Assembly (NCBI GenBank): GCA_001824295.1
Contig: MHWY01000008.1
Span: 52,261-116,260, forward strand
Length of the DNA stretch: 64,000 nucleotides
Direction of reading: 5' to 3'
Source of the DNA: Candidatus Zambryskibacteria bacterium RIFOXYD1_FULL_40_13
GTDB lineage: Bacteria; Patescibacteriota; Minisyncoccia; Phycocordibacterales; DATDWN01
Shown here: positions 1 through 64,000 of the stretch, in pieces
Layout: every line of letters starts with the position of its first letter
Numbering within the stretch: the stretch's first letter is position 1
Program-made: the position numbers and the translations under genes
The notes under the pieces: generated by a model
The model's database searches: none
Seen by the model: only the letters and a program-made list of their open reading frames with translations
What the model was told of the DNA's origin: nothing

Positions 1-881
1 TATCCTAGGAGTAATCATGAAAGCGATATCATCTTCTGTCACTGTGGTTTGGTTTATTTTGAGAAGGGAAAATAATTTCTGAAGACCCACCCTCGGACTT
101 TTCTGTAGCACCTTCATTCCGAAATATGAAAACACTCTGTTCTCACCCAGTAGAGGAACCATGTCTGACAGTGTTGCTAAACCAACCATGTCCAATAACC
201 ACTTTTCCCAACCAATTGGAAGACTGGATGAAATTTCCGGCTTCGAGTTTCTAATCTCTAAAATTAATGCTTGAATCACCTTAAATATTACCCCAGCACC
301 ACAAAGCATCTTCTCTGGATACTGACAATCTTTCTGTTTTGGGTTTATTATGGCGAAAGCTTTTGGTAATTTTTTTCCTGGAATATGGTGGTCGGTTATT
401 ATGGTCTCCATTCCATATTCGTTGGCAAACTTAATCTGTTCCACATCTGTGATGCCACAATCAATAGTGATGAGAAGTGTTACGCCTTCATTGTGCAAAC
501 TAGTAATAGCTTCATTGTTCAAACCGAAACCTTCCTCGTTGCGTAGTGGAATATAATTTACGAAGTTCGTATAATTTATTTTTTTAAAAAAATCGTGCAA
601 GACAACCGCACCAGGAATTCCATCCGCATCATAGTCACTATATATTCCGATTTTTTCGTTGTTCAAAACTGCCTTCAAAATTCTATCCACCACTTTTTTC
701 ATATCCTTCATAAGAAACGGATCATGAATTCCTGCTGTGTAATCTGGGAAGAGAAACCTTTGTGCGAGGCTTGTGTCACTTAGTCCCCTTGCATACAACA
801 AGCTCCTAACTAGAGGATGATACTCTTTTAGGCCTTCATGAGCGTTCTGAGGGATTGCGTCTCGGAGGGCATATTTTTTCA
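1..881 (-). CDS. recJ: Single-stranded-DNA-specific exonuclease RecJ, N-terminal part (gene runs off window start)
   Basis: Manual reverse-strand translation from ATG (complement of 879-881) gives MKKYALRDAIPQNAHEGLKEYHPLVRSLLYARGL...ITDHHIPG (DHH motif), typical of RecJ. Not in the ORF track because it reaches the window edge. Confidence 0.75.
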
Positions 882-1110
882 TTCCTCAAGTGTAACACAG
901 CTTAATTGGCGTGAATAACACTGAAATCTCGTTGAAGTAAAACCTTTTTCAGAGCATCCGCAACCCCCGAGCCGGTGTTGTCAATGACCCGAGTGAAACG
1001 AGGGCTCTTGACAACGAGGGGGTGAGGACCAGAACAAATTTTTCGCTGGAAAAATTTGTGTCTCTGAAAAGGTTTTGGTGAAAAAGAGATTTCGGTGTTA
1101 AAATATATGT

Positions 1111-1476
1111 ATGAAAGATTGTATATTTTGCAAAATAGTCAGTGGAGAAATTCCCTGCCATAAAGTTTATGAGAATGAAAAGTTTCTCGCCTTTCTTAGC
1201 ATTGAACCAGAATCCCCCGGACACACCCTGGTTATACCAAAGGAACATTATAGGTGGGTTTGGGACGTTCCAGAAGCTGGAGAATATTTTGAAGTCTCAA
1301 AAAAAATCGCCCTAGCTCAAAAAAAAGCTTTTGATACGGACTGGGTACTGTCAAAGGTGGTTGGAGAGGAAGTTCCTCATGCCCACATCTGGGTTTTTCC
1401 AAACGATAAAGTAATTGGCGACAAAAAAGATTTTGAGACCAATGCTGAAAAAATTAGAAAAGAATTATCTAAATAG
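1111..1476 (+). CDS. HIT-family (histidine triad) nucleotide hydrolase
   Basis: 121 aa; N-terminal CxxC-like CIFCKI and C-terminal HAHIWVFP histidine triad motif. Confidence 0.75.
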   Translation: MKDCIFCKIVSGEIPCHKVYENEKFLAFLSIEPESPGHTLVIPKEHYRWVWDVPEAGEYFEVSKKIALAQKKAFDTDWVLSKVVGEEVPHAHIWVFPNDKVIGDKKDFETNAEKIRKELSK

Positions 1477-2227
1477 AATCTACAAGCTTTATTATTTCAA
1501 TAAAATCTTTTGCATTCAAACTCTCTCTACCCACTAAGAGTCCAGAAACATTTCCTTCTTTTACGAGCTCGTCTGCATTAACCCTGTCGGCATCTCCTCC
1601 ATATAAAATCCTAGTACCATCTGCAGAAACTCCACACAAATCTTTCAAAACTTTTTTAATAAAAATTGTCATCTCGTGCAAATCTCTTGGTGAGATTGCT
1701 TCCCTTGCTCCCACTGCCCAGATAGGTTCATAGGCAATTATAATCTGTCCTAAAAGTTTTTTTGGAACATCTTTTAAGCTAGATAAAATTTGCTGTTTTA
1801 AAAACCCGTAAAAATCTCCATTGCTATCTCTCGTGCTCTCACCAATACATATTATTGCATTCATTCCACCACCAACAACTGACCTGACTTTTTTATTTAT
1901 TAGTTCATCGCTCTCTCCCATCTTTCTCCTCTCCGAATGTCCCAAAATAACATAATCCACCTTGAACTGAGAAAGCTCTGCAAAACTCACTTCTCCGGTA
2001 AACGAACCCACAGTCTCATGATTTGCATTCTGTGCACCAAGAAAAATATTCTCTCCAGTAAATCCAGATACAGCAGATAAATATATAAATGGCGGACAAA
2101 GTACAACCTCTGTTCTTTTTAAATTCCGGGTTGACCTCTTCACACTCAATACAAGTTTTTTCGCTTCTTCTAAGCTGGTCGGGTTCATTTTCCAATTTCC
2201 AACCACGAGTTTTTTTACCTTTTTCAT
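1469..2227 (-). CDS. tpiA: Triosephosphate isomerase
   Basis: 252 aa with VVGNWKMN, ILGHSERR, IICIGES, AYEPIWAVGAREA, YGGDA; these are TIM signatures. Confidence 0.9.
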   Translation of the reverse strand: MKKVKKLVVGNWKMNPTSLEEAKKLVLSVKRSTRNLKRTEVVLCPPFIYLSAVSGFTGENIFLGAQNANHETVGSFTGEVSFAELSQFKVDYVILGHSERRKMGESDELINKKVRSVVGGGMNAIICIGESTRDSNGDFYGFLKQQILSSLKDVPKKLLGQIIIAYEPIWAVGAREAISPRDLHEMTIFIKKVLKDLCGVSADGTRILYGGDADRVNADELVKEGNVSGLLVGRESLNAKDFIEIIKLVDSI

Positions 2228-2479
2228 GAATAGTATTGTACCACATTATGAATAACTGTTTTGAATCATAAAAAGTGCATTCATAAAACTTCCAAATTTG
2301 GATGAAATCCCCACGGATTTCAGATCCAAGATAATCAATTAAATTGCCGTGTATTATAAAACGCTCAAATTCAGATGCAATCCGCGAAGCAAGATTTTTT
2401 GGTGACCAAAACGTACAACAGTACGTTGCGTGGAACCAAAAAAGCGAGGCGACAAAGGAGTGCGTTGAATTTGAGTGTT

Positions 2480-3940
2480 TTATTTAACTTCCTCCCAAGA
2501 GACAATGGAGTACTGATCAGAGGTCAGTGGAAAACTTGGTGGTGGACCATACAAGAGATTCGCATCAAATATTATATTTCTAATATCATAGCCGGTGTTA
2601 TCGGTATAAGCAAAACCATATCGTAAATTTGTGCCAAGCATCCCATATAGTGTTATTGAGTTTCGAAGATATCCAGTTCCACAAGATGAAGAGTAGTGAT
2701 ATCTACCAACGCGACCGTTTTGAGCAATAAGGGCGGCGTCTATTCGTAAATCATTTGCACTACTTAACCCCACATTAATATCGTCCTGTGAAATAAGCGA
2801 AATCACATCTTGGCCATCATAATTCGTATACAAAAGATTGTTGTTTATAGTAATACTTGGTCGAGTACTTGGATTATCTGGAAATTTACCAGAAGCAAGC
2901 GTCACGCGAGCAGTGTTTATTTGGCCCTCAACCCAAACTTTATCTTCCACAAAAATAAGTCCATTTGTTGGAATAGCATAATTTGAAATAAATGTCTGAC
3001 TACTACCAGTCGTCTTTATGCTCCATGTTCCCCAGCCAGTCACATCTTCATCACAACTACCTGATGCAGATGTCAGAGTATTAACTCTATATAAATCAAA
3101 AGTATCATTAACTTTGAAAACAACACGATATCCCCTGGCGCCAGAACTTGATATATATCTACCTGCGGACTGAGCACCACTTTTTATCTGTGCCAAATCT
3201 GTTGTCAAACCAACAAAGTCTACTGCTGGTACAGGAAATGAACGCCCAACCTCAAACACATCTGGACGATTTGCTACGACGCTCGGTGGGGCTTCAGCTG
3301 ACCTGAATGAGTCGTTTACACCACTTCCTGGGGGTGGATTAACGTGGGTGTGCACACCAAACTCATTATTTCCAGTGTGGTCTGGATCATCATATTTATC
3401 CTTTGCACTTGTAATTAAGTTGTGGGCAAGACCATCAAAACGCAAACCGTTATTTGAGTGAATTGGCCCAAATACTTCTGTGCCTTCTCCAAAACGCATA
3501 TAGTCGTTTGCAACAATAGCGAATTTCGCAAAAGAAGGGATGGCCAACTGAACTAAAATGGAGCGAGACACTGCTGGGTCTGAAACCACCTTGCCTGTTG
3601 ATTTTATTTTTACAAGAGTAAAACCAGTTGCAGGTGGTGTAATATCAAGAGTAAATGTCCCTATTTTTACTCCATCTTTATCAAAAAAATCATGGGTATA
3701 CGGACCAGCTACACCTGTGCCATCCTTATAGTCCGTAGGAGCATGTGCCAAGTGCCATCTATAATAGTCTATCCCCGCTTCAGCTATCTGAAGTGCCTGT
3801 TCGCGATACAGGCCAACACGTGATGCCCTTATGTTTGTGCCCGCCCAACTAATAAGCGCCCCAATCATTACAATAGAAATAACACCAAAAAGAAAAGCCT
3901 GAATTAGAATTGAACCAGTTTGTAATGACTTGTTTTTCAT
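2480..3940 (-). CDS. Type IV pilus-associated protein, PilX-like (N-terminal TM anchor, large extracellular domain)
   Basis: 486 aa; N-terminal hydrophobic helix without a prepilin cleavage motif; sits immediately downstream of pilin genes in the same operon orientation. Confidence 0.4.
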   Translation of the reverse strand: MKNKSLQTGSILIQAFLFGVISIVMIGALISWAGTNIRASRVGLYREQALQIAEAGIDYYRWHLAHAPTDYKDGTGVAGPYTHDFFDKDGVKIGTFTLDITPPATGFTLVKIKSTGKVVSDPAVSRSILVQLAIPSFAKFAIVANDYMRFGEGTEVFGPIHSNNGLRFDGLAHNLITSAKDKYDDPDHTGNNEFGVHTHVNPPPGSGVNDSFRSAEAPPSVVANRPDVFEVGRSFPVPAVDFVGLTTDLAQIKSGAQSAGRYISSSGARGYRVVFKVNDTFDLYRVNTLTSASGSCDEDVTGWGTWSIKTTGSSQTFISNYAIPTNGLIFVEDKVWVEGQINTARVTLASGKFPDNPSTRPSITINNNLLYTNYDGQDVISLISQDDINVGLSSANDLRIDAALIAQNGRVGRYHYSSSCGTGYLRNSITLYGMLGTNLRYGFAYTDNTGYDIRNIIFDANLLYGPPPSFPLTSDQYSIVSWEEVK

Positions 3941-3941
3941 T

Positions 3942-4556
3942 CTATAAGTTATCTTTTAGATTACGCAGATTCACTTGAGATGTCACAACTATTTGGGCGG
4001 GAGAACGACCGGGATTTTTATCAATTATAGCAGTAACCTTAACAAGACGAACAGATTGAATGTTGACCGGATATGTGAGGGGGGCTGTAGATCCAGCATA
4101 GTCTGCAGGATAGTATTCAAAAAGTGGACGTGTTGAACTAGCAATAAAGTCGGAAATAACATTGGATATCTTCTCGTTCGCACTATTATATGTAAGTGGA
4201 TTTCCACTTGGAGCTATTATGCCCCTTTTAACATTTGTTCCACTAACATAATACCGAACCCTATCCCTCAAACCGTCATTGTTTACATCACTATAAAAAG
4301 TTATGCTTGTGGAACTAGCAGAAGCAATCGGATACGCACCAAGAGCAGATGGACCGGTTTCGCGCAACTCAGCAACCATTGTTTTCACCACGCGTCTAGC
4401 ACTCATTTGGGCACTTAGTCCGTTTTGTAAAGCAAAGTTCAAAGAAAAAACATCCCTTTGGAAGGTTGAGACTCCTAGGGTTAGGACACTCAGTATAAAA
4501 ATACTGATAAGCAGTTCTGAAATTGTGAATCCTTTTTTATAAAAATCCTTATTCAT
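3942..4556 (-). CDS. Type IV (pseudo)pilin, minor pilin-like
   Basis: 204 aa; N-terminal class III signal KGFTISELLISIFILSVL (G|FT(L/I)xE prepilin peptidase motif). Confidence 0.7.
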   Translation of the reverse strand: MNKDFYKKGFTISELLISIFILSVLTLGVSTFQRDVFSLNFALQNGLSAQMSARRVVKTMVAELRETGPSALGAYPIASASSTSITFYSDVNNDGLRDRVRYYVSGTNVKRGIIAPSGNPLTYNSANEKISNVISDFIASSTRPLFEYYPADYAGSTAPLTYPVNIQSVRLVKVTAIIDKNPGRSPAQIVVTSQVNLRNLKDNL

Positions 4557-4570
4557 TTGTTTTTTCTAAA

Positions 4571-6367
4571 TTAAATCGGGACAAAAACGATTTCCTTTGA
4601 AACCCAAGAAACACTTACTGGAACTGAAACATCCTGTGTAACATACCCACTTTTTTCCAAATGAAGAGAATATGTTCCCGAGGACAAACCACTAAAGGAA
4701 ATTTGCCCGGGCGGAGTACAGGAGGTAGTAAAGGTAAAGAATATATCAGAAATATTTGGTGTTGCTGTGGTTACCGCACTATCTAAATAAAGTTTATATC
4801 TAAGATATCTGTTGCCATTGTTACCAGAAAAAATATTTCTGTCAGCATTTGTGTAATATGTACTAGCTGTGCCGTCTGGACCAGTAAAATTCCACACACC
4901 CCCGTCGCTATTCGTAGCAATCTGAATCCTAACATTTGGATTTCCAGTGCTGACTGGCTGGTCGATTGGATTCCAGTTTATTTGTTGGAAGTTACTCGTT
5001 GCACCAGTATCAAAAGAGGACGATGTCAGATTTCCGCTCGGTACATAATCATCAAATATCTTTTTTAGTAAGACATCTCCGACGGGATTTTGGTTCTCAA
5101 TGTTTCCATCCGAAGAAAAGTACATGCTTAAGTCTGTTGATGTGGCCTGACCACTTCCTAAAGACCAGTCCGTTTGTCCGAGAAAACCACGCCCAGTTAT
5201 TCCGTTCGCACTAAAACCAGTTTTGGTTAATGTGACAGAGACATCTGACAAAGGTAACCCCGCCACACCATCTTTAACAATAACCAACAACGTATTGGGG
5301 TCTTTTGGTTCAACAATAATTTTTACATCCTGTGTACTACCAGGAGTTATGCTGGTTGGCAATAGTGGATTTGTTCCTACAACATTATGAGTAGCATCTA
5401 TTCCCGTAAATGTATAAGTGTCCCACTCCATATTGCTTAGCGTCAGTTCCCCTGCACCACTTGTCACTTTATTTTCGTCATATTTTAATACATCTGGATC
5501 GGTGCCTATTAGTTTGCTTCCTTGCAGTGAAAAATCAAATGACGAAACTGGGTCGCAGGTATTAGTTACAGAGCTGATATTAAAGATGCTCAGTCTGTCA
5601 ATTATGAAACTAAGCTGAGTTACTTGTTGTAGAACGATGGTTGCGTGTGGTTTTGTTGGGTTTGGATTTTCTGCTGTTATCTCTTTTGTTTCATCCGTAG
5701 AAAAGTTAGGCTTGGTAACTGTAATTTCGTAAGAATTAATTCCTGGTACTGCATCCACAATTTGCAACATTCCATTTAGGTTGGTTACATCGTCTATAAC
5801 TATTGGCGGATTAACATTATTATTCTCTATATGAACATTTGCATCTGAAACTGGGTTCCCGCTTGCATCAAAAACTCTTATAAAAAGTGCTCCGTTTGTA
5901 CTCGCCGTCTCAAGATTCTTTGGAGCAACTCTTGTAGTCACAACCATTGGGGTAAAGTTTTTGCAGTTTGAGCAATCAATTTCTATCTCAACAATTTTAA
6001 AATCTGCTGGAGACAAATCGTTTGGAGTTCCACCAATAGTCCCATCAAACGGATCGTCAATATTTCTGATTGTTGTTGTAACAGAATAGTGATAGGAATC
6101 CCGGTTAAGTATTTGAGAATGAATCAACTTACCCGTGGGAATACCAGAAACAAGGCCAACTTCTGAATACGGAAGGTTACGAGCAATCTCTAACTGTTCG
6201 TTTATTAAGGCTATTGCCTCTATTTTTGAACGACTAGCATAAACTACATTAAATACTCCCATGTAGGAATTATAAACAGCTACGATAATGACAAGAAAAA
6301 CAGCGATTCCGACAATAAGTTCAACCAAAGAAAAACCCTCTGTTTTATTTGTCTTTGTAATAATCAT
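4571..6367 (-). CDS. Large type IV pilin-like protein (prepilin N-terminus plus ~550 aa extracellular region)
   Basis: 598 aa; N-terminus EGFSLVELIVGIAVFLVIIVAVY (prepilin motif); the remainder is Thr/Asn/Ser-rich. Confidence 0.65.
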   Translation of the reverse strand: MIITKTNKTEGFSLVELIVGIAVFLVIIVAVYNSYMGVFNVVYASRSKIEAIALINEQLEIARNLPYSEVGLVSGIPTGKLIHSQILNRDSYHYSVTTTIRNIDDPFDGTIGGTPNDLSPADFKIVEIEIDCSNCKNFTPMVVTTRVAPKNLETASTNGALFIRVFDASGNPVSDANVHIENNNVNPPIVIDDVTNLNGMLQIVDAVPGINSYEITVTKPNFSTDETKEITAENPNPTKPHATIVLQQVTQLSFIIDRLSIFNISSVTNTCDPVSSFDFSLQGSKLIGTDPDVLKYDENKVTSGAGELTLSNMEWDTYTFTGIDATHNVVGTNPLLPTSITPGSTQDVKIIVEPKDPNTLLVIVKDGVAGLPLSDVSVTLTKTGFSANGITGRGFLGQTDWSLGSGQATSTDLSMYFSSDGNIENQNPVGDVLLKKIFDDYVPSGNLTSSSFDTGATSNFQQINWNPIDQPVSTGNPNVRIQIATNSDGGVWNFTGPDGTASTYYTNADRNIFSGNNGNRYLRYKLYLDSAVTTATPNISDIFFTFTTSCTPPGQISFSGLSSGTYSLHLEKSGYVTQDVSVPVSVSWVSKEIVFVPI

Positions 6368-6405
6368 TTTTAAAAGCGTAAGATTTCCTATTTTTGAAAT
6401 TTCTT

Positions 6406-7620
6406 CTATATAGCGTCAGCAAGTGAATATGTTGGTCCAAGCATTGATATGGCAAAGAATCCAACGGCCACACCAATAAATATCATTAGTACCGGCTCAA
6501 TAATTGAGGACATATCTTTTGTCTTCTGATCAACCTCATCTTCATAATAGACAGCAACCGATAGAAGCATCTCCCCTATCTTACCTGTCTCTTCACCCAC
6601 AGCCACCATTTCTCCAACAAATAGTGGATACAGTTTGTCATTTGAAGAAAAGACCACAGATATCTGCTCACCTTTCTGAATTATGTTCTGTATTTTTTCT
6701 AGCACCTCTTTGTAATATGAATTCTGTATCACATCCTTTGTAATACCAATAGCAACAACAATATCTACCCCAGATGAAATAAGTGAGGAAAGGGTTCGTG
6801 CAGTACGCGCTGAATTAATCTGTTTTACTATTTCATTGACTACTGGAATATGAAGTATCACCCAATCCAACATCCGTTTTCCTTTTTTTGTGCGCATAAA
6901 AATCGTTGACAAAAAACCAAAGGCCAACAAACCGACAGCAAGAAGCAAAAAGTATGATTTAAGAAAATCACTAATAGCAATAATAATTCTTGTGGCCAGC
7001 GGAAGTTTTATTCCTAATCCGATAAATGTTGCTGTAAGCGTAGGCACCATATATATCATCATCAGAACACCGATAATAATCATGAGAGAAAAGATTACCG
7101 CCGGATACATCAGGGCTCCTTTGATTTTTTTTGTTAACTGATATGACTTCTCCATCTGCATACTAACATTCTGTAGAGCCATAGACAGATTTCCTGATTC
7201 CTCCCCCGCCCTAGTCATTGATACAAACAAGACAGAGAAAACATCTGGATAATTCTTCATTGAATCACTAAATGTGGCACCCTCGGAAAGTGATTTGTTT
7301 AGCCCCATTAACACTTTTTTGAATTTACCCTTTGCCTGCCTTTCTAATATTGAAAGACCACGAGTAATCGGTAGCCCGGCGTCTATCATCTTTGAAAGAT
7401 TTCTGGCAAATATAATTTTGTCATGCGTTTTTACTCCACCAAGAAAAGAAAAAAGGCTAGATAGAGAAAGCGGGGTTTTGTTTTTTACTTCTTCGGCAAA
7501 AATAACAGTACCACCAGACTCCTTTATGGTGTGGTACAAAGCAAATTTATCTTTTGCATCTTGAGTACCCTCGGTCGTCTTACCCTCTTTATCAATTATT
7601 TTGTAGTGAAATAGTGTCAT
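6406..7620 (-). CDS. pilC: Type IV pilus assembly platform protein PilC (GspF family)
   Basis: 404 aa polytopic membrane protein with GspF-family architecture, directly downstream of pilB. Confidence 0.85.
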   Translation of the reverse strand: MTLFHYKIIDKEGKTTEGTQDAKDKFALYHTIKESGGTVIFAEEVKNKTPLSLSSLFSFLGGVKTHDKIIFARNLSKMIDAGLPITRGLSILERQAKGKFKKVLMGLNKSLSEGATFSDSMKNYPDVFSVLFVSMTRAGEESGNLSMALQNVSMQMEKSYQLTKKIKGALMYPAVIFSLMIIIGVLMMIYMVPTLTATFIGLGIKLPLATRIIIAISDFLKSYFLLLAVGLLAFGFLSTIFMRTKKGKRMLDWVILHIPVVNEIVKQINSARTARTLSSLISSGVDIVVAIGITKDVIQNSYYKEVLEKIQNIIQKGEQISVVFSSNDKLYPLFVGEMVAVGEETGKIGEMLLSVAVYYEDEVDQKTKDMSSIIEPVLMIFIGVAVGFFAISMLGPTYSLADAI

Positions 7621-7623
7621 GTT

Positions 7624-9375
7624 TTATTCTGATATTACTCTTAATACTTCCTCAATGGTGGTTATGCCTTGTACGGCCTTAAATATTCCATCTTCGTACA
7701 TTGTAAGCATTCCTTCCTTTTCTGCTTGAAGCTGGATGTCATCTGATGTCCCTGATTTCAAAATAATTTCTTTTATAGTTGGTGAAACCTTCAAAATCTC
7801 ATGAATTCCAACTCTCCCAGAAAAACCATCTTCAGATGAAACATCTTTCTTTATTCTCCAAAAAGGAACCTTATCCCAGGTGTCCGACTTTTCGACAACC
7901 TTTTCTTCCTTGAGTGTCTTAAGTACCTTGTCCAGATTGATAGACCTTCCAAGTGTATCTAGTTCTGCTTTTGATAGAAAATATTTTTCTTTCTGATCGG
8001 TCAGCTTTCTGACAAGCCTTTGTCCAATAATTATATTAATTGTTGATACAAGTAAAAATGGCTCAACTTTCATATCAATTAACCTTGGTATGGTTCCAGC
8101 AGCTGAATTGGTGTGAAGGGTGGACAGAACCACGTGTCCAGTAAGTGCCGCGTTGACAGCAAGAGAAGCGGTCTCGTTATCACGAATTTCACCAACCATA
8201 ATTATATCCGGATCTTGACGAACAAGAGTACGAAGTCCATTTGCAAAAGTAAATCCAATCTCTGGACGAACCTGTGTTTGATTAATCCTTTTCATCTGAT
8301 ACTCAATAGGATCTTCAATGGTTGAAATGTTAAGATCGGGAGTATTCAAAATATCTAAAATTGTATATAAGGTTGTTGTTTTTCCTGAACCAGTCGGACC
8401 AGTAGTCAAAATCATTCCTGTTGTTGATTTCACCGCCTTGTGTATTCTCTCCAGTCCCTCACCATGAAAAGAAAGGTACTCTAAAGTAAACCCCGAAACA
8501 TTTTCACGGAGGAGTCGCATCACAACCTTTTCACCATAATAGGTTGGCAAGGTGGAGACACGGAAAGATACCTTTTCGCCATCTGAGTCAATCTTAAATC
8601 TGCCGTCCTGAGGAAGACGTTTTTCGTCAAGCTTAAGACTTGATAATACTTTTATGCGGGCAACTACACTTGGAGCCATGTTTTTTGGTAATATCATGGC
8701 ATCGTGCAACAAACCATCAAGCCGATATCTGACCAATAATTCATGTTCCTGGGGCTCAATGTGAATATCAGAAGCATTTTGTAATATTGAATGCTTTAAT
8801 AGAGTATCTACAATACGAACGACTGGAACATCATCTGCTAATTTTCTAAGATTTTCTTCGCTTGTGTCAGACTCTGGATCATCAGCGATACTTTTTATTG
8901 AGTTAGCCTCTTTTTGAATTAAGTCTCCAAACTCCGCCTTGAGTGATTTCTGATATTGCAATATGGCGCTTTTCATTGAGTCCGTATCAGTAAGACGAGG
9001 AAGAATCTTTAGACCCACTTTCTTCTTTATAAAATCAATCGCTGTTAAGTCCTCTGTATCAAGCATGGCAACTTCAAGCGAAGTGTCGGTTTTTTTGAAG
9101 GCTACAATATTGTGATTACGAGCAATTGGTTCTGGAATAAGAGAAAGGACATCAAAAGGAAGTTTTTCTGTCTTGAGATTAACAAAAGGAATACCAAGGA
9201 TGTAGGCCTGCATACGACGAAGATCGTCTTCCGTCATCTTTCCTTTATTTACTAGTATTTTTCCAAGATTTCCACCGGTCTCTTTCTGTTCCTTCTCAGC
9301 AGTTTCAACATCTGCTCGTGAGACAAGCCCCGAGTCCAAGATAAATTCCTTTAATTGTGCTTCTTCAATATGCAT
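7624..9375 (-). CDS. pilB: Type IV pilus assembly ATPase PilB (GspE family)
   Basis: 583 aa; Walker A GPTGSGKTTTLYTIL; GspE-type ATPase core; N-terminal GspE_N-like region. Confidence 0.9.
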   Translation of the reverse strand: MHIEEAQLKEFILDSGLVSRADVETAEKEQKETGGNLGKILVNKGKMTEDDLRRMQAYILGIPFVNLKTEKLPFDVLSLIPEPIARNHNIVAFKKTDTSLEVAMLDTEDLTAIDFIKKKVGLKILPRLTDTDSMKSAILQYQKSLKAEFGDLIQKEANSIKSIADDPESDTSEENLRKLADDVPVVRIVDTLLKHSILQNASDIHIEPQEHELLVRYRLDGLLHDAMILPKNMAPSVVARIKVLSSLKLDEKRLPQDGRFKIDSDGEKVSFRVSTLPTYYGEKVVMRLLRENVSGFTLEYLSFHGEGLERIHKAVKSTTGMILTTGPTGSGKTTTLYTILDILNTPDLNISTIEDPIEYQMKRINQTQVRPEIGFTFANGLRTLVRQDPDIIMVGEIRDNETASLAVNAALTGHVVLSTLHTNSAAGTIPRLIDMKVEPFLLVSTINIIIGQRLVRKLTDQKEKYFLSKAELDTLGRSINLDKVLKTLKEEKVVEKSDTWDKVPFWRIKKDVSSEDGFSGRVGIHEILKVSPTIKEIILKSGTSDDIQLQAEKEGMLTMYEDGIFKAVQGITTIEEVLRVISE

Positions 9376-9383
9376 GAGAAAAA

Positions 9384-9418
9384 TTTCTAATTTCTAATTT
9401 CTAATTTCTAATTTCTAA
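9384..9418. repeat. Heptanucleotide tandem repeat (TTTCTAA)x5 in divergent pilB/nusA intergenic region
   Basis: Read directly: tttctaatttctaatttctaatttctaatttctaa, immediately upstream (antisense side) of the pilB start. Confidence 0.9.
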
Positions 9419-9765
9419 TCAATTTTCAATGATTAAATTATAAAATTAGAATTTTATTATCTGTATTATAACAAAAAATAAAACTTATTACATAAAGAAT
9501 GTGTATAAATATTGTTTGTTAAGAATAATATTCAAGTAAAAATTCTTCAAAATTACTTATTTGACAAGAATGCATGAACTGTGATAATATGGTGTTATTG
9601 AAGTTCGCCCACCCGGGCGGGCTAATTTTTTACAAGAAATTAACGAGCAAGGCGACTATAATTTACTAGTACCCCGTGAAATAACTTTGGCAAAGCCAAA
9701 GTTCCCGCAAAGCGGGATTTCACAGGGTGATGTTATTCTAATCGCTCCGCTCAAGAATAACTATC

Positions 9766-10920
9766 ATGTTAGATCTTAAAGTAATAAACTCAGTACTAGC
9801 TCAATTAGAGGAAGAGCGGGGTATCCCAAGAGAAAAAATATTGGAAGCTATCGAGCTCGCCTTGGCTACGGCCTACAAAAAAGAATATGGCAAAAAGGGC
9901 CAGATTGTTAGGGCTAAATTTGACATAAACACTGGAAAAACTGAAATGTTTCAGGTTAAAATTGCTGTGGATGAAAGCACTGTTCTCATGGAAGAACCAG
10001 AAGATGGTGAGATTCCAGAAGGAATGGACTTGTACAACCCAGAACACCATATGATGATAAGCGACGCTCGTCGTATAAAAAAAGATGTAGTACTTGGTGA
10101 AGAAATGATTTTTCCTCTTGAGGCACAGGATGACTACAGCCGTATCGCAGCCCAAACAGCAAAACAGGTAATTATGCAAAAAATTCGTGAGGCAGAAAAA
10201 GTCTCTGTTATGGCAGAATATGGTAAAAGAGAAGGAGAAATAGTAACTGGTACAGTACAGAGAATAGAAAGAGGAAATGTTTTTATAGATATGGGGCGAG
10301 CAACTGGCTTACTTCCATATGAGGAACAAATTCCTGGTGAGAGATTTGGCCAAGGAGAGAGAATCAGAGCCTATCTATATAGAGTAGAAGAGTCCGGAAA
10401 AGGTGTTTTCCTTAGACTTTCCCGCTCACATCCCAAATTACTTGAAAAATTATTTGAAGCTGAAGCTCCAGAAATTGCCAGTGGCGCTGTGGTTGTAAAA
10501 TCCATTGCCAGGGAGGCAGGAAGTAGAACAAAGATTGCCGTGAGTTCAACCGATTCACACATAGACCCAGTTGGTTCAATGGTTGGACAGAGAGGTGTTC
10601 GTGTTTCTACAGTTATGTCAGAGCTAGGTGGAGAAAAAATAGACATAATAGAGTGGTCAGAAGATCCAAAAAAGTTTATTGAGGACGCTCTTTCCCCAGC
10701 AAAAACACTATCCGTGGCACTTAACGAGGAGGAAAAACAAGCAACTGTTGTGGTTTCCGAGGAACAGCAATCTCTTGCAATCGGAAAAGGTGGTCAAAAT
10801 GTTCGACTTGCCGCAAAACTGACAGGTTGGAAAATTGACATACAGTCGGCAACAATCAAAGCAGATGCGCCGAAGGAAGAGGTGGTAGAAGATGACGAAC
10901 CAGAAGAGAGCATTGTCTAA
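9766..10920 (+). CDS. nusA: Transcription termination/antitermination factor NusA
   Basis: 384 aa; NusA N-terminal domain, S1 and tandem KH regions (GQRGVRV, GKGGQNVRLA). Confidence 0.9.
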   Translation: MLDLKVINSVLAQLEEERGIPREKILEAIELALATAYKKEYGKKGQIVRAKFDINTGKTEMFQVKIAVDESTVLMEEPEDGEIPEGMDLYNPEHHMMISDARRIKKDVVLGEEMIFPLEAQDDYSRIAAQTAKQVIMQKIREAEKVSVMAEYGKREGEIVTGTVQRIERGNVFIDMGRATGLLPYEEQIPGERFGQGERIRAYLYRVEESGKGVFLRLSRSHPKLLEKLFEAEAPEIASGAVVVKSIAREAGSRTKIAVSSTDSHIDPVGSMVGQRGVRVSTVMSELGGEKIDIIEWSEDPKKFIEDALSPAKTLSVALNEEEKQATVVVSEEQQSLAIGKGGQNVRLAAKLTGWKIDIQSATIKADAPKEEVVEDDEPEESIV

Positions 10921-10976
10921 CAAACAAAAATTGTCTATAGTTATTTTTAACAATAATTATTAATTAACTTAAAAAT

Positions 10977-12989
10977 ATGAACAGTTATCTAGTATTCGCC
11001 TTGATTTCTTCAGTAATTGCCATTGTCTACGGTTTGCTTTTGGCAAAGTCAATCTTAAAAAAGAGCCCTGGAAACGCCAGAATGCAAGAGATTGCAAAAG
11101 CTATCCAAGAAGGTGCTGGTGCATATCTAAATAAACAGTATAAAACTATCGGCATTATCGCTGTTGTGTTATTTTTCCTAATTGGTTTTATAGATAAACT
11201 TGGCTGGGTTATGGCTCTAGGATTCCTTGTTGGAGCAATCCTTTCTGCTCTCGCCGGATATATAGGTATGAATGTATCGGTTAGAGCGAACGTCAGAACA
11301 ACAGAAGCTGCCCGAGGAGGAATAAACGAGGCACTTTCCCTAGCTTTCAAGGGAGGAACCGTTACTGGACTCCTTGTGGTGGGACTTGCCTTGCTTGGTG
11401 TAACAGCCTTTTATGCAATTTTCAAAGACATAACAGCACTTGTTGGACTTGGTTTTGGAGCATCTCTTATTTCTGTTTTTGCCAGACTGGGTGGAGGAAT
11501 TTTTACCAAGGCAGCAGATGTTGGAGCTGATCTCGTAGGTAAACTTGAAGCCAATATCCCAGAGGACGACCCAAGAAACCCAGGAGTTATTGCCGATAAT
11601 GTTGGTGATAATGTCGGAGACTGTGCTGGTATGGCCGCAGACCTTTTTGAAACTTATGCCGTTACATCAGTTGCTACTATGCTTCTTGGTTCTCTTCTCT
11701 TCGCAGGTTTTGAAAACGCAGTTATCTATCCCCTAGCTATCGGAGGGATGGCAATATTTGCTTCTATAATAGGAACTTGGTTTGTTAAGCTTGGAAAATC
11801 TGGAAACATCATGGGCGCACTATATAAGGGCCTTATCGCTTCGGGTGTTATTGCTGGAGTAGCTTTCTACCCAATCACAAAAATGCTTATGGCTGATAAT
11901 GGTTTATTTTCAACAATGGACCTATTTATCTGTTCTCTCGTTGGTCTAGTTGTAACAGGAGCACTTGTGGTTATTACAGAGTACTTCACATCAACAAAAT
12001 ACTCACCAGTACAATCAATAGCCAAGGCTTCTGTTTCCGGTCACGGTACAAACGTCATCCAGGGTTTGGCCATCTCAATGAAATCAACAGCTTGGCCATT
12101 AATCACAATAGTTTTAGGAATTTTGGTTAGTTATCACTATGGCGGTCTTTATGGAATTGCCGTTGCTGCTATGTCTATGCTTTCGATGACAGGAATCATC
12201 GTTGCCATAGATGCTTACGGCCCGATTACGGATAATGCTGGTGGTATTGCAGAAATGGCAGAACTTCCAAAAGAAGTTCGAGATATTACCGACCCACTTG
12301 ATGCGGTTGGAAACACAACAAAAGCGGTGACAAAGGGGTACGCCATAGGTTCAGCAGGCCTAGCTTCTCTTGTTCTCTTTGCCTCATATACAGAAGAAAT
12401 CGTTAAGGCTGGAAAAAGTATTTCATTTGACCTAAGTAATCCCTACGTTATTGTTGGGCTGTTCCTAGGAGGTCTCTTGCCTTACTACTTCGGTGCACTA
12501 TGTATGGAAGCGGTAGGAAAAACAGCAGGAAAAGTCGTGGAAGAAATTCGCAGACAGTTTAGAGAGATAAAAGGTATTATGGAAGGTACAGCTAAGCCAG
12601 ACTATGCAAAAGCAGTTTCAATTATTACCGGTGCGGCCATAAAACAAATGATTCTTCCGGCCTTAATTCCTGTTTTGGCACCAATTCTAGTAATGGTAAT
12701 TTTTGGAAAAGATAATGGCCTTGTTGTACTTGGTGGCTTGCTAGTTGGTTCTATTATCACAGGACTATTTGTGGCAATATCAATGACTTCTGGTGGTGGA
12801 GCATGGGATAATGCCAAAAAACACATTGAGCAAGGCAACCACGGTGGAAAAGGAAGTGATGCTCACAAAGCAGCTGTTACTGGAGACACCGTTGGTGACC
12901 CATACAAGGATACAGCCGGTCCAGCCATGAATCCAATGATAAAAATACTAAACATCGTTGCCTTGATTATCGTTGCATTGATGCTTTAA
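10977..12989 (+). CDS. hppA: Membrane-bound ion-translocating pyrophosphatase (V-PPase)
   Basis: 670 aa, many TM helices; motifs [19 protein letters not shown] and GGAWDNAKK. Confidence 0.9.
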
Positions 12990-13091
12990 CTCCTGACATT
13001 TTCAAACAAATGACAAGTAAAAGACTCGGTTGCTATCCGAGTTTTTTACTATATAATTAATCTGATACAGATTACAATTAATCTAATCAAA

Positions 13092-13751
13092 ATGAATAAA
13101 ATTACATCAAATGTATTAATAGCCCTTATCCTTCTTCTTGGTTTTACAGCAGTTGTTTCTGCAGAAAATAGAAACCCATCTACAGGTGGGGTCATGTGCA
13201 CACAAGAAGCAAAACAGTGTCCGGATGGTTCTTATGTTGGCAGAACAGGACCCAGGTGTGAATTCGCAAAATGTCCGGGTTACGATGTAAACAGCCCAAG
13301 ACCACTACAAGATACGAGAGTAACACCAGAAAACAGAATCCAAAATAGAGTTGCAAGTTCCACAGCAAACAGACTTGAGAAAAGATTTGAGAAAATGACA
13401 AAAAGATATTTGTCCACGATTGAAAGAGAAGAAAAAATTACAAGCAAACTGGTTTCAAGAATAGAAAAAATAAAGTTAAATGGAGGAAATACCACTGAAG
13501 CAGAAAGGTTGGTGACAGAGGCAAAAACCCACCTAAGAGACGCAAGGGTTGCATACGAAATTCTAAAAACTTCATCTATAAAAGCAGACAGTGCAACCAC
13601 CACACAGAGAGAGACAATGAACGAAATGAGAAATTCTGTTAAAGTTATTGAAACTCACTTAAAAGAAGCTCACAAACTATTACAAAAAACGGTGGGGGTA
13701 TTGAGAGGAGTATCCCAGTTGCGCAACGCCACATCTACAAATGAAAACTAA
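13092..13751 (+). CDS. Hypothetical secreted protein (signal peptide, Cys-rich N-terminus, coiled-coil C-terminus)
   Basis: 219 aa; signal peptide then CTQEAKQCPDGSYVGRTGPRCEFAKCPG. Confidence 0.4.
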   Translation: MNKITSNVLIALILLLGFTAVVSAENRNPSTGGVMCTQEAKQCPDGSYVGRTGPRCEFAKCPGYDVNSPRPLQDTRVTPENRIQNRVASSTANRLEKRFEKMTKRYLSTIEREEKITSKLVSRIEKIKLNGGNTTEAERLVTEAKTHLRDARVAYEILKTSSIKADSATTTQRETMNEMRNSVKVIETHLKEAHKLLQKTVGVLRGVSQLRNATSTNEN

Positions 13752-13772
13752 TTATTAATCTAATAAACAATT

Positions 13773-14057
13773 ATGGAAGAAAATAAATCATCAGTAGGTT
13801 CAATCATCGGAACAATTATAATAATCGCCATAATTATTCTTGGTGGATTATATTTCTGGGGAAAAAGGATAGAAGAAAACAAAGCCAAAGAAAATCTGAT
13901 TACAACCTTTAGTGAACCAAGTACCAATAGCTCGGAAGCAAACGCCATCTCAAGCGTTACTGCTGAGGATGATTTAAATTCCATAGAAGCAGACCTAAAC
14001 GCAACAAACTTTGATAACCTGGATGCAGAGTTGAACTCAGAAGCAGAACTAGAATAG
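13773..14057 (+). CDS. Hypothetical small membrane protein
   Basis: 94 aa; single TM IIGTIIIIAIIILGGLYFW; acidic C-terminus. Confidence 0.35.
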   Translation: MEENKSSVGSIIGTIIIIAIIILGGLYFWGKRIEENKAKENLITTFSEPSTNSSEANAISSVTAEDDLNSIEADLNATNFDNLDAELNSEAELE

Positions 14058-14077
14058 TGTTTAGAATAGAGTCTGAA

Positions 14078-14106
14078 CAAAAACCACCATCTTGGTGGTT
14101 TTTGTG
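14078..14106 (+). terminator. Rho-independent terminator hairpin
   Basis: aaaaccaccatcttggtggtttttgtg; lies inside the 5' end of the annotated 14057 ORF, so the real tig start is downstream. Confidence 0.6.
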
Positions 14107-14152
14107 TTTCTGCTTGCAAAGAACGAACCCACAATATAGACTAGAAATCATC

Positions 14153-15226
14153 ATGACAACACAAAAAAACTACACCAATATTAAAATAACTTCTCTACCA
14201 GACAGAGAGCTAGAAATTCTTGGCACTATTGTTGCCGAAAAAATGACCCTAATGAGAGAGAAGGCCCTGGCTAAAATAAAACAAGACTTAGAACTACCAG
14301 GATTCAGAAAAGGCAATGCCCCAGATACTCTGGTTGCTCAAAAAGTGGGCGAAGGAAGACTTCTAGAAGAGGCGGCAGAAATTGCTCTTTCTGAGGAATA
14401 TCCCAACATACTAGGCGAACACAAAATAGATGCCATCGGTCGACCAGAAATAACCATAACCAAGATTGGTCTAGGTAGCACTCTCGAATTCAAAATCAAA
14501 ACCGCCTTGATGCCAGAAGTAAAACTAGCTGACTACAAAAAATTAGCAAAAAACCAGAACTCAAAGGAAACTAAAACCCCAGAGGTCACAGACAAGGAAA
14601 TAAATGATGTGATAGACAACATCAGAAAAAACATAGCTCATCAAAAAATGCATGCTGAAAGTGGAGAAGATGAACACACACACAACCATGCAGAGATAAA
14701 AGACGAAGATTTACCCGCCGTAGATAATGAATTCGCAAAAATGATTGGTGGTTTCAAAGATGTTCTCGATATGAGAGAGAAAGTAAAGGAAAATATCGCT
14801 CTAGAAAAAAGAATGAAGGAAAAAGATAAGAAAAGAACCGAGACACTTGAAGGAATCATGGGCGAATCAACTATTGAACTCCCAAAAATAATAGTTGATG
14901 GTGAAATGGAAAAAATGCTGGCTCAGTTTAAAGATGACATCGCCAGGGCTGGTGTAACCTATGAAGACTACCTGAAACACATAAAAAAGACTGAGGACGA
15001 CCTCAAGCTTGAGTGGAAAGACGTAGCTGTGAAACGAGCAAAATCACAAATCATATTAAATAACATAGCCAAAGCAGAGGGTCTTACTCCAAAAGAGGAG
15101 GATGTGAAGAAGGAAATGGAGCATATTCTTTCGCAATACAAAGATGCAGAACGTTTCCGAGTCAGAATGTATGTGGAGACCTTCCTCACCAACGAATTAG
15201 TATTTCAGTTTTTGGAAAATCAATAA
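14153..15226 (+). CDS. tig: Trigger factor (ribosome-associated chaperone/PPIase), short form
   Basis: GFRKGNAPD matches the TF signature GFRxGxxP. Start placed at the internal Met (MTTQKN) because a terminator occupies the first 50 nt of the longer ORF. Confidence 0.7.
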   Translation: MTTQKNYTNIKITSLPDRELEILGTIVAEKMTLMREKALAKIKQDLELPGFRKGNAPDTLVAQKVGEGRLLEEAAEIALSEEYPNILGEHKIDAIGRPEITITKIGLGSTLEFKIKTALMPEVKLADYKKLAKNQNSKETKTPEVTDKEINDVIDNIRKNIAHQKMHAESGEDEHTHNHAEIKDEDLPAVDNEFAKMIGGFKDVLDMREKVKENIALEKRMKEKDKKRTETLEGIMGESTIELPKIIVDGEMEKMLAQFKDDIARAGVTYEDYLKHIKKTEDDLKLEWKDVAVKRAKSQIILNNIAKAEGLTPKEEDVKKEMEHILSQYKDAERFRVRMYVETFLTNELVFQFLENQ

Positions 15227-15355
15227 AATCATTTCATCTGCGTTGTTGCAGTTCAATTTTGTTCATTCACTGTACATCTAGTACGGCTCACTCACAAAAT
15301 CTCCTGCGCCTAGCATCTGAAGTGATTTTATTGATTTTCAAAACTACAGGAATAA

Positions 15356-15385
15356 CAAAAAAGAGGCCTAACGGCCTCTTTTTTC
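15356..15385. terminator. Bidirectional rho-independent terminator between tig and the zinc-ribbon gene
   Basis: aaaaaagaggcctaacggcctcttttttc. Confidence 0.7.
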
Positions 15386-15388
15386 TTT

Positions 15389-15550
15389 CTATGCTTCTGG
15401 AGTTACTTCCGGTACTACTTCTGGTGTTACCTCTGGTGCTGGTGCTGGTGCTGGTGCTGGTTCTGCTACTGGTGCGCCACACTGTGGACATACCCCATTA
15501 ACCACGGCAACATTGCATGTCGGACACATTACTTCGTTTGTTGGTTCCAT
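15389..15550 (-). CDS. Small zinc-ribbon protein with Pro-Ala/Pro-Glu-Val repeat tail
   Basis: Manual translation: MEPTNEVMCPTCNVAVVNGVCPQCGAPVAEPAPAPAPAPEVTPEVVPEVTPEA. Two CxxC pairs; (GCACCA)x4 nucleotide repeat at 15438-15466; followed by a terminator. Not listed in the ORF track. Confidence 0.5.
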   Translation of the reverse strand: MEPTNEVMCPTCNVAVVNGVCPQCGAPVAEPAPAPAPAPEVTPEVVPEVTPEA

Positions 15551-15707
15551 AATTATTATTGTAGTTAGACTAATAAACGGGTTCGACTAACTAATCATGG
15601 CACAAATCGGTCCATAAGTACATGAGTGTGGGTGTGTTGACTGTGGATTTGGACCGTTAAAACGATATGATATAATTATGTTTCAATTATTAGCTTAATA
15701 ATAAAAA

Positions 15708-16583
15708 ATGAATCATAAAACATATTATATTTTAGTAGCGGTTTTACTTTTTGGTTTTACTGTTAATGCTAGTGCAATAGGCCTAGCGTACAGTGGAACA
15801 ATAAACGTAAATGGTATTGAGGTTGATGTTAAGGATATTGACCCAGATAAGATACAGTCGGTTGAAGTAAACGCTGCTGGTCAAGTAACTGGAGTGAGAG
15901 CAGATACAGGCGGTGTATCTGGAACTGTAAACGTTAATGGTACAATTGTAAGAGTTGATGATGTAGGTAGTGTTGATACAACAAAGTCTGTTAATGTAGC
16001 AACACCAGCGGGAACTGTTTCTATCCAGAGAAATGGCGGTGATGTTCTTATGGTGAGAAATAGTGCTGGAGAAAGTGTTAACTTGGACTTGAAGGCGGGT
16101 GGATTAAAACTCCAGGTTGAGTCTGGTAAAGTTGATGCGAATGTTAAGTCAGCTATTATTGACCTTTCTGGAGACTCAAAGCTACTTATTAAGACAGATG
16201 AGGACCTAAACACATATAATAGTATCGTTATAGAGAAAAGACCAAGTGTTCTTAATATAAATACCGAGGAAGGAAGGGTTATGGTTAGGTATAAACAACC
16301 AGCGAGGTTCCTTGGTATATTTGGTACAAACCTTGGAGCAACTGTTACAGTAAACGAAAGTGATGACAATGTAGATATAAAACTTCCTTGGTATAGCTTC
16401 TTATTTACGAAAAACACTGGAGATGTAAAAACGGCCATATCAGCTGGCGTAAAAAGTGAAGGTAACTCTTCAGTAGTTGTTACTGGAGCAAGCGCAGAGA
16501 CAAGCGCTTCTGTTAAGGTCCAGAAACAGGCAGGTGTGGTGAATGTAGTAACATCAGCAATTAACCTTCAGGTTTCAAGATAA
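15708..16583 (+). CDS. Hypothetical secreted repeat protein (signal peptide; VNVNGT / Val-Asn-Gly-Thr-rich repeats)
   Basis: 291 aa; N-terminal signal peptide; internal repeats GTINVNGIEVDV / GTVNVNGTIVRVDDV. Confidence 0.4.
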   Translation: MNHKTYYILVAVLLFGFTVNASAIGLAYSGTINVNGIEVDVKDIDPDKIQSVEVNAAGQVTGVRADTGGVSGTVNVNGTIVRVDDVGSVDTTKSVNVATPAGTVSIQRNGGDVLMVRNSAGESVNLDLKAGGLKLQVESGKVDANVKSAIIDLSGDSKLLIKTDEDLNTYNSIVIEKRPSVLNINTEEGRVMVRYKQPARFLGIFGTNLGATVTVNESDDNVDIKLPWYSFLFTKNTGDVKTAISAGVKSEGNSSVVVTGASAETSASVKVQKQAGVVNVVTSAINLQVSR

Positions 16584-16605
16584 CCAATTCTTAATATCAA
16601 AACTT

Positions 16606-16632
16606 AAAAACACCCAGGAGGGTGTTTTTAAG
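16606..16632. terminator. Bidirectional terminator hairpin
   Basis: aaaaacacccaggagggtgtttttaag between convergent genes. Confidence 0.7.
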
Positions 16633-17340
16633 TTACCCAAGTAGAAGCACACTCGACACAGCAATCCCCGCCGTCTCGGCACGGAGGATTTGAGTACCAA
16701 GGGAGATGATTGGAATGTTATATGATTTGAAAAGAGATATTTCTTTATCACTAAATCCTCCTTCTGGTCCAACAAATGTAGCAAATGACACAGCGTTTGT
16801 ACTATCTCTGTATTGTTTGAAAGAGATTCCGTCAGGGTGAAAAGCTATTTTTTCTTGTGGCAGGTTACCACTCGACAAAATATCTCCGAGCTTCATTATT
16901 TCATGAATAACAGGAATATCTCCCCTACCGGACTGCTCTGATGCTTCAACCGCTATTTTCTGCATCCTATCCATATTTAATTTTCTTTTCTCTGAGTGTT
17001 CACATATTACTGGCACAATATGATTTACTCCAAGCTCTGTAGCCTTCTGCACAACAAGCTCCAGGTTGTCCTTTTTTATAAGTGCCACACACAACCAGAT
17101 GTTTTTTCGAAGTGATGCATCTGACGTCTTTATTTTCTTAACCACAGAAACAGTCGCGCCTAAATTGCGTAGAGAGGTAATAACACAAAGGTAGTCAGTC
17201 CCAGAACCGTCAAACAAAATCACCTGGGAGCCCACATTATAGCGAAAAACACTTCTCCATTGGTGAACAAGCTCCCTATCTGTTATATCGAAATTGTCCG
17301 AAGATATTGGGGATTTTTGATAAAATCGATGGAATCTCAT
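16633..17340 (-). CDS. rsmE: 16S rRNA (uracil1498-N3)-methyltransferase RsmE
   Basis: MRFHRFY start, GPEGGFSDKEI...LGTQILRAETAGIAVSSVLL C-terminal SPOUT knot motifs; start moved to the internal Met of the longer ORF. Confidence 0.7.
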   Translation of the reverse strand: MRFHRFYQKSPISSDNFDITDRELVHQWRSVFRYNVGSQVILFDGSGTDYLCVITSLRNLGATVSVVKKIKTSDASLRKNIWLCVALIKKDNLELVVQKATELGVNHIVPVICEHSEKRKLNMDRMQKIAVEASEQSGRGDIPVIHEIMKLGDILSSGNLPQEKIAFHPDGISFKQYRDSTNAVSFATFVGPEGGFSDKEISLFKSYNIPIISLGTQILRAETAGIAVSSVLLLG

Positions 17341-17427
17341 AGCAGATAGATTGTACCAAACTTGACATTTTTTGTCATTGTTGCAAATATGTTTTGTGGA
17401 TAGTCCATCCAACAAGGAGAAGCCCAC

Positions 17428-17784
17428 ATGCCAGTAGTAAAAGTCTGGTGTCTTCCGGCGGATATTTCAGAAGACACTCTGCGAGCAATCCACAAGAGCA
17501 TCGTCGCGGCCACCATGTCCGTGGAAGAGTTTGGGGTCACAGACGAGAAGTCAATGACCACACTGTTCCCAAAGGACATGATGACCTATGGTCTCGGGAC
17601 TGAGATCATCATCGAGGTCCTCTCGAGAAGGTCCGCCAAGGTTCGGCCGGTAACGAGAGATCGATTGGCTGCGATCTTGGTGTCGGCTGTGTGTCCGTTC
17701 TTCCCTGATGCAATGGTGGAATGCCTCATTCTCCCATTTCGCGAGGAAGACGGCTTCTTTCACCTGGCAGGAACAAGGTCTTGA
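17428..17784 (+). CDS. GC-rich small protein, possibly tautomerase-superfamily-like (starts Met-Pro)
   Basis: 118 aa; ~52% GC versus ~38% in flanks; strong SD AAGGAG 8 nt upstream; own terminator at 17812-17846. The MPVVKVW N-terminus is reminiscent of Pro1 tautomerases; this is a weak assignment. Confidence 0.35.
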   Translation: MPVVKVWCLPADISEDTLRAIHKSIVAATMSVEEFGVTDEKSMTTLFPKDMMTYGLGTEIIIEVLSRRSAKVRPVTRDRLAAILVSAVCPFFPDAMVECLILPFREEDGFFHLAGTRS

Positions 17785-17958
17785 GATCTTGCCACGCAAC
17801 CCGCCCGTCACGGAGACCGCCCTGTCTCCCAGACGAGGCGGTTTTCCATATCAAATTTTACTATTTTTCACTTTCTGCTATACTGCAAACGAGTCTAAGG
17901 TCTACAAAGTCAAAGTCCCCAAAGTTGGTTTTAACTTTATAAACTTTCAACTAAAATT

Positions 17959-18528
17959 ATGTTAATACCAACAGTCATAGAAAAATCCCAATTCGGCGAG
18001 CGAGCATACGACATATACTCGAGACTTTTGCGTGAAAACATCATTTTCCTTGGTGGAGAAATAGATGACGACACAGCAAATATCGTCATCGCTCAGATGC
18101 TTTTCCTTCAATCAGAGGACTCAAAGAAAGACATTTCGCTTTACATAAACTCCCCTGGCGGATACATACACTCTGGATTAGCTATTCTAGACACAATGAA
18201 TCACATCAAAAATGATGTTTCAACCGTTTGTGTTGGCATCGCTGCCTCAATGGCTTCCGTCATACTATCGGCTGGTAAAAAAGGCAAAAGATTTATCTTA
18301 CCAAATGCAGAGGTCATGATTCACCAGCCTCACGGCGGAGCACAAGGGCAAGCAAGTGATATTGAAATATCTGCAAGACATATACTTAAGTCTAGAGAAA
18401 CCCTAAACAAAATGTTGGCCAAGAATACAGGCAAACCACTATCTCAAATAGAAAAGGATGTAGACCGAGATTTCTTTATGACCGCTGAGGAGGCTAAAAA
18501 ATACGGGATTGTTGACAAAATCTTGTAA
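17959..18528 (+). CDS. clpP: ATP-dependent Clp protease proteolytic subunit
   Basis: 189 aa; [15 protein letters not shown] (Ser), MIHQP (His) catalytic motifs. Confidence 0.95.
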
Positions 18529-18748
18529 AAATCGCCACTTTTGACTTTTTTGCGGTTTTCTTATACAATACAGACATTATTTATTTTAATTAAATAACTG
18601 ATTGTTTTCGTTTTTCTGATATATTTCTGTTCAAATTCGGATTACTTAACAAATTTTAGAGATAAAAACTTATTGCATGACTCATACTGATTACACATTG
18701 AATAAACTCTATATTTAGAAGAGCGAGAGCGGCTGTTATCCGCAAAAC

Positions 18749-20278
18749 ATGTCATTAAAAATAGTATTGCTGTTCGTCAGCATTGCATCACTTATATCAA
18801 TAGTGATTGGATACTATTTGCGTCTCATTGTTTCTTTGGGTCAGAAGGGTTCTATGGAGCTTGACCTAAAGAAAATGATGCTGGAAGCAAAGGATAAGGA
18901 GAAAGCAATCATTGATGAAGCAGAGAAAAAAGCTGAGGAGTTTTTGAAAAACGCAAGACAGGAGATAAAACAAAAAGAGGAAGATGCAAAGAAAACAGAA
19001 GAAAGACTTATCAAAAAAGATGAGCTTCTTTTGAATAGACAAACAGAGATTGATAAAGAGGTTGAGGAAATAAAAAAGAGAATTGAGGAAATAAAGTCTA
19101 TTAGAGAAAAAACCGAGCAAATTGAAGGCCAAAAGAAGGAGGAGCTCATAAAAATCGCCAAACTTACTCCAGAAGAAGCAAAACAAGAAATTCTAAAAAC
19201 CGTAGAGAAAGAAAGCGAGGAAGATATTTTGGTTAGAATGAAAAAGTTGGAAATAGACGGCGAGGAGAGATTAGAGGAAAAAGCAAAAGAAATTTTGACC
19301 ACATCTATTCAAAGATTGTCCAACTCTGTATCGTCAGACATGCTTACAACCCATGTGACTATTCCCAATGATGAGATTAAAGGAAAAATTATTGGAAAGG
19401 AAGGTAGAAACATAAAATCATTTGAAAGATGTACTGGGGTTGAAGTCATAGTAGACGATACTCCGGGCTCTATCACTATTTCTTCGTTTGATCCAGTTCG
19501 CAGACAAATCGCCAAGAGTGCTCTAGAGAAACTTATTGCTGATGGCCGTATCCAGCCAGCAAAAATTGAGGAGATGGTTCAGAAAGCCGAACAAGAAATT
19601 GCAAAAATAATAAAAGATAAGGGTGAAGAAGCTGTGTATGAAACGGGCGTTTTGGGTCTTGATTCAAGAATAGTTTCCATCCTTGGTAGACTACACTTCC
19701 GAACAAGTTATGGACAAAATGTCTTGGCTCACTCTGTTGAGATGGCCCACATTGCTGGAATGCTTGCGGAAGAAATCGGAGCAAATGTTCAAGTGGCGAA
19801 AGCAGGGGCTTTGGTACACGATATAGGCAAAGCCTTAGACCATGAGGTAGTGGGTACACACATTGAGATTGGAAGGAGAATTCTCCAGAAGTTTGGTGCG
19901 GATGAGGCCATAATCAAGGCAATGCAGGCACATCATGAGGAATACCCTTACGAAACATTAGAATCAATGATTGTTCAGTCAGCAGATGCCATATCTGGGG
20001 GTCGCCCAGGTGCCAGAAGAGACAGCGTAGAAAACTACTTGAAACGACTAAAGGAGTTGGAGGCCGTAGCAAGCTCATTTAAGGGGGTTGAGAAATCATA
20101 TGCCTTGCAGGCTGGGCGCGAAATAAGAATATTCGTCACACCAAGCGAGGTTACAGACCTAGAAGCAAAGAAAATGGCTAGAGATATAGCTGTAAAGATA
20201 GAAAGCGAGCTTAAATATCCAGGAGAAATCAAGGTAACCATTATCCGTGAGTCGAGAACTATCGAGTTTGCAAGGTAA
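18749..20278 (+). CDS. rny: Ribonuclease Y
   Basis: 509 aa; N-terminal TM, Lys/Glu-rich coiled coil, KH domain (IGKEGRNIKSFE), HD domain (HSVEMAHIAG...HDIGKA). Confidence 0.9.
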   Translation: MSLKIVLLFVSIASLISIVIGYYLRLIVSLGQKGSMELDLKKMMLEAKDKEKAIIDEAEKKAEEFLKNARQEIKQKEEDAKKTEERLIKKDELLLNRQTEIDKEVEEIKKRIEEIKSIREKTEQIEGQKKEELIKIAKLTPEEAKQEILKTVEKESEEDILVRMKKLEIDGEERLEEKAKEILTTSIQRLSNSVSSDMLTTHVTIPNDEIKGKIIGKEGRNIKSFERCTGVEVIVDDTPGSITISSFDPVRRQIAKSALEKLIADGRIQPAKIEEMVQKAEQEIAKIIKDKGEEAVYETGVLGLDSRIVSILGRLHFRTSYGQNVLAHSVEMAHIAGMLAEEIGANVQVAKAGALVHDIGKALDHEVVGTHIEIGRRILQKFGADEAIIKAMQAHHEEYPYETLESMIVQSADAISGGRPGARRDSVENYLKRLKELEAVASSFKGVEKSYALQAGREIRIFVTPSEVTDLEAKKMARDIAVKIESELKYPGEIKVTIIRESRTIEFAR

Positions 20279-20313
20279 AAACCCTCTCAAAACCTGTTTT
20301 CTAAGACACGCAT

Positions 20314-20335
20314 AAAGCCCTGTTGGGCTTTTGCT
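20314..20335 (+). terminator. Rho-independent terminator of rny
   Basis: aaagccctgttgggcttttgct. Confidence 0.7.
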
Positions 20336-20701
20336 ATGCTCGGAAATCAAGAAAATAATCTTCCTCAATGCTTTCCTTACAGGAACAGTACACCTTTCAC
20401 ACCTGATTATAGGTGTTCAAGGTTTTACGAAGTCGTAATACGACTTCTCACCCTTTCGCAAACTCGTCGCGGGTTACCGCTCCTCAAACAGTGCTTCGGG
20501 CTGGCGCATTTTGTCGTTATTTTCTAATTTCCTGTGCAATGTCTCAGAAAACAAGTTTTTCGTTCTAACGAGAATGAAATTTTTAGATTGTTTACACAAC
20601 TATTTTAATCCACAGTCAATATGTTGCTTTAAAAAAGCGTTGGTATATAATGTTCTTATAGTAGATAGTAAAAAATTATTAGGTAATTATTAAAATCAAA
20701 T

Positions 20702-20974
20702 ATGAATAAAGCATCAATCGTAGAGGCAGTGCACGAAAAACTTGGTGGCACAAAGGTCCAAGCAGAAGAGGTTGTTGATTTAGTTATTGATTCTATCGTT
20801 GGTACACTAAAGAAAGGTGGCGAAGTTTCAATCGCTGGTCTTGGAATCTTTTCAACAAAGACTCGAGCAGCAAGACAAGCTCGAAATCCACGAACAGGAG
20901 AGTCTATTTCTGTTCCATCAATGAAAGTTCCAAAGTTTCGTGCAGCAAAGGCTCTTAAAGAAGCTGTAAAATAG
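20702..20974 (+). CDS. hup: DNA-binding protein HU
   Basis: 90 aa; GLGIFSTKTRAARQARNPRTGESISVP beta-arm motif. Confidence 0.9.
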   Translation: MNKASIVEAVHEKLGGTKVQAEEVVDLVIDSIVGTLKKGGEVSIAGLGIFSTKTRAARQARNPRTGESISVPSMKVPKFRAAKALKEAVK

Positions 20975-21013
20975 TCGCTTGATTTAAATTTTTAAAAAAT
21001 TTTATTTGCGCAA

Positions 21014-21042
21014 TCAAAAAACCACCTCTTGGTGGTTTTTTG
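21014..21042 (+). terminator. Rho-independent terminator of hup
   Basis: caaaaaaccacctcttggtggttttttga. Confidence 0.75.
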
Positions 21043-21063
21043 ATTATGTGTAGTTATATATAC

Positions 21064-21387
21064 TTAAACCAACCTAAACGATATTATTTTCACTAATGTA
21101 TCTAACGTAACCTTCTCACCATAATATTCTTTGTAGTGTTTGAGCATATCTTCTTTATCTATAAATTTTTCATGCCCAGTATAATCTTGCTCTGTAACGT
21201 CACCCAATTTCTTTTCTGTTACATTAAGAATTATAGCCTTTGCAAATTCTACTAATGTTTCCTTCACAATCAAAACGAGCTCATCACCTACCTGCAAATT
21301 TTTGTCGTCAAAAAGTCTCCAGGTTACTGTTTTTTCTCCTTTTAAAACAAGCTCGGCTAAATTACTTCTAAACTTAAGTGTTTTCAT
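21064..21387 (-). CDS. ASCH-domain (PUA-like) protein
   Basis: 107 aa; small beta-barrel-type sequence with KTVTWRL and the length typical of ASCH; assigned by resemblance only. Confidence 0.4.
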   Translation of the reverse strand: MKTLKFRSNLAELVLKGEKTVTWRLFDDKNLQVGDELVLIVKETLVEFAKAIILNVTEKKLGDVTEQDYTGHEKFIDKEDMLKHYKEYYGEKVTLDTLVKIISFRLV

Positions 21388-21388
21388 G

Positions 21389-21459
21389 TGCGGGATACCG
21401 GAGTCGAACCGGTCACCACAGTTTGGAAAACTGTTATTTTACCGATAAACTAATCCCGC
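21389..21459 (-). tRNA. tRNA-Gly (anticodon UCC)
   Basis: Reverse complement GCGGGATTAGTTTATCGGTAAAATAACAGTTTTCCAAACTGTGGTGACCGGTTCGACTCCGGTATCCCGCA folds as a cloverleaf; anticodon stem ACAGT/ACTGT, loop TTTCCAA; T-loop TTCGACT; CCA not encoded. Confidence 0.85.
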
Positions 21460-21515
21460 AATGAGATTATACTAGCAGAAAAAACACATGTAGGCAAAAA
21501 TGTTATAATTCACCC

Positions 21516-22628
21516 ATGCGCAACATAATAAGCATAATATTTATATTCTTTGCCTTGTTTATCTTCGGTATTAGCTATATACCCGAGACAATTGCACCAA
21601 CAAATACAAATGTAGAAGATACAGCAACAAGCACAGAGGAAATTCTCCAAAGTGAACCTACTGTAGATAAAATTGATACACCCACACCAATAAAAAACAC
21701 AACAAAAGAAACAAAACCAACCGTTTCTCAAAAATCAGAAGCGGTAATTCCAATAATCATCCCAGAAGTGATAGAACCGACCCCAGACTTTGAAAAAATA
21801 AACGTATTTGCTAGAGAAGCCACAGTAAATATTTTGTGTTCAACAAAAAATAGTGAATTCTCCCCTATTTCCGGCACGGGAATAGTTATAAGTGCCGACG
21901 GACTTATTATAACCAACGCCCATGTTGCCCAATATTTTTTACTCCGTGACCTATACCAGAAAGATTTTATTGAATGCATAGTACGCACAGGCAACCCAGC
22001 GTATCCGAGGTATAAAGTTGGGTTGGTTTATGTGTCGCCGACCTGGATAAAGTTGCACAAGTCGGAAATAACATCTCAAGACCCGCTTGGCACAGGTGAA
22101 TACGACTACGCACTCCTTCGTATTGTGGGCAGAATAGACGGCTCGCCCCTCTCACCGCTACCACACATACCAGTGAATACAAGCGAAGATATTACAACAA
22201 ACAAACCTGTAATATTAGTTTCGTATCCAGCTGGTTTCCTTGGTGGACTATCTATTCTTCAAGGATTAAACCAAGCAAGCGCGATTACAACCATTCAAGA
22301 TGTTTTCACATTCAAAGAAAATGTTGTTGATGTTATATCGGTTGGCGGAACGATTGTTTCCCAAAAGGGCTCGTCTGGGGGTGCTGTCGTGGATGGCAAA
22401 TCCTCTCTAATTGGTATTATTTCAACTAGCTCAAACGGAGATACGACAGGTAGTAGGGACCTGAACGCCATTACAATGGCTTATATAAATAGAAGTATAA
22501 AAATTGAATCTGGAATGAGTTTGGATGAACTCCTTTCTCAAAATATAGGTGCTTTTGCTACACTCTTTCAAGAAAACACCTCTCCCGAACTGACAAAAAT
22601 GCTTACTGATGAAATAACCAAAAAATAA
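21516..22628 (+). CDS. Trypsin-like serine protease (S1 family) with N-terminal TM anchor
   Basis: 370 aa; ITNAHVAQ (His) and GSSGGAVVD (Ser) catalytic motifs. Confidence 0.6.
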   Translation: MRNIISIIFIFFALFIFGISYIPETIAPTNTNVEDTATSTEEILQSEPTVDKIDTPTPIKNTTKETKPTVSQKSEAVIPIIIPEVIEPTPDFEKINVFAREATVNILCSTKNSEFSPISGTGIVISADGLIITNAHVAQYFLLRDLYQKDFIECIVRTGNPAYPRYKVGLVYVSPTWIKLHKSEITSQDPLGTGEYDYALLRIVGRIDGSPLSPLPHIPVNTSEDITTNKPVILVSYPAGFLGGLSILQGLNQASAITTIQDVFTFKENVVDVISVGGTIVSQKGSSGGAVVDGKSSLIGIISTSSNGDTTGSRDLNAITMAYINRSIKIESGMSLDELLSQNIGAFATLFQENTSPELTKMLTDEITKK

Positions 22629-22632
22629 TAGA

Positions 22633-22935
22633 TTATTTAAAACTATTGTTAGCGCTTGTCTGCACAATAGCTTGAAAATTATCTCCCTTTCCCGTCTTGT
22701 TCGGTTTTTTCTGACCACATTTTTCACATTGATGAATAATGATATATTGCTTGCCTTTTTTCTCTATCATAACTGGCTTCATCATTCCTCCACAATTCCC
22801 TGCCCTGTCTCCAGGAAACACATCAACATGTTTGGACCACAAACACTCTGGGCAATGGTTTGTATACCCGTCACCCTTAATAGAGCATCCGCATTTCTCA
22901 CAAACAAAATCCTCAGTTTTACGAATAAATGTCAT
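22633..22935 (-). CDS. RNHCP-domain zinc-ribbon protein
   Basis: 100 aa; TNHCPECLWSKH matches the eponymous RNHCP motif plus additional CxxC pairs. Confidence 0.45.
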   Translation of the reverse strand: MTFIRKTEDFVCEKCGCSIKGDGYTNHCPECLWSKHVDVFPGDRAGNCGGMMKPVMIEKKGKQYIIIHQCEKCGQKKPNKTGKGDNFQAIVQTSANNSFK

Positions 22936-22954
22936 GTAAATAGTTTAAAACTCT

Positions 22955-22987
22955 GTCGGGGTGCCGGGATTCGAACTCGAAGTCGCC
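22955..22987 (-). pseudogene. tRNA 3'-half fragment (T-arm + acceptor 3' strand), near-identical to the 3' half of tRNA-Pro
   Basis: Reverse complement GGCGACTTCGAGTTCGAATCCCGGCACCCCGAC versus the tRNA-Pro 3' half GGCGACTTCGAGTTCGAATCTCGACACCCCGA (3 mismatches); no matching 5' half is adjacent. Confidence 0.7.
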
Positions 22988-22998
22988 TAAATTTTTAT

Positions 22999-23035
22999 TA
23001 AAAAATTTCCACAGATGCCCAACGGGCATCTGGAG
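22999..23035 (-). terminator. Hairpin plus T-run downstream of tRNA-Pro (minus strand)
   Basis: Reverse complement CCAGATGCCCGTTGGGCATCTGG followed by AAATTTTTTAAT. Confidence 0.5.
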
Positions 23036-23053
23036 GTTGTTTTCAACACTTCG

Positions 23054-23126
23054 TCGGGGTGTCGAGATTCGAACTCGAAGTCGCCTGTTCCCAAAACAGG
23101 AATGTTAGCCGTTACACCACACCCCG
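23054..23126 (-). tRNA. tRNA-Pro (anticodon UGG)
   Basis: Reverse complement CGGGGTGTGGTGTAACGGCTAACATTCCTGTTTTGGGAACAGGCGACTTCGAGTTCGAATCTCGACACCCCGA; anticodon loop TTTGGGA (UGG, G37); perfect 7-bp acceptor stem. Confidence 0.85.
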
Positions 23127-23145
23127 ACGAATTTTTTAAAACACC

Positions 23146-23187
23146 CTCCCCAAAAAGGAATGCTAGCCGTTACACTACACTCCGATA
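23146..23187 (-). pseudogene. tRNA 5'-half fragment (acceptor 5' strand + D-arm + degenerate anticodon arm), Pro-like
   Basis: Reverse complement CGGAGTGTAGTGTAACGGCTAGCATTCCTTTTTGGGGAGGG versus the tRNA-Pro 5' half CGGGGTGTGGTGTAACGGCTAACATTCCTGTTTTGGG; no T-arm/3' end follows. Confidence 0.6.
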
Positions 23188-23243
23188 TTCAATAAAGTAA
23201 CCCAAACAGTCTAACATAAACAAACAAAATAACAAATTTATTT

Positions 23244-23870
23244 TTACCTTGGAGTTAGATAATACGTTGAAACTTCAATACAAATTACAACCAACAACCA
23301 CAAATATGAGACTGGGTTTGTTGCAATCAGCCACCACAAAACCGAGGTAATTATCATTGCCACAAGATGAATATGCTTAATACTTCTTTTCACTCCCAAA
23401 ACCACAGGAATCGTTCTAACCCCCTCTTTTCTGTCTTTTTCTGTGTCCCTTAAGTCCCCCACAAGATTTCTTATAGTAATCACTATTGCCACAAAATATG
23501 GAATAAGTGACGAATATCCAATTATTCCAGCAACTATAAAGAAATATTGTAAACCTCGGAACACAGGACTCAAAAAGGCTCGTTCCTTGGTTTTTCTTGT
23601 GTATAAATAGCTGAAGAATAGATAAAACAAACCTTCAATCTTCCCAAAATAAACCAGTCCAGTCAATGCTAAAACACAAACAACCACAACTGGTACCTTT
23701 GCCCTGTATGGATGAGCATGCCTATGCTCTAAATATGCCAGAAAGGCAAGATGCAAAACAACAGCCCCAAAAAGCTGGTGATATCCCGTGCCCACAACTA
23801 CGAGCAATAAAACCAAATCAGTCAATGAGTACAGCCTTATTTGCCCAAGATAATTTATAAATATCTTCAT
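23244..23870 (-). CDS. UbiA-family prenyltransferase
   Basis: Polytopic membrane protein; NLVGDLRDTEKDRKEG Asp-rich motif. Start set at the internal MKIFINY so it does not overlap yraN. Confidence 0.5.
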   Translation of the reverse strand: MKIFINYLGQIRLYSLTDLVLLLVVVGTGYHQLFGAVVLHLAFLAYLEHRHAHPYRAKVPVVVVCVLALTGLVYFGKIEGLFYLFFSYLYTRKTKERAFLSPVFRGLQYFFIVAGIIGYSSLIPYFVAIVITIRNLVGDLRDTEKDRKEGVRTIPVVLGVKRSIKHIHLVAMIITSVLWWLIATNPVSYLWLLVVICIEVSTYYLTPR

Positions 23871-23877
23871 GTATAGA

Positions 23878-24291
23878 TTAAAGCACAACATCCTCCAAAA
23901 CTGAAACCTTGAGCAACCTCCCTTCTCGGTCAAGATAGACAGTAACCACATCAAATTGCCAGTCTATATCATCCGAAATATCCTTTTCCAATAGGTACGA
24001 CTGAATCGCCCTTCCCAGCCTCTGAAGCTTCCACGGATGCATATTATCTTCTGGTCTATAAATATCACCGGAAACAGCGCCCGACGTTACATGTGTAACA
24101 CTTTTAACCTCAACAAAATGAAGCAACTTACCCTTTCTGACCACAATGTCTATTTCTCCCCATTTTCTTAGGTAATTTCTACAGACATTAGTGTAACCAT
24201 TTTTGGTTAGATAGTCACAGGCATAATCCTCCCCTATTTTGCCAATTTTTTGTTTTTCGGTTGGCTCTTTTCTCTCTCTTTTGCCAAACAT
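23878..24291 (-). CDS. yraN: YraN-family (UPF0102) endonuclease-like protein
   Basis: 137 aa; GEIDIVVRKGKLLHFVEVKS core typical of YraN. Confidence 0.6.
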   Translation of the reverse strand: MFGKRERKEPTEKQKIGKIGEDYACDYLTKNGYTNVCRNYLRKWGEIDIVVRKGKLLHFVEVKSVTHVTSGAVSGDIYRPEDNMHPWKLQRLGRAIQSYLLEKDISDDIDWQFDVVTVYLDREGRLLKVSVLEDVVL

Positions 24292-24605
24292 CTGTAAATT
24301 GTACGCTATTTCTGCATTTGTTTCATGTAAAACATATAACCCAGTTTCACGTGAAACGTTACCTGCTTTTTATTAGAAACAGACACTTTTTGGACATGTC
24401 GTATTGATTGTGTCTATATTATAAGCCGTTTTTCTAAATAGACTAGTAACGGCCAGTAAATCAGACACGAGTTAAAGACCTGTCTTTAATACACATGTCC
24501 CCAGACTTATCCACAGTTGTGACCTATTTTAACTGTTTATTGCTTGTATATATTATCCCTTTTGTTTTTTTGAGTTATAGTATATGATTATTTTGTGTTT
24601 AAAAT

Positions 24606-24676
24606 GCGGGTATGGTTTAGTGGTAGAACACGTCCTTGCCAAGGACGAGATTCGGGTTCGATTCCCGGTACCCGCA
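24606..24676 (+). tRNA. tRNA-Gly (anticodon GCC)
   Basis: GCGGGTATGGTTTAGTGGTAGAACACGTCCTTGCCAAGGACGAGATTCGGGTTCGATTCCCGGTACCCGCA; anticodon stem CGTCC/GGACG, loop TTGCCAA. Confidence 0.9.
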
Positions 24677-24849
24677 CAAAAAATACTTGTCTTTTTTGTG
24701 CGGGTAGTGCAAAGCATGCTTTGCACAGGGAATCGAAAAGCGGAGCGGGCACCTAGTCAGCAGACTGGGTCGCGAGCTGCGGACACGACTTTTCCGAGCG
24801 ACGGCGAGGAAAAAGTCGCGGAAGATTCCCGGTATTCTTAAGTATTCTG
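24677..24849. other. GC-rich structured spacer between convergent tRNA-Gly and tRNA-Arg (candidate small ncRNA / paired terminators)
   Basis: Perfect palindrome GTGCAAAGCATGCTTTGCAC; hairpin CGACTTTTCC...GGAAAAAGTCG; ~60% GC in a ~38% GC genome. Confidence 0.35.
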
Positions 24850-24921
24850 TGCACCCGGAGGGACTCGAACCCCCAAAAACAGCTTCGAAGGCTGGCATGA
24901 TATCCATTTCATCACGGGTGC
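24850..24921 (-). tRNA. tRNA-Arg (anticodon UCG)
   Basis: Reverse complement GCACCCGTGATGAAATGGATATCATGCCAGCCTTCGAAGCTGTTTTTGGGGGTTCGAGTCCCTCCGGGTGCA; anticodon loop CTTCGAA; T-loop TTCGAGT; 7-bp acceptor stem. Confidence 0.75.
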
Positions 24922-24995
24922 TTTATGTCGCTTAATTATATATTTTATTGGGACATGTTGCAATTGAATTCGAATATTGTTAAAATATTCGAAGT

Positions 24996-25454
24996 ATGAC
25001 AACTATAATATGTAGCAAATGTAAGATACTTAAGCCAATTGAGGATTTTAATTTTAAAATAAAATCAAAGGGAATTTATCAGCGTCAGTGTAAAATCTGT
25101 ACGAGAACAAACATTAGAAACCACTATATCAAGAATAAAAAATATTATCTAAATAAGGCACAGAAAAGAAACTTGGGGCTGAGAACAGAAATAAACAAGT
25201 ATATATTAGACTATTTTAAGAATCATCATTGTATAGACTGTGGTGAATCAGATCCAGTGGTGTTAGAATTTGATCATAGAGATAGGTCAGAAAAAGACGC
25301 GCATGTATCAGGTTTTCTTAGGGCAATGAGATTAGATATGGTCAAAAGTGAAATTGAAAAATGTGATGTGCGTTGTGCTAATTGTCACAGGAAGAGGACA
25401 GCAAAGCAATTTCATTGGTTTAAGTTGATAAATACGAAAAATGAAAACATTTAA
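24996..25454 (+). CDS. HNH-family endonuclease-like protein with N-terminal zinc finger
   Basis: 152 aa; CSKC...CKIC then HHCIDCGESDPVVLEFDHRD...CANCHRKRT (HNH betabeta-alpha-Me motif). Confidence 0.5.
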   Translation: MTTIICSKCKILKPIEDFNFKIKSKGIYQRQCKICTRTNIRNHYIKNKKYYLNKAQKRNLGLRTEINKYILDYFKNHHCIDCGESDPVVLEFDHRDRSEKDAHVSGFLRAMRLDMVKSEIEKCDVRCANCHRKRTAKQFHWFKLINTKNENI

Positions 25455-26910
25455 CATTCCTAAAGAGGTTACACGTGTAACAGGTGAGCTTGAGAAGGCT
25501 GGCTTTGAGGCTTTTCTTGTGGGTGGATGCGTAAGAGACCTTGTGTTGGGGAGAGTGCCAAAGGACTGGGATGTTACAACCAATGCGGTGCCAGAAGAGA
25601 TAATTGCCTTATTTAGCAAGACATTTTATGAAAACACCTTTGGAACAGTTGGGGTTGTAAACGAAGAGTGTGAAGACGAAAGTCTAAAGGTTGTCGAGGT
25701 TACTCCGTATAGAATAGAAGGGAACTACACCGACAATAGACATCCGGATAATGTTGTTTTTAGCCAAAAACTAGAGGATGACTTAAAAAGACGGGATTTT
25801 ACCATGAATTCCTTGGCCTACTCTGTTTCACGAGAAACAATCACCGACTTGTACGACGGGGAAAAAGATATAAAAGACAAGGTTATTCGAACAGTAGGGA
25901 ATCCAGTGGACCGTTTCACAGAGGATGGTTTGCGTATGTTGCGTGCAATAAGACTAAGTGCTGAACTCTCTTTTGAAATAGAGCCGGAAACAGAGAAAGC
26001 TATATTTGAAAACACGGATTTACTTAAAAACATATCCCTAGAGCGTATTAGAGATGAATTTACAAAGGTGATTATGTCAGACAGGCCCATGGATGGCTTG
26101 CTGGCTATGAAAAAACTTGGGGTAATGAAATATGTAGTACCAGAACTTGAAGGCACTTACGGAGTTGAGCAAAATAGGGCCCATTCCTACGATGTTTGGG
26201 AGCATCTAATACGGTCAGTCCAGCATTCTGCTGATAAAAAATACCCACTAGAAGTCCGTTTGAGCGCCTTGTTTCACGACATTTCCAAACCTGAGTCTCG
26301 TAGGTGGGGGAAAGAGCAAGACACATGGACATTTTATGGCCATGAAGTGCTTGGAGCAAGAACAACCAGGAAAATACTGACAAACCTTCGATATCCGACA
26401 AAAACAATAGAAAAAACAGTAACACTAGTTAGGTGGCACATGTTCTTCTCTGATACAGAGCAGATTACGCTCTCTGCGGTCCGTAGGATGATTGTAAATG
26501 TTGGACGGGAGAATATATGGGATTTGATGGATATGCGCATATGCGACCGTATAGGCACTGGTAGGCCCAAGGAAGACCCATACCGCCTCCGCAAATATCA
26601 CGCCATGATAGATGAAGCCCTGCGTGACCCTATCTCAGTTGCTATGCTTAAGATTGATGGCAAAAGATTGATGGATGTTACACATGTAACACCGGGACCG
26701 AAGATTGGTTTCACATTACACGCACTCCTTGAGGAGGTTTTAGACGACCCAACAAAAAATGCTCTGGAATATTTGGAAAACCGTGCAAAAGAGCTTATTT
26801 TACTTCCAGAAAACGAGCTACAAAGTCTTGGGGAGCAAGGAAAAATGACAAAAGAAGAGGCTGATGAGGAAGAAATCAAAAAAATACGTGGTAAACATTG
26901 GGTGAAATAG
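25441..26910 (+). CDS. cca: CCA-adding tRNA nucleotidyltransferase (Pol-beta-like head + HD domain)
   Basis: 489 aa; FLVGGCVRDLVLGRVPKDWDVTT, RDFTMNSLAY, HDISKPE; consistent with tRNA genes here lacking an encoded CCA. Confidence 0.85.
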   Translation: MKTFNIPKEVTRVTGELEKAGFEAFLVGGCVRDLVLGRVPKDWDVTTNAVPEEIIALFSKTFYENTFGTVGVVNEECEDESLKVVEVTPYRIEGNYTDNRHPDNVVFSQKLEDDLKRRDFTMNSLAYSVSRETITDLYDGEKDIKDKVIRTVGNPVDRFTEDGLRMLRAIRLSAELSFEIEPETEKAIFENTDLLKNISLERIRDEFTKVIMSDRPMDGLLAMKKLGVMKYVVPELEGTYGVEQNRAHSYDVWEHLIRSVQHSADKKYPLEVRLSALFHDISKPESRRWGKEQDTWTFYGHEVLGARTTRKILTNLRYPTKTIEKTVTLVRWHMFFSDTEQITLSAVRRMIVNVGRENIWDLMDMRICDRIGTGRPKEDPYRLRKYHAMIDEALRDPISVAMLKIDGKRLMDVTHVTPGPKIGFTLHALLEEVLDDPTKNALEYLENRAKELILLPENELQSLGEQGKMTKEEADEEEIKKIRGKHWVK

Positions 26911-27021
26911 GAATACGAATATACGAATAATGCGAATCAACGAATGGCTACGAATATGGAGCTGGTATTTTGCATTTATTCGTATACATTCGCATATTCG
27001 TATTGTTTTTCATTCGCATAT
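26911..27021. repeat. Palindromic ACGAAT/ATTCGT-rich intergenic element, copy 1
   Basis: gaatacgaatatacgaataatgcgaatcaacgaatggctacgaat ... attcgtatacattcgcatattcgtatt; the arms are reverse-complementary; homologous to 48095-48204. Confidence 0.8.
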
Positions 27022-27440
27022 ATAAAAAACCGCCCAATAATGGGGGTCCGTGGCTAGCACAGGCACTCATGATTGGGCGGTTGGGGAGAAGAGTCATCCA
27101 GCTATCCAAATAAGCCAGTTACAATAACGAAGCTCAAAAAATAGTAGATAGTGTAGGATCGTTTAAGGCTGAGCCTACTGAAAACCAAATGACCTTCTAA
27201 AGAGGGGGACTCGGCCGAGTCCCAAATATATACGAAACGCATTTCGCGACAAGGAACAAATGTAAAAATTCCACCCGACAGACTTCACAATCTATCGGAC
27301 ATCCAATTTACGTCTGAAATAAGTTTATATTTTTTTCAAAGACATGTAAAGGACATATCTAAACAAAAAGTGGATAACTCTGGACATGCTTGGTAAAAAC
27401 AACTTATAATATATGTATTATTAAATAATAAATTAAAATT

Positions 27441-27644
27441 ATGCGAGGATTACACAAGTTGACATTTTTACTTATTTTAATCGGAGGCCTAAACTGGGGA
27501 CTTGAACTCTTTGGTTTGGCTCTTGGTTCTTGGGGATTACCAGAAATGCTTGTTAAAATAGTATATGCTCTGGTTGCCCTATCAGCTATTTATGAAATAT
27601 TTGCACACAAGAGTATGTGCAAATCTTGTGAGGCAGGCCAGTAA
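27441..27644 (+). CDS. DUF378-family small membrane protein
   Basis: 67 aa; IGGLNWGLELFG motif characteristic of DUF378. Confidence 0.5.
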   Translation: MRGLHKLTFLLILIGGLNWGLELFGLALGSWGLPEMLVKIVYALVALSAIYEIFAHKSMCKSCEAGQ

Positions 27645-27761
27645 ACCAATAAAGTTTGAGAAAATAAAAAGCGCCACTGTCTAGTTGCGGTTTTTATTTT
27701 ATTCCAAACAATTGGATAAGTGCTGTTGTTTGGATAAATTGGACACGAAAAACCCCCACTT

Positions 27762-27795
27762 GCGTACAAGTGGGGGGCTACCCTTGACCTCCAGG
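27762..27795 (-). terminator. Rho-independent terminator of the GC-rich pseudo-receiver gene
   Basis: Minus strand: cccccacttgtacgcaagtgggggttttt. Confidence 0.7.
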
Positions 27796-27841
27796 GTGAG
27801 GAGCTCTCTTTACGGCAAGAGCACGAATCCATTTCTGTGTG

Positions 27842-28258
27842 TCAGTCAGCGAGCTGACACTGACAAAGAACCTCTTCCCAAGTATCGCCATAGGGTTTGG
27901 GGCTATCGAACCTTCGAGGTAGATCTAGGAAAAAATACCTGTTAGAAGGCCGTACTGCCTTCAGTGCCTCGACGAGATCAACAACCACATGGCTCGCTGG
28001 GTGGTTTGAGTCCATTGACACCACCACATTCCTTACCCTGCCAAAAGCAGCAGTGATAAGTGCAACACCATCGGGCCACTGACTGAAAGATGGCAAAACA
28101 TCAACCATCATCAAGTCAAATCTTTCCGACTTGAGGTCTCTTAACGCCGACTCGTACGTGCCATCGACCGTCACTTCATGTGCTGGCCACAGAGAGAGAT
28201 TTCTGAGTGTGTTCAGAACCTCACCAAACGGACTCGCAACAAAAATTAGGACCTTCAT
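27842..28258 (-). CDS. GC-rich stand-alone receiver-like (CheY-like, degenerate) domain protein
   Basis: Start at MKVLIFVASPFG (SD GGGAGA 6 nt upstream); FDLMMVDVLPSFSQWPDG, LITAAFG, K-P near the C-terminus resemble REC motifs but the N-terminal acidic pair is absent; ~50% GC. Confidence 0.4.
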   Translation of the reverse strand: MKVLIFVASPFGEVLNTLRNLSLWPAHEVTVDGTYESALRDLKSERFDLMMVDVLPSFSQWPDGVALITAAFGRVRNVVVSMDSNHPASHVVVDLVEALKAVRPSNRYFFLDLPRRFDSPKPYGDTWEEVLCQCQLAD

Positions 28259-28425
28259 GGTATTCTCCCTTTCAAGAAACTGTTTACGAGACATCCCCCT
28301 TCCAGAATGGAAAGGGGTGGTGTTCGTAATCTGACATAAGGATAGCATGTGTTGATTTATATGTCAAGTGTTTATTACAAAAATGTGTTGTTAATCAAGG
28401 GTTAAATCTTTTTTGTGGGGTAAGT

Positions 28426-29250
28426 TTGACACAAATATATCTTTGGAATATAATGGTTTGTATGAAAAACGACACAAAGATAGACCAAAAAGGCCTCCTA
28501 GAATCACTTGTAAGATCTGGCCTGTCAGAAAACGAAAGTAGAGTGTTTTTAGTCCTATTAGAGCTTGGTCGTGGAACAGTAACACAAATAACAAGAAAGG
28601 CCGGCCTAAACAGAACAACAGGGTACGATATTTTAGATAGTTTAGTTGTAAAAGGTCTTGCTAGTATTTCTGGCAAGGAACCAAAGGAAGAATACCTGGC
28701 CGAATCTCCAGATAAAGTCGTTTTGTTGATTGAAAAGGAAATAAACGAAAAGAACGAACAGCTTCAGAATGTAAAAAAATTATTGCCAGAGATGAGGTCT
28801 ATTCATAATGTTGCTGGAAGACCAAAGATAAGATTTTATGAGGGAATGGAAGGGCTGAAAGATGTTTACGAAGATACCCTAACTTCACACGAGGAGATTA
28901 GAGCATACGCAACCGTTGATGACATGCACATGGCTATGCCTTCTTATTTTTCTACATATTACAAAAGAAGAACAGAAAAAAATATTTCTATTAGGGCAAT
29001 CATTCCTGCAACACTCACAGGAAAAGCAAGGGCAAGCAGAGACGCGGAAGAAAAAAGACAGTCTAAACTTATTCCCCCTGATAAATACTATTTTTCACCT
29101 GAAATAAATATATATGATAATAAAGTAATGATTGCTTCGTGGCGAGAAAAACTTGGAATAATTATTGAAAGTGCAGAAATTGCTGATGCAATGAAAAAAA
29201 CTTATGAACTAGCATGGATAGGAGCGGAAGAGGAAAGTAAAAAATTATAA
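28426..29250 (+). CDS. TrmB-family transcriptional regulator
   Basis: N-terminal wHTH LSENESRVFLVLLELGRGTVTQITRKAGLNRTTGYDILDSLVVKGL; the true start may be the internal Met at ~28465. Confidence 0.55.
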   Translation: MTQIYLWNIMVCMKNDTKIDQKGLLESLVRSGLSENESRVFLVLLELGRGTVTQITRKAGLNRTTGYDILDSLVVKGLASISGKEPKEEYLAESPDKVVLLIEKEINEKNEQLQNVKKLLPEMRSIHNVAGRPKIRFYEGMEGLKDVYEDTLTSHEEIRAYATVDDMHMAMPSYFSTYYKRRTEKNISIRAIIPATLTGKARASRDAEEKRQSKLIPPDKYYFSPEINIYDNKVMIASWREKLGIIIESAEIADAMKKTYELAWIGAEEESKKL

Positions 29251-30072
29251 TATCTCTAGTTGAATAGGGCAGTGGTCGGAGCCAAGTTCGCTTGCAAGGA
29301 TTTTGGAGGATTTTATTTTTGGCAATAAGTCCTTACTTGCAAAAAAATAATCAATACGCCAGCCGACATTGTTGGCCCTGGCGTTTGCCCATGGGGCCCA
29401 CCAGGTATAGTGGCCTTTTCCCTTTGTGAAATGACGAAATGTGTCGATAAATCCAGAAGATACCATTTTATCCATACCAATTCTTTCTTCCTTTGTGTAT
29501 CCATGCTTACCTTCGTTTGGTTTGGGATTAGCCAGGTCATCTTCTGTATGTGCCACATTCATATCACCACAAAATACAACAGGTTTGGTTTTCTCTAAGT
29601 TTCCAACATACTCCAGAAATACTGGGTCCCACTGCTTGTGGCGAAGGGGGAGGCGACTTAAATCTTCTTTGGAATTCGGAGTGTAAACATTCACAATATA
29701 TAAGTCTTTAAATTCTGCCGTCAAAACACGACCTTCTGTGTTTGGGTTGCCATATTCGTCGGCTAACTTATATTTTTTAAGTAAATCCTCTGGAAAGCCC
29801 AAAGCCACACTCAAAGGGGTTTCCCCGCCTGCTCCCGACTCGTGAGGGCGGGCAGGTCTTTTGCAAAAAATAGCGGTGCCACTGTAACCCGCTTTCTCTG
29901 CCGAGTTCCAATATTCCTCGTATTCTGGCAAATCAACTTCACTTTGATGTTGTTTTGCTTTTGTTTCTTGTAGACAAATAACATCTGGCTTGTATTTCTC
30001 CACAAAGGGCAAAAATAAACCCTTGTTATGCACAGCTCTTATTCCATTTACATTCCAGGAGATGATTTTCAT
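29245..30072 (-). CDS. xth: Exodeoxyribonuclease III (AP endonuclease)
   Basis: 275 aa; MKIISWNVNGIRA, ICLQETK, SDHCPI signatures. Confidence 0.9.
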   Translation of the reverse strand: MKIISWNVNGIRAVHNKGLFLPFVEKYKPDVICLQETKAKQHQSEVDLPEYEEYWNSAEKAGYSGTAIFCKRPARPHESGAGGETPLSVALGFPEDLLKKYKLADEYGNPNTEGRVLTAEFKDLYIVNVYTPNSKEDLSRLPLRHKQWDPVFLEYVGNLEKTKPVVFCGDMNVAHTEDDLANPKPNEGKHGYTKEERIGMDKMVSSGFIDTFRHFTKGKGHYTWWAPWANARANNVGWRIDYFFASKDLLPKIKSSKILASELGSDHCPIQLEIL

Positions 30073-30207
30073 CTCAATATTTTACCACAAACAAGAACAA
30101 GAGCTTAAAATGCCTCAGGTGCTAGGCGCAGGAAGTTTTGTGAAAGAGCCGTACTGTCGTACGGTGAATGAACAAAACTGAACTGCAACAACGCAGATGA
30201 GGTATTT

Positions 30208-31149
30208 TTAGCTCTTGTTATGAAACTTCTTGTGGATGTCACGGAGGTGTTTGTCAGTCACATGTGTATATATCTGTGTGGTAACAATACTTGAGTGTCC
30301 GAGCATGGCTTGGACGGAACGCAAGTCCGCCCCATTGCCGAGTAAATCTGTGGCAAAAAGGTGTCGTATTGTATGGGGTGTAACCTTTTTTGATATTCCA
30401 GCTTTGATTGCATGCTGTTTTACAATCCTCTCAATTGATCTGTTGTTCAGAAATCCATATTCTCTCGTACTGTTACTTTTAAAACTTTTTTCATCAACGG
30501 GGGTAAATAGGGCGTCACTAATATCCTTGCGTGCCTTCAAATATGCCCTGACACATTTCTTTGCCTCGTCAGAAAGGAAAACCACGCGAACCTTGCCCCC
30601 CTTACCACGAACAGACAGCTCGTCAGAATTAAGGTTTATGTCTCGTGTTAGAGACCGGAGCTCGGAAACACGAAGACCAGTAGAAAACAGCAGTTCGAGA
30701 ATGGCTTTGTCTCGCAAATCTTTCAGATTGCTCCCGTTGGGGGAATTGAGCATACGAGAGAGTTCCTCTGGAGTGATAAGGTCAAGAGACCTCTCGGAAA
30801 CCTTTGCTAGTTCTATCCTCTCGGCAGGCATGGTTTTAATTTCCTGCCTAGCTAGATATTTTAAAAAGGCCCGAAGAGCGATGAGATAGTAGTTCTGAGT
30901 TTTTCTGGACAATGTTTCATCGTTTCTCTTGCTGTGACCGGTCGGTTGCCTGTTGAGCCAGAGACGATACTGACGAACTACCTCATCCTTTATGTCGGCT
31001 GGGTTGTCAGTCTTGATGAAGTTCAAAAAACGAGTCAAATAGTGGTCATAATTCTCAACAGTTTTCACCGAACGGCCTCGTTCTATTTCTATGTATTCAA
31101 GAAACTGTTGTTTGAGTTGTTTGAGTGAAGACATGAAAATAGTTATCAA
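30208..31149 (-). CDS. Tyrosine site-specific recombinase, XerC/XerD family
   Basis: 313 aa; HTIRHLFATDLLGNGADLRSVQAMLGHSSIVTTQIYTHV C-terminal catalytic region (R..H..R..Y). Confidence 0.85.
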   Translation of the reverse strand: MITIFMSSLKQLKQQFLEYIEIERGRSVKTVENYDHYLTRFLNFIKTDNPADIKDEVVRQYRLWLNRQPTGHSKRNDETLSRKTQNYYLIALRAFLKYLARQEIKTMPAERIELAKVSERSLDLITPEELSRMLNSPNGSNLKDLRDKAILELLFSTGLRVSELRSLTRDINLNSDELSVRGKGGKVRVVFLSDEAKKCVRAYLKARKDISDALFTPVDEKSFKSNSTREYGFLNNRSIERIVKQHAIKAGISKKVTPHTIRHLFATDLLGNGADLRSVQAMLGHSSIVTTQIYTHVTDKHLRDIHKKFHNKS

Positions 31150-31219
31150 GTAGAAAGTTAAAAGTTATCAAGTTAATGCATAAATTATAACATGAAATCA
31201 TGTCGCACAATATTTTTAG

Positions 31220-31250
31220 ACAAGAAAAGACCGCCTCACGGGAGGCGGCC
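31220..31250 (-). terminator. Rho-independent terminator
   Basis: Minus strand: GGCCGCCTCCCGTGAGGCGGTCTTTTCTTGTC. Confidence 0.65.
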
Positions 31251-31481
31251 AAGGAAGAACAGGGTGGCCAGAACGCCGGCCACGAACGAGAGGATCTGGC
31301 GCCAGTACTGGCGCCAAGCTGAGCGAATGAAATGAGAGAGATGTCGGTACAGGAATCGGTCGATCGCTCTCCACACCCGCCCGACGGCCGGGGGGCCACC
31401 CACCAACAGCGCCAGGCCGGTGATGAGTAGCATGATGAGAACGGAAAGCGTGAAGAGCTCGTTGAGTAGCATCTGTAGCAC
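31236..31481 (-). CDS. GC-rich hypothetical small membrane protein (2 TM)
   Basis: 81 aa; ~60% GC; SD GAGGTG 7 nt upstream of the ATG; terminator directly downstream. Confidence 0.45.
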   Translation of the reverse strand: MLQMLLNELFTLSVLIMLLITGLALLVGGPPAVGRVWRAIDRFLYRHLSHFIRSAWRQYWRQILSFVAGVLATLFFLGRLP

Positions 31482-31644
31482 CTCGGTTCTTGGGTGGCCT
31501 GTGTGACCACCTCCTACCCCGTATTATATCATATAGAGGTGACAAAGTCAAGAATAAAACAGTTTCCTGGGATTTTTTGGCTATAACTAGGCCCAATAAA
31601 ATAACCTTGCAATGTAGTGGGTTTTGTGATATCCTATCGGAACA

Positions 31645-31911
31645 ATGTTAACAAAGACAAAAAAATCAAAAATCGTTAAAGATGTTCAAGTACACGATAC
31701 AGACACTGGCTCTCCGGAGGTTCAGATTGCTATTTTGAGTAAAAGAATAGACGAACTAGCCGTACACCTTAAGAAAAACGCAAAGGATAACCACTCTAGA
31801 CGCGGACTGTTGCAAATGGTTGCAGACAGAAAAGCTCACATGAAGTATCTCGAGAAAAAATCTCCAAAAAGATATAATTCTCTTACTAAGAAGCTTGGGT
31901 TGAAGAAGTAG
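31645..31911 (+). CDS. rpsO: 30S ribosomal protein S15
   Basis: 88 aa; GSPEVQIAILSKRIDELAVHLKKNAKDNHSRRGLLQMV. Confidence 0.9.
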   Translation: MLTKTKKSKIVKDVQVHDTDTGSPEVQIAILSKRIDELAVHLKKNAKDNHSRRGLLQMVADRKAHMKYLEKKSPKRYNSLTKKLGLKK

Positions 31912-32267
31912 GGACTCCTCATTAATAATTTCTTTCTTATTTGTCTCTTTCAGAGAGACACGCATAAATTCTTGCTAGAATTTTGCTTGAGTTCGTGCCG
32001 TCGCACTCACTAGTCTCTCCTCAAGTGACAAAACGACAAAATTATTAATTCGTCGTTAGTAGTTGGGTGTTTGTGATATAATTCTATTGTCGATTTTTTA
32101 TATTTGAATTCTTTTTTACTTTATTAACTTTACAAACTTTATAACTTTTAACTTAACAACATGTCAGTTATTAAACACCCCAGTACTAGAGCAAAGCTCA
32201 GTACGGGGCAGGAAGTGCTATTATTAGTTTAAGTAAGTTATTTATTCTTTAATTTTTATATACATTT

Positions 32268-32807
32268 ATGAGTGTAATTAAACACAAAAATCAGCGCGTT
32301 GGTATCTTTATTGATACACAAAACTTATACCATTGCGCAAAAAATATTTATGGCGCGAAGGTAAACTTCGACCAAGTAGTCAAAGACGGTCTAGCAGGAA
32401 GACAACTTATACGAGCTGTGGCTTATGTCATAACCACAGAGGCTGGGGACGAGAAAAACTTTTTTGAAGCACTAGAGAAAATGGGCATCGAAACGAAAAC
32501 AAAAAACCTCCAGATATTCTCTGGTGGTGCTAAAAAGGGGGATTGGGATGTTGGACTTGCTGTTGATGCAATAAAACTTGCACCAAAACTTGATGCAGTC
32601 ATCCTTGTAACGGGTGACGGCGACTTTGTTCCACTTGTAGAATACCTCCAGGTCAACGAAGGTTGTCAGGTAGAAGTTGTGTCGTTTGGTAAGTCTTCTT
32701 CGGCAAAACTTATTGAGGCTAGTGACGACTTCATTGACCTAGATGATAACCCGAGAAAATATCTAATCGGTTTCGGGGCAAACAAACGACCACGCAGAAC
32801 AATGTAA
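32268..32807 (+). CDS. NYN-domain (LabA-like/DUF88) protein
   Basis: 179 aa; VGIFIDTQNLYHCAK ... AVILVTGDGDFVPLV. Confidence 0.7.
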   Translation: MSVIKHKNQRVGIFIDTQNLYHCAKNIYGAKVNFDQVVKDGLAGRQLIRAVAYVITTEAGDEKNFFEALEKMGIETKTKNLQIFSGGAKKGDWDVGLAVDAIKLAPKLDAVILVTGDGDFVPLVEYLQVNEGCQVEVVSFGKSSSAKLIEASDDFIDLDDNPRKYLIGFGANKRPRRTM

Positions 32808-33081
32808 AATATTGTTGGTTGACTATAAGAACTGGATAGTATATTGTGGCTAAGCCAGCTGGGGCTGGCAAGCTACAACTCAAAAGGGGTGGCGCCGGTA
32901 ATCCCGATCCTCACGGGGGAAACTTGAAACCCGCGCCACCCCGAATGAGTTATCCAGTTCTTTGTGGCAAAAGCCACATTTCGTCGCAGTCTCTACGCAA
33001 ACCAGCACATTCAACAATGAGTGGCTGGTTGTTTTTGTAGAAAAATTTTTAATTCCAGTAAAATTTGTTACACTATAACAA

Positions 33082-33951
33082 ATGCCTCCAGAAAAAAAGA
33101 CAGAACAAGACGTGACGGGGGAGACAAAACCTTCGGTAAAGTCACTTCGCACATATCAAGGTGATGTTGAAGAAGCTGTACAAAAAAACAGTTTTTCGGC
33201 AACTACAATCCTCGTGGCAGAACAGAAAAGAAAGGAGGAAAACCCAGAAACAATAGACACACCTGAAGACGCGAGAGATAGAAACAAGTTTTTTGCTATG
33301 GCGGGAGGGATTCTGCTTATTCTTGGAGTTCTAACTGTTGCTTCTATATATTATATTAAGTCAAGAGAAGAGATTGCTGTTTTAGAACAAACCAAAACCT
33401 TGATGAGTTTTTCCAGAGAAAAGCTAATGCCTGTTACAGACCTAACAAGAGATGAGTTTATTGACAGTATCCTCACAGAAAAAAGAGCTTTTGACTTGCC
33501 AGTCAACTCTGTCTTGTATATTAATGTGGTAGATAAATTAAACAAACCAGAAAGCATAGATACATTACTGTCTTTACTCGGCCCACAAATGCCGTCTGCC
33601 CTAAAAAGAGCATTCGAGAAGGAATATATGCTTGGTGTTTATTCGTTTGAAGCAAACGAGCCATTTATTATTCTCAAAACAAAAGACTTCCCCTCAAGTT
33701 ACAGTGGCATGCTTAAGTGGGAGGAGAACATGGTCTTCGATATCGGTAGACTATTCTCCGTCCCCGAGGGAACAGCGGGGTTTGTGGATGAGGCTTTCCG
33801 CAACAAAGACCTTCGGGTTTTAAAAAATGACAATAAAAAAACCGTCCTTTTGTATTCATTTATAGATAAAAACACTTTAATTATTACTGCAAATGAAAAT
33901 GTTCTGATGGCCATAATAAGTAAATACACAGTTAGTGGTCAGATAAGGTAG
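33082..33951 (+). CDS. Hypothetical membrane-anchored protein
   Basis: 289 aa; charged N-terminus then a single TM (FFAMAGGILLILGVLTVASIYYI). Confidence 0.35.
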   Translation: MPPEKKTEQDVTGETKPSVKSLRTYQGDVEEAVQKNSFSATTILVAEQKRKEENPETIDTPEDARDRNKFFAMAGGILLILGVLTVASIYYIKSREEIAVLEQTKTLMSFSREKLMPVTDLTRDEFIDSILTEKRAFDLPVNSVLYINVVDKLNKPESIDTLLSLLGPQMPSALKRAFEKEYMLGVYSFEANEPFIILKTKDFPSSYSGMLKWEENMVFDIGRLFSVPEGTAGFVDEAFRNKDLRVLKNDNKKTVLLYSFIDKNTLIITANENVLMAIISKYTVSGQIR

Positions 33952-33991
33952 GGCAGGTTGCGTGGGGGTGGTTTTCTGTTACAATACGACT

Positions 33992-34354
33992 TATATGGAA
34001 CTAAATACACAACATTTTAAAGATTTATTATTAAAAGAGTCAGAGACTCTAGAGGAACAGCTTGCCTCTATAGGTAGAAAAAACCCAGATGATGCCGAGG
34101 ATTGGGAGGCGGTAGCCACGGATTTAGACGAAGATAATGCAGATGAGTTTGATGTTGCTGAGGATAAGGAAAATTTTGACAACAACAAGGCAGAGCTTGA
34201 CCAGCTTGAAATTCAACTGAACGAAGTGAAGTCGGCCCTTCAGAGAATAGAAGATGGTGAGTATGGAAAGTGTGAAATTTGTGATAAAGGAATTGAGGAG
34301 GATAGGTTGGAGGCAAACCCTTCCGCCAAGACATGTAAGGAACACATGAATTAA
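33992..34354 (+). CDS. DksA/TraR-family C4 zinc-finger protein
   Basis: Coiled-coil N-terminus, CEICDKGIEEDRLEANPSAKTCKEH C-terminus; start set at the internal MELNTQ. Confidence 0.65.
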   Translation, partial: YMELNTQHFKDLLLKESETLEEQLASIGRKNPDDAEDWEAVATDLDEDNADEFDVAEDKENFDNNKAELDQLEIQLNEVKSALQRIEDGEYGKCEICDKGIEEDRLEANPSAKTCKEHMN

Positions 34355-34513
34355 TCCTGGTCTTTTTGATTAATTTCTGCGTTGCTTGTTTTGTTTGTTC
34401 CACGCGCAGTACTATGTGTACAGCTTGGTCACAAACAAAACATCGCGCCTTGAACTAAATCAAAAATCCTCAGGATTTTATTTAATGAAATTAAAATTTA
34501 ATATTGAATCAGA

Positions 34514-36625
34514 ATGCAAACAAAAACTTATACAACTGATTTCGGAGGGAGAGAATTGAGTGTGGAGTTTAGTGACTTAGCAGACCAAGCGCACGGCTCC
34601 TGTTTTGTAAGATATGGAGACACTGTTGTTCTAGCTACTGCAGTTATGTCGAAGGAAGCAAAAGAAGGAACAGATTTCTTTCCACTAACAGTTGATTTTG
34701 AAGAAAAGTTTTACGCCACCGGGAAAATCCTCGGTGGTCGTTTTCAAAAAAGGGAAGGAAGGCCGTCGGAGGATGCTATTCTCTCTGGAAGAATAGTGGA
34801 CAGAACCATAAGACCACTTTTTGATAGCTGGATAAGAAATGAGATACAGGTTGTCGTAACTGTTCTTTCTATCGGTGAAGATGACCCAGATATATTATCC
34901 GTCTTGGCGGCATCTGTTGCCTTGGGCACATCACACATACCATGGAATGGACCAGTTGGAGCAATCAGAATTGGTAAAAATGGAGATTTTAAGATTAATC
35001 CAACCTATACAGAAAGGAGTACAGAAAACTACAACCTAGACATGCTTGTTTGTATAAAAGACGACAAAGTAAACATGATTGAGATTGGAAGTTCCGAAAT
35101 ACCTGAGGAGGAAATACTTAAAGCTATGGATTTGGCCAAGATTGAGTTGAGTAAACTACAAAAATTTCAAGAAAAAATATTTGCTGAAATTGGGAAAGAG
35201 AAGGTAAAAGTTCCAAAACCAACACTTACACCAGCTACCCTTGCACTTTTCAAAGAAAAAATTGAACCTATATTTATGCAAAGGGTTTTTTCTGGCAACC
35301 CAGGTAAAGATGACCTATCGTATCTTGCAACACTCTGGGCAGAAGAAGCAAAAATTATTGAGGATGAGAATGAGTACGCTCTGGCTATGGATTACTTGCA
35401 GGAGAAAATAGACCACGCTATTCACAACGAAATAATTGATAACAAAAATCGTCCAGACAAAAGAGGGATGGATGAACTTCGTCCGCTCATGGCCTCTGCT
35501 GGAGGACTTTCAAGAATCTTGCACGGCTCGGGAATCTTCTATCGAGGTGGAACGCATGTCTTGTCAGTTCTAACTCTAGGTTCACCAAGTGATGCACAGC
35601 TTATAGACAATATGGAGCCACAAGATGGTCACAAAAGATTTATGCTTCATTATAACTTTCCACCATACTCCGTTGGTGAGGTTGGAAGAATGGGGGGAAC
35701 AAACCGCAGAATGATAGGCCACGGTGCCCTAGCAGAAAAAGCTCTTTTCTCTGTTTTACCCAAGAAAGAAGACTTTCCTTATACGATTCGCTTAGTTGCA
35801 GAATCAATGGCGTCCAACGGCTCAACATCTATGGCCTCTGTCTGTGCTGGCTGTATAGCTCTCATGGACGGTGGTGTTCCTATCAAGAGACCGGTTGCTG
35901 GAATAGCTTCAGGACTCATGATGCGTGACGACAAAAATTATGTTGTTCTGACAGATATTCAGGGACCAGAAGACCATCACGGCGACATGGATTTCAAGGT
36001 TGCTGGAACAGAGGTGGGGGTAACGGCAGTTCAAATGGATGTGAAAGTCGCTGGCATTCCACTTCATATTTTGAAAGAGGCGTTTGAAAAAGCAAAGTCA
36101 GCTAGACTTCAAATCTTGAAAGTTATGACTGACGAAATAGCAAAACCTCGTGAAAACATTTCTGAATATGCTCCAAAAATTGTTTCAATAAAAGTAAAAC
36201 AAGACCAGATAGGGCTTGTTATCGGAACAGGTGGAAAAACAATTAAGGAAATAAAGGAACATACAGGGGTAGACGCGATTGATATTGATGACGATGGAAC
36301 AGTATTCATCACAGGTAAGGGTGATACATGTGAAAAAGCCAAGAAAATAATTGAAGAGATGACCCATGAATTCCTAGTGGGGGATAAGATGCGAGCGGAG
36401 GTTGTAAAAATTACCGACTTTGGAATCTTTGTTAGTCTCGGAGGTGGGGCAGAAGGCTTGGTACACATTTCAGAGATTGTTCCACGAAGAATCCAGTCAG
36501 CAAGTGAGGTGGTAAAGGTTGGTGACATCGTCCCTGTAGTTGTAAAAGAAATAGATGAACGAGGACGACTAAAACTATCTATTAAAGATATCGCACCGCA
36601 ATGGTTTGATACAAAGAAAGAATAG
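34514..36625 (+). CDS. pnp: Polyribonucleotide nucleotidyltransferase (PNPase)
   Basis: 703 aa; two RNase PH domains, KH (GLVIGTGGKTIKEIKEHTGV) and S1 domains. Confidence 0.95.
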   Translation: MQTKTYTTDFGGRELSVEFSDLADQAHGSCFVRYGDTVVLATAVMSKEAKEGTDFFPLTVDFEEKFYATGKILGGRFQKREGRPSEDAILSGRIVDRTIRPLFDSWIRNEIQVVVTVLSIGEDDPDILSVLAASVALGTSHIPWNGPVGAIRIGKNGDFKINPTYTERSTENYNLDMLVCIKDDKVNMIEIGSSEIPEEEILKAMDLAKIELSKLQKFQEKIFAEIGKEKVKVPKPTLTPATLALFKEKIEPIFMQRVFSGNPGKDDLSYLATLWAEEAKIIEDENEYALAMDYLQEKIDHAIHNEIIDNKNRPDKRGMDELRPLMASAGGLSRILHGSGIFYRGGTHVLSVLTLGSPSDAQLIDNMEPQDGHKRFMLHYNFPPYSVGEVGRMGGTNRRMIGHGALAEKALFSVLPKKEDFPYTIRLVAESMASNGSTSMASVCAGCIALMDGGVPIKRPVAGIASGLMMRDDKNYVVLTDIQGPEDHHGDMDFKVAGTEVGVTAVQMDVKVAGIPLHILKEAFEKAKSARLQILKVMTDEIAKPRENISEYAPKIVSIKVKQDQIGLVIGTGGKTIKEIKEHTGVDAIDIDDDGTVFITGKGDTCEKAKKIIEEMTHEFLVGDKMRAEVVKITDFGIFVSLGGGAEGLVHISEIVPRRIQSASEVVKVGDIVPVVVKEIDERGRLKLSIKDIAPQWFDTKKE

Positions 36626-36629
36626 GTCA

Positions 36630-36657
36630 CAAAAACCGCCATCTCTGGCGGTTTTTT
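36630..36657 (+). terminator. Rho-independent terminator of pnp
   Basis: aaaaaccgccatctctggcggttttttg. Confidence 0.8.
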
Positions 36658-36672
36658 GAAGAAACTGTTGGT

Positions 36673-37641
36673 CTAGTTAGCTTTCGTCTCGAATGAATTT
36701 TCTGAAGAAAGAGTGACATTTCCAGATGCATCAGTGCTTGATACAACATAGAAGTACTTGGTACTTGTTGCTAAGTTAGACAAGTTCAGGCTGTGAAAGA
36801 TAGACACTGAGGCAGATGATGCTGTTGGAGAGGCGGTAGTGTCAACTGGCGATTTCTCACTTACCCAAACTTTTGCATTTGATGCTTCGTTGGTTAACCA
36901 AATTATATTTGACGATATTCCGGTTTTCTTAAGTGCTGTAACAAATAGAATTTTTGGACCTGAGGCATCAATTTCTGTAGCTGACTTTGTCTCAAACTTA
37001 TGAATCTTTGTTCTCAAGACATTATTATTTTCATCTTTATACTCTATGAAATAATAATACTTGGTGTCCAAAGAAAGCCCCGATAAAACAACAGAGTGTT
37101 TAGTTGATAAGTTGTTATCGGCAACAAGTGAAGCGGTGGTTGTACCTAAGAGAAGAGACTCATTGCTTGAGAAGTAAACCTTACCAGTTGTTTTAATGTT
37201 CGACTCCCAGTTAACAGTGGCTGTAGTTGTTGCACTCTTGGCTACATGAACACCAAAAACCTTGGTTTCACTCTTGTTCTTATTAAAGAACTTCAAGAAC
37301 CAATCAAATCTTCGATGTTCGTTGTCTCTATTGTTATCCTTATTGTTGCTGTTATTAACTTTTACATCTACACTGCTCTTTGACTCAAACTTATTGCTAA
37401 ATTTTGAATCATCATCGTTTTTGAACGACTTATCTGCGTCTGCAGAAGCATTTGCTTGATTCCTTACTTCAAGTTTCACTGCCTCTCTTTTGTCGTTAGA
37501 CTCAGATTTTAATGAAGCATCAACATCTAAATTTGTTTTGCTGTTCAAGCCAAGAAAGAGGCTTGCGTCGGTTGATAACGGTAACAAAACCAGACCGAGA
37601 ACACTTAATACTAAGAGATATGACTTAATTTTTTTAATCAT
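36673..37641 (-). CDS. Hypothetical secreted protein with FN3/Ig-like beta-sandwich repeats
   Basis: 322 aa; signal peptide MIKKIKSYLLVLSVLGLVLLPLSTDA; Asn/Asp-rich linker; repeated YYF...V...D.SGN segments. Confidence 0.4.
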   Translation of the reverse strand: MIKKIKSYLLVLSVLGLVLLPLSTDASLFLGLNSKTNLDVDASLKSESNDKREAVKLEVRNQANASADADKSFKNDDDSKFSNKFESKSSVDVKVNNSNNKDNNRDNEHRRFDWFLKFFNKNKSETKVFGVHVAKSATTTATVNWESNIKTTGKVYFSSNESLLLGTTTASLVADNNLSTKHSVVLSGLSLDTKYYYFIEYKDENNNVLRTKIHKFETKSATEIDASGPKILFVTALKKTGISSNIIWLTNEASNAKVWVSEKSPVDTTASPTASSASVSIFHSLNLSNLATSTKYFYVVSSTDASGNVTLSSENSFETKAN

Positions 37642-37795
37642 GTTTGGTTTAATTAATGTTAATTGGTGTGCTTAACACACACTATCTATAACGCTACAGC
37701 CCCTCTTTTCTTACATTTTGAGCCATCTTCTACGAGCATGCTATAATGATAATTCACCGTTTTGGTAAGAAAAGAAGATTTTAAGCGTTATTATT

Positions 37796-38320
37796 ATGGA
37801 GGATATAGAGAAAGAATTTCTTGAAGCGTATAACACACACTCCAATCAAATTTTCCGATTTGTCTTTTTCAGGTTGAATGACCGAGAAAAAGCCAAAGAA
37901 CTTACCCAAGAAACTTTTCTAAAAACTTGGGTGTATATCTCAAAAACGGGTGCTATGAAAAACATTAGGGCCTTTCTCTATAAGGTCGCGAGCAACCTGG
38001 TAGTTGACGAATACAGGAGAGGAGGGAGAGCAAAGATAACCTCTCTGGATTTGGCAATGGAAAATGGCCACGACTTTGCAGTGGAGGAAAAGGAATCTCT
38101 GCTGGACAAATTGGACGGTTCACAAATCCTTGAATTAGTTAAGTTATTGCCAAAATCATACGCCGATGTCCTGTATATGAAATATGTTGAAGATATGAGT
38201 ATATCCGAGATAGCTGAGGCAATAGATGGGTCAAACAATGTTGTCTCTGTTAGAATAAACAGGGGAATAGTGAAACTGAAAAAGATAGTCAGCCAAAAAA
38301 TGAAACAAAATGAATACTGA
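37796..38320 (+). CDS. ECF-subfamily RNA polymerase sigma factor
   Basis: 174 aa; sigma-70 region 2 (FLKTWVYISK...FLYKVASNLVVDEYRR) and region 4 (LPKSYADVLYMKYVEDMSISEIAEAIDGSNNVVSVRINRG). Confidence 0.8.
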   Translation: MEDIEKEFLEAYNTHSNQIFRFVFFRLNDREKAKELTQETFLKTWVYISKTGAMKNIRAFLYKVASNLVVDEYRRGGRAKITSLDLAMENGHDFAVEEKESLLDKLDGSQILELVKLLPKSYADVLYMKYVEDMSISEIAEAIDGSNNVVSVRINRGIVKLKKIVSQKMKQNEY

Positions 38321-39185
38321 TTTTTTCAAAAAAATAAAAATGGAAAACCTTACGCAAGAAGAAAAGGCGGAGGGTTTGTTGAATTTGAAAAGTTTTATGG
38401 CTTCTCATCCTGCAAGACAAAAAACATTTGGCAATAATTTAACAGGGTGGTTGTTTTACTCTCCGTGGTTTACTAAAAACAGAATGGTGGTGGGGAGTGC
38501 TTTTGCTCTCGTCATCTTCTTTGCTGGTGGTGGAGTAATGCTCGCAGCAAACTCGGCCCTGCCTGGAGACCTACTCTATCCAGTAAAAATACATGTCAAC
38601 GAAAAAGTTGAGTCGGCAACAGCCATAGGACAGAAAAAAAAGGCTGAGGTAATCGTAAAACAAGCTATCACTAGACTAGATGAAGCGGAGAAACTCTCCT
38701 CTGAACACAGACTAACCGAGGATTCCAAAAAAACCATCAATGCTGTATTTTCCACACAGCTTGAAGAGGGTTCTAAGAACATAGATGAGCTTAAAAAGAC
38801 TGGCAAAGAGAGAGAGGCAACAGAAATCGACCTTGCTCTGAAAGAAGCTTTGAGTAAACACCATCTAATCCTGTCAGAATTACTAGAAGACGACCGAGAA
38901 GATAGGGAAGAAAAAACAAAACAACGAGAGGAAAATGCAAAAACAAGAAGAAAAATAAGGAGTTGGGGTGGTTTCGATGTGGAGACAAAGGCAACCACCA
39001 CCGAATCAGTTATAGAATGGGCCACAACCACAACCGAATCACGAGTTGAAATTGAGGCCACAAACACACTGGATAAAACAATAAAAGATGATTCGGATGA
39101 AAAGAAACCGGACGATGAAAAAAATTTACTTGATATTGAGCAGGTGATTCCTAAGATTGACATTCCACATATCAAAGAAATCTAA
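38310..39185 (+). CDS. Putative anti-sigma factor (single TM, follows ECF sigma with 11-nt overlap)
   Basis: 291 aa; cytoplasmic N-terminus, TM VVGSAFALVIFFAGGGVMLAA, extracytoplasmic Glu/Lys-rich domain; assigned on genomic context. Confidence 0.45.
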   Translation: MNTDFFKKIKMENLTQEEKAEGLLNLKSFMASHPARQKTFGNNLTGWLFYSPWFTKNRMVVGSAFALVIFFAGGGVMLAANSALPGDLLYPVKIHVNEKVESATAIGQKKKAEVIVKQAITRLDEAEKLSSEHRLTEDSKKTINAVFSTQLEEGSKNIDELKKTGKEREATEIDLALKEALSKHHLILSELLEDDREDREEKTKQREENAKTRRKIRSWGGFDVETKATTTESVIEWATTTTESRVEIEATNTLDKTIKDDSDEKKPDDEKNLLDIEQVIPKIDIPHIKEI

Positions 39186-39230
39186 ACTGTTGTTTTATTT
39201 TTATCTCAAACATATTACAATTAAGAAATC

Positions 39231-40808
39231 ATGGCTGTTTCAAAAATTTACAGCGCACAGACCACACTCCTTTCGGCGCAAATAATTGATATTGAAGTTG
39301 ACCTGTCAAAAGGTTTGCATAGCTTTAATGTTGTGGGGCTGGCAGATAAATCGGTAGACGAAAGTAAGGATAGGGTTGGAGCCGCCATAAAAAACTCTGG
39401 ATTCAAGTCACCTAAAAACAAAAATCAAAAAATCGTGGTCTCTCTTGCCCCAGCGGACATAAAAAAGGAGGGTCCGCTTTTTGATTTACCAATTGCTATT
39501 GCATACCTTTTGGCTTCGGAAGATATAAAAGCGGACACTGAAAAAAGACTTTTTGTTGGTGAACTATCTCTTGATGGGGAACTAAGGCCGATAAAAGGGG
39601 CTTTACCTATAACACAAAAAGCCAAAAAGGATGGTTTCAAAGAGATATTCCTACCAATTGAGAATGCAGAGGAAGCAGTAAGTATAGAAGGTATCAAGGT
39701 TTACGGAGCAGGAAGTTTAAAAGAAGTTTTACAACATATAAATACAAAGAAGATGGACGAATCGGATGATACAAAGGTGTTTATTCCTCATGTTGAGATT
39801 ATTCCTCACAAGAAATCCAAGAAAAAGAAAGTGGTGCGAGAAATTGACATTGATTTCGCAGACATTAAGGGTCAAGAATCAGCCAAAAGAGGATTGGAAA
39901 TCGCCGCAGCAGGTGGACACAACATAATAATGTATGGTCCTCCCGGCACAGGCAAGACTATGCTGGCCAAAGCTTTCACGCATTTACTTCCACCGCTTTC
40001 CTTTGACGAAATGCTTGAGGTCACTTCTATTTATTCTATTGGCGGAATGCTCTCCGAGGGCCTCATTGAACACCCACCCTTCCGCTCTCCACACCACACT
40101 GCATCTTATGTCTCTCTCGTGGGTGGTGGAACAAATTTGAAACCAGGAGAAGTTACCCTGGCCCACAAAGGGGTTTTATTCATGGACGAGTTTCCAGAAT
40201 TTGATAAGAAAGTGCTGGAAAGTTTGCGTCAGCCCTTGGAAGATAGGGTAGTAACAATTTCCCGAGCAAAGGGAAGTGCACGATATCCCGCACATTTTAT
40301 TCTTATTGCCACAATGAACCCATGCCCATGTGGAAATTATGGAGTGAAGGGTAAAGAATGTATCTGTTCTGCGCAAAATATAGAAAAGTATAAAAGAAAA
40401 ATGTCAGGACCGATTATAGACAGAATAGATATGTGGGTAGAAGTCTCAAAGGTTGAGCACGAGAAACTAACTGATGCTAGAGAGCTTCAAGAGGGAACGG
40501 GTGTGATGAAACCGAGAGTAGAGAAGGCCAGAAAAATGGCAGAGCAAAGATACAAAAAGTTGGGACTAAAAACAAAAACGAACGCCGAGCTCTCGCCAAA
40601 AGATTTAGTCAAACATATTACTCTTTCCGATAAGGTTAAGGAAGTTTTGAATAAATCAGCCAAACAGCTAGACCTTTCGGCCCGCTCATATCACAGGATA
40701 ATAAAACTGGCTCGCACGATTGCAGATATGGAAGGAGCAAGTGATGTAGCAGAAAACCATATACTAGAAGCACTACAGTATAGACCAAAAAAATATCAGA
40801 ATGGATAG
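39231..40808 (+). CDS. YifB/ComM-family Mg-chelatase-like AAA+ ATPase
   Basis: 525 aa; Lon-like N-terminal domain; Walker A GPPGTGKTMLAKAF; Walker B VLFMDEFPEF; C-terminal zinc motif CPCGNYG...C.C. Confidence 0.85.
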   Translation: MAVSKIYSAQTTLLSAQIIDIEVDLSKGLHSFNVVGLADKSVDESKDRVGAAIKNSGFKSPKNKNQKIVVSLAPADIKKEGPLFDLPIAIAYLLASEDIKADTEKRLFVGELSLDGELRPIKGALPITQKAKKDGFKEIFLPIENAEEAVSIEGIKVYGAGSLKEVLQHINTKKMDESDDTKVFIPHVEIIPHKKSKKKKVVREIDIDFADIKGQESAKRGLEIAAAGGHNIIMYGPPGTGKTMLAKAFTHLLPPLSFDEMLEVTSIYSIGGMLSEGLIEHPPFRSPHHTASYVSLVGGGTNLKPGEVTLAHKGVLFMDEFPEFDKKVLESLRQPLEDRVVTISRAKGSARYPAHFILIATMNPCPCGNYGVKGKECICSAQNIEKYKRKMSGPIIDRIDMWVEVSKVEHEKLTDARELQEGTGVMKPRVEKARKMAEQRYKKLGLKTKTNAELSPKDLVKHITLSDKVKEVLNKSAKQLDLSARSYHRIIKLARTIADMEGASDVAENHILEALQYRPKKYQNG

Positions 40809-40840
40809 AAACTTGACTCGTATGTTATAATACAGCCAAT

Positions 40841-41593
40841 ATGATAGAAAAATATCTAGAAGATGCTGGGTTAAGCGACAAAGAAGTTAAAATATATCTG
40901 CAATTAATACAAATGGAGAAAGCTTCTGTGGTAGATTTGGCAAATAAAACAAAGATTAAAAGACCGACTGTTTATACAATACTTGATTCTCTGGCAAAAA
41001 AGGGGTTGGTAAGTCAGATAGATGAGGACAAAAAAACCAGATATTTTGCTGAATCTCCTGATAAATTAAATTTGTTTGTAGAAAGGAAGGAGCAATCCCT
41101 AAAAGAACTGAAAGAAAGATTTGTTAACGACATTATTCCTCAAATAAAAAGTTTACAGAGAGAATCTGGAGAAAAACCTATCGTGAAGTTTTTCTCAGGT
41201 AAAGAAGGAATTGTAAGTGCCCACGATAATGTTTTTTATGGAAAACCAGATGGGTCACCAACATATATAATATATTCCAAGGATTTAGTTGATGAATCAT
41301 TCAAAAACGAGGAGACAAATAAATACCGCAACACTAGAATAGAGCTTGGTATAAAAGCAAAAACCATATACAACTGGTCAAAGGGGGTCAAGGAATCTGA
41401 CGAGATGGCCGAAAGAATAAAAGTTGATGAAAAAAAATATCCCTTTTTTACTGATATTACTATTTATAAAGATAGGGTGAGAATTAACATTTTGGGCAAG
41501 AAATTATCTGGTATTTATATTGAGAGTAAGGATTTAGCTGAAACTCTAAAAAGCCTGTTCAACCTAGCTTTTGATAACCTAAAAAACAAATAG
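40841..41593 (+). CDS. TrmB-family transcriptional regulator (paralog of 28426)
   Basis: 250 aa; LSDKEVKIYLQLIQMEKASVVDLANKTKIKRPTVYTILDSLAKKGLV wHTH. Confidence 0.55.
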   Translation: MIEKYLEDAGLSDKEVKIYLQLIQMEKASVVDLANKTKIKRPTVYTILDSLAKKGLVSQIDEDKKTRYFAESPDKLNLFVERKEQSLKELKERFVNDIIPQIKSLQRESGEKPIVKFFSGKEGIVSAHDNVFYGKPDGSPTYIIYSKDLVDESFKNEETNKYRNTRIELGIKAKTIYNWSKGVKESDEMAERIKVDEKKYPFFTDITIYKDRVRINILGKKLSGIYIESKDLAETLKSLFNLAFDNLKNK

Positions 41594-41606
41594 CAACAGA
41601 TATGGT

Positions 41607-41950
41607 GAAGGCCTGACGGGGGAATTGAATCCCCCCGCCAGGCCTTTGTCGAAGCCGAAGCTCCGTGGTCTTAGCCCTTTCGGGCCGTGTTGTTGGTAGT
41701 CTTTCGAGCTACCGTCCGTCCCAACCCGCATAGCGTGGTTGTGACGAACAAACGATAACTACTAGTCGAACACGGCCCCGCCTCCTTTCTGGAAAGGGCC
41801 CCGAACGAGACACTACCCGGATCAAACCCCACCGGCTCTGCTTGGGATGCCCTATCGCACCCCAAGTTCGCCCGCCGGGTTAGTCCCACATCCTCGCCTC
41901 CCTTGAACTGGGTTGACGTACCAACATAGAGTATACACCCTATGTTTATT
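41607..41950. other. GC-rich structured non-coding segment; begins with a tRNA-like minihelix hairpin
   Basis: GGCCTGACGGGGGAATTGAATCCCCCCGCCAGGCC (acceptor-like stem enclosing a T-arm-like hairpin); further hairpins GCCCTTTCGGGC, GGTAGTCTTTCGAGCTACC; ~58% GC; no ORF. Confidence 0.35.
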
Positions 41951-42093
41951 TTGTCAAATACGAATTTCAAAACAGATTAATTCTGTGTCAATTTAGTTAT
42001 GTTTGTGTCAGTCTCATTTATAATCAATATTATAATAAACGGCCTTATTATGGGCTGTTTTCATTATTCGTATAGATGATTTGTCAGAACTCC

Positions 42094-42122
42094 TTGACAA
42101 AAAATAGGACTTAGTATATACT
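42094..42122 (+). promoter_or_regulatory. Near-consensus sigma70-type promoter (TTGACA-17-TATACT) driving the 42259 gene
   Basis: ttgaca aaaaataggacttagta tatact read directly; followed by a ~125-nt leader containing a long hairpin GGATAACTTTCGCTTCC...GGGAGCGAAAGTAACCC. Confidence 0.6.
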
Positions 42123-42258
42123 ACTTCCAGAATCAAATAAACAAAAAGTCAGTTGGCTTTGACATCGGATAACTTTCGCTTCCACTTTGGTTGGTCCGGA
42201 TCGCACATATTACTTGCGAGGGACCCCAAAGCGGGAGCGAAAGTAACCCACATTTGAG

Positions 42259-42582
42259 GTGAGTATGAAACGAGTGGTCTGTGCAGTCGTGCTAGTCCTC
42301 GCGGTCATGGCCACCGCTTGCAATGGGATGGTCCCCAAGCGAGAGGTGGTTCGGGACTACTGTGACACAGAGGTGGCGTACACCCTGTGGAAACAGGAGT
42401 CCGGGTACTGGCTCAATCTTCATGTTGGACCAGCCACCACGACCGTCTATTCCTCCAACCCTGGAAGGACACGGATGGTCAACTTGTCGCAGAAAGTTTC
42501 CTCTCCCGAGGAAGCCGACAAGTTGGTAAGAGAAACTCAGCAAGCCCTTGCCGAGAAACTCGCTAAGGCACGCCGAAAGTAG
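42259..42582 (+). CDS. GC-rich small secreted/lipoprotein-like protein
   Basis: 107 aa; signal peptide with Cys (VLAVMATAC); SD GAGGTGA; ~55% GC. Confidence 0.5.
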   Translation: MSMKRVVCAVVLVLAVMATACNGMVPKREVVRDYCDTEVAYTLWKQESGYWLNLHVGPATTTVYSSNPGRTRMVNLSQKVSSPEEADKLVRETQQALAEKLAKARRK

Positions 42583-42703
42583 TGCCGTGTAGACCAATCC
42601 CAAGTCTACAGAATTAGAAACTGGGACAACAATACTTCGGGGAAGTACCGAAGCGCCTACCAAGCGGTCACTGATCGTCCTCCAGAACGCCATCCTGGAT
42701 CCG

Positions 42704-42925
42704 AGGAAACCATAAATCCTCGGGTTTCCTTAAAAGCGAATCACCAGAATATAGACCGTGGTTTTCTTTTAAGGGAAGAGAGAAGGTGGTGACAGTGTGG
42801 CACTGAAGCGTCACAGTCGTAAGACTTCGGATGTTTTGTCCCAAGCAGACGAACCGCCGAATGTCACACCACCCCTTCTCCTTCCCAGCGTCATAGTCCA
42901 GGCCGGTGCAGCGGCCAGAGGACGC
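42704..42925 (+). ncRNA. Structured RNA-like element, copy A (strand uncertain)
   Basis: Hairpins GGAAACC...GGTTTCC, CCTTAAAAG...CTTTTAAGG, GGCCGgtgcagCGGCC; purine tract GGGAAGAGAGAAGG pairs with CCTTCTCCTTCCC; homologous to copy B with compensatory changes. Confidence 0.45.
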
Positions 42926-43358
42926 GAGAGTGAAATTCTCCACCTTTAAGTGAACTCTCCACTACTCCTTCAGGGAGTAGAAGGTGGACGGCGAGAGAAA
43001 CTCGTCATCGGGGATTAAAACACGGGTGGCCACCATGTTCTACAAAACAAGGAGGTCGGCCAAGCCCGCAAAAAACACCCCGAACTGCACTCGTTCTTTT
43101 CATAAACAATCTTTCGAAACCAAAGGTATGAGGTAGGTGTGGACAGACACCATAACCGAGTAGTGATGTGATTTGATAAGTACACCCTGAAAGGGTGTAA
43201 GTAACAGATGATCCACCAGCAGTGGGAATGGAGTGATGCTCTCCAGTCATCGTGTTGCCACATCCTATAAAATGGATGGGGCTCTCCTGAGCTTCCGTTC
43301 AGCGGAGACAAGATCCGCACTGTCCTTGCTTCGGAAGGTTGTGCCTAAACCTTGCCCT

Positions 43359-43540
43359 GAGGAACCTTGAGTTTCTCGGGGTTCCTTAAAAGCAAATCAC
43401 TAAACATAGACTGTGGTTTTCTTTTAAGGGAAGAGGGAGTACACGAGGGCTAAAATGATGCGCCTCATAAAGGCTGTCCCCTGATGTATGGAAACTTCTT
43501 CCCAAGTTACTCGTCCAGGCCTGTGCAGAGGCCAAAGGAC
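43359..43540 (+). ncRNA. Structured RNA-like element, copy B (strand uncertain)
   Basis: Same architecture as copy A: GGAACC...GGTTCC (covaries with A), CCTTAAAAG...CTTTTAAGG (identical stem), GGCCTgtgcagAGGCC (covaries with A); the variable middle domain differs. Confidence 0.45.
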
Positions 43541-43791
43541 TGTGGGGTGGTATGTATCCGTCCGAACCGAGAACCCCCCCGTACTCTGCAAGAGTAAAGG
43601 ACGGATGGTGAAGACTTACATTCATCATTGGGTAAAATGCCCCTCTAATGGGCAGTCATCCGTGGGGATTGTTGAGTGGAAACACCGCACCCTATTGACC
43701 CCAAACTGCACACCGCTCTTTTTGGAACGGCTCTACGGTTAAGGCTTCGCAAGCTACCATCGTGGGGCCTTTTTCGTATTAAAATTACACC

Positions 43792-44151
43792 CTACTCACC
43801 TTTTTGCCAATACATATTTAAATAGGCTGCTAGTCTGTGATATTTATCAGAAATAGACATCCCAGTTTCTTCATCAATTTTTTCATCACCAAGAGAAAAT
43901 CCATCTAGGGCCCCGAGCGAATTCTTGAACAACCTACCTCCAACCATAAAAGATTCTACCCCATCTTTAGATTTATATGAATCAATAAAATCCTGGGCTT
44001 CTTGTCTAGTTAACCCGCCTTCTTCACCCCATTTTATTGCTTCTTCAATAAATTTTTTTCTTCTGGCAGTTTTTTCTTTTTCTGTGTCACCCATCATAGA
44101 TTCTGCCTGTAAAATTTCTTCCTCTGTTGGTGTGTATTTATCTATACTCAT
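43792..44151 (-). CDS. Hypothetical protein (AT-rich, native-looking)
   Basis: 119 aa, acidic, no recognisable motifs. Confidence 0.35.
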   Translation of the reverse strand: MSIDKYTPTEEEILQAESMMGDTEKEKTARRKKFIEEAIKWGEEGGLTRQEAQDFIDSYKSKDGVESFMVGGRLFKNSLGALDGFSLGDEKIDEETGMSISDKYHRLAAYLNMYWQKGE

Positions 44152-44291
44152 AAATTTTATACTAGTTACTAATAGGTAATATTATACAATAAATGACCGG
44201 TGATGCCACACAACTTCTTGCGTAATAATAAAATTGACAAATTAAATGGTGAGAGTAGATTTAAAATCAGATAACCAACCTGGGAGGCAGT

Positions 44292-44618
44292 GTGGGCCTG
44301 AAGGCAAAGATGTCGTTGCGTATCGAGATTCCCTTTCTCACGGAGAACCCTCTCCGACACCTGATTGAGGTTGAGCTTGACCTCGATCTTGATCGAGGAA
44401 CCACAGTCCGGGGAAAGATTCCGGAGGAATTCACCATCGGCCCACAAAGGGTGTTTGTAGGCAAGGGAAAAGGACTCCTTGGTGCGATGGTAGACTGGCT
44501 CAAGCAGGTTGATTCTTCGGTGGAGTACCTTCCTGCCCACTGCAAGGTGGAGGACGAGAAGCGACGCCAAGCGGCCGAACAAAGACTCAAGGAAATGGGT
44601 CTATGGCCGATGCTCTAA
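44292..44618 (+). CDS. GC-rich hypothetical protein (GTG start)
   Basis: 108 aa; ~52% GC; SD GGGAGG 4 nt upstream of GTG; terminator at 44627-44663 (ccccgtgtggcccaaaaggccaccggggcttttt). Confidence 0.4.
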   Translation: MGLKAKMSLRIEIPFLTENPLRHLIEVELDLDLDRGTTVRGKIPEEFTIGPQRVFVGKGKGLLGAMVDWLKQVDSSVEYLPAHCKVEDEKRRQAAEQRLKEMGLWPML

Positions 44619-44826
44619 TGTACACTCCCCCGTGTGGCCCAAAAGGCCACCGGGGCTTTTTGGTTTATAAAATTTACACCACCACAGACAGTAAGTTTGG
44701 AAAATAGCTCGGTGAGTTTTTGTTCGAGTTCAAGGCGGAATGAGAAAATGCGAGGAGCCTTACTTGTCGTAAGGTGATGAGAATTTTTGAAATTCCAACG
44801 CAGAAATCGGAAAAAAGACCCGAGCG

Positions 44827-45861
44827 TTAGAAAGGATTCCTTGCGCCTCTAATTTCGAAATGTAGATGTACACCAGTCAGCCCCTTAACCCTCCCCGTAT
44901 TTCCCATTTTACCTATAACCTGACCCTGCTCAACAGAATCTCCAACATTTACTGACACTCCAGAAAGGTGAGCATAAACCGTCTGTGTGCCGTTACTGTG
45001 TTTAATAACAATATAAGAGCCATAACCACCATTCCAACCAGAACCCTTTGAAACAATCACCTGGCCAGAAGCTGACGCAAGAATATTTGAGCCATAGGAA
45101 GAAGCCAAGTCAACTGCATACCTGTCGTGCAAACCCTGTGTCCTTATTCCTCCAACAATCGGTCGCATGTAATAACCTTCGTACGTTGGATAAGATGTGG
45201 TTTTCTTTGTAGAACTGCTACCGCCCGATGAAACTTGGATAGCCTCACCACCAGGCACAACGATAATATCTCCTATAGCAAGTTTAGAATTTTTACTTAG
45301 GTTGTTATACATTAAAACTTCTTCAAAATCTCCTTTGTATAACTTGGTTATGCTTTGAAGAGTATCACCAGACTTGACCTTGTGTTGTATTCCAGATATT
45401 GGCAAGATAACCAATGTTTGACCCACAGAAATAGTGCTTCCTTTTATATCATTACTCCACCTTACTGTGTTTACCGAGACCCCAAACATCTTGGCGATTG
45501 CTGGTAAGGTATCGCCTTTTCTAACGACATACAAGCTAATTTGGTCTTCATCTACGGTCTTTGAGTCATCAAATTTTTGAACTTCTGGTAGAAGAAATGC
45601 ACCATCAACGATGGTGATTTCCTCCTCGGCAGTAGTCGAGCTCTGGTTAGGAGATATTGTGGCCTGGAGCAAGGCCATATTCTGGGAATTTAGCTCAAAC
45701 TCCTCTGTCTGGGCCTCAGCTTTTGAGAAAAAACCTGTGAAGAAAGAAATAACCCCGGCCTTTGCAGAAACGGGGACAGACAAACATATAAAAATAATTA
45801 CAGAAAAAACACCGTTGGTTAGTAACCTACTTATGTTCACCGCTGATTTGTCTGATCCCAC
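44827..45861 (-). CDS. LysM-domain M23-family peptidoglycan endopeptidase
   Basis: 344 aa; signal/TM; two LysM repeats (YVVRKGDTLPAIAKMFGVSVNTVRWSN; HKVKSGDTLQSITKLYKGD); M23 motifs HDRYAVDL ... GVHLHFEIR. Confidence 0.85.
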   Translation of the reverse strand: MGSDKSAVNISRLLTNGVFSVIIFICLSVPVSAKAGVISFFTGFFSKAEAQTEEFELNSQNMALLQATISPNQSSTTAEEEITIVDGAFLLPEVQKFDDSKTVDEDQISLYVVRKGDTLPAIAKMFGVSVNTVRWSNDIKGSTISVGQTLVILPISGIQHKVKSGDTLQSITKLYKGDFEEVLMYNNLSKNSKLAIGDIIVVPGGEAIQVSSGGSSSTKKTTSYPTYEGYYMRPIVGGIRTQGLHDRYAVDLASSYGSNILASASGQVIVSKGSGWNGGYGSYIVIKHSNGTQTVYAHLSGVSVNVGDSVEQGQVIGKMGNTGRVKGLTGVHLHFEIRGARNPF

Positions 45862-46159
45862 TGGGCTACATTTTGAGAATGATTTGCCGCCCGTGCTTTT
45901 AAGACCTGACCCTAACCGCGGATCTTGTTGTGAGCTTATAATAAGCTAAAAATTAAAATATATTCTGGTTGTCAGTGGCAAATATGGCTCTACTAGACCA
46001 TATTTTAGTCTCCTTAGTTCAGTACTCCTAAAGTATATACCTGCAGGCTGTGGGGTCAATAGGGGTTACACACAGCAAGCAATAGTCCGTAAAGTTCATA
46101 AAGTTGAAAGTTTATAAAGAAAATTCGGGAATTAAAAAGAAAAATGCTAAAATCAAGCA

Positions 46160-48088
46160 ATGAATTATCTTGATGGATTAAATAAAGAGCAGAAAGAAGC
46201 TGTTTTGGCTACCGAGGGACCCGTTTTAATCGTGGCTGGGGCAGGAGCTGGCAAGACAAAGACCATAACCCATAGAATTCTACATCTTATTTTAAGTGGG
46301 CAGAGGCCCGACAACATCCTGGCAATTACCTTTACAAACAAAGCCGCCAAAGAGATGAGGGAGAGAGTAATGAATCTAATTGTGGGTTCAGCCGAAAGAC
46401 GTGGGGTGCCATTTGTCAGCACCTTCCATTCTCTGGGGGTACAAATTCTGAAGGAAAACTCGGAACTACTCAAGCTTCCAAGACATTTCAACATCTTCGA
46501 CAAAGCCGACTCAAAGAAAGCTCTAAAGGATGCTATTGTGTCTCTTGGGCTAGATCCCAAAGAACATTTGGATAAAGTTCAACACATAATATCTGGTGAA
46601 AAGGGCAGGGGGGTAGATATAAAAGAGTATTTGGAAAAGGAAAGCTACGACTACACATCGGAACTTACAAAAAGGGTGTGGACAAAATATGAAGAAACCC
46701 TGGTAAAGGAAAACGCTCTTGATTTTGATGATTTGTTACTGAAGACACTAAAACTTCTAAAAAAATATCCCGAGGTTCTGGAAAAATATCAAAACCGCTT
46801 TTTATACATTCATATAGACGAATACCAGGACACAAACAAGGTACAAAACGCCATTGTTGAGCTTCTAGCAAAAAAACATAGAAATTTGTGCGTGGTGGGG
46901 GATACTGACCAGAACATTTACAGCTGGCGTGGAGCAGAAATAAAAAACATGTTGCATTTTGAAAAAACCTATCCTGAAGTACAAACTTTCTTTCTGGAAC
47001 AGAATTACCGATCAACAAAAAATATTTTAGCCGTAGCAAATGAGATTATTGAAAAAAATAATTTCCGTATTCCCAAAAAACTATTTACAGAAAACGTTGA
47101 GGGAGAGAAGGTGGGTTTGTTTAGGGGTAGAAACGAAATAGATGAGGCCCACTTTATCGCCATGAAATCAAAAGAGTTAATATCATCTGGAACTACGGAT
47201 GAAAACATAGCCGTACTCTATAGGGCCAACTTTCAATCAAGAGTTTTGGAGGATGCATTTCTTTCGCACGGGGTGCCGTACCAAATGCTCGGCACAAAAT
47301 TTTTTGAGAGAAAAGAAATCAAGGATGTGGTTGGTTATATCAAAGCATCGCTCAATTCAAATGATGTTGGTAATTTCATTCGGACAATCAACATCCCACC
47401 AAGGGGTATAGGAAAAACCACCGTACAGAAAATCATCCAAGGACTGGAAAAGGACTTGCCTGAAAATACAAGGTCTAAAATAAACAACTTTAGAAACATG
47501 CTTGGAGATTTCAACGCCGTACTTAAAAATCAAAAACCAAGTGATGCAATAAAATACATCATAAAGACTTCGGGCATAGAGATTTTGTACGAAACAAAAT
47601 CCGAAGAAGATTTAGACAGATTGGAAAACATTATGGAGCTTGTTTCACTTGCAAAAAAATATGACAACTTAGAGCCAGAAGAAGGTATTGAAAAATTCTT
47701 AACCGATGCTTCGCTGGTTTCTGACCAAGATTCACTCAGCGAAAAAAGGGGTGGTGTAAAACTTATGACTGTCCATTCCTCAAAAGGCCTTGAGTTCGAC
47801 TACGTTTTTGTATCCGGACTAGAAGCCGACCTTTTTCCACACAAGAAAATGTTTGAATCAAAAAAGAGTGGCGAGGACAAGGAGGAGGAACGACGTTTGT
47901 TCTACGTGGCAGTTACTAGGGCTGGGAAAAAACTGTTTTTGACATTGGCAGACACCCGTACTATATTTGGAAATACAGAAATAAATTCACCCTCGGAATT
48001 TATAGACGACATTCCAGAAAAATACGTTGAGACCGAATCATTTGTATCTGAAACAAAAAAAGAACCGTTGTTTAGTATAGATTTTTAA
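46160..48088 (+). CDS. UvrD/PcrA/Rep-family SF1 DNA helicase
   Basis: 642 aa; Walker A AGAGAGKTKTITHRI; helicase motifs VDEYQDTN, QNYRST, VTRA. Confidence 0.9.
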   Translation: MNYLDGLNKEQKEAVLATEGPVLIVAGAGAGKTKTITHRILHLILSGQRPDNILAITFTNKAAKEMRERVMNLIVGSAERRGVPFVSTFHSLGVQILKENSELLKLPRHFNIFDKADSKKALKDAIVSLGLDPKEHLDKVQHIISGEKGRGVDIKEYLEKESYDYTSELTKRVWTKYEETLVKENALDFDDLLLKTLKLLKKYPEVLEKYQNRFLYIHIDEYQDTNKVQNAIVELLAKKHRNLCVVGDTDQNIYSWRGAEIKNMLHFEKTYPEVQTFFLEQNYRSTKNILAVANEIIEKNNFRIPKKLFTENVEGEKVGLFRGRNEIDEAHFIAMKSKELISSGTTDENIAVLYRANFQSRVLEDAFLSHGVPYQMLGTKFFERKEIKDVVGYIKASLNSNDVGNFIRTINIPPRGIGKTTVQKIIQGLEKDLPENTRSKINNFRNMLGDFNAVLKNQKPSDAIKYIIKTSGIEILYETKSEEDLDRLENIMELVSLAKKYDNLEPEEGIEKFLTDASLVSDQDSLSEKRGGVKLMTVHSSKGLEFDYVFVSGLEADLFPHKKMFESKKSGEDKEEERRLFYVAVTRAGKKLFLTLADTRTIFGNTEINSPSEFIDDIPEKYVETESFVSETKKEPLFSIDF

Positions 48089-48094
48089 GATAAA

Positions 48095-48204
48095 CATACG
48101 AATATGCGAATAATGCAAATATACGAATGGATACGAATGAAAGGGCGCCTCTTTTGTATTATTCGTAGTCATTCGCATCATTCGTTAATTCGTATATTCG
48201 TATG
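48095..48204. repeat. Palindromic ACGAAT/ATTCGT-rich intergenic element, copy 2 (right arm overlaps the rsmA start codon)
   Basis: acatacgaatatgcgaataatgcaaatatacgaatggatacgaat ... attcgtagtcattcgcatcattcgttaattcgtatattcgtatg; homologous to 26911-27021. Confidence 0.8.
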
Positions 48205-48984
48205 ATCAAAAAAAAATCATTAGGTCAGCATTTCTTAAATTCTCCAAAAATAATTTCTGATATTGTTTCTGCTGGAAAGGTGGGCGCGAATGATGTTGTT
48301 GTTGAGATAGGCCCGGGCGAGGGAACATTAACCTCTGCGCTTCTTAAGACCGGTGCGCGTATTATGGCGGTTGAGAAAGATGATAGGCTCATTCCTTTCT
48401 TGCAAGAAAAATTTGAAAATGAGATTTCATCTGGGAAACTCATTCTCATACACACAGACATTCTCCTTTGTGACGTAGAAAAAATCATCCGTGGACCATA
48501 CAAACTTGTAGCCAACATACCATACTACATAACAGGGCAAATAATACGAATGTTTCTAGAAAGCAAAAACCAGCCAAAACTAATGACACTACTTGTTCAA
48601 AAAGAGGTGGCCGAGAGAATCGTCGCAGGGAATAAAAAGGAAAGTTTGCTATCACTATCAGTAAAAATTTATGGTGAGCCTAAACTAGTCAGAGCCGTTG
48701 GACGAGGAGCATTCAGTCCTCAACCAAATGTAGATTCTGCTGTATTAAATATTGAAAATATATCAAGAAAAAAATTGGAAGGGGTAGAAGATAAAAAATT
48801 TTTCGAAATGATTCACGCCGGGTTTGCCCACAAACGAAAACAACTTCTTCCAAATCTTGGCGACTTATATAAAAAAGAAGATTTAATCTCGGCTTTCGAA
48901 AAATGCGGGTTGGACCCAAAGTCCAGAGCGGAAGATGTTTCTCTTGAGACATGGATAAAATTTTGTAATACAATACTGAGATGA
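48202..48984 (+). CDS. rsmA: 16S rRNA (adenine1518/1519-N6)-dimethyltransferase RsmA/KsgA
   Basis: 260 aa; LGQHFL, VVEIGPGEGTLT (SAM-binding), NIPYYIT. Confidence 0.9.
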   Translation: MIKKKSLGQHFLNSPKIISDIVSAGKVGANDVVVEIGPGEGTLTSALLKTGARIMAVEKDDRLIPFLQEKFENEISSGKLILIHTDILLCDVEKIIRGPYKLVANIPYYITGQIIRMFLESKNQPKLMTLLVQKEVAERIVAGNKKESLLSLSVKIYGEPKLVRAVGRGAFSPQPNVDSAVLNIENISRKKLEGVEDKKFFEMIHAGFAHKRKQLLPNLGDLYKKEDLISAFEKCGLDPKSRAEDVSLETWIKFCNTILR

Positions 48985-50624
48985 TGAATAAAATATTAGA
49001 GTCAATCAAAAACCAACCGATTACTGTTAGTCAATGGGTTGTTGGATTTGTTGGAATATTGTCAGTACGTTTCATCTTGGAAGCTTTTTCTAGCCCAACC
49101 ACTTCGGGAATAATTCCGTCTGACCCATTTACACTAGTGCACTACCTGCTTTTCTTTCTGTCTGTTATCCTGGGTATTGCTTGTATTGTTGGTTTCTTTA
49201 CAAAAAAATATGCTGAGACAGTAAAACTTCTACTTTTTGCTCTACCCATAACGTGGATTGCACCAATTTTGGATATAATAATTAGTTCAGGAACTGGTTA
49301 TCGCATGTCATATGTTTTTAATAGCCACAAGGAGCTTCTCCTTGATTTTTTTAGGTTTTTTAGTCCACAAATCATGCAGTGGGCCACCTATGGCATGCGA
49401 GTGGAAATATTGATTATTCTCTGTGGAATAGGTTGGTACGTGTGGACACAGAGAAAGAAAATACTCCCCGTTGTCTTATCGGTTATTGCTACATATTTTT
49501 TGATTTTTTTAATCGGTTCGACACCAGGAATCCTATACACCGTGACCAACCCCAATGCAGAAGTCACAGAAACTTCTTATGGTACTTTTTACTATGTTGC
49601 CGAATTAGTAACAGAGTCAAATATTTTTCACAACACCCTGCATGAAACGGCCTTCTCTGTTCCACCAATTAGATTTTTTGAGCTTGGTTTTAATAAACTG
49701 ATGTCCCAGATATTATTTGTTCTTTCTATTTTATTTAGCGCAATCTTATTCTGGAATATAGATAAACAAAAATTCAAGGCGGTGTTAAAAAACTCACGGG
49801 GGGAACGAATACTTTTTTATCTGACTCTCTTGGTTTTAGGAATGTGTGGTGCGTATCTTCTTGGCAACAAGCTTGGTTCTTGGGTAGATATTCTTAGTAT
49901 TGTTTGTCTTATGTTTGCCTGGATTGGAATCTGGCTATATGCAGTACAAGTAAATGATATCGAAGATATAGATATAGACAAAATTTCAAATCAAGAAAGG
50001 CCCTTAGTACAACATACTATCACCGCAAGTGAAGCAAAGGAAATCGGGTATATATGGCTTATTGTAGCCCTGGCTGGCTCGTGGTCTGTTGGTTTCTATC
50101 CCTTCTATATGTGCCTTGTAGCAATTATAATTTCTTATGTTTATTCTGTGCCTCCATTACGGTTAAAGAGAGTGACAGCACTCTCCACATTTCTAATCAG
50201 CATAGCTTGTCTTGTAACAATACTTGCTGGATTCTTCTTTGTTTCAATAAATAAGGTTGTGGCAACTTTTCCAGTATTGTTTGTAATAAAAATATTAATC
50301 ATCTTTACACTTGGAGTAAGTATTAAAGATATGAAGGATGTGGAAGGAGATGGAGTAAACGGAATAAAAACTGTGCCAGTGATATTTGGTAAAAATGGCC
50401 CGTGGGTTGTTGGTGTTTTTTTTGGTCTTAGTGTTTTGCTTGTTCCAATATTCATATCATTCTATCTGTTGTATATCATTGCTATACCAACGGCCATTAT
50501 TGGATACAAACTAGTTACAAAAACACCATACAAAGAGAAATCTGTGTTTATTTTATATTTTTCTTATCTAATACTATCAGTAATATTATTTGCAATTACC
50601 CCTTGGGTTGTCAGTTTATTCTAA
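48981..50624 (+). CDS. Polytopic membrane protein with C-terminal UbiA-family prenyltransferase domain
   Basis: 547 aa; Asp-rich motifs NDIEDIDID and KDMKDVEGD in a TM context typical of UbiA; extra ~300-aa N-terminal membrane domain. Confidence 0.5.
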   Translation: MMNKILESIKNQPITVSQWVVGFVGILSVRFILEAFSSPTTSGIIPSDPFTLVHYLLFFLSVILGIACIVGFFTKKYAETVKLLLFALPITWIAPILDIIISSGTGYRMSYVFNSHKELLLDFFRFFSPQIMQWATYGMRVEILIILCGIGWYVWTQRKKILPVVLSVIATYFLIFLIGSTPGILYTVTNPNAEVTETSYGTFYYVAELVTESNIFHNTLHETAFSVPPIRFFELGFNKLMSQILFVLSILFSAILFWNIDKQKFKAVLKNSRGERILFYLTLLVLGMCGAYLLGNKLGSWVDILSIVCLMFAWIGIWLYAVQVNDIEDIDIDKISNQERPLVQHTITASEAKEIGYIWLIVALAGSWSVGFYPFYMCLVAIIISYVYSVPPLRLKRVTALSTFLISIACLVTILAGFFFVSINKVVATFPVLFVIKILIIFTLGVSIKDMKDVEGDGVNGIKTVPVIFGKNGPWVVGVFFGLSVLLVPIFISFYLLYIIAIPTAIIGYKLVTKTPYKEKSVFILYFSYLILSVILFAITPWVVSLF

Positions 50625-50650
50625 TTAAGTAGATGTGATATAATTTTTAG

Positions 50651-51466
50651 ATGCCAAATAACAAAATTCTATTTGTCTTGATTCTTTGTGTTGGAGTAGT
50701 GACTTCGGTTTTTTTGTTTTCAAGAAATAAAAGTGCTGGCACAAACACAGAGAACACAGCGAACATCACACCAAAGTCGTACAGAAACATTGATGAAAAC
50801 ACAAACAAAGACTGGAAAAATATATTAGTAAATGTTGATACAAGCGAAAGCGCTACAACTATTCTGACCAACGATGACGAAAATTCATTTAACGAAACAA
50901 CACTTACAGCACAAATGTCGCGCGATTTCCTTTCCCAATATTTGTTAGCAATAAAAAACGGGCCCCTAACAACAGAGGATTCAGATGCAATAGCTAGAAA
51001 CACACTTTCCATTGAGGGGTATACAAACATATCTGGAGCAAAATATTTAGCCACAAACCTACACATAACAACGAAATCAGACCAAGTTACACTTCAAAAA
51101 TACGAAGATACCGTAAATAAAATGCTAAAAATCCGTTCATTAGAGGTAAAAGAAGACCCAACCACCATTTTTCAAGACTCAATAAACAGCGCAAGTGAAG
51201 TACGGCTCGCAAAGCTTGACCCAATTATCCTTTCAAACAAAGGTTTTTTGACAGACTTGCTCAGTGTTGAGGTTCCAGAGAAAGCCGTAACGGTCCACTT
51301 AGCTCTTCTCAACGCTTCAAGCAACATATTGTCTGACCTAGAGGGAATGAGATTGGTTTTTGTTGACCCAGTTAGAAGCTTGACTGCTGTTGGACAATAC
51401 AACAACCATATCTCGGATTTGAAAACTGCCGTAGAAAACATTGCGGGGTTTTTTGCTCAAAATTAA
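50651..51466 (+). CDS. Hypothetical membrane-anchored/secreted protein
   Basis: 271 aa; N-terminal TM/signal; no motifs recognised. Confidence 0.35.
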   Translation: MPNNKILFVLILCVGVVTSVFLFSRNKSAGTNTENTANITPKSYRNIDENTNKDWKNILVNVDTSESATTILTNDDENSFNETTLTAQMSRDFLSQYLLAIKNGPLTTEDSDAIARNTLSIEGYTNISGAKYLATNLHITTKSDQVTLQKYEDTVNKMLKIRSLEVKEDPTTIFQDSINSASEVRLAKLDPIILSNKGFLTDLLSVEVPEKAVTVHLALLNASSNILSDLEGMRLVFVDPVRSLTAVGQYNNHISDLKTAVENIAGFFAQN

Positions 51467-51567
51467 TTTTTCTTTGGTTAATACTTTTCAACAGAAACCC
51501 TAGTATTTAAGGGACTTGTTAATGTATAATAAACTTAATAAAAAGTATTTTATACTTAATAAAATCC

Positions 51568-54267
51568 ATGTCATATAAAAAAGTAATTGTTGGGATAATT
51601 ATCATCTCCTTTTCTGTTTTTTTTGTTCCACAGAAGAGTTACGCGCAGTATATTGACCCCGCACAGTTTGTAAAGGAATTTGCACTTGACACAATTGCAG
51701 TGGTTATTGGAAAAATAATGTTAAAAAAACTGACTTCTCAAACAGTCAACTGGATTAACTCTGGATTTCAAGGAAACCCCGCATATGTGACAGATCCAGG
51801 CCAATTCTTTCTTGATGTTGGAGACAATACTGCGGCCAAGTACCTGTCTGAAACCCAACTAAACAAGCTCTGTAGTCCATTCAAGGCAAATGTACGGCTG
51901 GCTCTGGTCAAAAACTATATTGAAGATACCAATAATTATTCCTGTACACTCGGCACTCTTGAACAAAACTACGAAGCATTCACTAACGATTTTACTCAAG
52001 GAGGATGGGATGGATGGTTTCAGATGACTCAGACCAGTGGAGGAAATCCATACAGTGCATATTTTGCAGCTGAAAGCACCTTGCTTGCAGGAATTAATGA
52101 CCAAAAGACAAAAAAAGAGACCGAGTTAAGTCAGGGTGATGGATTTTTGTCAGCACAAAAATGTAAAGCAGGAACAGCTTTCACCCAGGCAGATGTGGAC
52201 TATTGGGGGGAAATGGGTATATGGGTAGATATTGGGGAATGTTTTGAGGAAGATAAGGAAACAGTTACCCCAGGCAGTACAATAAACAAATCCTTAGGAG
52301 ATGCCCTTGGTTCCGGCTGGAAACAGCTTGAAGCTGCAGACGAACTAAACGAAGTTGTTACTGCACTTGTAACCCAACTGATTCAAAGGGTTGTTGGTGG
52401 TGTTGGTGATGGGTTAAGAGGAGCAAGCAAGTCTTCAGCAACCGGAGGAACTTCCTACACCGATCAACTAAGAGATGAGCCTCAGCCAGACCCTGTCAAT
52501 CCCGGAGAACTGCAACTCAGTGAAACCACCATGGTTTGTTTAGAATTCACAGAAGGTGCCTGTACAAAATGGGGGGTAAACCCAGGCCAAATATCCGGAC
52601 CGCCATGGCTTCCACCAATTGACGTTGAGACACCAACCCCAACCAAACCGGCAGAATGTCTCCAAAAAAACGGCAACTATGCAGGTGATCTAATGGGAGC
52701 AATGAACACTGTCTTGTCAGCAAACCCAACCCTGGCTGGCTCACCAAACACTACCGCAAACAGTTTTGCCTTCCTGGCTTTAGTTGCACAAAACCCACCC
52801 TCTGGATTTAATGTCACGGACCAGGTTTTGAACGGAAACGATAATACAAATAGAGGAGACTTGTTGGCTATATGGAAAAACGGTGATTCAAAAATGGAAA
52901 GATATGACGTGATTGCTTCATCTGGAGAAGGAGACAGAACAATCTCTTCTGCTGTATACACCGGCTTCACTGGATCAATTGCACTTAATTGTACCGCCTC
53001 TGGAGGCGGAAAGGGCTGTCACTGTGAATACGCACCAACAGAACCGTTACCACCAGAACCAACCAAAGAAAACCCATCAGTAACATCAATCAACCCAAAC
53101 CCTATTATGGTTTGGAATACACTAGAGATAACTGGTAAAAACCTAACAACAGTAGTTCAGTTTATTGATAGTGCGGGGACAAAAAACACAGAAGTGGGTC
53201 AAGGCGGTGGAACAAAAACAACAATCTTGGTGCCAAAATATTTGAAACCTGGTAATTATACGGTAAAAATCTACAAATCTGCTGATTCTATTTCCAATGG
53301 AGTTCCATTGGTTATAAAAGGAAAAACAGAACCAACAATTCCAACAATTCCAACAACGAGTAAGTGGACACCACCACAAACAAATGGTTTTGGTTGGTGG
53401 GCAAAGTTATCTCCAGATGGAAAATATGTAACATATGGGAATGGAGAAAGTTGGGTAACAAATCTCGAAACGAAACAGAGTTGGGACCTTAAGAAGGCCA
53501 TTGTTGGATTACCAGCAACTGCCGGTTGTTATGCTGGACAATGGATGTCAAACACAGTAATTTCGATTAAGTGTGATGATGACCCAACCAGCAAAGAAGA
53601 CAAATCGTACAGATATGAGGTTACGGTTGGTGAGTGGATTCCGAGAAAAACAAGTGATTCCTCAAACTTAGTTGCAAGTAACTGGATGGTAGTAGCAGAT
53701 GGACACTGGACTGGTTTTTTGGCGAGTTCTGGAAGAATTGTTCAAGATAATAAAGTTATAATTTCTGGTGTTGGTGGTGCAATCTCAGCAAGTAAAAATA
53801 AAATTGTCCACGCATGTGACAATACCAACAAAGAGATTTGTATAAGAAACAACGACGGAACTTTATATAAAAAATATTCTGTAAAAACTCCAAACCATGG
53901 AACAGCAACGCTTGACGAATATGTGGCCTATGGCGGATACGGATTGGTTCGTGGAATAACTCCACTTGGAACAGACATCAATTTAACTGTCGTTCCATGG
54001 AACAATGAGGGGGTTGGCCCAGGTGGACTGTTTTATGTTGGAAATGCCCTTTGGGTGGCCACTGTAAGTTGGGACAATGACACAGGAAATGGGTTTGCAC
54101 TACTAAGACCTTGGGGAGACATGAGGGCCCTAGCGGTTGTTGCTGACGCCGTTGATGTAAGTGTGGCCATAAGGGGTAATGATTTTGTTATCGCCTACTT
54201 CAGTGATATAGGAAAGTTAGAGGTTGTTACTGTGCCAACAAATTCCGAGAGAAAAACCTTGAATTAG
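51568..54267 (+). CDS. Large secreted protein (signal peptide; IPT/Ig-like and beta-propeller-like regions), first gene of T4SS-like cluster
   Basis: 899 aa; signal peptide; SVTSINPNPIMVWNTLEITGKNL (IPT-like); Trp/Gly-rich C-terminal repeats. Confidence 0.4.
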   Translation: MSYKKVIVGIIIISFSVFFVPQKSYAQYIDPAQFVKEFALDTIAVVIGKIMLKKLTSQTVNWINSGFQGNPAYVTDPGQFFLDVGDNTAAKYLSETQLNKLCSPFKANVRLALVKNYIEDTNNYSCTLGTLEQNYEAFTNDFTQGGWDGWFQMTQTSGGNPYSAYFAAESTLLAGINDQKTKKETELSQGDGFLSAQKCKAGTAFTQADVDYWGEMGIWVDIGECFEEDKETVTPGSTINKSLGDALGSGWKQLEAADELNEVVTALVTQLIQRVVGGVGDGLRGASKSSATGGTSYTDQLRDEPQPDPVNPGELQLSETTMVCLEFTEGACTKWGVNPGQISGPPWLPPIDVETPTPTKPAECLQKNGNYAGDLMGAMNTVLSANPTLAGSPNTTANSFAFLALVAQNPPSGFNVTDQVLNGNDNTNRGDLLAIWKNGDSKMERYDVIASSGEGDRTISSAVYTGFTGSIALNCTASGGGKGCHCEYAPTEPLPPEPTKENPSVTSINPNPIMVWNTLEITGKNLTTVVQFIDSAGTKNTEVGQGGGTKTTILVPKYLKPGNYTVKIYKSADSISNGVPLVIKGKTEPTIPTIPTTSKWTPPQTNGFGWWAKLSPDGKYVTYGNGESWVTNLETKQSWDLKKAIVGLPATAGCYAGQWMSNTVISIKCDDDPTSKEDKSYRYEVTVGEWIPRKTSDSSNLVASNWMVVADGHWTGFLASSGRIVQDNKVIISGVGGAISASKNKIVHACDNTNKEICIRNNDGTLYKKYSVKTPNHGTATLDEYVAYGGYGLVRGITPLGTDINLTVVPWNNEGVGPGGLFYVGNALWVATVSWDNDTGNGFALLRPWGDMRALAVVADAVDVSVAIRGNDFVIAYFSDIGKLEVVTVPTNSERKTLN

Positions 54268-54280
54268 TGCTTGAATCACA

Positions 54281-56410
54281 ATGCGTAAATTTTTTCCATA
54301 TATTTTAATAATAATTATTTTGTTTGGACTGTTTAGCCCGCTAAGTAATGTCTCCGCTGATGTAGCAAGTGTTGTAAACTATCTACTCCCTGCCCCAAAA
54401 GCGGGTGAGTGTTCAATTCTAAGTGGAGAAGGTATATGGAATTGTTTTGGGTGGGTTGGTGAAAGAATCGCCTACTATGCCATACTAGTACCCGCTTCGT
54501 GGCTAGTCTGGTTCTCTGGTATGCTTCTTGATTTTGTTATTAACTGGACTGTTGTGGGTATGAGGGAACATGTTGCCGAAATGACAGGAATAAATACTGC
54601 ATGGAAAGTTGTTCGCGACATCATGAACATTGCTTTTATATTTCTCTTAGTATACGAAGGTATAAAAACAATCCTAGGATTAAGCGAACTAAAAGAAATA
54701 AAGAAGTTTATAAGTATGGTTATCTTAGCTTCTCTGCTTGTAAACTTTAGTTTGTTTTTTACAAAGGTGATGATAGACGCATCCAACATTGTAACTGTTG
54801 GGATTTACAATGCGATTATAGATACCGATAAATTCTCAATCCACGGGCAGACAAATGAGATTGGCGGGTTATCTGTGCCATTTATGAATGCTGTCGGTGT
54901 TACGGGTTTCTACTCAGCACAAACCTTTGGTGAGGTGTCAGCAGACGCGGGTGGCCATAGTAACGCGATGATTTTCTATATTGGTGGGGCGGTTATTTTA
55001 GTAATACTCTCTTTTGTTTTCTTTGCAGTCGCAACCATGTTTGCTATTAGATATGTTACTTTACTGATTCTCCTTATGCTGTCCCCGGTTGCTTATATGG
55101 GAATGGCACTGCCTTTTGTTAAACCATATGCCACAAAATGGTGGAAGGCCCTGAATAGCCAACTACTTTTCGCTCCTATTTATATGATAATGACTTCGGT
55201 TGTTCTAACCCTTATGACAAGTGAGAACTTTCTTAAGAGTAGCGGTAGTTGGGATGGTTTGGTTAAGGGTGGCAGTACGGCACCTGGAGGACTCGGACTT
55301 ATATTTAACTTCTTTGTTGTCATTGCTCTAGCCATCGCTTCTTTGGTCATTTCAAAAAGTACTTCGGTAGATGGGTCAAATTACATCAAAGACGCAACGA
55401 CCAAGTTTTCTGCCTTTGCCGGTGGGGCTGTTATGAATAGTGCAGGAAGAGTAGGAAGGGGTAGTGTCGGTAGGGTTGGGGACATGGTCACAAACAGCGA
55501 AACCGCAAAAAACATGGCAACATCCCAAGGACATTGGTACTCTGGTTTTAATAGAACCGTGGGTAAGGTTGCACTAAAGACAGGAAACAAGGCAGCAACA
55601 AGTACATTTGATGCAAGAAATACCGGTGCTTTTGGAATGCTATCAAGTTCAACAGATGTAAAATTTGGAAAAGGGGCCGATGCTAAGAAGGTAAACTTCC
55701 AGAAAGACCTTGAAGCCAAAGCAACCAAACAGGCAGATTATGCAAAACTATTAAAACCTTCTGACACAGCAAAAGAAAGGGTAACTGCCGAGGAGGAGGA
55801 AAAAGTGAGAATAGCTGATGCACAACACGCTAACGCACAAACAGCACTTGATGCATTAAACAAGAAACGGAAAATGCTTGAGGAAAAAAGAAACAACGCA
55901 AGCGGTGTTATGGATCGCCTTGACATTCAAAAAGAAATTGATGCATTAAACAAAGAAATTCAAACAAAGAATGCTGGGGTAGCAAAGTTAAAAACCGCAA
56001 GTGACGCCGCAGTAAAGGCAAAAGAGGGCGCAGAAAAAGAGATGGCTGGGTTGTGGGAAAAAAGAGTTAATGCTTATGCATCAACCTTTAGTGATGAATC
56101 TGGTGTAGCAAAAACAGGTAGATACATAGCAAATATACTTAAGGCTGGCGGGGTAGCGGGGGCAGGACTATCACTTGGCTTTGGAGGTGTGGTAAGCGGA
56201 ATGGGTGGCGCTTCTGTAATAACAACTAAAGGGGATAAAAAGGTAATAGCAAGAAAAATAAAAGGGGTAATAAAAGACAAAAAAACAAAAATGACAAAAG
56301 AGGAGCGCAAGGAGTTAATAGACAAACTTGCAAATGCTGAGGATTCGGATGAGCCAGCACCCGTTGATACACCAGCACCAGAAACACCTCCGGCCCCACC
56401 AACAACATAA
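54281..56410 (+). CDS. Polytopic membrane protein, VirB6/TrbL-like, with C-terminal coiled-coil and Pro-rich tail
   Basis: 709 aa; signal peptide + >=6 TM; long Lys/Ala/Glu-rich coiled coil; PAPVDTPAPETPPAPPTT tail; position in the T4SS-like cluster. Confidence 0.35.
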   Translation: MRKFFPYILIIIILFGLFSPLSNVSADVASVVNYLLPAPKAGECSILSGEGIWNCFGWVGERIAYYAILVPASWLVWFSGMLLDFVINWTVVGMREHVAEMTGINTAWKVVRDIMNIAFIFLLVYEGIKTILGLSELKEIKKFISMVILASLLVNFSLFFTKVMIDASNIVTVGIYNAIIDTDKFSIHGQTNEIGGLSVPFMNAVGVTGFYSAQTFGEVSADAGGHSNAMIFYIGGAVILVILSFVFFAVATMFAIRYVTLLILLMLSPVAYMGMALPFVKPYATKWWKALNSQLLFAPIYMIMTSVVLTLMTSENFLKSSGSWDGLVKGGSTAPGGLGLIFNFFVVIALAIASLVISKSTSVDGSNYIKDATTKFSAFAGGAVMNSAGRVGRGSVGRVGDMVTNSETAKNMATSQGHWYSGFNRTVGKVALKTGNKAATSTFDARNTGAFGMLSSSTDVKFGKGADAKKVNFQKDLEAKATKQADYAKLLKPSDTAKERVTAEEEEKVRIADAQHANAQTALDALNKKRKMLEEKRNNASGVMDRLDIQKEIDALNKEIQTKNAGVAKLKTASDAAVKAKEGAEKEMAGLWEKRVNAYASTFSDESGVAKTGRYIANILKAGGVAGAGLSLGFGGVVSGMGGASVITTKGDKKVIARKIKGVIKDKKTKMTKEERKELIDKLANAEDSDEPAPVDTPAPETPPAPPTT

Positions 56411-56414
56411 AAAT

Positions 56415-57371
56415 ATGAACGAAGATATATTAAAAGACCAACCAGAATATGTAAAAAACTTACCCAAGCCCATCCAAGACTTTATATTTAATAGTGCCTG
56501 GAGTGAAAGGGTAGAAGAGATAGCAAAAAAATATACACTCAATGAAACCCAGACGGAGGACTTGGTAGATAATGTACTGCTTCTACTCATCGGTCTATTA
56601 GAACCAAAAGAGCTTCTCGGCACAATCATTGCTGAGCTGAATATTTCGCAACTCTTGGCTGAACAACTAGTAGATGATCTAGAAGTACGGGTCTTTGACT
56701 ATGCTCTAAAAAGCATGCAAAACAAAGAAAAAGGGCTTATTCTCCCAGCTGAAAACACCAAATCAGAGATGCCTCCTGTGCCAACCACACCCAAGAGCGT
56801 TCTCGATATTCAAAACGACCTACCAGAGATAAGGCCAGAAATTACTCCATTGGTTGAGCTAGGGGAGACTGCTCACACAAACCCCGTGCTAACCACACAA
56901 AAAGAGGCAACGCCACAAAGGGTCTATAAGTACGGACCGCAAGACCCCGTGAAAACTGAACAGGTGGCACCAATACATATTCCAGAGTCACCAAAGCTTT
57001 CTCCCGAGCAAATTCAAAAACCTTTTTCCGTACCGCGATATATTGGTGAAGATGGTGAGGTTAAACCAGAAACAGAAATGCTACAAAAGCCAGCACGAAT
57101 AAGTTACGGCGGAACTTCCACTACCAGCGAATTACCAGAAGCAGAATCATTTATGGACCTAAATACTGGCGGGGAAATGAAAAAGACCGCTTATATACCA
57201 AGTTACAACAAAACACAGCCCGAAGAACCAGCAAAACCGCAAGAGATAAAAGCAACAGAAACCAAACCAGTTGCCGAGGTTAAACCAGAAGAACCACCGA
57301 AAATACCAGAACCCATCACACCGCCAGTTAAAAGATATGACGTTGACCCATACAGAGAACCGTTGGAGTAG
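56415..57371 (+). CDS. Hypothetical Pro/Glu-rich protein (start moved to MNEDILKDQ)
   Basis: The longer ORF at 56328 overlaps the preceding gene by 80 nt; the ATG at 56415 follows the stop at 56410. Confidence 0.4.
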   Translation: MNEDILKDQPEYVKNLPKPIQDFIFNSAWSERVEEIAKKYTLNETQTEDLVDNVLLLLIGLLEPKELLGTIIAELNISQLLAEQLVDDLEVRVFDYALKSMQNKEKGLILPAENTKSEMPPVPTTPKSVLDIQNDLPEIRPEITPLVELGETAHTNPVLTTQKEATPQRVYKYGPQDPVKTEQVAPIHIPESPKLSPEQIQKPFSVPRYIGEDGEVKPETEMLQKPARISYGGTSTTSELPEAESFMDLNTGGEMKKTAYIPSYNKTQPEEPAKPQEIKATETKPVAEVKPEEPPKIPEPITPPVKRYDVDPYREPLE

Positions 57372-57477
57372 TTCATAAAGTCTATAAAGTCAAAAGTTTT
57401 TAAAGTAAAACACAATAAATGCTATACTTCTTAAGACTTTATGAACTTTATAACTTTACAAACTTTATAACTCTGCC

Positions 57478-57912
57478 ATGCGCTATCAAGTACCCCAATT
57501 TATTGAAATAGAAGACAAAATAATAGGTCCTCTAACCTTAAAGCAATTCGTATACTTAGTTGGTGGAGCTGGCATGTCTTTTATCATGTACAACTTCTTG
57601 CCGTTAATTGTTGCACTGTTGCTAATTGCCATTATTATTCCAATTTCTCTTGCCCTAGCTTTCTATAAAATAAACAATAAACCTTTTATTGATTTTATGG
57701 AATCTGCCTTCGCGTTCTATACAAAACAAAATCTATACATCTGGAAAAAAGAAGAGAAGATTGTTGAGGCAAAAAAAGCAGAGGCAACCACAGAAGCCCA
57801 AGTTTATGTACCAAGACTGTCTGATAGCAAGCTAAAAGAGTTGTCGTGGTCACTTGATATCAACGAAAATCTCAATCCACTTACTGGAGAAGATGGAAAG
57901 AGTACGAGATAA
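57478..57912 (+). CDS. PrgI-family / VirB3-like small membrane protein
   Basis: 144 aa; VPQFIEIEDKIIGPLTLKQFVYLVGGAG followed by two TM helices; lies upstream of VirB4 as in Gram-positive T4SS. Confidence 0.5.
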   Translation: MRYQVPQFIEIEDKIIGPLTLKQFVYLVGGAGMSFIMYNFLPLIVALLLIAIIIPISLALAFYKINNKPFIDFMESAFAFYTKQNLYIWKKEEKIVEAKKAEATTEAQVYVPRLSDSKLKELSWSLDINENLNPLTGEDGKSTR

Positions 57913-57949
57913 ATAAATTTTGGTTTAGGACTATGTTATAATCATCAAT

Positions 57950-58588
57950 ATGGCTGTAAATTCCAAAGCAACACAAGAGTTTGTCCCAATAAAAGAAGTG
58001 CGTGATGGCATTGTCGTCTTGAAAGATGGTTCAATGCGAGGGATTGTTCTGTCTTCCTCTGTAAACTTTTCCTTGAAATCAGAAGATGAGAGAAATGCCA
58101 TAATAATGCAATTCCAAGATTTTTTAAACTCTTTGGACTTTGTTGTCCAAATCTGTGTGGAGTCAAGAAGGCTAGATATTAGGCCATATATTGCACTTTT
58201 GGAAGAAAGGTATAAAGAGCAAGTAAACGACTTAATGAAGATACAAACCCGTGAATATATTGAGTTTATTAAAAAATTTACAGAATCCACAAATATAATG
58301 ACAAAAAGTTTCTTTATTGTTGTATCTTATGACCCAGCAATGATTAATGTTAAGGGCGGAGTAGCTGGAGGATTTTTTAAGAAAAAAACCGCGGCAGAAG
58401 AGCTGGAAAATAAACGGGCAAGTTTTGAAGAAAACAGAACACAGCTTGAACAAAGGGTCTCTGTTGTTGAGCAAGGTCTGTCACGATGTGGAATAAGAGT
58501 GGTAAGACTTGGAACAGAAGAGGTGGTAGAGTTATTTTATAAGATATTTAATCCAGGAGACACAGAGAAACCAATTAAGATTTCATAG
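57950..58588 (+). CDS. VirB4 N-terminal-domain-like protein (possible detached N-terminal part of the VirB4/PrgJ ATPase)
   Basis: 212 aa; VPIKEVRDGIVVLKDGSMRGIVLSSSVNFSLKSEDERNAIIMQFQDFLNSLDFVVQICVESRRLD resembles the N-terminal region of long Gram-positive VirB4 homologues. Confidence 0.4.
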   Translation: MAVNSKATQEFVPIKEVRDGIVVLKDGSMRGIVLSSSVNFSLKSEDERNAIIMQFQDFLNSLDFVVQICVESRRLDIRPYIALLEERYKEQVNDLMKIQTREYIEFIKKFTESTNIMTKSFFIVVSYDPAMINVKGGVAGGFFKKKTAAEELENKRASFEENRTQLEQRVSVVEQGLSRCGIRVVRLGTEEVVELFYKIFNPGDTEKPIKIS

Positions 58589-58631
58589 TTTGTAAAGTTA
58601 AAAGTTTTTAAAGTTTATAAAGTAAAATACA

Positions 58632-58976
58632 ATGAAAATTGAAAGATTTGAAGATATCATAGCTTGGCAAAAAGGAAAAATGTTGGCCGTTGATATATAT
58701 GAGTGTTTCAAACCCTGTAAAGACTTTAGTTTTCGAGATCAGATTCAAAGAGCGGTTATAAGTATTTCAAACAACATAGCTGAAGGTTTTGAAAGACAAA
58801 GTAATAAGGAACTATCAAAATTTTTATTTATTGCGAAAGGTTCTTGTGCAGAGGTTAGGTCAATGCTGTATATTGCGTTAGAATTAAAATACATAACAAA
58901 AAAGGATTTTAAGGGCTTTTACTTAACAAGTCAGGAAATTTCTAAAATTCTTTCTGGTCTTATTAAAACTTTATGA
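58632..58976 (+). CDS. Four-helix-bundle protein (23S rRNA intervening-sequence protein / DGR Avd family)
   Basis: 114 aa; RAVISISNNIAEGFERQSNKELSKFLFIAKGSCAEVRSMLYIALELKYI is the family hallmark. Confidence 0.8.
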   Translation: MKIERFEDIIAWQKGKMLAVDIYECFKPCKDFSFRDQIQRAVISISNNIAEGFERQSNKELSKFLFIAKGSCAEVRSMLYIALELKYITKKDFKGFYLTSQEISKILSGLIKTL

Positions 58977-59009
58977 ACCTTATAACTTTACAAACTTTAT
59001 AACTCTGCT

Positions 59010-60827
59010 ATGGGAATATTTGATTTTTTCAAAACAAAAAAAGAGGAACAGCGCGTCTCAACAATCCTTCCGCAGGAGATATATGACTCCAACTCCTTGG
59101 AATTGAAGGATATTATTGCTCCAAGTGCCCTAAAGATAACACCGAAAGAAATAAACTTGGGGGAAAAGGTTCTAAGAAGTTTCTTTGTTATCTCTTACCC
59201 GAGATATCTGAGCGAAAACTGGTTTGCCCCAATAATTAATCTAGACAAGGTGTTTGATGTTTCTATCTTTATTTCACCCATAGAAACAGCCCAGGTTCTC
59301 AAGACATTTCAAAAGAAAGTTGCGGAGGTACAAAGCCAGATAAACACCCGCGAAGCCAAGGGTTTGGTCAGAAATCCAATGCTTGATACCGCCTACCAAG
59401 ACCTAGAGAATCTCCGAGACCAACTGCAACAAGCTCAAGAAAAGCTTTTTGATGTTGGACTATATATCACAATATATGCCGAATCAAGTGATGCTTTAGA
59501 CAAAATCGAGTCAGAAATTAAGTCAATACTTGAATCAAAAATGGTTTATGTTAAACCAGCATTATTTCAGCAGGAGCAAGGATTCAAAACAACCATACCT
59601 CTCGGCACAGATACTTTGGAAGTTAAAAGCAAACTAAACTCATCTCCACTATCATCTCTCTTTCCTTTCGTCTCCTTTGACCTGACCTCTGACAAGGGAA
59701 TTCTATATGGAATAAACAGGCACAACTCTTCTCTTATTTTATTTGATAGATTCTCTTTGGAAAACTACAACTCTATAACTTTTGCAAAATCTGGTTCTGG
59801 AAAATCCTTCATGACAAAGCTAGAAATACTTCGTACTCTTATGTTTGATGCAGATGTTTTAGTTATAGACCCAGAGAATGAATACGAATACTTGGCCGAG
59901 GCTGTTGGTGGAAGATATTTTAATATTTCTCTAAACTCAGAACACCACATCAATCCATTTGAGCTGTCAGCTCCAGGAGAAGGGGAGTCATTTGCTAGTG
60001 TTTTGCGCTCAAACATAATCAACCTAGTTGGTTTGTTCCGTATTATGATGAACGGACTAACCCCAGAGGAAGACGCTATTATTGACCGCGCAATAACAGA
60101 GACATACGCACTGAAAGATATAACCGCCGACTCAAACTTTGAAAACGCAGAACCACCACTTATGTCTGACTTTGAACTTGTCCTCTCTGGTATGGAAGGC
60201 GGAGACTCACTAGCTCAACGCCTAACAAAATACACCAAGGGAACATGGGCTGGTTTTATTAATAGGCCAAGTAACGTAGATATAAACCAAAAATTCATCG
60301 TATTTTGTATACGTGATATGGAGGACGAGCTCAAACCGATAGCCATGTATATTATCATGCACTATATATGGAACATGATACGAAAGAAACTGAAAAAGAG
60401 ACTGCTTGTTATTGATGAGGCGTGGTTTATGATGAAATCAGATGATACCGCATCTTTCCTCTTGTCCCTAGCAAAGAGAGGAAGAAAATACTATCTCGGC
60501 CTTGCAACTATTACCCAAGATGTGGATGACTTCCTGAAATCTCCATATGGCCTACCCATTATCACCAACTCCTCTATTCAAATACTGCTAAAACAATCTG
60601 CAAGTACGGTAGATAAACTCCAAACAACATTCAACCTAACTGACGAAGAAAAGTACTTACTACTAGAGTCCGATGTGGGTGAGGGAATATTCTTTGCTGG
60701 TTTAAAACATGTTGCGATAAAAGTTATAGCATCCTACACCGAGGAACAAATCATCACCTCCGACCCATCACAGGTTTTGGCAATCAAGGCGGCAAAAAGA
60801 GACCTTGAAAACAGTGCTCAGCAATAA
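59010..60827 (+). CDS. VirB4/TrbE/PrgJ-family type IV secretion ATPase
   Basis: 605 aa; Walker A AKSGSGKSFMTK; Walker B LLVIDEAWFMM; CagE/TrbE/VirB N-terminal region (FFVISYPRYLSENWFAPIINLD). Confidence 0.8.
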   Translation: MGIFDFFKTKKEEQRVSTILPQEIYDSNSLELKDIIAPSALKITPKEINLGEKVLRSFFVISYPRYLSENWFAPIINLDKVFDVSIFISPIETAQVLKTFQKKVAEVQSQINTREAKGLVRNPMLDTAYQDLENLRDQLQQAQEKLFDVGLYITIYAESSDALDKIESEIKSILESKMVYVKPALFQQEQGFKTTIPLGTDTLEVKSKLNSSPLSSLFPFVSFDLTSDKGILYGINRHNSSLILFDRFSLENYNSITFAKSGSGKSFMTKLEILRTLMFDADVLVIDPENEYEYLAEAVGGRYFNISLNSEHHINPFELSAPGEGESFASVLRSNIINLVGLFRIMMNGLTPEEDAIIDRAITETYALKDITADSNFENAEPPLMSDFELVLSGMEGGDSLAQRLTKYTKGTWAGFINRPSNVDINQKFIVFCIRDMEDELKPIAMYIIMHYIWNMIRKKLKKRLLVIDEAWFMMKSDDTASFLLSLAKRGRKYYLGLATITQDVDDFLKSPYGLPIITNSSIQILLKQSASTVDKLQTTFNLTDEEKYLLLESDVGEGIFFAGLKHVAIKVIASYTEEQIITSDPSQVLAIKAAKRDLENSAQQ

Positions 60828-60848
60828 GATTCGTGCCAAAGTAATGTT

Positions 60849-61547
60849 ATGAAAGAAACACCTCAAACAAAAGGATTGCAGAGCATCCGAAATGATCTTG
60901 GTGACGTTCCTGGTGTCAAAAACTTTAATGATGTTCGGCGTGGAATAAAGGAATCAAGGGAAACAATAAGGCAGGCATCTGGTACAATAAAAAAGGAAGC
61001 TACCAAACAGATTTTAGACGGAGTTAATAGTGAAGGAACAAGAATTAGAAACGAATTTGAAACGTCTAGTGGAATACCTTTGACCGAGATTCAAAACAGA
61101 TTCAGTAAGGTTGGCAAGATGATGCAGGACTCAAAAGCAAGATTTGAAAAGAGAAACCGGGTGACAAAAACGACTATAGTATTAATGGTTACTGTGGCCC
61201 TAAGCTACGACACAGCTCAGTTTTTTTTAAACTGGCTTCCGTTTCTGGGCACAATATTAGCATCACTTGTTGGTATATATGCCTGGCTAACATTCTATGT
61301 GTGGACATCTATTAAGGGATGGGGGATGTCTGACTCAATTAACAAATTCATTGTTTCTAAGGTTCTTCCTTTTATAGGCTGTATTGGGGTTTTAAATGTC
61401 GGGCCAGAAATAACCGCGGGGGTAGTATTCACCATACTTATTGTTAAGTCGGAGGATTTCATTTATAACAAAACAAAAGGTAGGTTAGATGAAGCGGTAA
61501 TAATTGAGGGATCAAAAACTCTCAAGTATTTAAAAAAGTTGGTCTAG
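60849..61547 (+). CDS. Hypothetical membrane protein of T4SS-like cluster
   Basis: 232 aa; charged N-terminal half, 3-4 TM helices in the C-terminal half. Confidence 0.35.
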   Translation: MKETPQTKGLQSIRNDLGDVPGVKNFNDVRRGIKESRETIRQASGTIKKEATKQILDGVNSEGTRIRNEFETSSGIPLTEIQNRFSKVGKMMQDSKARFEKRNRVTKTTIVLMVTVALSYDTAQFFLNWLPFLGTILASLVGIYAWLTFYVWTSIKGWGMSDSINKFIVSKVLPFIGCIGVLNVGPEITAGVVFTILIVKSEDFIYNKTKGRLDEAVIIEGSKTLKYLKKLV

Positions 61548-61550
61548 GTT

Positions 61551-62618
61551 TTGGTTATAAACATTTTTGTGCTTGTGTATAAATGTATATTTAGAGCTTG
61601 TTCGTGTGTTACAATAAAACCAATGAGATATTCTGTCTATATTTTGTTTTTCTGTTTTTTGGGGTTTTTTGCTGTAGCAGATGCACAACTTAGTGCACTA
61701 CCCCAAACAGAAATAATCGCAACAATAACTCCAGAAAATCCAAAAGCAAATGAACTAGTATATGTTGCCCTTACCAGTTACGGAACAAACATAAACACGG
61801 CTAAAATAACTTGGGCGACAGATGGGAAAGTCCAGAAGTCTGGGATAGGTGAAAAGTCATTCACTTTCAAGGCTGGAGCACTCAACACAAGTACCATGCT
61901 GGAAATCACAATTGAAACCCAAGAGGGTGAAACTATAGAAAAAACCCTTAATATAAAGCCTGTTTTGGTAGATTTGATTTGGGAAAGTGATGGTGTAACG
62001 CCCCCTTTCTATAGAGGCAAGTCACTTTTCAGTCATCAAAACAAGCTAACCTTTATTGCCTTACCACACATAGCACCATCTGGAGGCGCGGAAATAAGTG
62101 CAAAAAACCTTGTATACAAATGGAAGAAAAACGGCTCTGTTGTTGACAGCGCATCTGGCTTTGGAAAAAACACCTATACTTTTGTTTCCTCTCTAATTTC
62201 AAGACCTGTTAAGGTTGAGGTAGAAGTGACAACAACAGACAGTTCGGGGTTTGGTTATGCTTCTTCGGATATGGCTCCAATAGAACCATTAGTTATTTTA
62301 TACAAAAAAGATCCAATATATGGTCTTGAGCTACAAAAAATCCTACAGAACACACTTACTCTCACCGATTCAAAAGAGATAATGGTAGTTGGTGTGCCTT
62401 TGTTTTTTAACAAAACAAATTTTGATAGAAACGAGCTAACTTACAAATGGTCAATAAATGGCATTACCATAGAGAATGAGTCATATCAGTCTACCCAAGT
62501 CTTCAGACAGAAGGAGGGTGTAGCAGGAACATCAAGGATTGGTCTTTCAATTGAAAACCCCAGTAAAATATTGCAGTACTCAACAACTGCCTTCAATTTG
62601 ATGTTTAATAACAATTAA
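61551..62618 (+). CDS. Hypothetical secreted protein (Ig-like repeats); probable start at internal Met ~61624
   Basis: Signal peptide MRYSVYILFFCFLGFFAVADA after an internal Met; repeated beta-rich segments. Confidence 0.35.
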   Translation: MVINIFVLVYKCIFRACSCVTIKPMRYSVYILFFCFLGFFAVADAQLSALPQTEIIATITPENPKANELVYVALTSYGTNINTAKITWATDGKVQKSGIGEKSFTFKAGALNTSTMLEITIETQEGETIEKTLNIKPVLVDLIWESDGVTPPFYRGKSLFSHQNKLTFIALPHIAPSGGAEISAKNLVYKWKKNGSVVDSASGFGKNTYTFVSSLISRPVKVEVEVTTTDSSGFGYASSDMAPIEPLVILYKKDPIYGLELQKILQNTLTLTDSKEIMVVGVPLFFNKTNFDRNELTYKWSINGITIENESYQSTQVFRQKEGVAGTSRIGLSIENPSKILQYSTTAFNLMFNNN

Positions 62619-62622
62619 TTAT

Positions 62623-63513
62623 ATGAAGAAGCTACTACTTTCAATTACCTACTTAACAATGCTTTCGTTTTTTATTTTTCCTGTGTTTTCTACTGTCTAT
62701 GCCCAAACACAGACTGAGGTAAAAGAGTATGCAGTGCTTGCTCCACTACCAGGTATAACTGACGAAGGTTGTGTTGGAGATGCCTGCAAAACAACCCTTG
62801 AAAGATACCTCCCAAACATGTTTAACTTAATGGTTGGAATAGCAGTCACCCTGGCTTTTATTATGATTGCCTGGGGAGGGTTTACATACGCAACCTCTGA
62901 TGCACTAATGGAAAAGCAGGATGGTAAGGGTCATATAGAAAGCGGAATATATGGTCTGCTTATCGTAATTGGCGCTTGGCTAATATTGTATACAATTAAT
63001 CCACAAATTCTTAACTTTGATTTAATTATAGCTAGACCAGATATTAAGGCCGGGGTTCCAACAGTGACTGCCGGAGTGCCAATGAAAGCGGAGGAAATTG
63101 CAGAAAGCAAAAAAATCCAGTCGGAACTGGCGGGGAAAGGGGTTTATGCATACAAAGGACCATGTGAACAGGGCCAAACAACCCAATGTGTAAATCTAAA
63201 TGGCCTACCACAAAACGCCATTTCTGGTTTACTTGGAACAAAGAAGGCTTGTGGTGATTGCAGTATTGTTATAACCGGTGGAACAGAGGGTGGACACGCC
63301 ACCCATGGTGCTGGGGCACCTGTAGTTGATTTAAGACCTGGTGGTGGTTTAAATGCTTACTTGAAAGTAAATAACCCCGTTGATGGAACAAAGATATTTA
63401 CTTCTCCAAACGGCGCAATTAAAGGCCCGCGTGCAACATATGTATATGAAACCGCCGGAGGAAACAGTCAAGGAACATCGACTGGTGCTCATTGGCATGT
63501 AATATATCAATAA
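62623..63513 (+). CDS. Membrane protein with VirB2/TrbC-like two-helix region and C-terminal H...D / HxH metal-site-like motifs (possible cell-wall hydrolase)
   Basis: 296 aa; signal peptide; two TM helices (MVGIAVTLAFIMIAWGGF; GLLIVIGAWLILYTI); C-terminal GGHATHGAGAPVVDLR ... GAHWHV. Confidence 0.3.
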   Translation: MKKLLLSITYLTMLSFFIFPVFSTVYAQTQTEVKEYAVLAPLPGITDEGCVGDACKTTLERYLPNMFNLMVGIAVTLAFIMIAWGGFTYATSDALMEKQDGKGHIESGIYGLLIVIGAWLILYTINPQILNFDLIIARPDIKAGVPTVTAGVPMKAEEIAESKKIQSELAGKGVYAYKGPCEQGQTTQCVNLNGLPQNAISGLLGTKKACGDCSIVITGGTEGGHATHGAGAPVVDLRPGGGLNAYLKVNNPVDGTKIFTSPNGAIKGPRATYVYETAGGNSQGTSTGAHWHVIYQ

Positions 63514-63516
63514 AAT

Positions 63517-64000
63517 GTCAAAAAAACTTTTTATAATCATACTTTCTATTGTTTTGGGATTATTCCTTACTAGTCTGGTTGGCTACTACTTTATTCTCCA
63601 AAGTAGTAACGCCACGGAACCAGGTGGAATAAGTAGCACGTTTAGAAATTTCTTTCCTTTTGGAAACAACACGAGCACAACAACAGAAATCGTGGAACCT
63701 ATTACAACAGAGCCAAACCAGTCAGGGCAACCACAGAACTACACTCAAAAATTACGAAAACTATCATCAGAACCAGTTGCAGGAGCTGGACTATTGGATG
63801 TTAAAGCAGGAACACTTGTCAGACACATAGAAAAAGCCACTGGTCATATATATGAAACGGAGCTTTTCTCACCAAACCAAAACCGTATTTCAAACACGAC
63901 CATACCACTCACTTATGATGCAATATGGGGCAACAAAAACAATGCTTTGGTTGCTAGATATTTGACAGAAGACAATAAAACAATAGAAACTTATGGGTTG
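63517..64000 (+). CDS. Hypothetical membrane-anchored protein (partial, runs off window end)
   Basis: ATG at 63517 (MSKKLFIIILSIVLGLFLTSLVGYYF...); open to the end of the window. Confidence 0.35.

What the first reader, a model, noticed from the sequence alone, without database searches (positions are those of the whole stretch)
42690..43650. Two diverged copies of a ~200-nt structured RNA-like element with compensatory base changes, in a GC-rich non-coding block
Copies A (42704-42925) and B (43359-43540) share hairpins at equivalent positions: GGAAACC..GGTTTCC (A) versus GGAACC..GGTTCC (B), and GGCCGgtgcagCGGCC (A) versus GGCCTgtgcagAGGCC (B). These are covarying pairs that preserve the stems. 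A third 9-bp stem, CCTTAAAAG..CTTTTAAGG, is identical in both. A purine tract (GGGAAGAG..) can pair with a downstream pyrimidine tract. The central domain differs between copies but is itself closed by a helix in A (GGTGGTGACAG...TGTCACACCACC). Stem-preserving covariation is the classic signature of a functional structured RNA family. No known family (RNase P, tmRNA, SRP, 6S, T-box, group II domain V) could be matched by eye. The block is ~58% GC in a ~38% GC genome and contains no ORF.
Basis: seen in the sequence. Interest (0 to 1): 0.78.

Follow-up and report, generated by a model that had tools for sequence, protein, structure and literature searches.

The report
Structured RNA cassette modules, CPR bacterium
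The two repeats are real, previously uncatalogued folded-RNA modules inside one long transcript of a tiny groundwater bacterium. In related genomes the same modules bracket small genes, in an operon cut up by self-cleaving ribozymes, so they may help explain what such ribozyme arrays do.

Summary
Observation confirmed, interpretation supported, and the picture is larger than reported. Copies A (42694-43110) and B (43350-43725) lie in one + strand unit (promoter 42094, small lipoprotein gene 42265-42582, terminator 43729-43776) of a Candidatus Zambryskibacteria (CPR) genome. Nothing matches Rfam.

Each copy combines two separable modules:
- **5' module:**
- **3' module:** hairpin H4 with an invariant GUGCAG loop, helices P5-P7, and a CUGCAC tail complementary to that loop.

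Ten 5' and eight 3' copies from syntenic loci show strong compensatory change. A 95%-identical relative shows substitutions that spare + strand pairing.

In relatives the 5' module sits directly before SD+AUG of small genes, and the 3' module ends the 3' UTR. Cassette junctions there carry type III hammerheads (up to 7-8 plus a twister in one locus). The alpha hairpin occupies the hammerhead's position behind the same flank.

Best reading: these are cis-acting cassette-boundary RNA modules for processing, insulation and end protection, here without an ORF. The function is inferred, not shown.

The parts
42094..42122 (+). Sigma-70-type promoter of the operon (TTGACA-17-TATACT)
   Evidence: 11/12 consensus match. 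The same promoter and spacing are conserved in L013, L082, L111, L115, L136 and L138.
42130..42264 (+). Conserved structured leader (hairpin arms 42167-42190 / 42226-42249), followed by SD GAGGTGAG
   Evidence: Inverted repeat I1. 70-82% nucleotide identity to the leaders of L082, L111, L115, L136 and L138.
42265..42582 (+). Small lipoprotein gene (105 aa, MKRVVCAVVLVLAVMATAC...), 56% GC
   Evidence: Translation. Protein homologues at 64% and 49% identity. tblastn hits at 44-64% identity in L012, L013, L082, L115 and L138. No Pfam family.
42583..42698 (+). Post-ORF conserved hairpins and the junction flank CCAGAACGCCATCCTGG (42682-42698)
   Evidence: Conserved in L012, L013 and L082, with a compensatory CTTCGG/CCGAAG -> CTTTGG/CCAAAG change in L013. 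The same flank precedes hammerheads in L111, L115 and L138.
42699..42778 (+). 5' module, copy A. Alpha hairpin 42699-42707/42717-42725; alternative beta helix 42705-42711/42723-42729; hairpin H2 42726-42777.
   Evidence: Covariance-model hit of 70.6 bits on +, against 22.7 bits on -. Pair counts. Energies.
42773..42886 (+). P3 domain of copy A: GGGAAGAGAGAAGGTGGTG... pairs with ...CACCACCCCTTCTCCTTCCC and closes an A-specific insert
   Evidence: MFE and centroid folds. The P3 register covaries between copies: GGGAAGAG/CTTCTTCCC versus GGGAGAAGG/CCTTCTCC in L136.
42896..43090 (+). 3' module, copy A. Hairpin H4 42896-42923 (loop GTGCAG 42906-42911), helices P5, P5a, P6 and P7, orphan SD-like AAGGAGGT 43049-43056, tail CTGCAC 43085-43090.
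   Evidence: RNAalifold consensus and compensatory pairs. Coordinates.
43111..43349 (+). Module M: conserved structured spacer between the copies
   Evidence: 95% identical in L136 and 71% in L082. Substitutions spare predicted pairs. In L111, L138 and L082 it follows a hammerhead.
43354..43433 (+). 5' module, copy B (alpha/beta hairpin plus H2)
   Evidence: Covariance-model hit of 80.3 bits on +, against 29.2 bits on -. Pair counts.
43429..43503 (+). P3 domain of copy B (GGGAAGAGG / CTTCTTCCC), closing an insert with ACACGA...CTGATGTATGG
   Evidence: MFE and centroid folds. The same architecture occurs in L082 and L136.
43513..43711 (+). 3' module, copy B. H4 43513-43540 (loop GTGCAG 43523-43528); tail CTGCAC 43706-43711.
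   Evidence: Two compensatory pair changes in H4 against the 95%-identical L136 copy.
43729..43776 (+). Intrinsic terminator of the operon (GGCTCTACGGT...ACCATCGTGGGGCC followed by TTTTT)
   Evidence: Hairpin in the fold. Conserved and even duplicated in L082 and L136.

Best explanation
Copies A and B are ORF-less versions of a modular RNA cassette. Both lie inside one roughly 1.65-kb + strand transcript (promoter 42094, terminator 43729-43776) of a Candidatus Zambryskibacteria genome.

Each copy is a 5' module fused to a 3' module:
- **5' module:** a bistable alpha/beta hairpin, hairpin H2 with a sequence-invariant base, and helix P3.
- **3' module:** hairpin H4 presenting an invariant GUGCAG loop, helices P5-P7, and a CUGCAC tail able to pair with that loop.

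Shown:
- The structures are conserved by compensatory change and by selective sparing of pairs, on the + strand only.
- In relatives the 5' module is the 5' UTR directly upstream of SD+AUG of small secreted or membrane proteins.
- In relatives the 3' module closes the 3' UTR just before a U-rich tract and terminator.
- Cassette junctions in relatives carry hammerhead or twister ribozymes.
- The alpha/beta hairpin sits behind the same flank as a hammerhead.

Inferred mechanism:
- The modules act in cis on the RNA as cassette-boundary elements.
- The junction element (ribozyme, or the alpha/beta hairpin as a nuclease or structural equivalent) delimits or insulates each cassette RNA.
- H2 then forms a protective 5'-proximal hairpin and sets the context for translation start.
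- The alpha-to-beta switch changes whether GGGAA is held in H2 or in P3.
- The pseudoknot-closed 3' module shields the 3' end.
- In the window the payload ORF is absent, so the units persist as selected structured RNA segments, possibly released as stable RNAs.
For: - **One transcription unit.** Promoter with an 11/12 consensus match and terminator hairpin. The layout is conserved in nine related loci.
- **No known family**.
- **Structure conservation.** 3' module: 97.4% of cells paired, 24/36 pairs compensatory, reached by 0/500 shuffles, with slid controls at 29-41%. 5' module: 96.9% (alpha+H2) and 95.0% (beta+short H2) paired, with slid controls at 38-68%.
- **Window versus L136** (95% identity). 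Of 24 substitutions, 10 are unpaired, 12 keep the pair (4 compensatory) and 2 break it. Random placement breaks 6.6 +/- 1.7 (P = 0.0075). The - strand fold has 6 broken.
- **Strand.** The covariance model scores 57-87 bits on + for 11 copies and at most 40 bits on -.
- **5' module as a 5' UTR.** It lies before SD+AUG in L012 (71-aa Cys-rich ORF), in L111, L115, L138a and L142 (lipoprotein homologues) and in L138b (membrane protein).
- **3' module position.** It lies after the lipoprotein ORF and before the terminator in L111, L115 and L138.
- **Ribozymes at junctions.** Hammerheads with intact cores at E = 1e-4 to 1e-8 in L082, L111, L115, L138, L141, L142 and L143, plus a twister-P1 at E = 9e-10 in L143.
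- **Positional equivalence.** The 25-nt flank CTTCTGGAGCGTCATCCCAGAA is 100% identical in L012 and L082. It is followed by CCGAGG (the alpha hairpin) in L012 and by a hammerhead in L082.
- **Precedent.** Ribozymes flanking genes in polycistrons have been described (PMC3088659; PMC6765202).
Against: - There is no expression, end-mapping or cleavage data, so the processing and stability roles are inference.
- In the window neither copy precedes an ORF, so a purely cis mRNA role cannot be their whole function here.
- The alpha hairpin (9-13 bp) is short for a classical RNase III site.
- The predicted alpha state is 3-15 kcal/mol more stable than beta, so switching would need a trigger that I could not identify.
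- The H4-loop/tail pairing is invariant, with one G-U. Covariation therefore cannot test it. RNAalifold on four copies offers a competing pairing of the tail with GAGAGUG.
- All homologues come from one clade and one syntenic locus, so some conservation reflects shared ancestry.
- The structure tested was derived from the same alignment.
- The SD accessibility calculation gave no clear signal.
Confidence: 0.5

Rival explanations
1. The units are stand-alone, trans-acting non-coding RNAs: two paralogous sRNAs, or a protein- or ribosome-binding RNA. They would be released from the operon transcript, and the exposed GUGCAG loop, the SD-like AAGGAGGU and the invariant H2 base would serve as interaction surfaces.
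For: - ORF-less units are retained under structural selection in the window, L136 and L082.
- An 85-nt stretch of the A-type 3' module is about 97% identical across the window, L082 and L136, while the flanks are 75-80% identical.
- The H2 base and the H4 loop are sequence-invariant, which suggests a partner that reads sequence.
Against: - The same modules are plainly UTRs of ORFs in L012, L111, L115, L138 and L142.
- The units have no promoter of their own.
- No target or partner could be identified.
- AAGGAGGU is missing from copy B.
Confidence: 0.2
2. The units are decaying remnants of duplicated lipoprotein cassettes, that is, UTRs left after loss of the ORF, with no function of their own.
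For: - In L111, L138 and L142 the order is M, 5' module, lipoprotein ORF, 3' module, terminator. The window has M, 5' module, a 9-codon ORF starting ATGATGCG..., 3' module, terminator.
- Unit order differs between the window and the close relative L136, and L136 holds a truncated unit.
Against: - Substitutions between the window and L136 avoid breaking pairs (P = 0.0075) and include compensatory doubles in H4.
- ORF-less units with the same helices persist in the more distant L082.
Confidence: 0.1
3. The 5' module (alpha/beta plus H2) is a new self-cleaving ribozyme class that replaces the hammerhead or twister at cassette junctions.
For: - It occupies the hammerhead's place behind an identical flank.
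- Unrelated ribozyme classes are known to be interchangeable in shared bacterial contexts, and this is how twister, pistol and hatchet were found (PMC6765202).
- L143 mixes hammerheads and a twister in the same array.
Against: - Almost every conserved nucleotide is inside a helix, and there is no conserved junction or loop core.
- H2 co-occurs with a hammerhead in L115, so only the simple alpha hairpin is 'exchanged'.
- In L111, L138 and L142 the module lies after hammerhead plus M rather than replacing the ribozyme.
Confidence: 0.07
4. The repeats act at the DNA level, as REP/MITE-like palindromes, IS ends or integron attC-like sites.
For: They are hairpin-forming repeats. Cassette order differs between close relatives. 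GTGCAG and CTGCAC form a 6-bp inverted repeat.
Against: - Only two copies occur in 64 kb, both inside the operon.
- G-U pairs and one-sided A-U/G-U changes fit the + strand only.
- No transposase or integron integrase is adjacent.
- No GTTRRRY core sites were seen by eye.
Confidence: 0.03
5. The copies encode small proteins, for example 42797-42949, 43035-43136 or 43488-43742.
For: - An SD-like purine tract precedes GTG at 42797.
- The reading frame of 43035-43136 (MFYKTRRSAKPAKNTPNCTRS...) is open in L082 and L136.
Against: - No ORF is shared by A and B.
- The 43488 frame has an in-frame stop in L136.
- The 43035 ORF is conserved only where the DNA is about 97% identical, and it is absent from the copy B, L111, L115 and L138 modules, which keep the helices.
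Confidence: 0.05

Closest known systems
Multiple hammerhead ribozymes flanking genes in bacterial or prophage polycistronic transcripts (Perreault et al. 2011, PMC3088659)
   Same: Related loci carry 1 to 8 type III hammerheads (plus a twister) between small genes of one operon. Processing into single-cassette RNAs is the natural reading.
   Different: The window itself has no ribozyme hit. The junctions hold a non-ribozyme bistable hairpin, and the locus is a conserved chromosomal island next to a TrmB-like regulator in CPR bacteria. No phage genes are present, and there is no match in the phage, plasmid or viral collections.
Ribozyme-plus-hairpin 5' insulators (synthetic RiboJ) and natural 5' stem-loop mRNA stabilisers such as the ompA 5' UTR and STAB-SD (from my own knowledge; no paper read here)
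   Same: In L115 the order hammerhead, H2 hairpin, SD, AUG mirrors the ribozyme + hairpin + RBS design. The A-type 3' module shows an SD-like AAGGAGGU without a start codon, like STAB-SD.
   Different: No sequence or structural homology. The orphan SD lies in a 3' module, not a 5' UTR, and is absent from copy B. No stability data exist.
Riboswitch expression platforms, attenuators and RNA thermometers (mutually exclusive helices in 5' UTRs)
   Same: Alpha and beta are mutually exclusive, both are conserved, and the switch changes the pairing of GGGAA (H2 base versus P3) upstream of an SD.
   Different: There is no conserved ligand-pocket-like junction. The SD is not clearly sequestered in either state. 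No Rfam riboswitch matches. The window copies control no ORF.
Large GC-rich structured RNAs found in AT-rich genomes by GC-skewed intergenic screens (HEARO/omega RNA, GOLLD, ROOL, raiA, OLE; all in Rfam)
   Same: The same detection signature: a GC-rich, ORF-poor, highly structured block in an AT-rich genome, with covariation.
   Different: None of these models matches, even at E<=10. There is no IscB/TnpB-type gene nearby. The RNA is modular and UTR-like rather than one autonomous fold.

Membership tests
Any Rfam 15 family | Covariance-model score at or above the family's gathering score | tested here: not met
   Only four tRNAs in the window. Within 41900-46200 the best hits at E<=10 are chance-level miRNA or snoRNA fragments. 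The whole window at E<=0.05 gives only tRNAs.
Hammerhead ribozyme, type III | CUGAUGA and GAAA cores, three stems, and a cleavable NUH site with open stem III | tested here: not met
   No hit in the window. B holds only a CUGAUGUAUGGAAAC fragment without stem II. The features are met in relatives at 36-48 bits, below the gathering score of 48.5, with E from 1e-4 to 1e-8 and intact cores.
Novel conserved structured RNA (generic criterion) | Helices kept by compensatory changes in independent homologues, more than controls give | tested here: met
   (0/500 shuffles reach the observed paired fraction and covariation score; slid controls are far lower). (P = 0.0075 for sparing of pairs).
Cis-regulatory 5' UTR element | Located between the transcript or cassette start and the SD+AUG of a gene | tested here: inconclusive
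   Met for six copies in relatives (L012, L111, L115, L138a, L138b, L142). Not met for the two window copies, nor for L082, L136B and L136C, which are followed by the 3' module instead of an ORF.
Riboswitch | Conserved ligand-binding core and ligand-dependent switching | not testable with these tools
   Alternative helices exist, but no conserved unpaired core is apparent. Ligand binding needs experiments.
Self-cleaving ribozyme (new class) | Site-specific self-scission in vitro | not testable with these tools
   Only the positional association with hammerhead and twister ribozymes is shown.
REP / MITE / IS terminal repeats | Many dispersed copies, strand-symmetric palindromes, and an associated transposase or RAYT | tested here: not met
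   Two copies in 64 kb, both in the operon. The + strand scores 70-80 bits against 23-29 on -. No transposase among the neighbours.
Integron gene cassette (attC) | IntI integrase with attI next to the array, and attC with R''/R' GTTRRRY cores at cassette ends | tested here: not met
   The neighbours are a TrmB-like regulator, a ComM-like ATPase, an M23 peptidase and UvrD. The only tyrosine recombinase is a Xer-like gene about 10 kb away. No core sites were seen by eye in the repeats.
Protein-coding gene | An ORF conserved in frame among homologues | tested here: not met
   tblastn of all window ORFs in the block. Hits occur only where the DNA is at least 93% identical, or they contain stops. 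The lipoprotein control is conserved at 44-64%.

The most novel reading that the evidence does not exclude
The locus may be one instance of an undescribed, clade-wide 'ribozyme-punctuated RNA cassette island' in Zambryskibacteria/Paceibacteria. In this reading hammerhead, twister and the alpha/beta-H2 module are interchangeable junction devices, and the alpha/beta-H2 module is either a new self-cleaving motif or a dedicated nuclease or toggle site. The ORF-less units, and the 690-nt hammerhead-flanked module X of relatives, would be excised as stable and possibly circularisable non-coding RNAs. That would provide a natural system in which the biological role of bacterial self-cleaving ribozymes can be read out.
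Probability: 0.12. Interest if true: 0.85.

Novelty: new variant of a known kind. Interest (0 to 1): 0.62.

Why it matters
The biological role of bacterial hammerhead and twister ribozymes is still described as largely elusive (PMC6765202). Here a conserved chromosomal operon of an uncultured CPR lineage mixes such ribozymes with new structured modules, and those modules occupy the same junctions and the gene ends.

This gives natural 'with ribozyme' and 'without ribozyme' versions of the same cassette boundary. The comparison is directly testable by metatranscriptome end-mapping and by in vitro cleavage.

It also adds at least two new RNA motifs (the 5' and 3' modules) to a phylum group whose non-coding RNA repertoire is almost unknown. 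Several further candidates are module M, the leader, the minus-strand unit and module X. Finally, it shows that the gene callers placed a spurious antisense ORF (42292-42693, -) over a real lipoprotein gene and RNA.

Tried and rejected
1. The genome-contig scan used CCTTAAAAG-N20-40-CTTTTAAGGGAAG. It returned nine unrelated chance hits.
2. BLAST of 42100-43800 against the phage and plasmid collections found no match. Four viral contigs pattern scans gave nothing related: two with hairpin H2 (no stretch, then two unrelated stretches, neither matching by BLAST), one with hammerhead plus flank, and one with the 85-nt conserved stretch. A phage origin has no support.
3. DGR template/variable repeat was rejected. 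The differences between A and B are not adenine-specific, and no reverse transcriptase is nearby.
4. A tmRNA or tRNA-like reading of the 41600-41640 hairpin was rejected. ARAGORN and Rfam find nothing, and it is a bidirectional terminator hairpin.
5. An H-type pseudoknot combining alpha and beta was rejected on loop-length grounds (zero-length loop across a 6-bp stem). The two helices are alternatives.
6. The B-type P3 insert as a degenerate hammerhead was rejected. There is no stem II and the stem III register is off by 3 nt.
7. SD accessibility in the alpha and beta states was inconclusive. My automatic start-codon picking failed for two loci, and the SDs are only partly paired in the unconstrained ensembles.
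8. Four literature searches for hammerhead or ribozyme together with CPR, Patescibacteria or Parcubacteria found nothing relevant.
9. One contig look-up (P0009) returned no DNA.
Full report
**What is there.** The window is a 39.8% GC genome. It is 100% identical to JGI contig Ga0208375_1000046 and to NCBI LBWC01000002.1. An identical protein from a third assembly is named Candidatus Zambryskibacteria, a Parcubacteria/CPR lineage. The finding lies in a 50-58% GC stretch between a TrmB-like regulator gene (40841-41593) and an M23 peptidase gene (44827-45861, -). The two copies are real. Both copies fold much better than shuffled controls, with z = -5.8 and -4.5. Rfam 15 gives nothing there, either at gathering thresholds or at E<=10.

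**Corrections to the observation.** Similarity resumes at the 3' ends (ACCCCGAACTGCAC at 43077-43090 and ACCCCAAACTGCAC at 43698-43711). The units are therefore about 417 nt (42694-43110) and 376 nt (43350-43725). GC content is 51% and 50%, not 58%. Short ORFs exist, but none is conserved.

**Transcription context.** A near-consensus promoter (TTGACA-17-TATACT, 42094-42122) is followed by five parts in order:
- a conserved hairpin leader;
- a real 105-aa lipoprotein gene (42265-42582; signal peptide with a Cys lipobox; homologues at 44-64% identity);
- unit A;
- a conserved spacer, module M;
- unit B, ending in an intrinsic terminator (43729-43776).

Public gene callers instead annotated an antisense ORF (42292-42693, -).

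**Finding homologues.** My first collection scan was too strict and was wasted. Two routes then gave syntenic loci from related genomes:
- lipoprotein homologues led to L012 and L013;
- a relaxed hairpin pattern in metagenomes led to L082, L111/L039 and L115.

Homologues of the TrmB-like protein at 57-80% identity led to L136-L143. All share the same layout: the trmB-like gene, a minus-strand GC-rich unit, divergent promoters, and a GC-rich + strand operon with few called genes.

**The 'element' is two modules.**
- *5' module:* the alpha/beta hairpin, hairpin H2 (UUCCUUAAAAG...CUUUUAAGGGA) and P3 (GGGAA/UUCCC).
- *3' module:* hairpin H4 (GUCC-A-GGCCG-GUGCAG-CGGCC-AGA-GGAC), helices P5, P5a, P6 and P7, and a tail (A/G)ACUGCAC followed by a U-rich tract.

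In L012, L111, L115, L138 (twice) and L142, the 5' module lies directly upstream of the SD+AUG of small genes. These genes encode lipoprotein homologues, a membrane protein and a Cys-rich 71-aa protein. In L111, L115 and L138 the 3' module lies after the lipoprotein ORF and just before the terminator. In the window (A and B), in L136 (B and C) and in L082, the two modules are joined by an expanded P3 insert with no conserved ORF.

**Covariation.**
- *3' module (eight copies):* 97.4% of cells form standard pairs, against 84.4% in shuffles and 29-41% in slid controls. 24 of 36 pairs carry compensatory changes, reached by 0/500 shuffles, and every helix except the loop-tail pairing covaries. H4 alone shows GGCCG/CGGCC, GGCCU/AGGCC, GGCUA/UAGCC, AGCCA/UGGCU, AGCCG/CGGCU and AGCUU/AAGCU.
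- *5' module (ten copies, manual alignment):* alpha+H2 gives 96.9% paired and beta+short H2 gives 95.0%, against 38-68% when slid.
Yet it is kept in all copies, and one pair shows A-U, C-G, G-C and U-A. Alpha and beta are mutually exclusive, and beta also opens the base of H2, which frees GGGAA for P3.
- *Caveats:* the structure tested came from the same alignment, and all sequences belong to one clade.

**Selection and strand.** The window and L136 are 95% identical over 563 nt. On the window-only MFE, the 24 substitutions fall as 10 unpaired, 12 pair-keeping (4 compensatory) and 2 pair-breaking. Random placement breaks 6.6 +/- 1.7 (P = 0.0075). The minus-strand fold suffers 6 breaks. A covariance model of the 5' module scores 57-87 bits on the + strand for 11 copies and at most 40 bits on the - strand. 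It finds exactly two copies in the 64-kb window. This argues for a + strand RNA and against DNA-level repeats.

**Ribozyme context.** The relatives carry type III hammerheads with intact cores at cassette junctions, scoring 36-48 bits (E from 1e-4 to 1e-8), just under Rfam's cut-off:
- L082: 1;
- L111: 2;
- L115: 1, plus 1 variant seen by eye;
- L138: 1, plus 2 seen by eye;
- L140: 1 seen by eye;
- L142: 1;
- L143: 7-8, plus a twister-P1 (54.8 bits, E = 9e-10).

The window has none. The hammerheads share an upstream hairpin flank (CCAGAACGCAUCUGG) and a downstream UGUUCYUUAAAA motif. Unit A has the same flanks around its alpha hairpin (42682-42698 and 42725-42735). Most directly, a 25-nt flank is 100% identical in L012 and L082. 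It is followed by the alpha hairpin in L012 and by a hammerhead in L082.

Published work describes multiple hammerheads flanking genes in polycistrons, with processing as the suggested role (PMC3088659). It also notes that unrelated ribozyme classes are interchangeable in shared contexts, while their function remains elusive (PMC6765202).

**Interpretation.** Shown:
- a new, conserved, + strand RNA structure family made of two modules;
- their UTR positions in relatives;
- their association and positional exchange with self-cleaving ribozymes.

Inferred: they are cis-acting cassette-boundary devices. The junction element delimits or insulates the cassette RNA. H2 gives a protective 5'-proximal hairpin and a defined context for translation start. 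The alpha/beta toggle redistributes GGGAA between H2 and P3. The 3' module shields the 3' end and is possibly closed by GUGCAG:CUGCAC. That pairing is invariant, with a single G-U variant in L136, so covariation cannot test it.

The ORF-less window copies may also be released as stable RNAs. Rivals are given in the rival section with their evidence. I put about 0.5 on the cis-module reading.

**Comparison and novelty.** No family membership is met (see the membership table). The closest known arrangement is the hammerhead-punctuated polycistron. This locus is a variant of it: chromosomal, in CPR bacteria, with new non-ribozyme modules at junctions and gene ends. I found no paper linking hammerheads or structured RNAs to CPR or Patescibacteria.

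Noticed in passing
window 41596-41925 (- strand), promoter 41957-41930: A 330-nt, 58.5% GC unit transcribed divergently from the operon. It has an 11/12 consensus promoter and ends at the hairpin that also terminates the trmB-like gene. It folds with z = -8.2, has no Rfam hit, and is conserved in L082 and L136. It is probably another unknown structured RNA.
   Followed up: partly
L111 3840-4530; L115 5960-6640 (-); L138 9090-9770; L140 about 9030-9700: Module X is a conserved GC-rich RNA of about 690 nt flanked by two hammerheads in L111, L115 and L138; in L140 only the upstream one was seen. It would be excised with 5'-OH and 2',3'-cyclic phosphate ends. It has no Rfam match and is absent from the window.
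   Followed up: partly
L143 7800-12620: A more distant relative (57% TrmB identity) has 7-8 type III hammerheads and one twister-P1 ribozyme interleaved with small ORFs of 49-237 aa in the same island. This is one of the densest ribozyme arrays I have seen in a chromosomal locus.
   Followed up: partly
window 43035-43136 (+), within the 3' module of copy A: An 85-nt stretch (GGGGATTAAAACACGGGTGGCCACCATGTTCTACAAAACAAGGAGGTCGGCCAAGCCCGCAAAAAACACCCCGAACTGCAC) is about 97% identical in the window, L082 and L136. It holds a possible 28-33-codon basic ORF (MFYKTRRSAKPAKNTPNCTRS...) and an SD-like AAGGAGGT. The ORF is absent from the other 3' module variants.
   Followed up: partly
window 44234-44665 (+): A GC-rich 108-aa ORF (44292-44618) has its own promoter (44234-44261) and terminator hairpin. 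L136 and L082 hold unrelated small ORFs, each with its own promoter, right after the operon terminator and bracketed by duplicated copies of that terminator, so the downstream region looks hypervariable.
   Followed up: partly
window 31210-31550 (- strand): Another GC-rich mini-gene for a small membrane protein (MLLNELFTLSVLIMLL...) has its own AT-rich promoter (TTGACT-17-TATAAT) and terminator. GC-rich small genes therefore recur in this AT-rich genome.
   Followed up: no
window 42292-42693 (- strand): Public annotations call a 133-aa antisense ORF here instead of the + strand lipoprotein gene. The lipoprotein frame is the one conserved at protein level in relatives.
   Followed up: yes
window 43440-43500; L136 8470-8520 and 9240-9290: The P3 inserts of B-type units share ACACGA-[variable hairpin]-UGAUGYAUGKG. 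This could form tandem G-A pairs (a k-turn-like or loop-E-like internal loop).
   Followed up: no
window 43766-43849: The NCBI assembly LBWC01000002.1 lacks these 84 bases, which the JGI contig and the window have. They cover the end of the terminator and the 3' end of the 119-aa gene. This is either strain variation or an assembly difference.
   Followed up: no
window 41930-42130: The AT-rich region between the divergent promoters carries repeated TGTCA(A/G)-type motifs that are conserved in relatives. They are possible operators for the adjacent TrmB-like regulator.
   Followed up: no

Follow-up and report, generated by a model that had tools for sequence, protein, structure and literature searches.

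The locus described here is a chromosomal, non-conjugative T4SS cluster of ultra-small Patescibacteria, kept beside the replication origin in a Zambryskibacteria-like Paceibacterium. The encoded machine is very probably of monoderm type and related to MPF-FATA, is no longer tied to conjugation, and supports an obligate association with a host. The system class was already described between 2023 and 2025, and the locus adds no new class; little here will greatly surprise specialists in T4SS or CPR biology. A Patescibacteria-clade T4SS was reportedly treated by Wang et al. (Cell, 2023) in connection with Southlakia epibionticum. As set out by Quinonero-Coronel et al. (2025, Microb Genom; PMC12102498), the clade has a TrsD homologue beside virB4, PrgI, VirB6, and PF18895 pilins, carries no relaxase, and in Paceibacteria lies near dnaA, dnaN, rnpA, ksgA, and rpmH. 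The present locus likewise combines an adjacent TrsD-like ORF with PrgI/VirB3, a PF18895 pilin, and a putative VirB6-like protein, and it too is chromosomal, without a relaxase, and near dnaA/dnaN/rnpA/ksgA. It contains one pilin-hairpin gene, in contrast to the arrays of 2 to 11 pilins in Saccharimonadia and Microgenomatia. Two further features are not described in that paper: a globular module, here of LAS/M15 fold, is attached to the C terminus of the pilin, and a hairpin-flanked four-helix-bundle cassette occupies the virB4N-virB4C junction. The text of PMC12102498 makes no mention of a four-helix bundle or PF05635, of M15, or of a pilin fusion (the word "fusion" occurs once, for VirB3-VirB4, which is unrelated), and four-helix-bundle terms are also absent from the accessible part of its supplements.

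Throughout, the window is the whole stretch of 64,000 nucleotides that was analyzed. ORF calls and profile searches identified a single co-directional operon of 12 to 13 genes on the + strand, with the gene order A-B-(C)-prgI-virB4N-virB4C-(H)-I-J-K, and the ORFs of the earlier list were all confirmed on that strand at their listed positions. The cluster that the preliminary description placed at 51568-64000 is thus a genuine operon, but it does not end there; it continues past the window to ∼64741, the end of gene K. The features are as follows.

48202-48984: ksgA, upstream of the T4SS operon
50651-51466, +: bitopic protein, 271 aa, a possible accessory member of the operon
51568-54267, +: gene A, secreted/surface protein, 899 aa, with a signal-like N terminus
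54281-56410, +: gene B, extended VirB6-like polytopic protein, 709 aa (hydrophobic segments, orthologue matches)
56349-57371, +: gene C, 320 to 340 aa (gene call, L001 3727-4749)
57372-57477, no strand assigned: "empty" hairpin in the spacer between C and prgI, read from the sequence
57478-57912, +: PrgI/VirB3-like small membrane protein, 144 aa, PF12666
57950-58588, +: VirB4N, separate TrsD/TraD-like ORF, 212 aa (NCBIfam matches)
58587-59002, +: inserted cassette with a four-helix-bundle gene (ORF 58632-58976, 114 aa, PF05635)
59010-60827, +: VirB4C, the VirB4 ATPase body, 605 aa (NCBIfam CD1110-family VirB4)
60849-61547, +: gene H, membrane protein, 232 aa (hydrophobic segments)
61623-62618, +: gene I, secreted protein, 331 aa, with a signal-like N terminus
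62623-63513, +: gene J, VirB2-like pilin plus C-terminal domain, PF18895
63515-64741 (window part to 64000), +: gene K, membrane-anchored protein, 408 aa, last gene of the operon (L001 10893-12119)

The wider order is uvrD-ksgA-...-A to K, followed by yidC and rnpA and then dnaA and dnaN; yidC and rnpA are on the - strand, and all four lie within 5 kb downstream. The preliminary description had not noted this position by oriC. The GC content of the cluster (0.36 to 0.43) is similar to that of the remaining window. The first 9.4 kb of the window contain TIM and type IV pilus genes, the latter at 2480-9375. Elsewhere, a tyrosine recombinase gene with an XerC/D-like look (30208-31149) lies among housekeeping genes 21 kb from the operon, and a separate gene at 44827-45861 encodes a LysM-M23 peptidase.

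The preliminary description had proposed a Gram-positive-style minimal T4SS of the kind reported in Patescibacteria, and PrgI, VirB4, and the pilin all exceed curated cutoffs. PrgI, which has two neighboring hydrophobic segments, matches PF12666 (E value, 8.2e-11; 42.7 bits against a cutoff of 27) and TcpE (2.6e-6). VirB4 is present as an ATPase, as proposed, but not as one gene; it is split, with the four-helix-bundle gene between the halves. VirB4N aligns with the first ∼180 positions of VirB4 models, with matches to NCBIfam VirB4_plasma (8.8e-12; model positions 101-234), TrsD/TraD (1.7e-8; positions 13-200 of 201), and TIGR00929 VirB4 (positions 4-178); the JGI Pfam annotation is PF26593 (TraC-like). 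The body, VirB4C, matches CD1110-family VirB4 at 380.1 bits (cutoff, 325; model positions 183-733 of 752), as well as P-loop_TraG (2.9e-30) and the NCBIfam Mbov_0397 ICE ATPase family, and its translation contains GSGKS and a Walker B motif (LLVIDE, residue 465). The two pieces are distinct ORFs in 77/77 loci, usually with a gap of 1 to 10 nt. The CD1110 VirB4 match and PrgI are shared with MPF-FATA systems (pGO1 Trs, pIP501 Tra, pCF10 Prg, and CTn2), the separate TrsD-type N-terminal piece is common to the locus, pGO1, and pIP501, and the monoderm architecture lacks VirB7, VirB9, and VirB10, as in MPF-FATA.

Gene B fits the VirB6-like polytopic protein with a coiled coil that had been proposed, with approximately seven to eight hydrophobic segments in residues 4-357 followed by a long coiled-coil, low-complexity C-terminal tail, for which all matches were of the coiled-coil type. 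The copy in the window has no significant Pfam match, TrbL included. Among its syntenic orthologues, 10/43 match PF04610 (TrbL/VirB6), with a best E value of 1.9e-7 and mostly under the Pfam gathering score; in the L050 orthologue, the match spans residues 121-294, within the conserved transmembrane region (19.3 bits against a cutoff of 25.9). A VirB6-like assignment is tentatively supported at the family level, through sequence matches of the orthologues. No VirB8, TraM, PrgL, or TcpC was found when profiles of genes I and K and of the 271-aa upstream protein were compared with PDB sequences. Genes C and H have no Pfam or NCBIfam match. Unlike MPF-FATA systems, the locus has no recognizable VirB8-like protein (PrgL/TraM), and it also lacks a relaxase, T4CP, oriT, and PrgB-type adhesin.

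Relatives were the best 80 of 442 confirmed in GTDB species genomes (VirB4 identity, 77 to 90%), and these 80 are labeled as Patescibacteria-, Parcubacteria-, or Paceibacteria-type MAGs, a few of them just as "bacterium." Essentially all loci of these 80 Paceibacteria species retain the full order from uvrD-ksgA to dnaA-dnaN. Repetition of this order in 80 other species-level genomes (the best 80 of 442) excludes chance, and VirB4, syntenic across the same best 80 of 442 within an operon of a dozen or so genes, is not the isolated orphan that the preliminary description had considered. Median identities were 80% for VirB4C, 68% for VirB4N, 63% for DnaA, and 54% for both DnaN and PrgI (the last detected in 73 loci), and VirB4C identity exceeded that of DnaA in 52/53 loci. 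Among the Pfam-annotated genes of the window from 8.7 to 64 kb and of the 9.5 kb downstream, there is no relaxase or T4CP and no integrase adjoining the operon, in agreement with the earlier remark that no relaxase or VirD4 was seen. The 9.5 kb past 64000, where a search had been suggested, hold the rest of gene K, yidC, rnpA, dnaA, and dnaN, with no VirD4 or relaxase among the annotated genes. Taken together, the synteny, the conservation of VirB4, and the lack of a nearby relaxase, coupling protein, or integrase argue for a vertically inherited core system, fixed in the chromosome unlike MPF-FATA elements, rather than a mobile element. Purifying selection above that on DnaA across Paceibacteria species (the best 80 of 442) likewise implies core physiology and not a mobile accessory.

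The same data bear on a reading in which the cluster would supply mating-pair formation for an ICE or integrated plasmid, with its relaxase and coupling protein outside the window. We consider this highly improbable. The closest VirB4 families are conjugative-element ATPases (CD1110 from CTn2-type ICEs and the Mbov_0397 ICE ATPase), PrgI, TcpE, and TrsD are conjugation-plasmid families, and a tyrosine recombinase gene is present. A T4CP gene could also lie on another part of the 209.7-kb contig or in the remaining genome; VirD4 homologues are far from virB4 in many Patescibacteria (PMC12102498). However, the position between ksgA and yidC-rnpA-dnaA is the same in 80 species (the best 80 of 442), there is no GC shift, VirB4 is conserved above DnaA, and relaxase, T4CP, and integrase genes are not adjacent; the recombinase is distant and XerC/D-like, and relaxases occur in only 103 Patescibacteria genomes (PMC12102498). 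The ICE module reading is largely refuted by synteny. The earlier term "conjugation-like" applies to ancestry only; the present evidence speaks against a mobile element.

Gene J encodes a signal peptide, a pilin helical hairpin (residues 58-125), and a LAS/M15-like zinc-peptidase-fold domain (residues ∼156-296). The hairpin matches T4SS_pilin PF18895 at residues 58-124 (37.1 bits against a cutoff of 26.6); all homologues (109/109) match this family, and 13/109 also match TrbC/VirB2. A VirB2-like pilin is absent from Gram-positive systems. Both the pilin-like two-helix hairpin and the HxH motif noted earlier were recovered, and the motif belongs to the C-terminal domain, which is a LAS/M15-like peptidase fold. 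The fold assignment is supported by conservation of the H...D...HxH residues and by two other proteins that join the same domain to an SLT lytic transglycosylase. In the 109 homologues, three residues (H225, D236, and H290) never vary, and conservation of W291 and H292 is at least 90%; the H...D...HxH residues are also invariant in a 39-sequence domain alignment. Peptidase_M15_4 is weakly matched by 2/109 homologues (E value, 0.0055) and 2/32 orthologues (E value, 0.0018), and a profile search of the domain against PDB sequences gave no match. Relative to known LAS/MEROPS M15 peptidases (VanX, VanY, MepA, phage L-Ala-D-Glu endolysins, and the Hedgehog N-domain), the J domain is very divergent: the His-to-Asp spacing is longer than the canonical H-x6-D by one to a few residues, a Cys pair (C181 and C189) is conserved, and the domain is anchored by a T4SS pilin hairpin.

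A candidate wall-cutting domain of ∼145 residues is physically attached to a pilin, whereas in MPF-FATA systems the wall hydrolase is an SLT+CHAP protein. The LAS module is present in 13/62 positional J orthologues, with the others carrying a second, H-x6-D variant, Ig-like domains, or coiled coils. The LAS domain is a swappable module; given its restricted distribution, it cannot stand in for VirB1 as an essential component across the class. A broader proposal, which we regard as doubtful, is that the single VirB2-like protein of Paceibacteria is a display scaffold with interchangeable outer modules, here a predicted LAS peptidoglycan peptidase, in which the conserved pilin hairpin would polymerize or anchor at the channel. 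If this were true, the secretion tube itself would carry a wall-breaching enzyme, possibly for the host wall, and the J module would supply the VirB1 function missing from most pilin-bearing Patescibacteria loci (PMC12102498).

Together with a cytoplasmic-membrane core (PrgI/VirB3, the two-piece VirB4, and an extended, putatively VirB6-like channel protein), the operon specifies a single pilin-hairpin protein of VirB2-like type as well as four to five proteins that are secreted or anchored; for the system as a whole, we infer host-contact macromolecule traffic. VirB4 hexamers would dock on the VirB6-like protein through PrgI and the TrsD-like piece and would power assembly of an envelope-spanning conduit, and possibly of a VirB2-type pilus; among monoderm T4SS, only those of Patescibacteria are considered capable of forming such pili. 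Protein J may display a swappable outer module, here a predicted peptidoglycan peptidase of LAS type; in a VirB1-like role, this enzyme would cleave peptide cross-links of the cell's own or the host wall. Proteins A, I, and K, which are variable and surface exposed, may mediate contact. The cargo would be macromolecules that come from the host or are directed at it (nucleic acids, nutrients, or effectors), not plasmid DNA. The contrast between a conserved core (PrgI and both VirB4 pieces) and a swapped outside (the C terminus of A and the J module) points to host-specific contact. As summarized in two reports, T4SS genes are essential for epibiotic growth of a Saccharibacterium, independent of ComEC (PMC12857230 and PMC11665869), and the role of the T4SS in the one genetically tractable relative has been called completely unknown (PMC11665869). 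The preliminary description, which left the function ambiguous, holds on this point.

Other functions may be weighed against host-contact traffic. It is rather unlikely that the machine is a ComB-like competence system that takes up environmental or host DNA as a nucleotide source. This reading accommodates the lack of a relaxase or nearby T4CP, Helicobacter pylori ComB is a precedent, and Saccharibacteria T4SS have been speculated to supply nucleotides (PMC11665869). A 2026 preprint further ties VirB4 to macromolecule transfer and reports that a cultivated ectoparasite acquires host RNA and bears tubular structures, possibly T4SS pili. In the tractable relative, however, transformation needs type IV pili and ComEC, and cells can do without ComEC but not without the T4SS (PMC12857230). 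The window also has its own type IV pilus genes, and the annotated genes around the locus include none for DNA processing that are linked to the operon. A somewhat unlikely alternative is export of effectors or toxins into the host, with the pilin-anchored peptidase acting as a host-wall weapon and not as a remodeler of the self wall. The outer parts (the C terminus of A and the J module) are variable, as expected of host-facing proteins, effector delivery has been speculated (PMC11665869), and the LysM-M23 peptidase could serve the cell's own wall. Nonetheless, neither a candidate effector nor a coupling protein is linked to the operon, and relaxed constraint could equally explain the variability of the J module.

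The ORF between virB4N and virB4C belongs to the four-helix-bundle "23S rRNA intervening-sequence protein" family, with matches to PF05635 (5.9e-33; 113.7 bits against a cutoff of 33.8) and TIGR02436 (5.9e-32; 110 bits against a cutoff of 24). The cassette is bracketed by inverted-repeat arms of 34 nt (58587-58620 and 58963-58996; 76% complementary, with an 18-nt core at 89%), and its flanks pair together in both the MFE and centroid folds. The closest relatives (L002 to L012) lack the cassette. The "empty" hairpin in the spacer before prgI has nearly identical arms, and exact copies of the 19-mer ACAAACTTTATAACTCTGC lie at 57458 and 58990, both ending directly before an ATG; the 130 nt 5' of prgI have a folding energy of -26.8 kcal/mol (z = -4.7). 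The four-helix-bundle gene may be a passenger, that is, a mobile hairpin-bracketed cassette placed into the VirB4 spacer. Where hairpin-bracketed cassettes colonize the prgI/virB4 spacers, the operon mRNA could become subject to RNase III-type processing, a reading that we likewise regard as doubtful. As in 23S rRNA intervening sequences with S23p ORFs, the PF05635 protein is encoded in the loop of a long inverted-repeat stem; unlike those sequences, the cassette lies in the spacer of a protein-coding operon and not in rRNA, and no rRNA occurs in the window. The other relative of this protein family is Avd of diversity-generating retroelements, and no reverse transcriptase or retroelement of this kind was found near the cassette among the Pfam-annotated genes of the window.

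Conservation among 40 gene A orthologues is confined to the first ∼290 residues, where a domain (residues ∼35-290) contains four nearly invariant Cys residues (at least 90%); the C-terminal part is variable, with F5/8-type-C, Ig-like, or PKD domains in orthologues. DUF4141 is matched at residues ∼5-70 in about 20/120 gene A homologues, and DUF4141 genes are listed with tra genes (traG and traJ) of Bacteroides conjugative transposons (PMC10434189). Gene C, found by tblastn in just 13 loci, encodes a small helical N-domain and a Pro/Glu/Lys-rich tail. Gene H, with a soluble N-terminal half and three to four C-terminal hydrophobic segments (residues 125-199), diverges rapidly and gave ∼10 genuine positional tblastn matches, yet most loci have a gene-sized gap at its place. 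Gene I, present in 75 loci, comprises about three ∼105-aa repeats with an invariant Trp at residues 64, 167, and 276; the repeats are probably Ig-like, and the Hoc protein, itself Ig-like, was weakly matched in a profile search (E value, 0.002). Gene K, found in 61 loci with a convergent yidC next to it every time, has a single N-terminal transmembrane segment and is possibly a TolB-like beta-propeller (weak profile match; E value, 0.006). The 271-aa upstream protein has one transmembrane-like segment near its N terminus (residues 6-24) and no Pfam or PDB relative; it is syntenic 5' of gene A in 29 loci (median identity, 25%), and 11/29 of these orthologues bear bacterial TSP3 repeats.

The window's ORFs were scanned gene by gene against Pfam and NCBIfam, and both the PrgI and the VirB4 assignments of the preliminary description were borne out. 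The PrgI/VirB3-like protein scored 42.7 bits (cutoff, 27), and the VirB4 ATPase scored 380 bits with a CD1110-family equivalog (cutoff, 325), covering model positions 183 to 733 of 752. The ATPase call thus stands, but VirB4 comprises two ORFs, with a cassette (a four-helix-bundle gene, PF05635, and its flanking inverted repeats) inserted between them. The first, virB4N, aligns with VirB4 models over their N-terminal ~180 positions and also covers positions 13 to 200 of 201 of the TrsD/TraD family; the second, virB4C, is the ATPase body. The two were separate ORFs in 77/77 loci, usually with a gap of 1 to 10 nt; the split is therefore ancestral and was not caused by the inserted gene. A VirB4 broken by insertion of the four-helix-bundle gene is ruled out, as nearly all of these relatives lack the insert.

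T4SS operon genes with family assignments, and their surroundings (window positions)
46160-48088, uvrD/pcrA, upstream of the operon
48202-48984, ksgA, upstream of the operon
48981-50624, UbiA-fusion membrane protein, 547 aa, start overlapping the end of ksgA
upstream of A, 271-aa bitopic protein
57478-57912, + strand, PrgI/VirB3-like protein
57950-58588, + strand, virB4N, separate ORF, 212 aa
58632-58976, + strand, four-helix-bundle protein, 114 aa
59010-60827, + strand, virB4C, VirB4 ATPase
62623-63513, + strand, J, T4SS pilin domain at residues 58-124
63515 to ~64741, + strand, K, last operon gene, co-directional, 408 aa
downstream of K, convergent yidC and rnpA, then dnaA, dnaN, class A PBP gene, tyrS, and obg

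All substantial ORFs from 51568 to the window end lie on the + strand, with spacers of -62 to 106 nt. The cluster described at 51568-64000 is thus co-directional, but its 3' end lies beyond the window, at ~64741. Because K is followed by yidC/rnpA and then dnaA, the cluster ends ~2.5 kb from dnaA, in a canonical origin neighborhood. Its GC content (0.36 to 0.43) is similar to that of the rest of the window.

To place the operon among relatives, the VirB4 body was scanned against one genome per GTDB species, which gave 442 confirmed relatives. The best 80 of these, used here, have VirB4 bodies 77 to 90% identical to the window's and are titled as Patescibacteria/Parcubacteria/Paceibacteria-type MAGs (among them Zambryski-, Taylor-, and Wolfebacteria), a few only as "bacterium." When each window protein was compared with these 80 loci by tblastn, the same gene order was recovered in essentially all: uvrD, ksgA, (membrane protein), 271-aa protein, A, B, (C), prgI, virB4N, virB4C, (H), I, J, and K, then yidC and rnpA, then dnaA and dnaN. 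VirB4 is accordingly no isolated orphan. The parenthetical membrane protein, in which a large N-terminal polytopic region is joined to a UbiA prenyltransferase domain, is conserved solely in the closest relatives (6 loci). Median identity was highest for VirB4C (80%), followed by VirB4N (68%), DnaA (63%), PrgI and DnaN (54% each), YidC (47%), and A, B, I, J, and K (30 to 35%). VirB4C (59010-60827) was conserved above DnaA (positions 13688-15025 of L001, the window's locus with downstream DNA) in 52/53 loci and above DnaN in 53/53, which is unusual for a secretion ATPase. Taken together, the shared order and VirB4 conservation indicate a vertically inherited core operon rather than a mobile element, and an ICE is rejected on the same synteny and conservation data. 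In the Pfam annotation of window positions 8.7 to 64 kb and the 9.5 kb beyond, neither a relaxase nor a coupling protein was present, nor was any integrase adjacent; the absence of relaxase and VirD4 first remarked within the window extends over these 9.5 kb. The window's first 9.4 kb carry triose-phosphate isomerase and type IV pilus genes.

The 899-, 709-, ~330-, 232-, and 331-aa proteins gave no significant Pfam or NCBIfam match themselves; proteins without a match of their own were assessed through syntenic orthologues as family representatives. For B (709 aa), TrbL/VirB6 was matched by 10/43 orthologues (best E value, 1.9e-7), and in the one orthologue inspected the match falls on the conserved polytopic region. 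With its ~7 to 8 hydrophobic segments and a coiled-coil tail behind them, B has an "extended VirB6" layout, in agreement with its initial description as VirB6-like. By homology, a core assembly of PrgI, two-piece VirB4, and a VirB6-like protein appears well grounded. In A (899 aa), conservation is confined to the N-terminal ~290 residues, including four nearly invariant (≥90%) cysteines; the C terminus is variable and carries F5/8-type-C, Ig-like, or PKD domains in other species. A short DUF4141 signature occurs at the extreme N terminus of about a sixth of A homologues. DUF4141 genes count among the tra genes of Bacteroides conjugative transposons, where they adjoin traJ and lie near traG (PMC10434189). 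I (331 aa) consists of three ~105-aa repeats with a weak Ig-like signal, and K, anchored once at its N terminus, gives a weak signal for a TolB propeller. No VirB8-like protein was recognized with profiles of I, K, and the 271-aa protein. PDB sequence and profile searches of B, I, K, A, the J domain, and the 271-aa protein gave weak or coiled-coil/Ig/TolB-type hints only, with no VirB8, VirB5, or VirB6 structure matched.

The pilin-like hairpin proposed for J was upheld across its family: PF18895 was matched by 109/109 full-length homologues, and TrbC/VirB2 also by 13/109. In the C-terminal half, C181, C189, E222, H225, D236, E276, and H290 are invariant in these 109 homologues, and conservation is at least 90% at W291 and H292. 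Enzymes named for this half were the S. albus DD-peptidase, VanXYg, and T5 L-Ala-D-Glu peptidase (4.5), as well as LysB4, LdcB, Ply500, and DacB. The module is present in only 13/62 positional orthologues; the remainder have Ig-like or coiled-coil regions instead, or a second variant in which a canonical H-x2-G-x3-D motif is found. Thus, the hairpin is constant and the outer domain exchangeable. The system may build a pilus or channel bearing a wall-cutting outer module, and its role could be host-directed macromolecule traffic. J's divergent LAS-like domain is found, too, in 340- to 380-aa proteins (P0197 and P0203), where an SLT lytic transglycosylase domain precedes it; this arrangement of two hydrolases resembles Gram-positive T4SS VirB1-type enzymes. 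Separately, a LysM-LysM-Peptidase_M23 wall hydrolase is encoded at 44827-45861 (- strand), on the upstream side of the operon at a distance of 5.7 kb, and may either remodel the cell's own wall or act as an alternative VirB1-type helper.

The locus is a member of the Patescibacteria T4SS class of Quinonero-Coronel et al. (2025, PMC12102498), which supports its original reading as a minimal system of this type. In that study, Patescibacteria VirB4 forms a monophyletic clade related to MPF-FATA, and TrsD homologues adjoin virB4. These systems include PrgI, VirB6, and PF18895-type VirB2-like pilins, with relaxases nearly absent, and Paceibacteria T4SS genes lie near dnaA, dnaN, rnpA, ksgA, and rpmH (PMC12102498). 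Term searches of its text found neither the four-helix-bundle cassette (PF05635, 23S, intervening) nor an M15 peptidase, and "fusion" once only, on VirB3-VirB4; the four-helix-bundle terms are not in the supplements searched either. As summarized in PMC12857230 and PMC11665869, Tn-seq of Southlakia epibionticum showed that epibiotic growth requires the T4SS, and does so independently of ComEC. The T4SS role has been called "completely unknown," and effector delivery or the acquisition of nucleotides has been put forward speculatively (PMC11665869). According to a 2026 preprint, a cultivated ectoparasite acquiring host RNA bears tubular structures, possibly T4SS pili.

The four-helix-bundle protein, at 113.7 bits, is a member of the "23S rRNA intervening sequence protein" family. 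Imperfect inverted repeats (58587-58620 and 58963-58996) abut its start and stop and are paired in MFE and centroid folds alike, leaving the ORF as the loop of a predicted stem. Among the best 80 of 442 relatives, we found 12 further copies (L018, L027, L028, L032, L039, L041, L050, L055, L067, L072, L073, and L081), all with complementary flanking repeats, and a remnant in L021. The cassette is missing from the relatives closest to the window, indicating a recent gain. Pointing to a T4SS partnership, all 13 copies found within ~10 kb of virB4 in 81 genomes occupy three adjacent operon spacers (C/prgI, prgI/virB4N, and virB4N/virB4C). Two protein lineages each occur in different spacers. Close homologues (67 to 82% identical) are very numerous in Patescibacteria. 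A dedicated T4SS partner is nevertheless a weakened proposition, as such homologues elsewhere occupy unrelated operon spacers (Wzy/epimerase, before RF-1, and before Pth; L086 to L091). In operon spacers the cassette is always co-oriented. For these reasons, we read the cassette as probably mobile and IVS-like, tolerating or preferring operon spacers, and not as a T4SS component. One contig carries two identical copies of a homologue. No DGR or reverse transcriptase was found near the gene.

The C/prgI spacer (57372-57477) holds the cassette's arms without an ORF, an "empty" hairpin. prgI and virB4C have the same 19 nt ahead of their ATG; thus, at both sites the bases directly preceding the start codon come from the 3' arm. 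ORF-less hairpins also occur in this spacer in L004 and L008, and most relatives have none. The arms are inverted repeats of a short unit, AAAGTTTWTAAAGT, which is dispersed through the window (13 matches with ≤1 mismatch versus 0.42 expected) at 17934, 30475, 32118-32140, 46091-46120, 57377-57466, and 58601-58998. Several of these copies stand a short way ahead of a gene start, e.g., that of clpP (17959) or uvrD (46160).

A type IV pilus gene set occupies 2480-9375 (- strand).

Type IV pilus genes (window positions)
7624-9375, - strand, PilB-like ATPase (T2SSE and MshEN)
6406-7620, - strand, PilC-like platform protein (T2SSF)
4571-6367, - strand, protein with N-terminal methylation motif and CarboxypepD_reg
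3942-4556, - strand, protein with N-terminal methylation motif
2480-3940, - strand, 486-aa protein, no family

Finally, positions 41600-43700, between the TrmB-like gene and the LysM-M23 gene, are GC rich (0.48 to 0.58 versus 0.39), ORF poor, and very strongly structured in RNA predictions on both strands. No Rfam match was obtained there even at an E value of ≤0.1, nor any tRNA or tmRNA. Relatives were absent from the 80 loci and from a viral-contig scan, and a metagenome scan returned two contigs only, both 100% identical to the window. At 41600-42010, z was -8 (+ strand) and -10 (- strand), and on the minus strand the 41610 end carries a terminator-like hairpin; at 42000-43650 (+ strand), z ranged from -3 to -10. 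Paralogous ~300-nt units (42660-43000 and 43315-43620) are 76% identical, and the stretch is a candidate for a structured RNA or RNAs of unknown kind.

What the first reader, a model, noticed from the sequence alone, without database searches (positions are those of the whole stretch)
57372..59012. VirB4 ATPase encoded in two pieces around a four-helix-bundle (IVS/Avd-family) gene cassette bounded by repeated ~40-nt motifs
The 212-aa ORF (57950-58588) carries the conserved N-terminal region seen in long Gram-positive VirB4/PrgJ homologues (..VNFSLKSEDE..FLNSLDFVVQI..SRRLD). The 605-aa ORF (59010-60827) carries the rest of VirB4 (Walker A/B). Between them lies a 114-aa four-helix-bundle protein of the family usually found inside 23S rRNA intervening sequences and as the DGR accessory protein Avd. 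The cassette is flanked on the left by tagtttgtaaagttaaaagtttttaaagtttataaagtaaaatacaATG and on the right by ctttatgaaccttataactttacaaactttataactctgctATG. The same pair of motifs occurs in an 'empty' configuration, without the ORF, at 57372-57480 directly upstream of the PrgI-like gene. This looks like a small insertion/cassette that has split, or modularised, an essential T4SS ATPase. It may be mobile or may act as a regulatory or trans-acting module.
Basis: partly seen in the sequence, partly recalled or inferred. Interest (0 to 1): 0.82.

Follow-up and report, generated by a model that had tools for sequence, protein, structure and literature searches.

The report
Mobile four-helix-bundle cassette between VirB4 genes
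A 421-base cassette of the kind known from ribosomal-RNA "intervening sequences" (inverted-repeat arms around a small four-helix-bundle gene) sits in the few-base gap between two naturally separate genes of a secretion ATPase; it did not split that ATPase, but comparison with other genomes indicates that such cassettes move between protein-coding operons.

Summary
The sequence features are real. The ORFs, the PF05635 four-helix-bundle (4HB) gene and both repeated motifs lie at the stated coordinates, and the repeats are far above chance.

The 212-aa and 605-aa pair is the normal, published TrsD + VirB4 arrangement of Patescibacteria. In 65 of 79 related genomes the two genes are separate and about 12 nt apart, so nothing was split.

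What is new in this genome is a 421-nt insertion that fills that spacer:
- a left arm;
- a 4HB gene on the operon strand;
- a right arm. The arms are inverted arrays of 9-nt units (ACTTTAYRA).

The "empty" copy upstream of PrgI is a decayed cassette. A relative, L084, has the intact cassette at that site with the same arms.

Twenty of 20 PF05635 genes in 81 genomes sit at three junctions of this operon, all on the operon strand, and their lineages do not follow the sites. One genome carries an identical copy at two unrelated loci. The 4HB gene is under purifying selection, and the arms are conserved beyond synonymous saturation.

The right-arm array also occurs alone, 5-8 nt before the start codons of many housekeeping genes, so it probably supplies the downstream gene's expression signal.

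The architecture matches rRNA intervening sequences (IVS) but lies outside rRNA. The mobility mechanism and any RNase III processing are inferred only.

The parts
57369..57477 (+). Decayed, ORF-less 4HB cassette between the upstream gene's TAG stop (57369-57371) and the PrgI ATG. Left arm 57370-57406; loop 57407-57435; right arm 57436-57477. The loop holds a remnant of the cassette's start region (GTAAAACACAATAAA, with ATG changed to ATA), an extended -10-like TGCTATACT at 57420-57428, and a remnant of the ORF 3' end (CTTCTTAAG).
   Evidence: Searches show the hairpin (z -3.5). Searches show that L084 carries an intact 4HB cassette at the same junction with the same flanks and arms. One search shows that most relatives have 1-20 nt here. 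One search gives the promoter-like match with TG.
57478..57912 (+). PrgI/VirB3-like membrane protein gene
   Evidence: PF12666, E 8e-11
57934..57942 (+). TGTTATAAT extended -10-like box, 7 nt before the ATG of the 212-aa gene (probable leaderless promoter)
   Evidence: Read from the sequence. The same geometry occurs at many genes of the window and in relatives.
57950..58588 (+). TrsD-family gene: a stand-alone homologue of the VirB4 N-terminal domain (212 aa)
58589..58631 (+). Left arm of the cassette: an inverted array of AAAGTnnAT units running from the TAG stop to the 4HB ATG
   Evidence: D1, I1; the same arm family in all members of this 4HB subfamily
58632..58976 (+). Four-helix-bundle protein gene (PF05635 / TIGR02436), 114 aa. 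Its last two codons and its stop codon (ACT TTA TGA) form the first unit of the right arm.
   Evidence: PDB 2GSC, E 1.7e-10; pN 0.14-0.24 against pS 0.7-0.8
58968..59009 (+). Right arm: an array of ACTTTAYRA units ending in TATAAC, 6 nt before the VirB4 ATG
   Evidence: 93% identical to 57427-57480; the same array upstream of many genes, with modal spacing of 6 nt
59010..60827 (+). VirB4-type ATPase gene (605 aa), colinear with positions 183-733 of 752 of the CD1110-family VirB4 profile
   Evidence: (PDB 4AG5, E 3e-40)
32118..32160 (+). Third copy of the right-type array, with no left arm and no 4HB gene, directly before an ATG
48089..48201 (+). A different stop-to-start hairpin (44-nt arms of CGAAT-type units) filling the spacer between a UvrD-like helicase gene and ksgA/rsmA. 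It has the same architecture but belongs to a different arm family.
   Evidence: (I1)

Best explanation
The window comes from a Patescibacteria (Zambryskibacteria-like) genome. Its T4SS operon encodes VirB4 in the lineage's normal two-gene form: a 212-aa TrsD-type protein homologous to the VirB4 N-terminal domain, and a 605-aa ATPase. These two genes are normally 1-15 nt apart.

In this genome a 421-bp cassette has been inserted into that spacer. It consists of a left arm, a PF05635 four-helix-bundle gene on the operon strand, and a right arm. The arms are inverted arrays of 9-nt units and run exactly from the upstream stop codon to the downstream start codon.

The cassette belongs to a family with the anatomy of rRNA intervening sequences (terminal inverted repeats, short tandem repeats before the ORF, a 4HB ORF in the loop, about 420-430 nt). 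These family members live in stop-to-start spacers of protein-coding operons. The family is mobile. Copies decay by losing the ORF, leaving about 100-nt hairpins; the copy upstream of PrgI is one of these.

Shown here: insertion, family membership, mobility, decay, purifying selection on the protein, and sequence constraint on the arms.

Inferred:
(a) The cassette is transcribed with the operon.
(b) It is tolerated because its right arm supplies the expression signal for the downstream gene. This signal is an array that ends 5-8 nt before the ATG in a genome with no Shine-Dalgarno sites. It acts either as a -10 box for a leaderless mRNA or as a ribosome-binding substitute.
(c) In read-through transcripts the arms pair and may be cut by RNase III, as in rRNA IVSs.
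(d) The 4HB protein serves the element (arm binding or mobility) rather than the T4SS.
For: Ancestral split:
- about 8000 homologues; the best 120 are all 210-224 aa.
- of 79 related loci, 65 have spacers of 35 nt or less (median 12), with a stop codon, a few nt, then ATG.
- TrsD profile match, and colinear matches of the two ORFs to VirB4 profiles.
- the predicted fold is closest to TrwK/VirB4.
- PMC12102498 reports TrsD as the most abundant T4SS component of Patescibacteria, next to VirB4 and essential in one strain.

Insertion and mobility:
- 19 further PF05635 genes lie at three junctions of the same operon in other genomes, and L070 has a PDDEXK_3 gene at the same junction. All are on the operon strand.
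- 4HB lineages do not follow the sites. The window's copy at the TrsD|VirB4 junction is 72% identical to L013's copy at the PrgI junction, and L034 and L054 carry the two lineages in swapped positions.
- an identical 4HB protein occurs at two unrelated loci on one contig. The shared DNA is 398 nt at 98% identity and covers the left arm, the ORF and the start of the right arm.
- the same subfamily, with the same arm sequences, sits beside unrelated genes in other classes.

Decay:
- L084 is the filled version of the window's ORF-less site.
- L072 carries a truncated 4HB gene.
- ORF-less hairpins occur at the same junctions.

Selection:
- pN is 0.14-0.24 while pS is 0.7-0.8 (saturated). The right arm stays about 85-100% identical between the same elements, and its 20-mer is exact in at least 120 metagenome contigs.

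Expression signal:
- almost no Shine-Dalgarno sites; TGnTAnAAT lies 6-9 nt before many ATGs.
- 46 of 82 arrays are followed by a long ORF in the sense direction, against 18 of 82 antisense. The genes include ribosomal-protein genes.
- the last TATAAC-like hexamer lies 5-8 nt before the ATG in 22 of 41 cases (mode 6).

IVS parallel:
- (PMC4990558): the Coxiella IVS is 428 nt, has a 28-bp terminal stem and tandem heptamers before the S23p ORF, and is excised by RNase III.
Against: - There is no sign of sense-strand RNA-specific selection on the stems. In 30 hairpins there were 34 G:U-type against 31 A:C-type mismatches and 92 transversions. The arms are only about 76-83% complementary. RNA pairing and RNase III cleavage therefore rest on analogy alone.
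- No target-site duplication or recombinase could be identified, so the mobility mechanism is unknown.
- The right-arm array is much commoner alone than with a 4HB gene (about 56 of 82 sites). It may be a host signal that the cassette lands next to, rather than part of the element.
- In the L090/L091 duplicate the right arms differ beyond 14 nt after the stop codon.
- TATAAC lacks the conserved T at -7 of a sigma-70 -10 box.
- The clustering of cassettes at three junctions of one operon is not explained by a purely selfish model.
Confidence: 0.72

Rival explanations
1. One reading: a formerly continuous virB4 gene was cut in two, or modularised, by insertion of the cassette.
For: The two ORFs are colinear with full-length VirB4 profiles and the cassette lies exactly between them.
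Against: All 79 related genomes have two separate genes with a stop codon and a 1-35-nt spacer, whether or not a cassette is present. About 8000 homologues were found and the 120 best are stand-alone. A stand-alone TrsD family exists in Gram-positive plasmids. The arrangement is published (PMC12102498).
Confidence: 0.02
2. The arms are host elements and not part of the cassette. On this view the right array is a general promoter or leader of Patescibacteria genes, hairpins are host regulatory or attenuator structures, and a bare 4HB gene (with at most its left arm) inserts into or beside them, for example into hairpin loops as in rRNA helices.
For: The right array occurs alone upstream of many housekeeping genes and is far commoner than 4HB genes. 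In the L090/L091 duplicate, identity stops 14 nt into the right arm. Several arm families, with and without ORFs, coexist in one genome. rRNA IVSs also sit at the tips of pre-existing helices (PMC4990558).
Against: Relatives have no array at the TrsD|VirB4 junction, so the window's right arm there must have arrived with the cassette. It is 93% identical to the arm at the PrgI site, right up to the ATG. Arm sequence goes with 4HB subfamily across genomes and sites. The ORF-less copy keeps remnants of the ORF's start and end.
Confidence: 0.18
3. The 4HB protein is a functional accessory or regulator of the T4SS, recruited into the operon for that role.
For: All 20 PF05635 genes found in 81 genomes' loci lie at three junctions of the PrgI-TrsD-VirB4 stretch, always on the operon strand. 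The protein is under purifying selection.
Against: About three quarters of related genomes have none. Position and 4HB lineage vary. The same subfamily with the same arms sits beside prfA, pth, Wzy/epimerase and dnaN genes. At the same junction L070 has an unrelated PDDEXK_3 gene instead.
Confidence: 0.05
4. The repeats are ordinary terminator or REP-like intergenic palindromes, and the 4HB gene is an unrelated neighbour.
For: Hairpins of several sequence families fill intergenic spacers in this and related genomes.
Against: No intrinsic-terminator-like site was found at 56300-59300. The arms run to the ATG, with no T-tract. Arms and ORF are duplicated together, and the same arm family accompanies the same 4HB subfamily in different genomes.
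Confidence: 0.03

Closest known systems
23S/16S rRNA intervening sequences (IVS) carrying an S23p/4HB ORF (Coxiella, Leptospira, Xanthomonas; also CPR rRNA insertions)
   Same: Same protein family (PF05635; PDB 2GSC homologue). Same size (421 against 428 nt). Terminal inverted repeats enclose the ORF, short tandem repeats precede the ORF start, and the ORF is on the host transcript's strand. ORF-containing and ORF-less versions both exist, and the distribution is sporadic (PMC4990558; PMC11270868).
   Different: Here the host transcript is a protein-coding operon, not rRNA (no rRNA in the window). The element spans from a stop codon to a start codon. Its right arm resembles an expression signal used by many genes. 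RNase III excision is untested.
TrsD + TrsE (pGO1/pSK41-type MPF-FATA conjugation systems) and the Patescibacteria T4SS described in PMC12102498
   Same: A stand-alone protein of about 200 aa, homologous to the VirB4 N-terminal part, is encoded next to a shorter VirB4, with PrgI/VirB3 upstream.
   Different: Nothing essential differs. The window is a member of this arrangement with an extra cassette in the spacer.
Correia / ERIC-type miniature inverted-repeat elements (from my own knowledge, not checked in the library)
   Same: Elements of about 100 nt with inverted-repeat ends, inserted in transcribed intergenic spacers. Such elements are reported to carry promoter-like boxes and to fold into RNA hairpins cut by RNase III. 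The ORF-less copies here (57369-57477; L012, L003, L014) look like this.
   Different: Here a protein-coding 'full-length' partner (the 4HB cassette) is identifiable. The arms are tandem arrays of 9-nt units. No TA target duplication could be shown.
Avd, the accessory protein of diversity-generating retroelements
   Same: Same 4HB superfamily; some cassette proteins in relatives also hit PF22296 bAvd weakly.
   Different: There is no reverse transcriptase and no template/variable repeat pair next to the gene. Its neighbours are PrgI, TrsD and VirB4.
23S_rRNA_IVP genes noted inside cas operons (PMC3936711)
   Same: A PF05635 gene wedged between two conserved operon genes, for example between cmr3 and cmr2.
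   Different: That paper read it as a functional association. No arms, mobility or decay series were described.

Membership tests
TrsD / VirB4 N-terminal-domain family (212-aa ORF) | Sequence homology to the TrsD profile and to the N-terminal part of VirB4 profiles | tested here: met
   NF041427 TrsD E 1.7e-8 (13-200 of 201); VirB4_plasma E 8.8e-12 (101-234 of 894); conju_CD1110 2-120 of 752; TIGR00929 4-178 of 792. All are below the full-length cut-offs, as expected for a fragment-sized protein. Homologues carry precomputed PF26593 TraC-like. The local Pfam copy gave no hit.
TrsD / VirB4 N-terminal-domain family (212-aa ORF) | Fold of the VirB4 N-terminal domain | tested here: met
TrsD / VirB4 N-terminal-domain family (212-aa ORF) | Stand-alone gene adjacent to virB4 and prgI/virB3 | tested here: met
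   PMC12102498
VirB4 ATPase (605-aa ORF) | P-loop ATPase domain of the VirB4/TraC type | tested here: met
   PF19044, E 3e-30; 4AG5 VirB4 C-terminal domain, E 3e-40; TrwK, E 3e-5; conju_CD1110, 380 bits against cut-off 325
PF05635 / TIGR02436 four-helix-bundle (S23p, IVS protein) | Profile match above the curated cut-off; conserved RxxxSxxxNxxE motif | tested here: met
   113.7 bits against 33.8; TIGR02436, 110 bits against 24; motif QRAVISISNNIAEG read; PDB 2GSC/2RLD homologues
rRNA intervening sequence (IVS) | Located inside a 16S or 23S rRNA gene | tested here: not met
   The flanks are protein-coding genes. Rfam finds no rRNA in the window and no RNA family at the locus.
rRNA intervening sequence (IVS) | Terminal inverted repeats that can form a stem enclosing the element, with an optional 4HB ORF on the transcript's strand | tested here: met
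   All 20 ORFs are co-oriented. The comparison is with PMC4990558.
rRNA intervening sequence (IVS) | Excision from the transcript by RNase III | not testable with these tools
   The only indirect test (G:U against A:C mismatches in 30 stems, 34 against 31) showed no RNA-specific signature.
DGR accessory protein Avd | Adjacent reverse transcriptase and template/variable repeat pair | tested here: not met
   The neighbours are PrgI, TrsD and VirB4. The repeats found are the arms, not TR/VR-type repeats. The rest of the window was not screened for an RT.
Miniature inverted-repeat element (ORF-less copy 57369-57477) | Short, non-coding, with terminal inverted repeats, multi-copy, derived from a longer coding element | tested here: met
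   derived from a 4HB cassette; about 22 similar ORF-less hairpins elsewhere
Miniature inverted-repeat element (ORF-less copy 57369-57477) | Target-site duplication and a known transposase partner | tested here: inconclusive
   No duplication could be defined at the junctions. No transposase lies nearby. The 4HB protein has no known catalytic activity.

The most novel reading that the evidence does not exclude
The 4HB gene plus its unit-array arms may be an autonomous class of mobile element. On this reading its protein, a pentameric nucleic-acid-binding barrel in solved homologues, recognises the tandem 9-nt units. The element targets stop-to-start junctions, or hairpin tips in rRNA. Its ORF-less hairpins and solitary right arrays have been domesticated as promoters or leaders for a sizeable share of genes in Shine-Dalgarno-less Patescibacteria. 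If so, the origin and mobility of rRNA intervening sequences, unexplained since about 1990, would become testable outside rRNA.
Probability: 0.2. Interest if true: 0.85.

Novelty: new variant of a known kind. Interest (0 to 1): 0.55.

Why it matters
The headline claim, a split VirB4, is already-known biology: TrsD + VirB4 of Patescibacteria. What remains is more useful than it first looks.

The 4HB "IVS protein" family is very large, and its function and means of spread have been open since the rRNA intervening sequences were described. Here the same architecture appears in protein-coding operons, with:
- a filled/empty/decayed series at orthologous sites;
- identical copies at two loci in one genome;
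- strong sequence constraint on the arms.

This gives defined element boundaries and concrete, cloneable substrates for testing RNase III processing, arm binding by the 4HB protein, and promoter or leader activity.

It also flags a conserved 9-nt-unit array in front of ribosomal-protein and other housekeeping genes. That array is a candidate general expression signal in bacteria that lack Shine-Dalgarno sites.

For annotation, a PF05635 gene inside an operon should not be read as a functional partner of its neighbours.

Tried and rejected
- **RNA-level selection on the stems.** In 30 hairpins, sense-strand G:U-type mismatches (34) did not exceed A:C-type mismatches (31), and transversions were common (92). 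The RNase III idea stays an analogy.
- **Rfam.** Nothing at the locus at E<=1 except noise. The window holds only four tRNAs. No rRNA lies next to 16 related loci.
- **Sequence profile of the 212-aa family against the PDB.** No meaningful hit. The fold search was needed.
- **Target-site duplication.** Junction comparisons gave no consistent duplication. A 'TA' reading works at the TrsD|VirB4 site but not at the PrgI site.
- **Promoter carried in the loop.** Several ORF-less hairpins at the PrgI|TrsD and PrgI-upstream junctions have GGGTATAAT in the loop, and the window has TGCTATACT. Hairpins at the TrsD|VirB4 junction lack it. It is therefore site-dependent, not a defining feature.
- **Intragenomic duplication as the source of two 4HB genes in one operon.** Rejected: copies in L034, L051 and L054 are only 22-37% identical to each other.
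- **Intrinsic terminator.** None predicted at 56300-59300.
- **Literature.** No paper was found that describes 4HB cassettes with arms in protein-coding operons. The library is limited, so this is not proof of novelty.

Full report
**Observation**

- 57478-57912 is a PrgI-family protein.
- 58632-58976 is a PF05635 '23S rRNA-intervening sequence protein' (E 6e-33), also TIGR02436 'four helix bundle protein'.
- 59010-60827 is a VirB4-type ATPase (PF19044; conju_CD1110 at 380 bits, above its cut-off; PDB 4AG5, E 3e-40).

The 212-aa ORF (57950-58588) has no hit in the local Pfam copy. It does match NCBIfam profiles over their N-terminal parts only: VirB4_plasma 101-234 of 894, conju_CD1110 2-120 of 752, and TIGR00929 4-178 of 792. 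It also matches the whole of the stand-alone TrsD/TraD family (13-200 of 201). The 605-aa ORF matches the remainder of the same VirB4 profiles (183-733 of 752; 265-725 of 792), so the pair is colinear with a full-length VirB4.

The two repeated motifs are real.
- The right motif is 93% identical over 54 nt.
- The left motif is 75% identical over 51 nt.
- No such match appeared in 100 shuffles.

The ORF-less copy folds as a hairpin (z -3.5). The arms around the 4HB gene pair with z -4.8.

**The split is ancestral and already described**

The 212-aa protein has about 8000 homologues. The best 120 are all 210-224 aa long and come from Zambryskibacteria, Paceibacterota and related groups.

I fetched 80 loci from different species. 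In all 79 that hold both genes, the two genes are separate.
- 65 have at most 35 nt between the last aligned residue of the first gene and the start of the second (median 12).
- 8 have 55-126 nt.
- 6 have 449-521 nt.

The short junctions read stop codon, 2-10 nt, ATG, and sometimes TAATG.

[quoted passage not shown] It is usually next to VirB4 and is essential in one cultivated strain (PMC12102498).

**The cassette is an insertion from a mobile family**

The window's 421 nt between TAG 58586-58588 and ATG 59010 replace that short spacer.

An HMM sweep of all ORFs in the 80 loci plus the whole window found 19 PF05635 genes, confirmed by Pfam. Counted per site, there are 20 copies including the truncated one in L072. 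All are on the operon strand and all lie at three junctions:
- upstream of PrgI: L013, L034, L046, L049, L052, L054, L065 and L072 (truncated);
- between PrgI and TrsD: L016, L022, L023, L040, L051;
- between TrsD and VirB4: the window, L025, L034, L051, L054, L068.

L070 has a PF13366 PDDEXK_3 gene at the TrsD|VirB4 junction instead.

Most cassettes are flanked by strongly complementary arms whose sequence is lineage-specific but always built from short tandem units (z -4 to -10).

4HB lineages do not follow the sites. The window's copy is 72% identical to L013's copy at the PrgI junction. L034 and L054 each carry two lineages, in swapped positions.

The window's 114-aa subfamily has thousands of members at 67-82% identity across several Patescibacteria classes. 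Its contexts include:
- a Wzy/epimerase junction;
- the PrgI junction (L084);
- prfA and pth junctions, where an identical protein occurs twice on one 121-kb contig;
- a dnaN-VirB4 junction.

The two copies on that contig share 398 nt at 98% identity, covering the left arm, the ORF and the first 14 nt after the stop codon. Every member examined carries the same AAAGTnnAT / ACTTTAnnA arms.

**The 'empty' site is a decayed cassette**

Most relatives have 1-20 nt between the conserved ...DPYREPxE stop and the PrgI ATG. L084 has a full cassette there, with the same flanks and almost the same arms as the window.

The window's loop (57407-57435) retains two remnants:
- the sequence that precedes and starts the ORF in the intact copy: GTAAAACACAATAAA against GTAAAATACAATGAAA, with ATG changed to ATA;
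- a 3' remnant ending in the shared ...AAGACTTTATGA.

ORF-less hairpins of 80-125 nt also occur at the same junctions in other genomes. L012's hairpin at the PrgI|TrsD junction is nearly identical in sequence to the window's arms. L072 shows an intermediate state, a 4HB gene truncated to half the profile.

**Selection**

Between members of the 114-aa subfamily, synonymous sites are saturated (pS 0.7-0.8) while pN is 0.14-0.24. The protein is therefore maintained by selection.

Over the same divergence the right arm stays about 85-100% identical. The arms are thus constrained in primary sequence, not only in pairing.

A test for sense-strand RNA pairing was negative: 34 G:U-type against 31 A:C-type mismatches, plus 92 transversions, in 30 hairpins.

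**What the right arm does**

The genome has almost no Shine-Dalgarno sites. Many genes have TGnTAnAAT 6-9 nt before the ATG, including the 212-aa gene (TGTTATAAT at 57934-57942).

Of 82 sites with the arm 20-mer:
- 4 have a 4HB ORF just upstream;
- about 22 are ORF-less hairpins;
- about 56 are solitary arrays.

In 46 of the 82, a long ORF starts within 120 nt in the sense direction, against 18 in the antisense control. These ORFs include the ribosomal proteins S13, L11, L20, L16, S14, L35, S8 and L13, as well as NusG, primase, RadA and TpiA.

The last TATAAC-like hexamer lies 5-8 nt before the ATG in 22 of 41 cases, with a mode of 6, as at both window copies. That spacing fits either a -10 box for a leaderless mRNA or a ribosome-binding substitute.
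- For the promoter reading: in one locus the array ends 9 nt before a tRNA-like 5' end.
- Against a canonical -10 box: there is no T at -7.

Either way, the cassette delivers an expression signal to the gene it has separated from its upstream partner. This is a plausible reason why it is tolerated in a tightly coupled, essential operon. This step is inference.

**Comparison with known systems**

The anatomy matches rRNA intervening sequences that carry an S23p ORF. The Coxiella element is 428 nt, has a 28-bp terminal stem and tandem heptamers before the ORF, and is excised by RNase III (PMC4990558). PF05635 genes also occur in CPR rRNA insertions (PMC11270868).

The defining location inside rRNA is not met here. 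I therefore file this as an IVS-type element in a new context, not as an IVS. It is not a DGR Avd, because there is no reverse transcriptase or TR/VR pair beside it. PF05635 genes between cmr genes were noted in 2013 without this interpretation (PMC3936711). I found no paper describing arms, mobility or a decay series in protein-coding operons, within the limits of the library.

**Verdict**

'VirB4 in two pieces' is ordinary for this phylum. The cassette is a real, recently mobile, IVS-type element, and its 'empty' twin is a relic.

The mechanism of movement, the role of the 4HB protein and any RNA processing remain inferred. Two points are unexplained:
- why these cassettes concentrate at three junctions of the T4SS operon;
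- whether the solitary arrays are host signals or domesticated relics.

Noticed in passing
window 48089-48201: A 113-nt hairpin fills the spacer from the TAA of a UvrD-like helicase gene to the ATG of ksgA/rsmA. It has 44-nt arms made of CGAAT-type units and a 22-nt loop, and the start codon lies inside the stem. The same unit family occurs in L024 (TrsD|VirB4 spacer) and flanks the PDDEXK_3 cassette of L070.
   Followed up: partly
window 32118-32290: A right-type array is followed by a 23-codon ORF starting MSVIKH, a small hairpin (CCCAGTACT...AGTACGGGG) and then the NYN-domain gene, which also starts MSVIKH but with different Ser and Val codons. L106 568-720 has a similar layout: the array, a duplicated 16-nt tRNA 5' fragment, a GC-rich hairpin, then the real tRNA-Lys.
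   Followed up: partly
window, all genes: The genome appears to lack Shine-Dalgarno sites: 1 of 48 upstream regions has a purine-rich match. About a dozen genes have TGnTAnAAT ending 6-9 nt before the ATG, which suggests widespread leaderless mRNAs.
   Followed up: partly
window 9376-9415 (minus strand): Five tandem GAAATTA heptamers lie directly upstream of the ATG of a PilB/T2SSE-type ATPase gene (7624-9375, minus strand). This is another unit-array leader of a different sequence.
   Followed up: no
window 17919-17958 and 31150-31189 (minus strand): Right-arm-like AACTTTnnAACTTT arrays lie upstream of clpP (17959) and of a XerC/D-type tyrosine recombinase gene (30208-31149, minus strand).
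   Followed up: no
L070 4698-5111: At the same TrsD|VirB4 junction, a PDDEXK_3 (GxxExxY-type) small gene flanked by strong inverted arms (duplex z -5.8) takes the place of the 4HB gene. A second small-protein family therefore uses the same cassette architecture.
   Followed up: partly
L067 3900-4000 and 4640-4738; L069 3860-3994: GC-rich hairpins (GTCATTCCCGCGAAAGCGGGAATC...) occupy two junctions of the same operon in one genome and recur in another genome. This is a separate multi-copy palindromic family (z -8 to -10).
   Followed up: no
L132 (metagenome contig Ga0105044_10205525): The gene order is dnaN, 4HB cassette, VirB4, with no TrsD gene between dnaN and the cassette. This is either a different operon layout or a rearrangement at the cassette.
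   Followed up: no
L054 5122-5514: The VirB4 homologue downstream of a 4HB cassette is called as a 130-aa ORF followed by a separate continuation. This may be a frameshift or an assembly error.
   Followed up: no
L104, L125, L141, L142 (loops of ORF-less hairpins): Several ORF-less hairpins keep an ATG in the loop (...AATGCATTCC...) in frame with the ACT TTA TAA units of the right arm. This gives a mini-ORF of about 10 codons that ends inside the arm. It could be a relic of the 4HB ORF or a coupling device.
   Followed up: no
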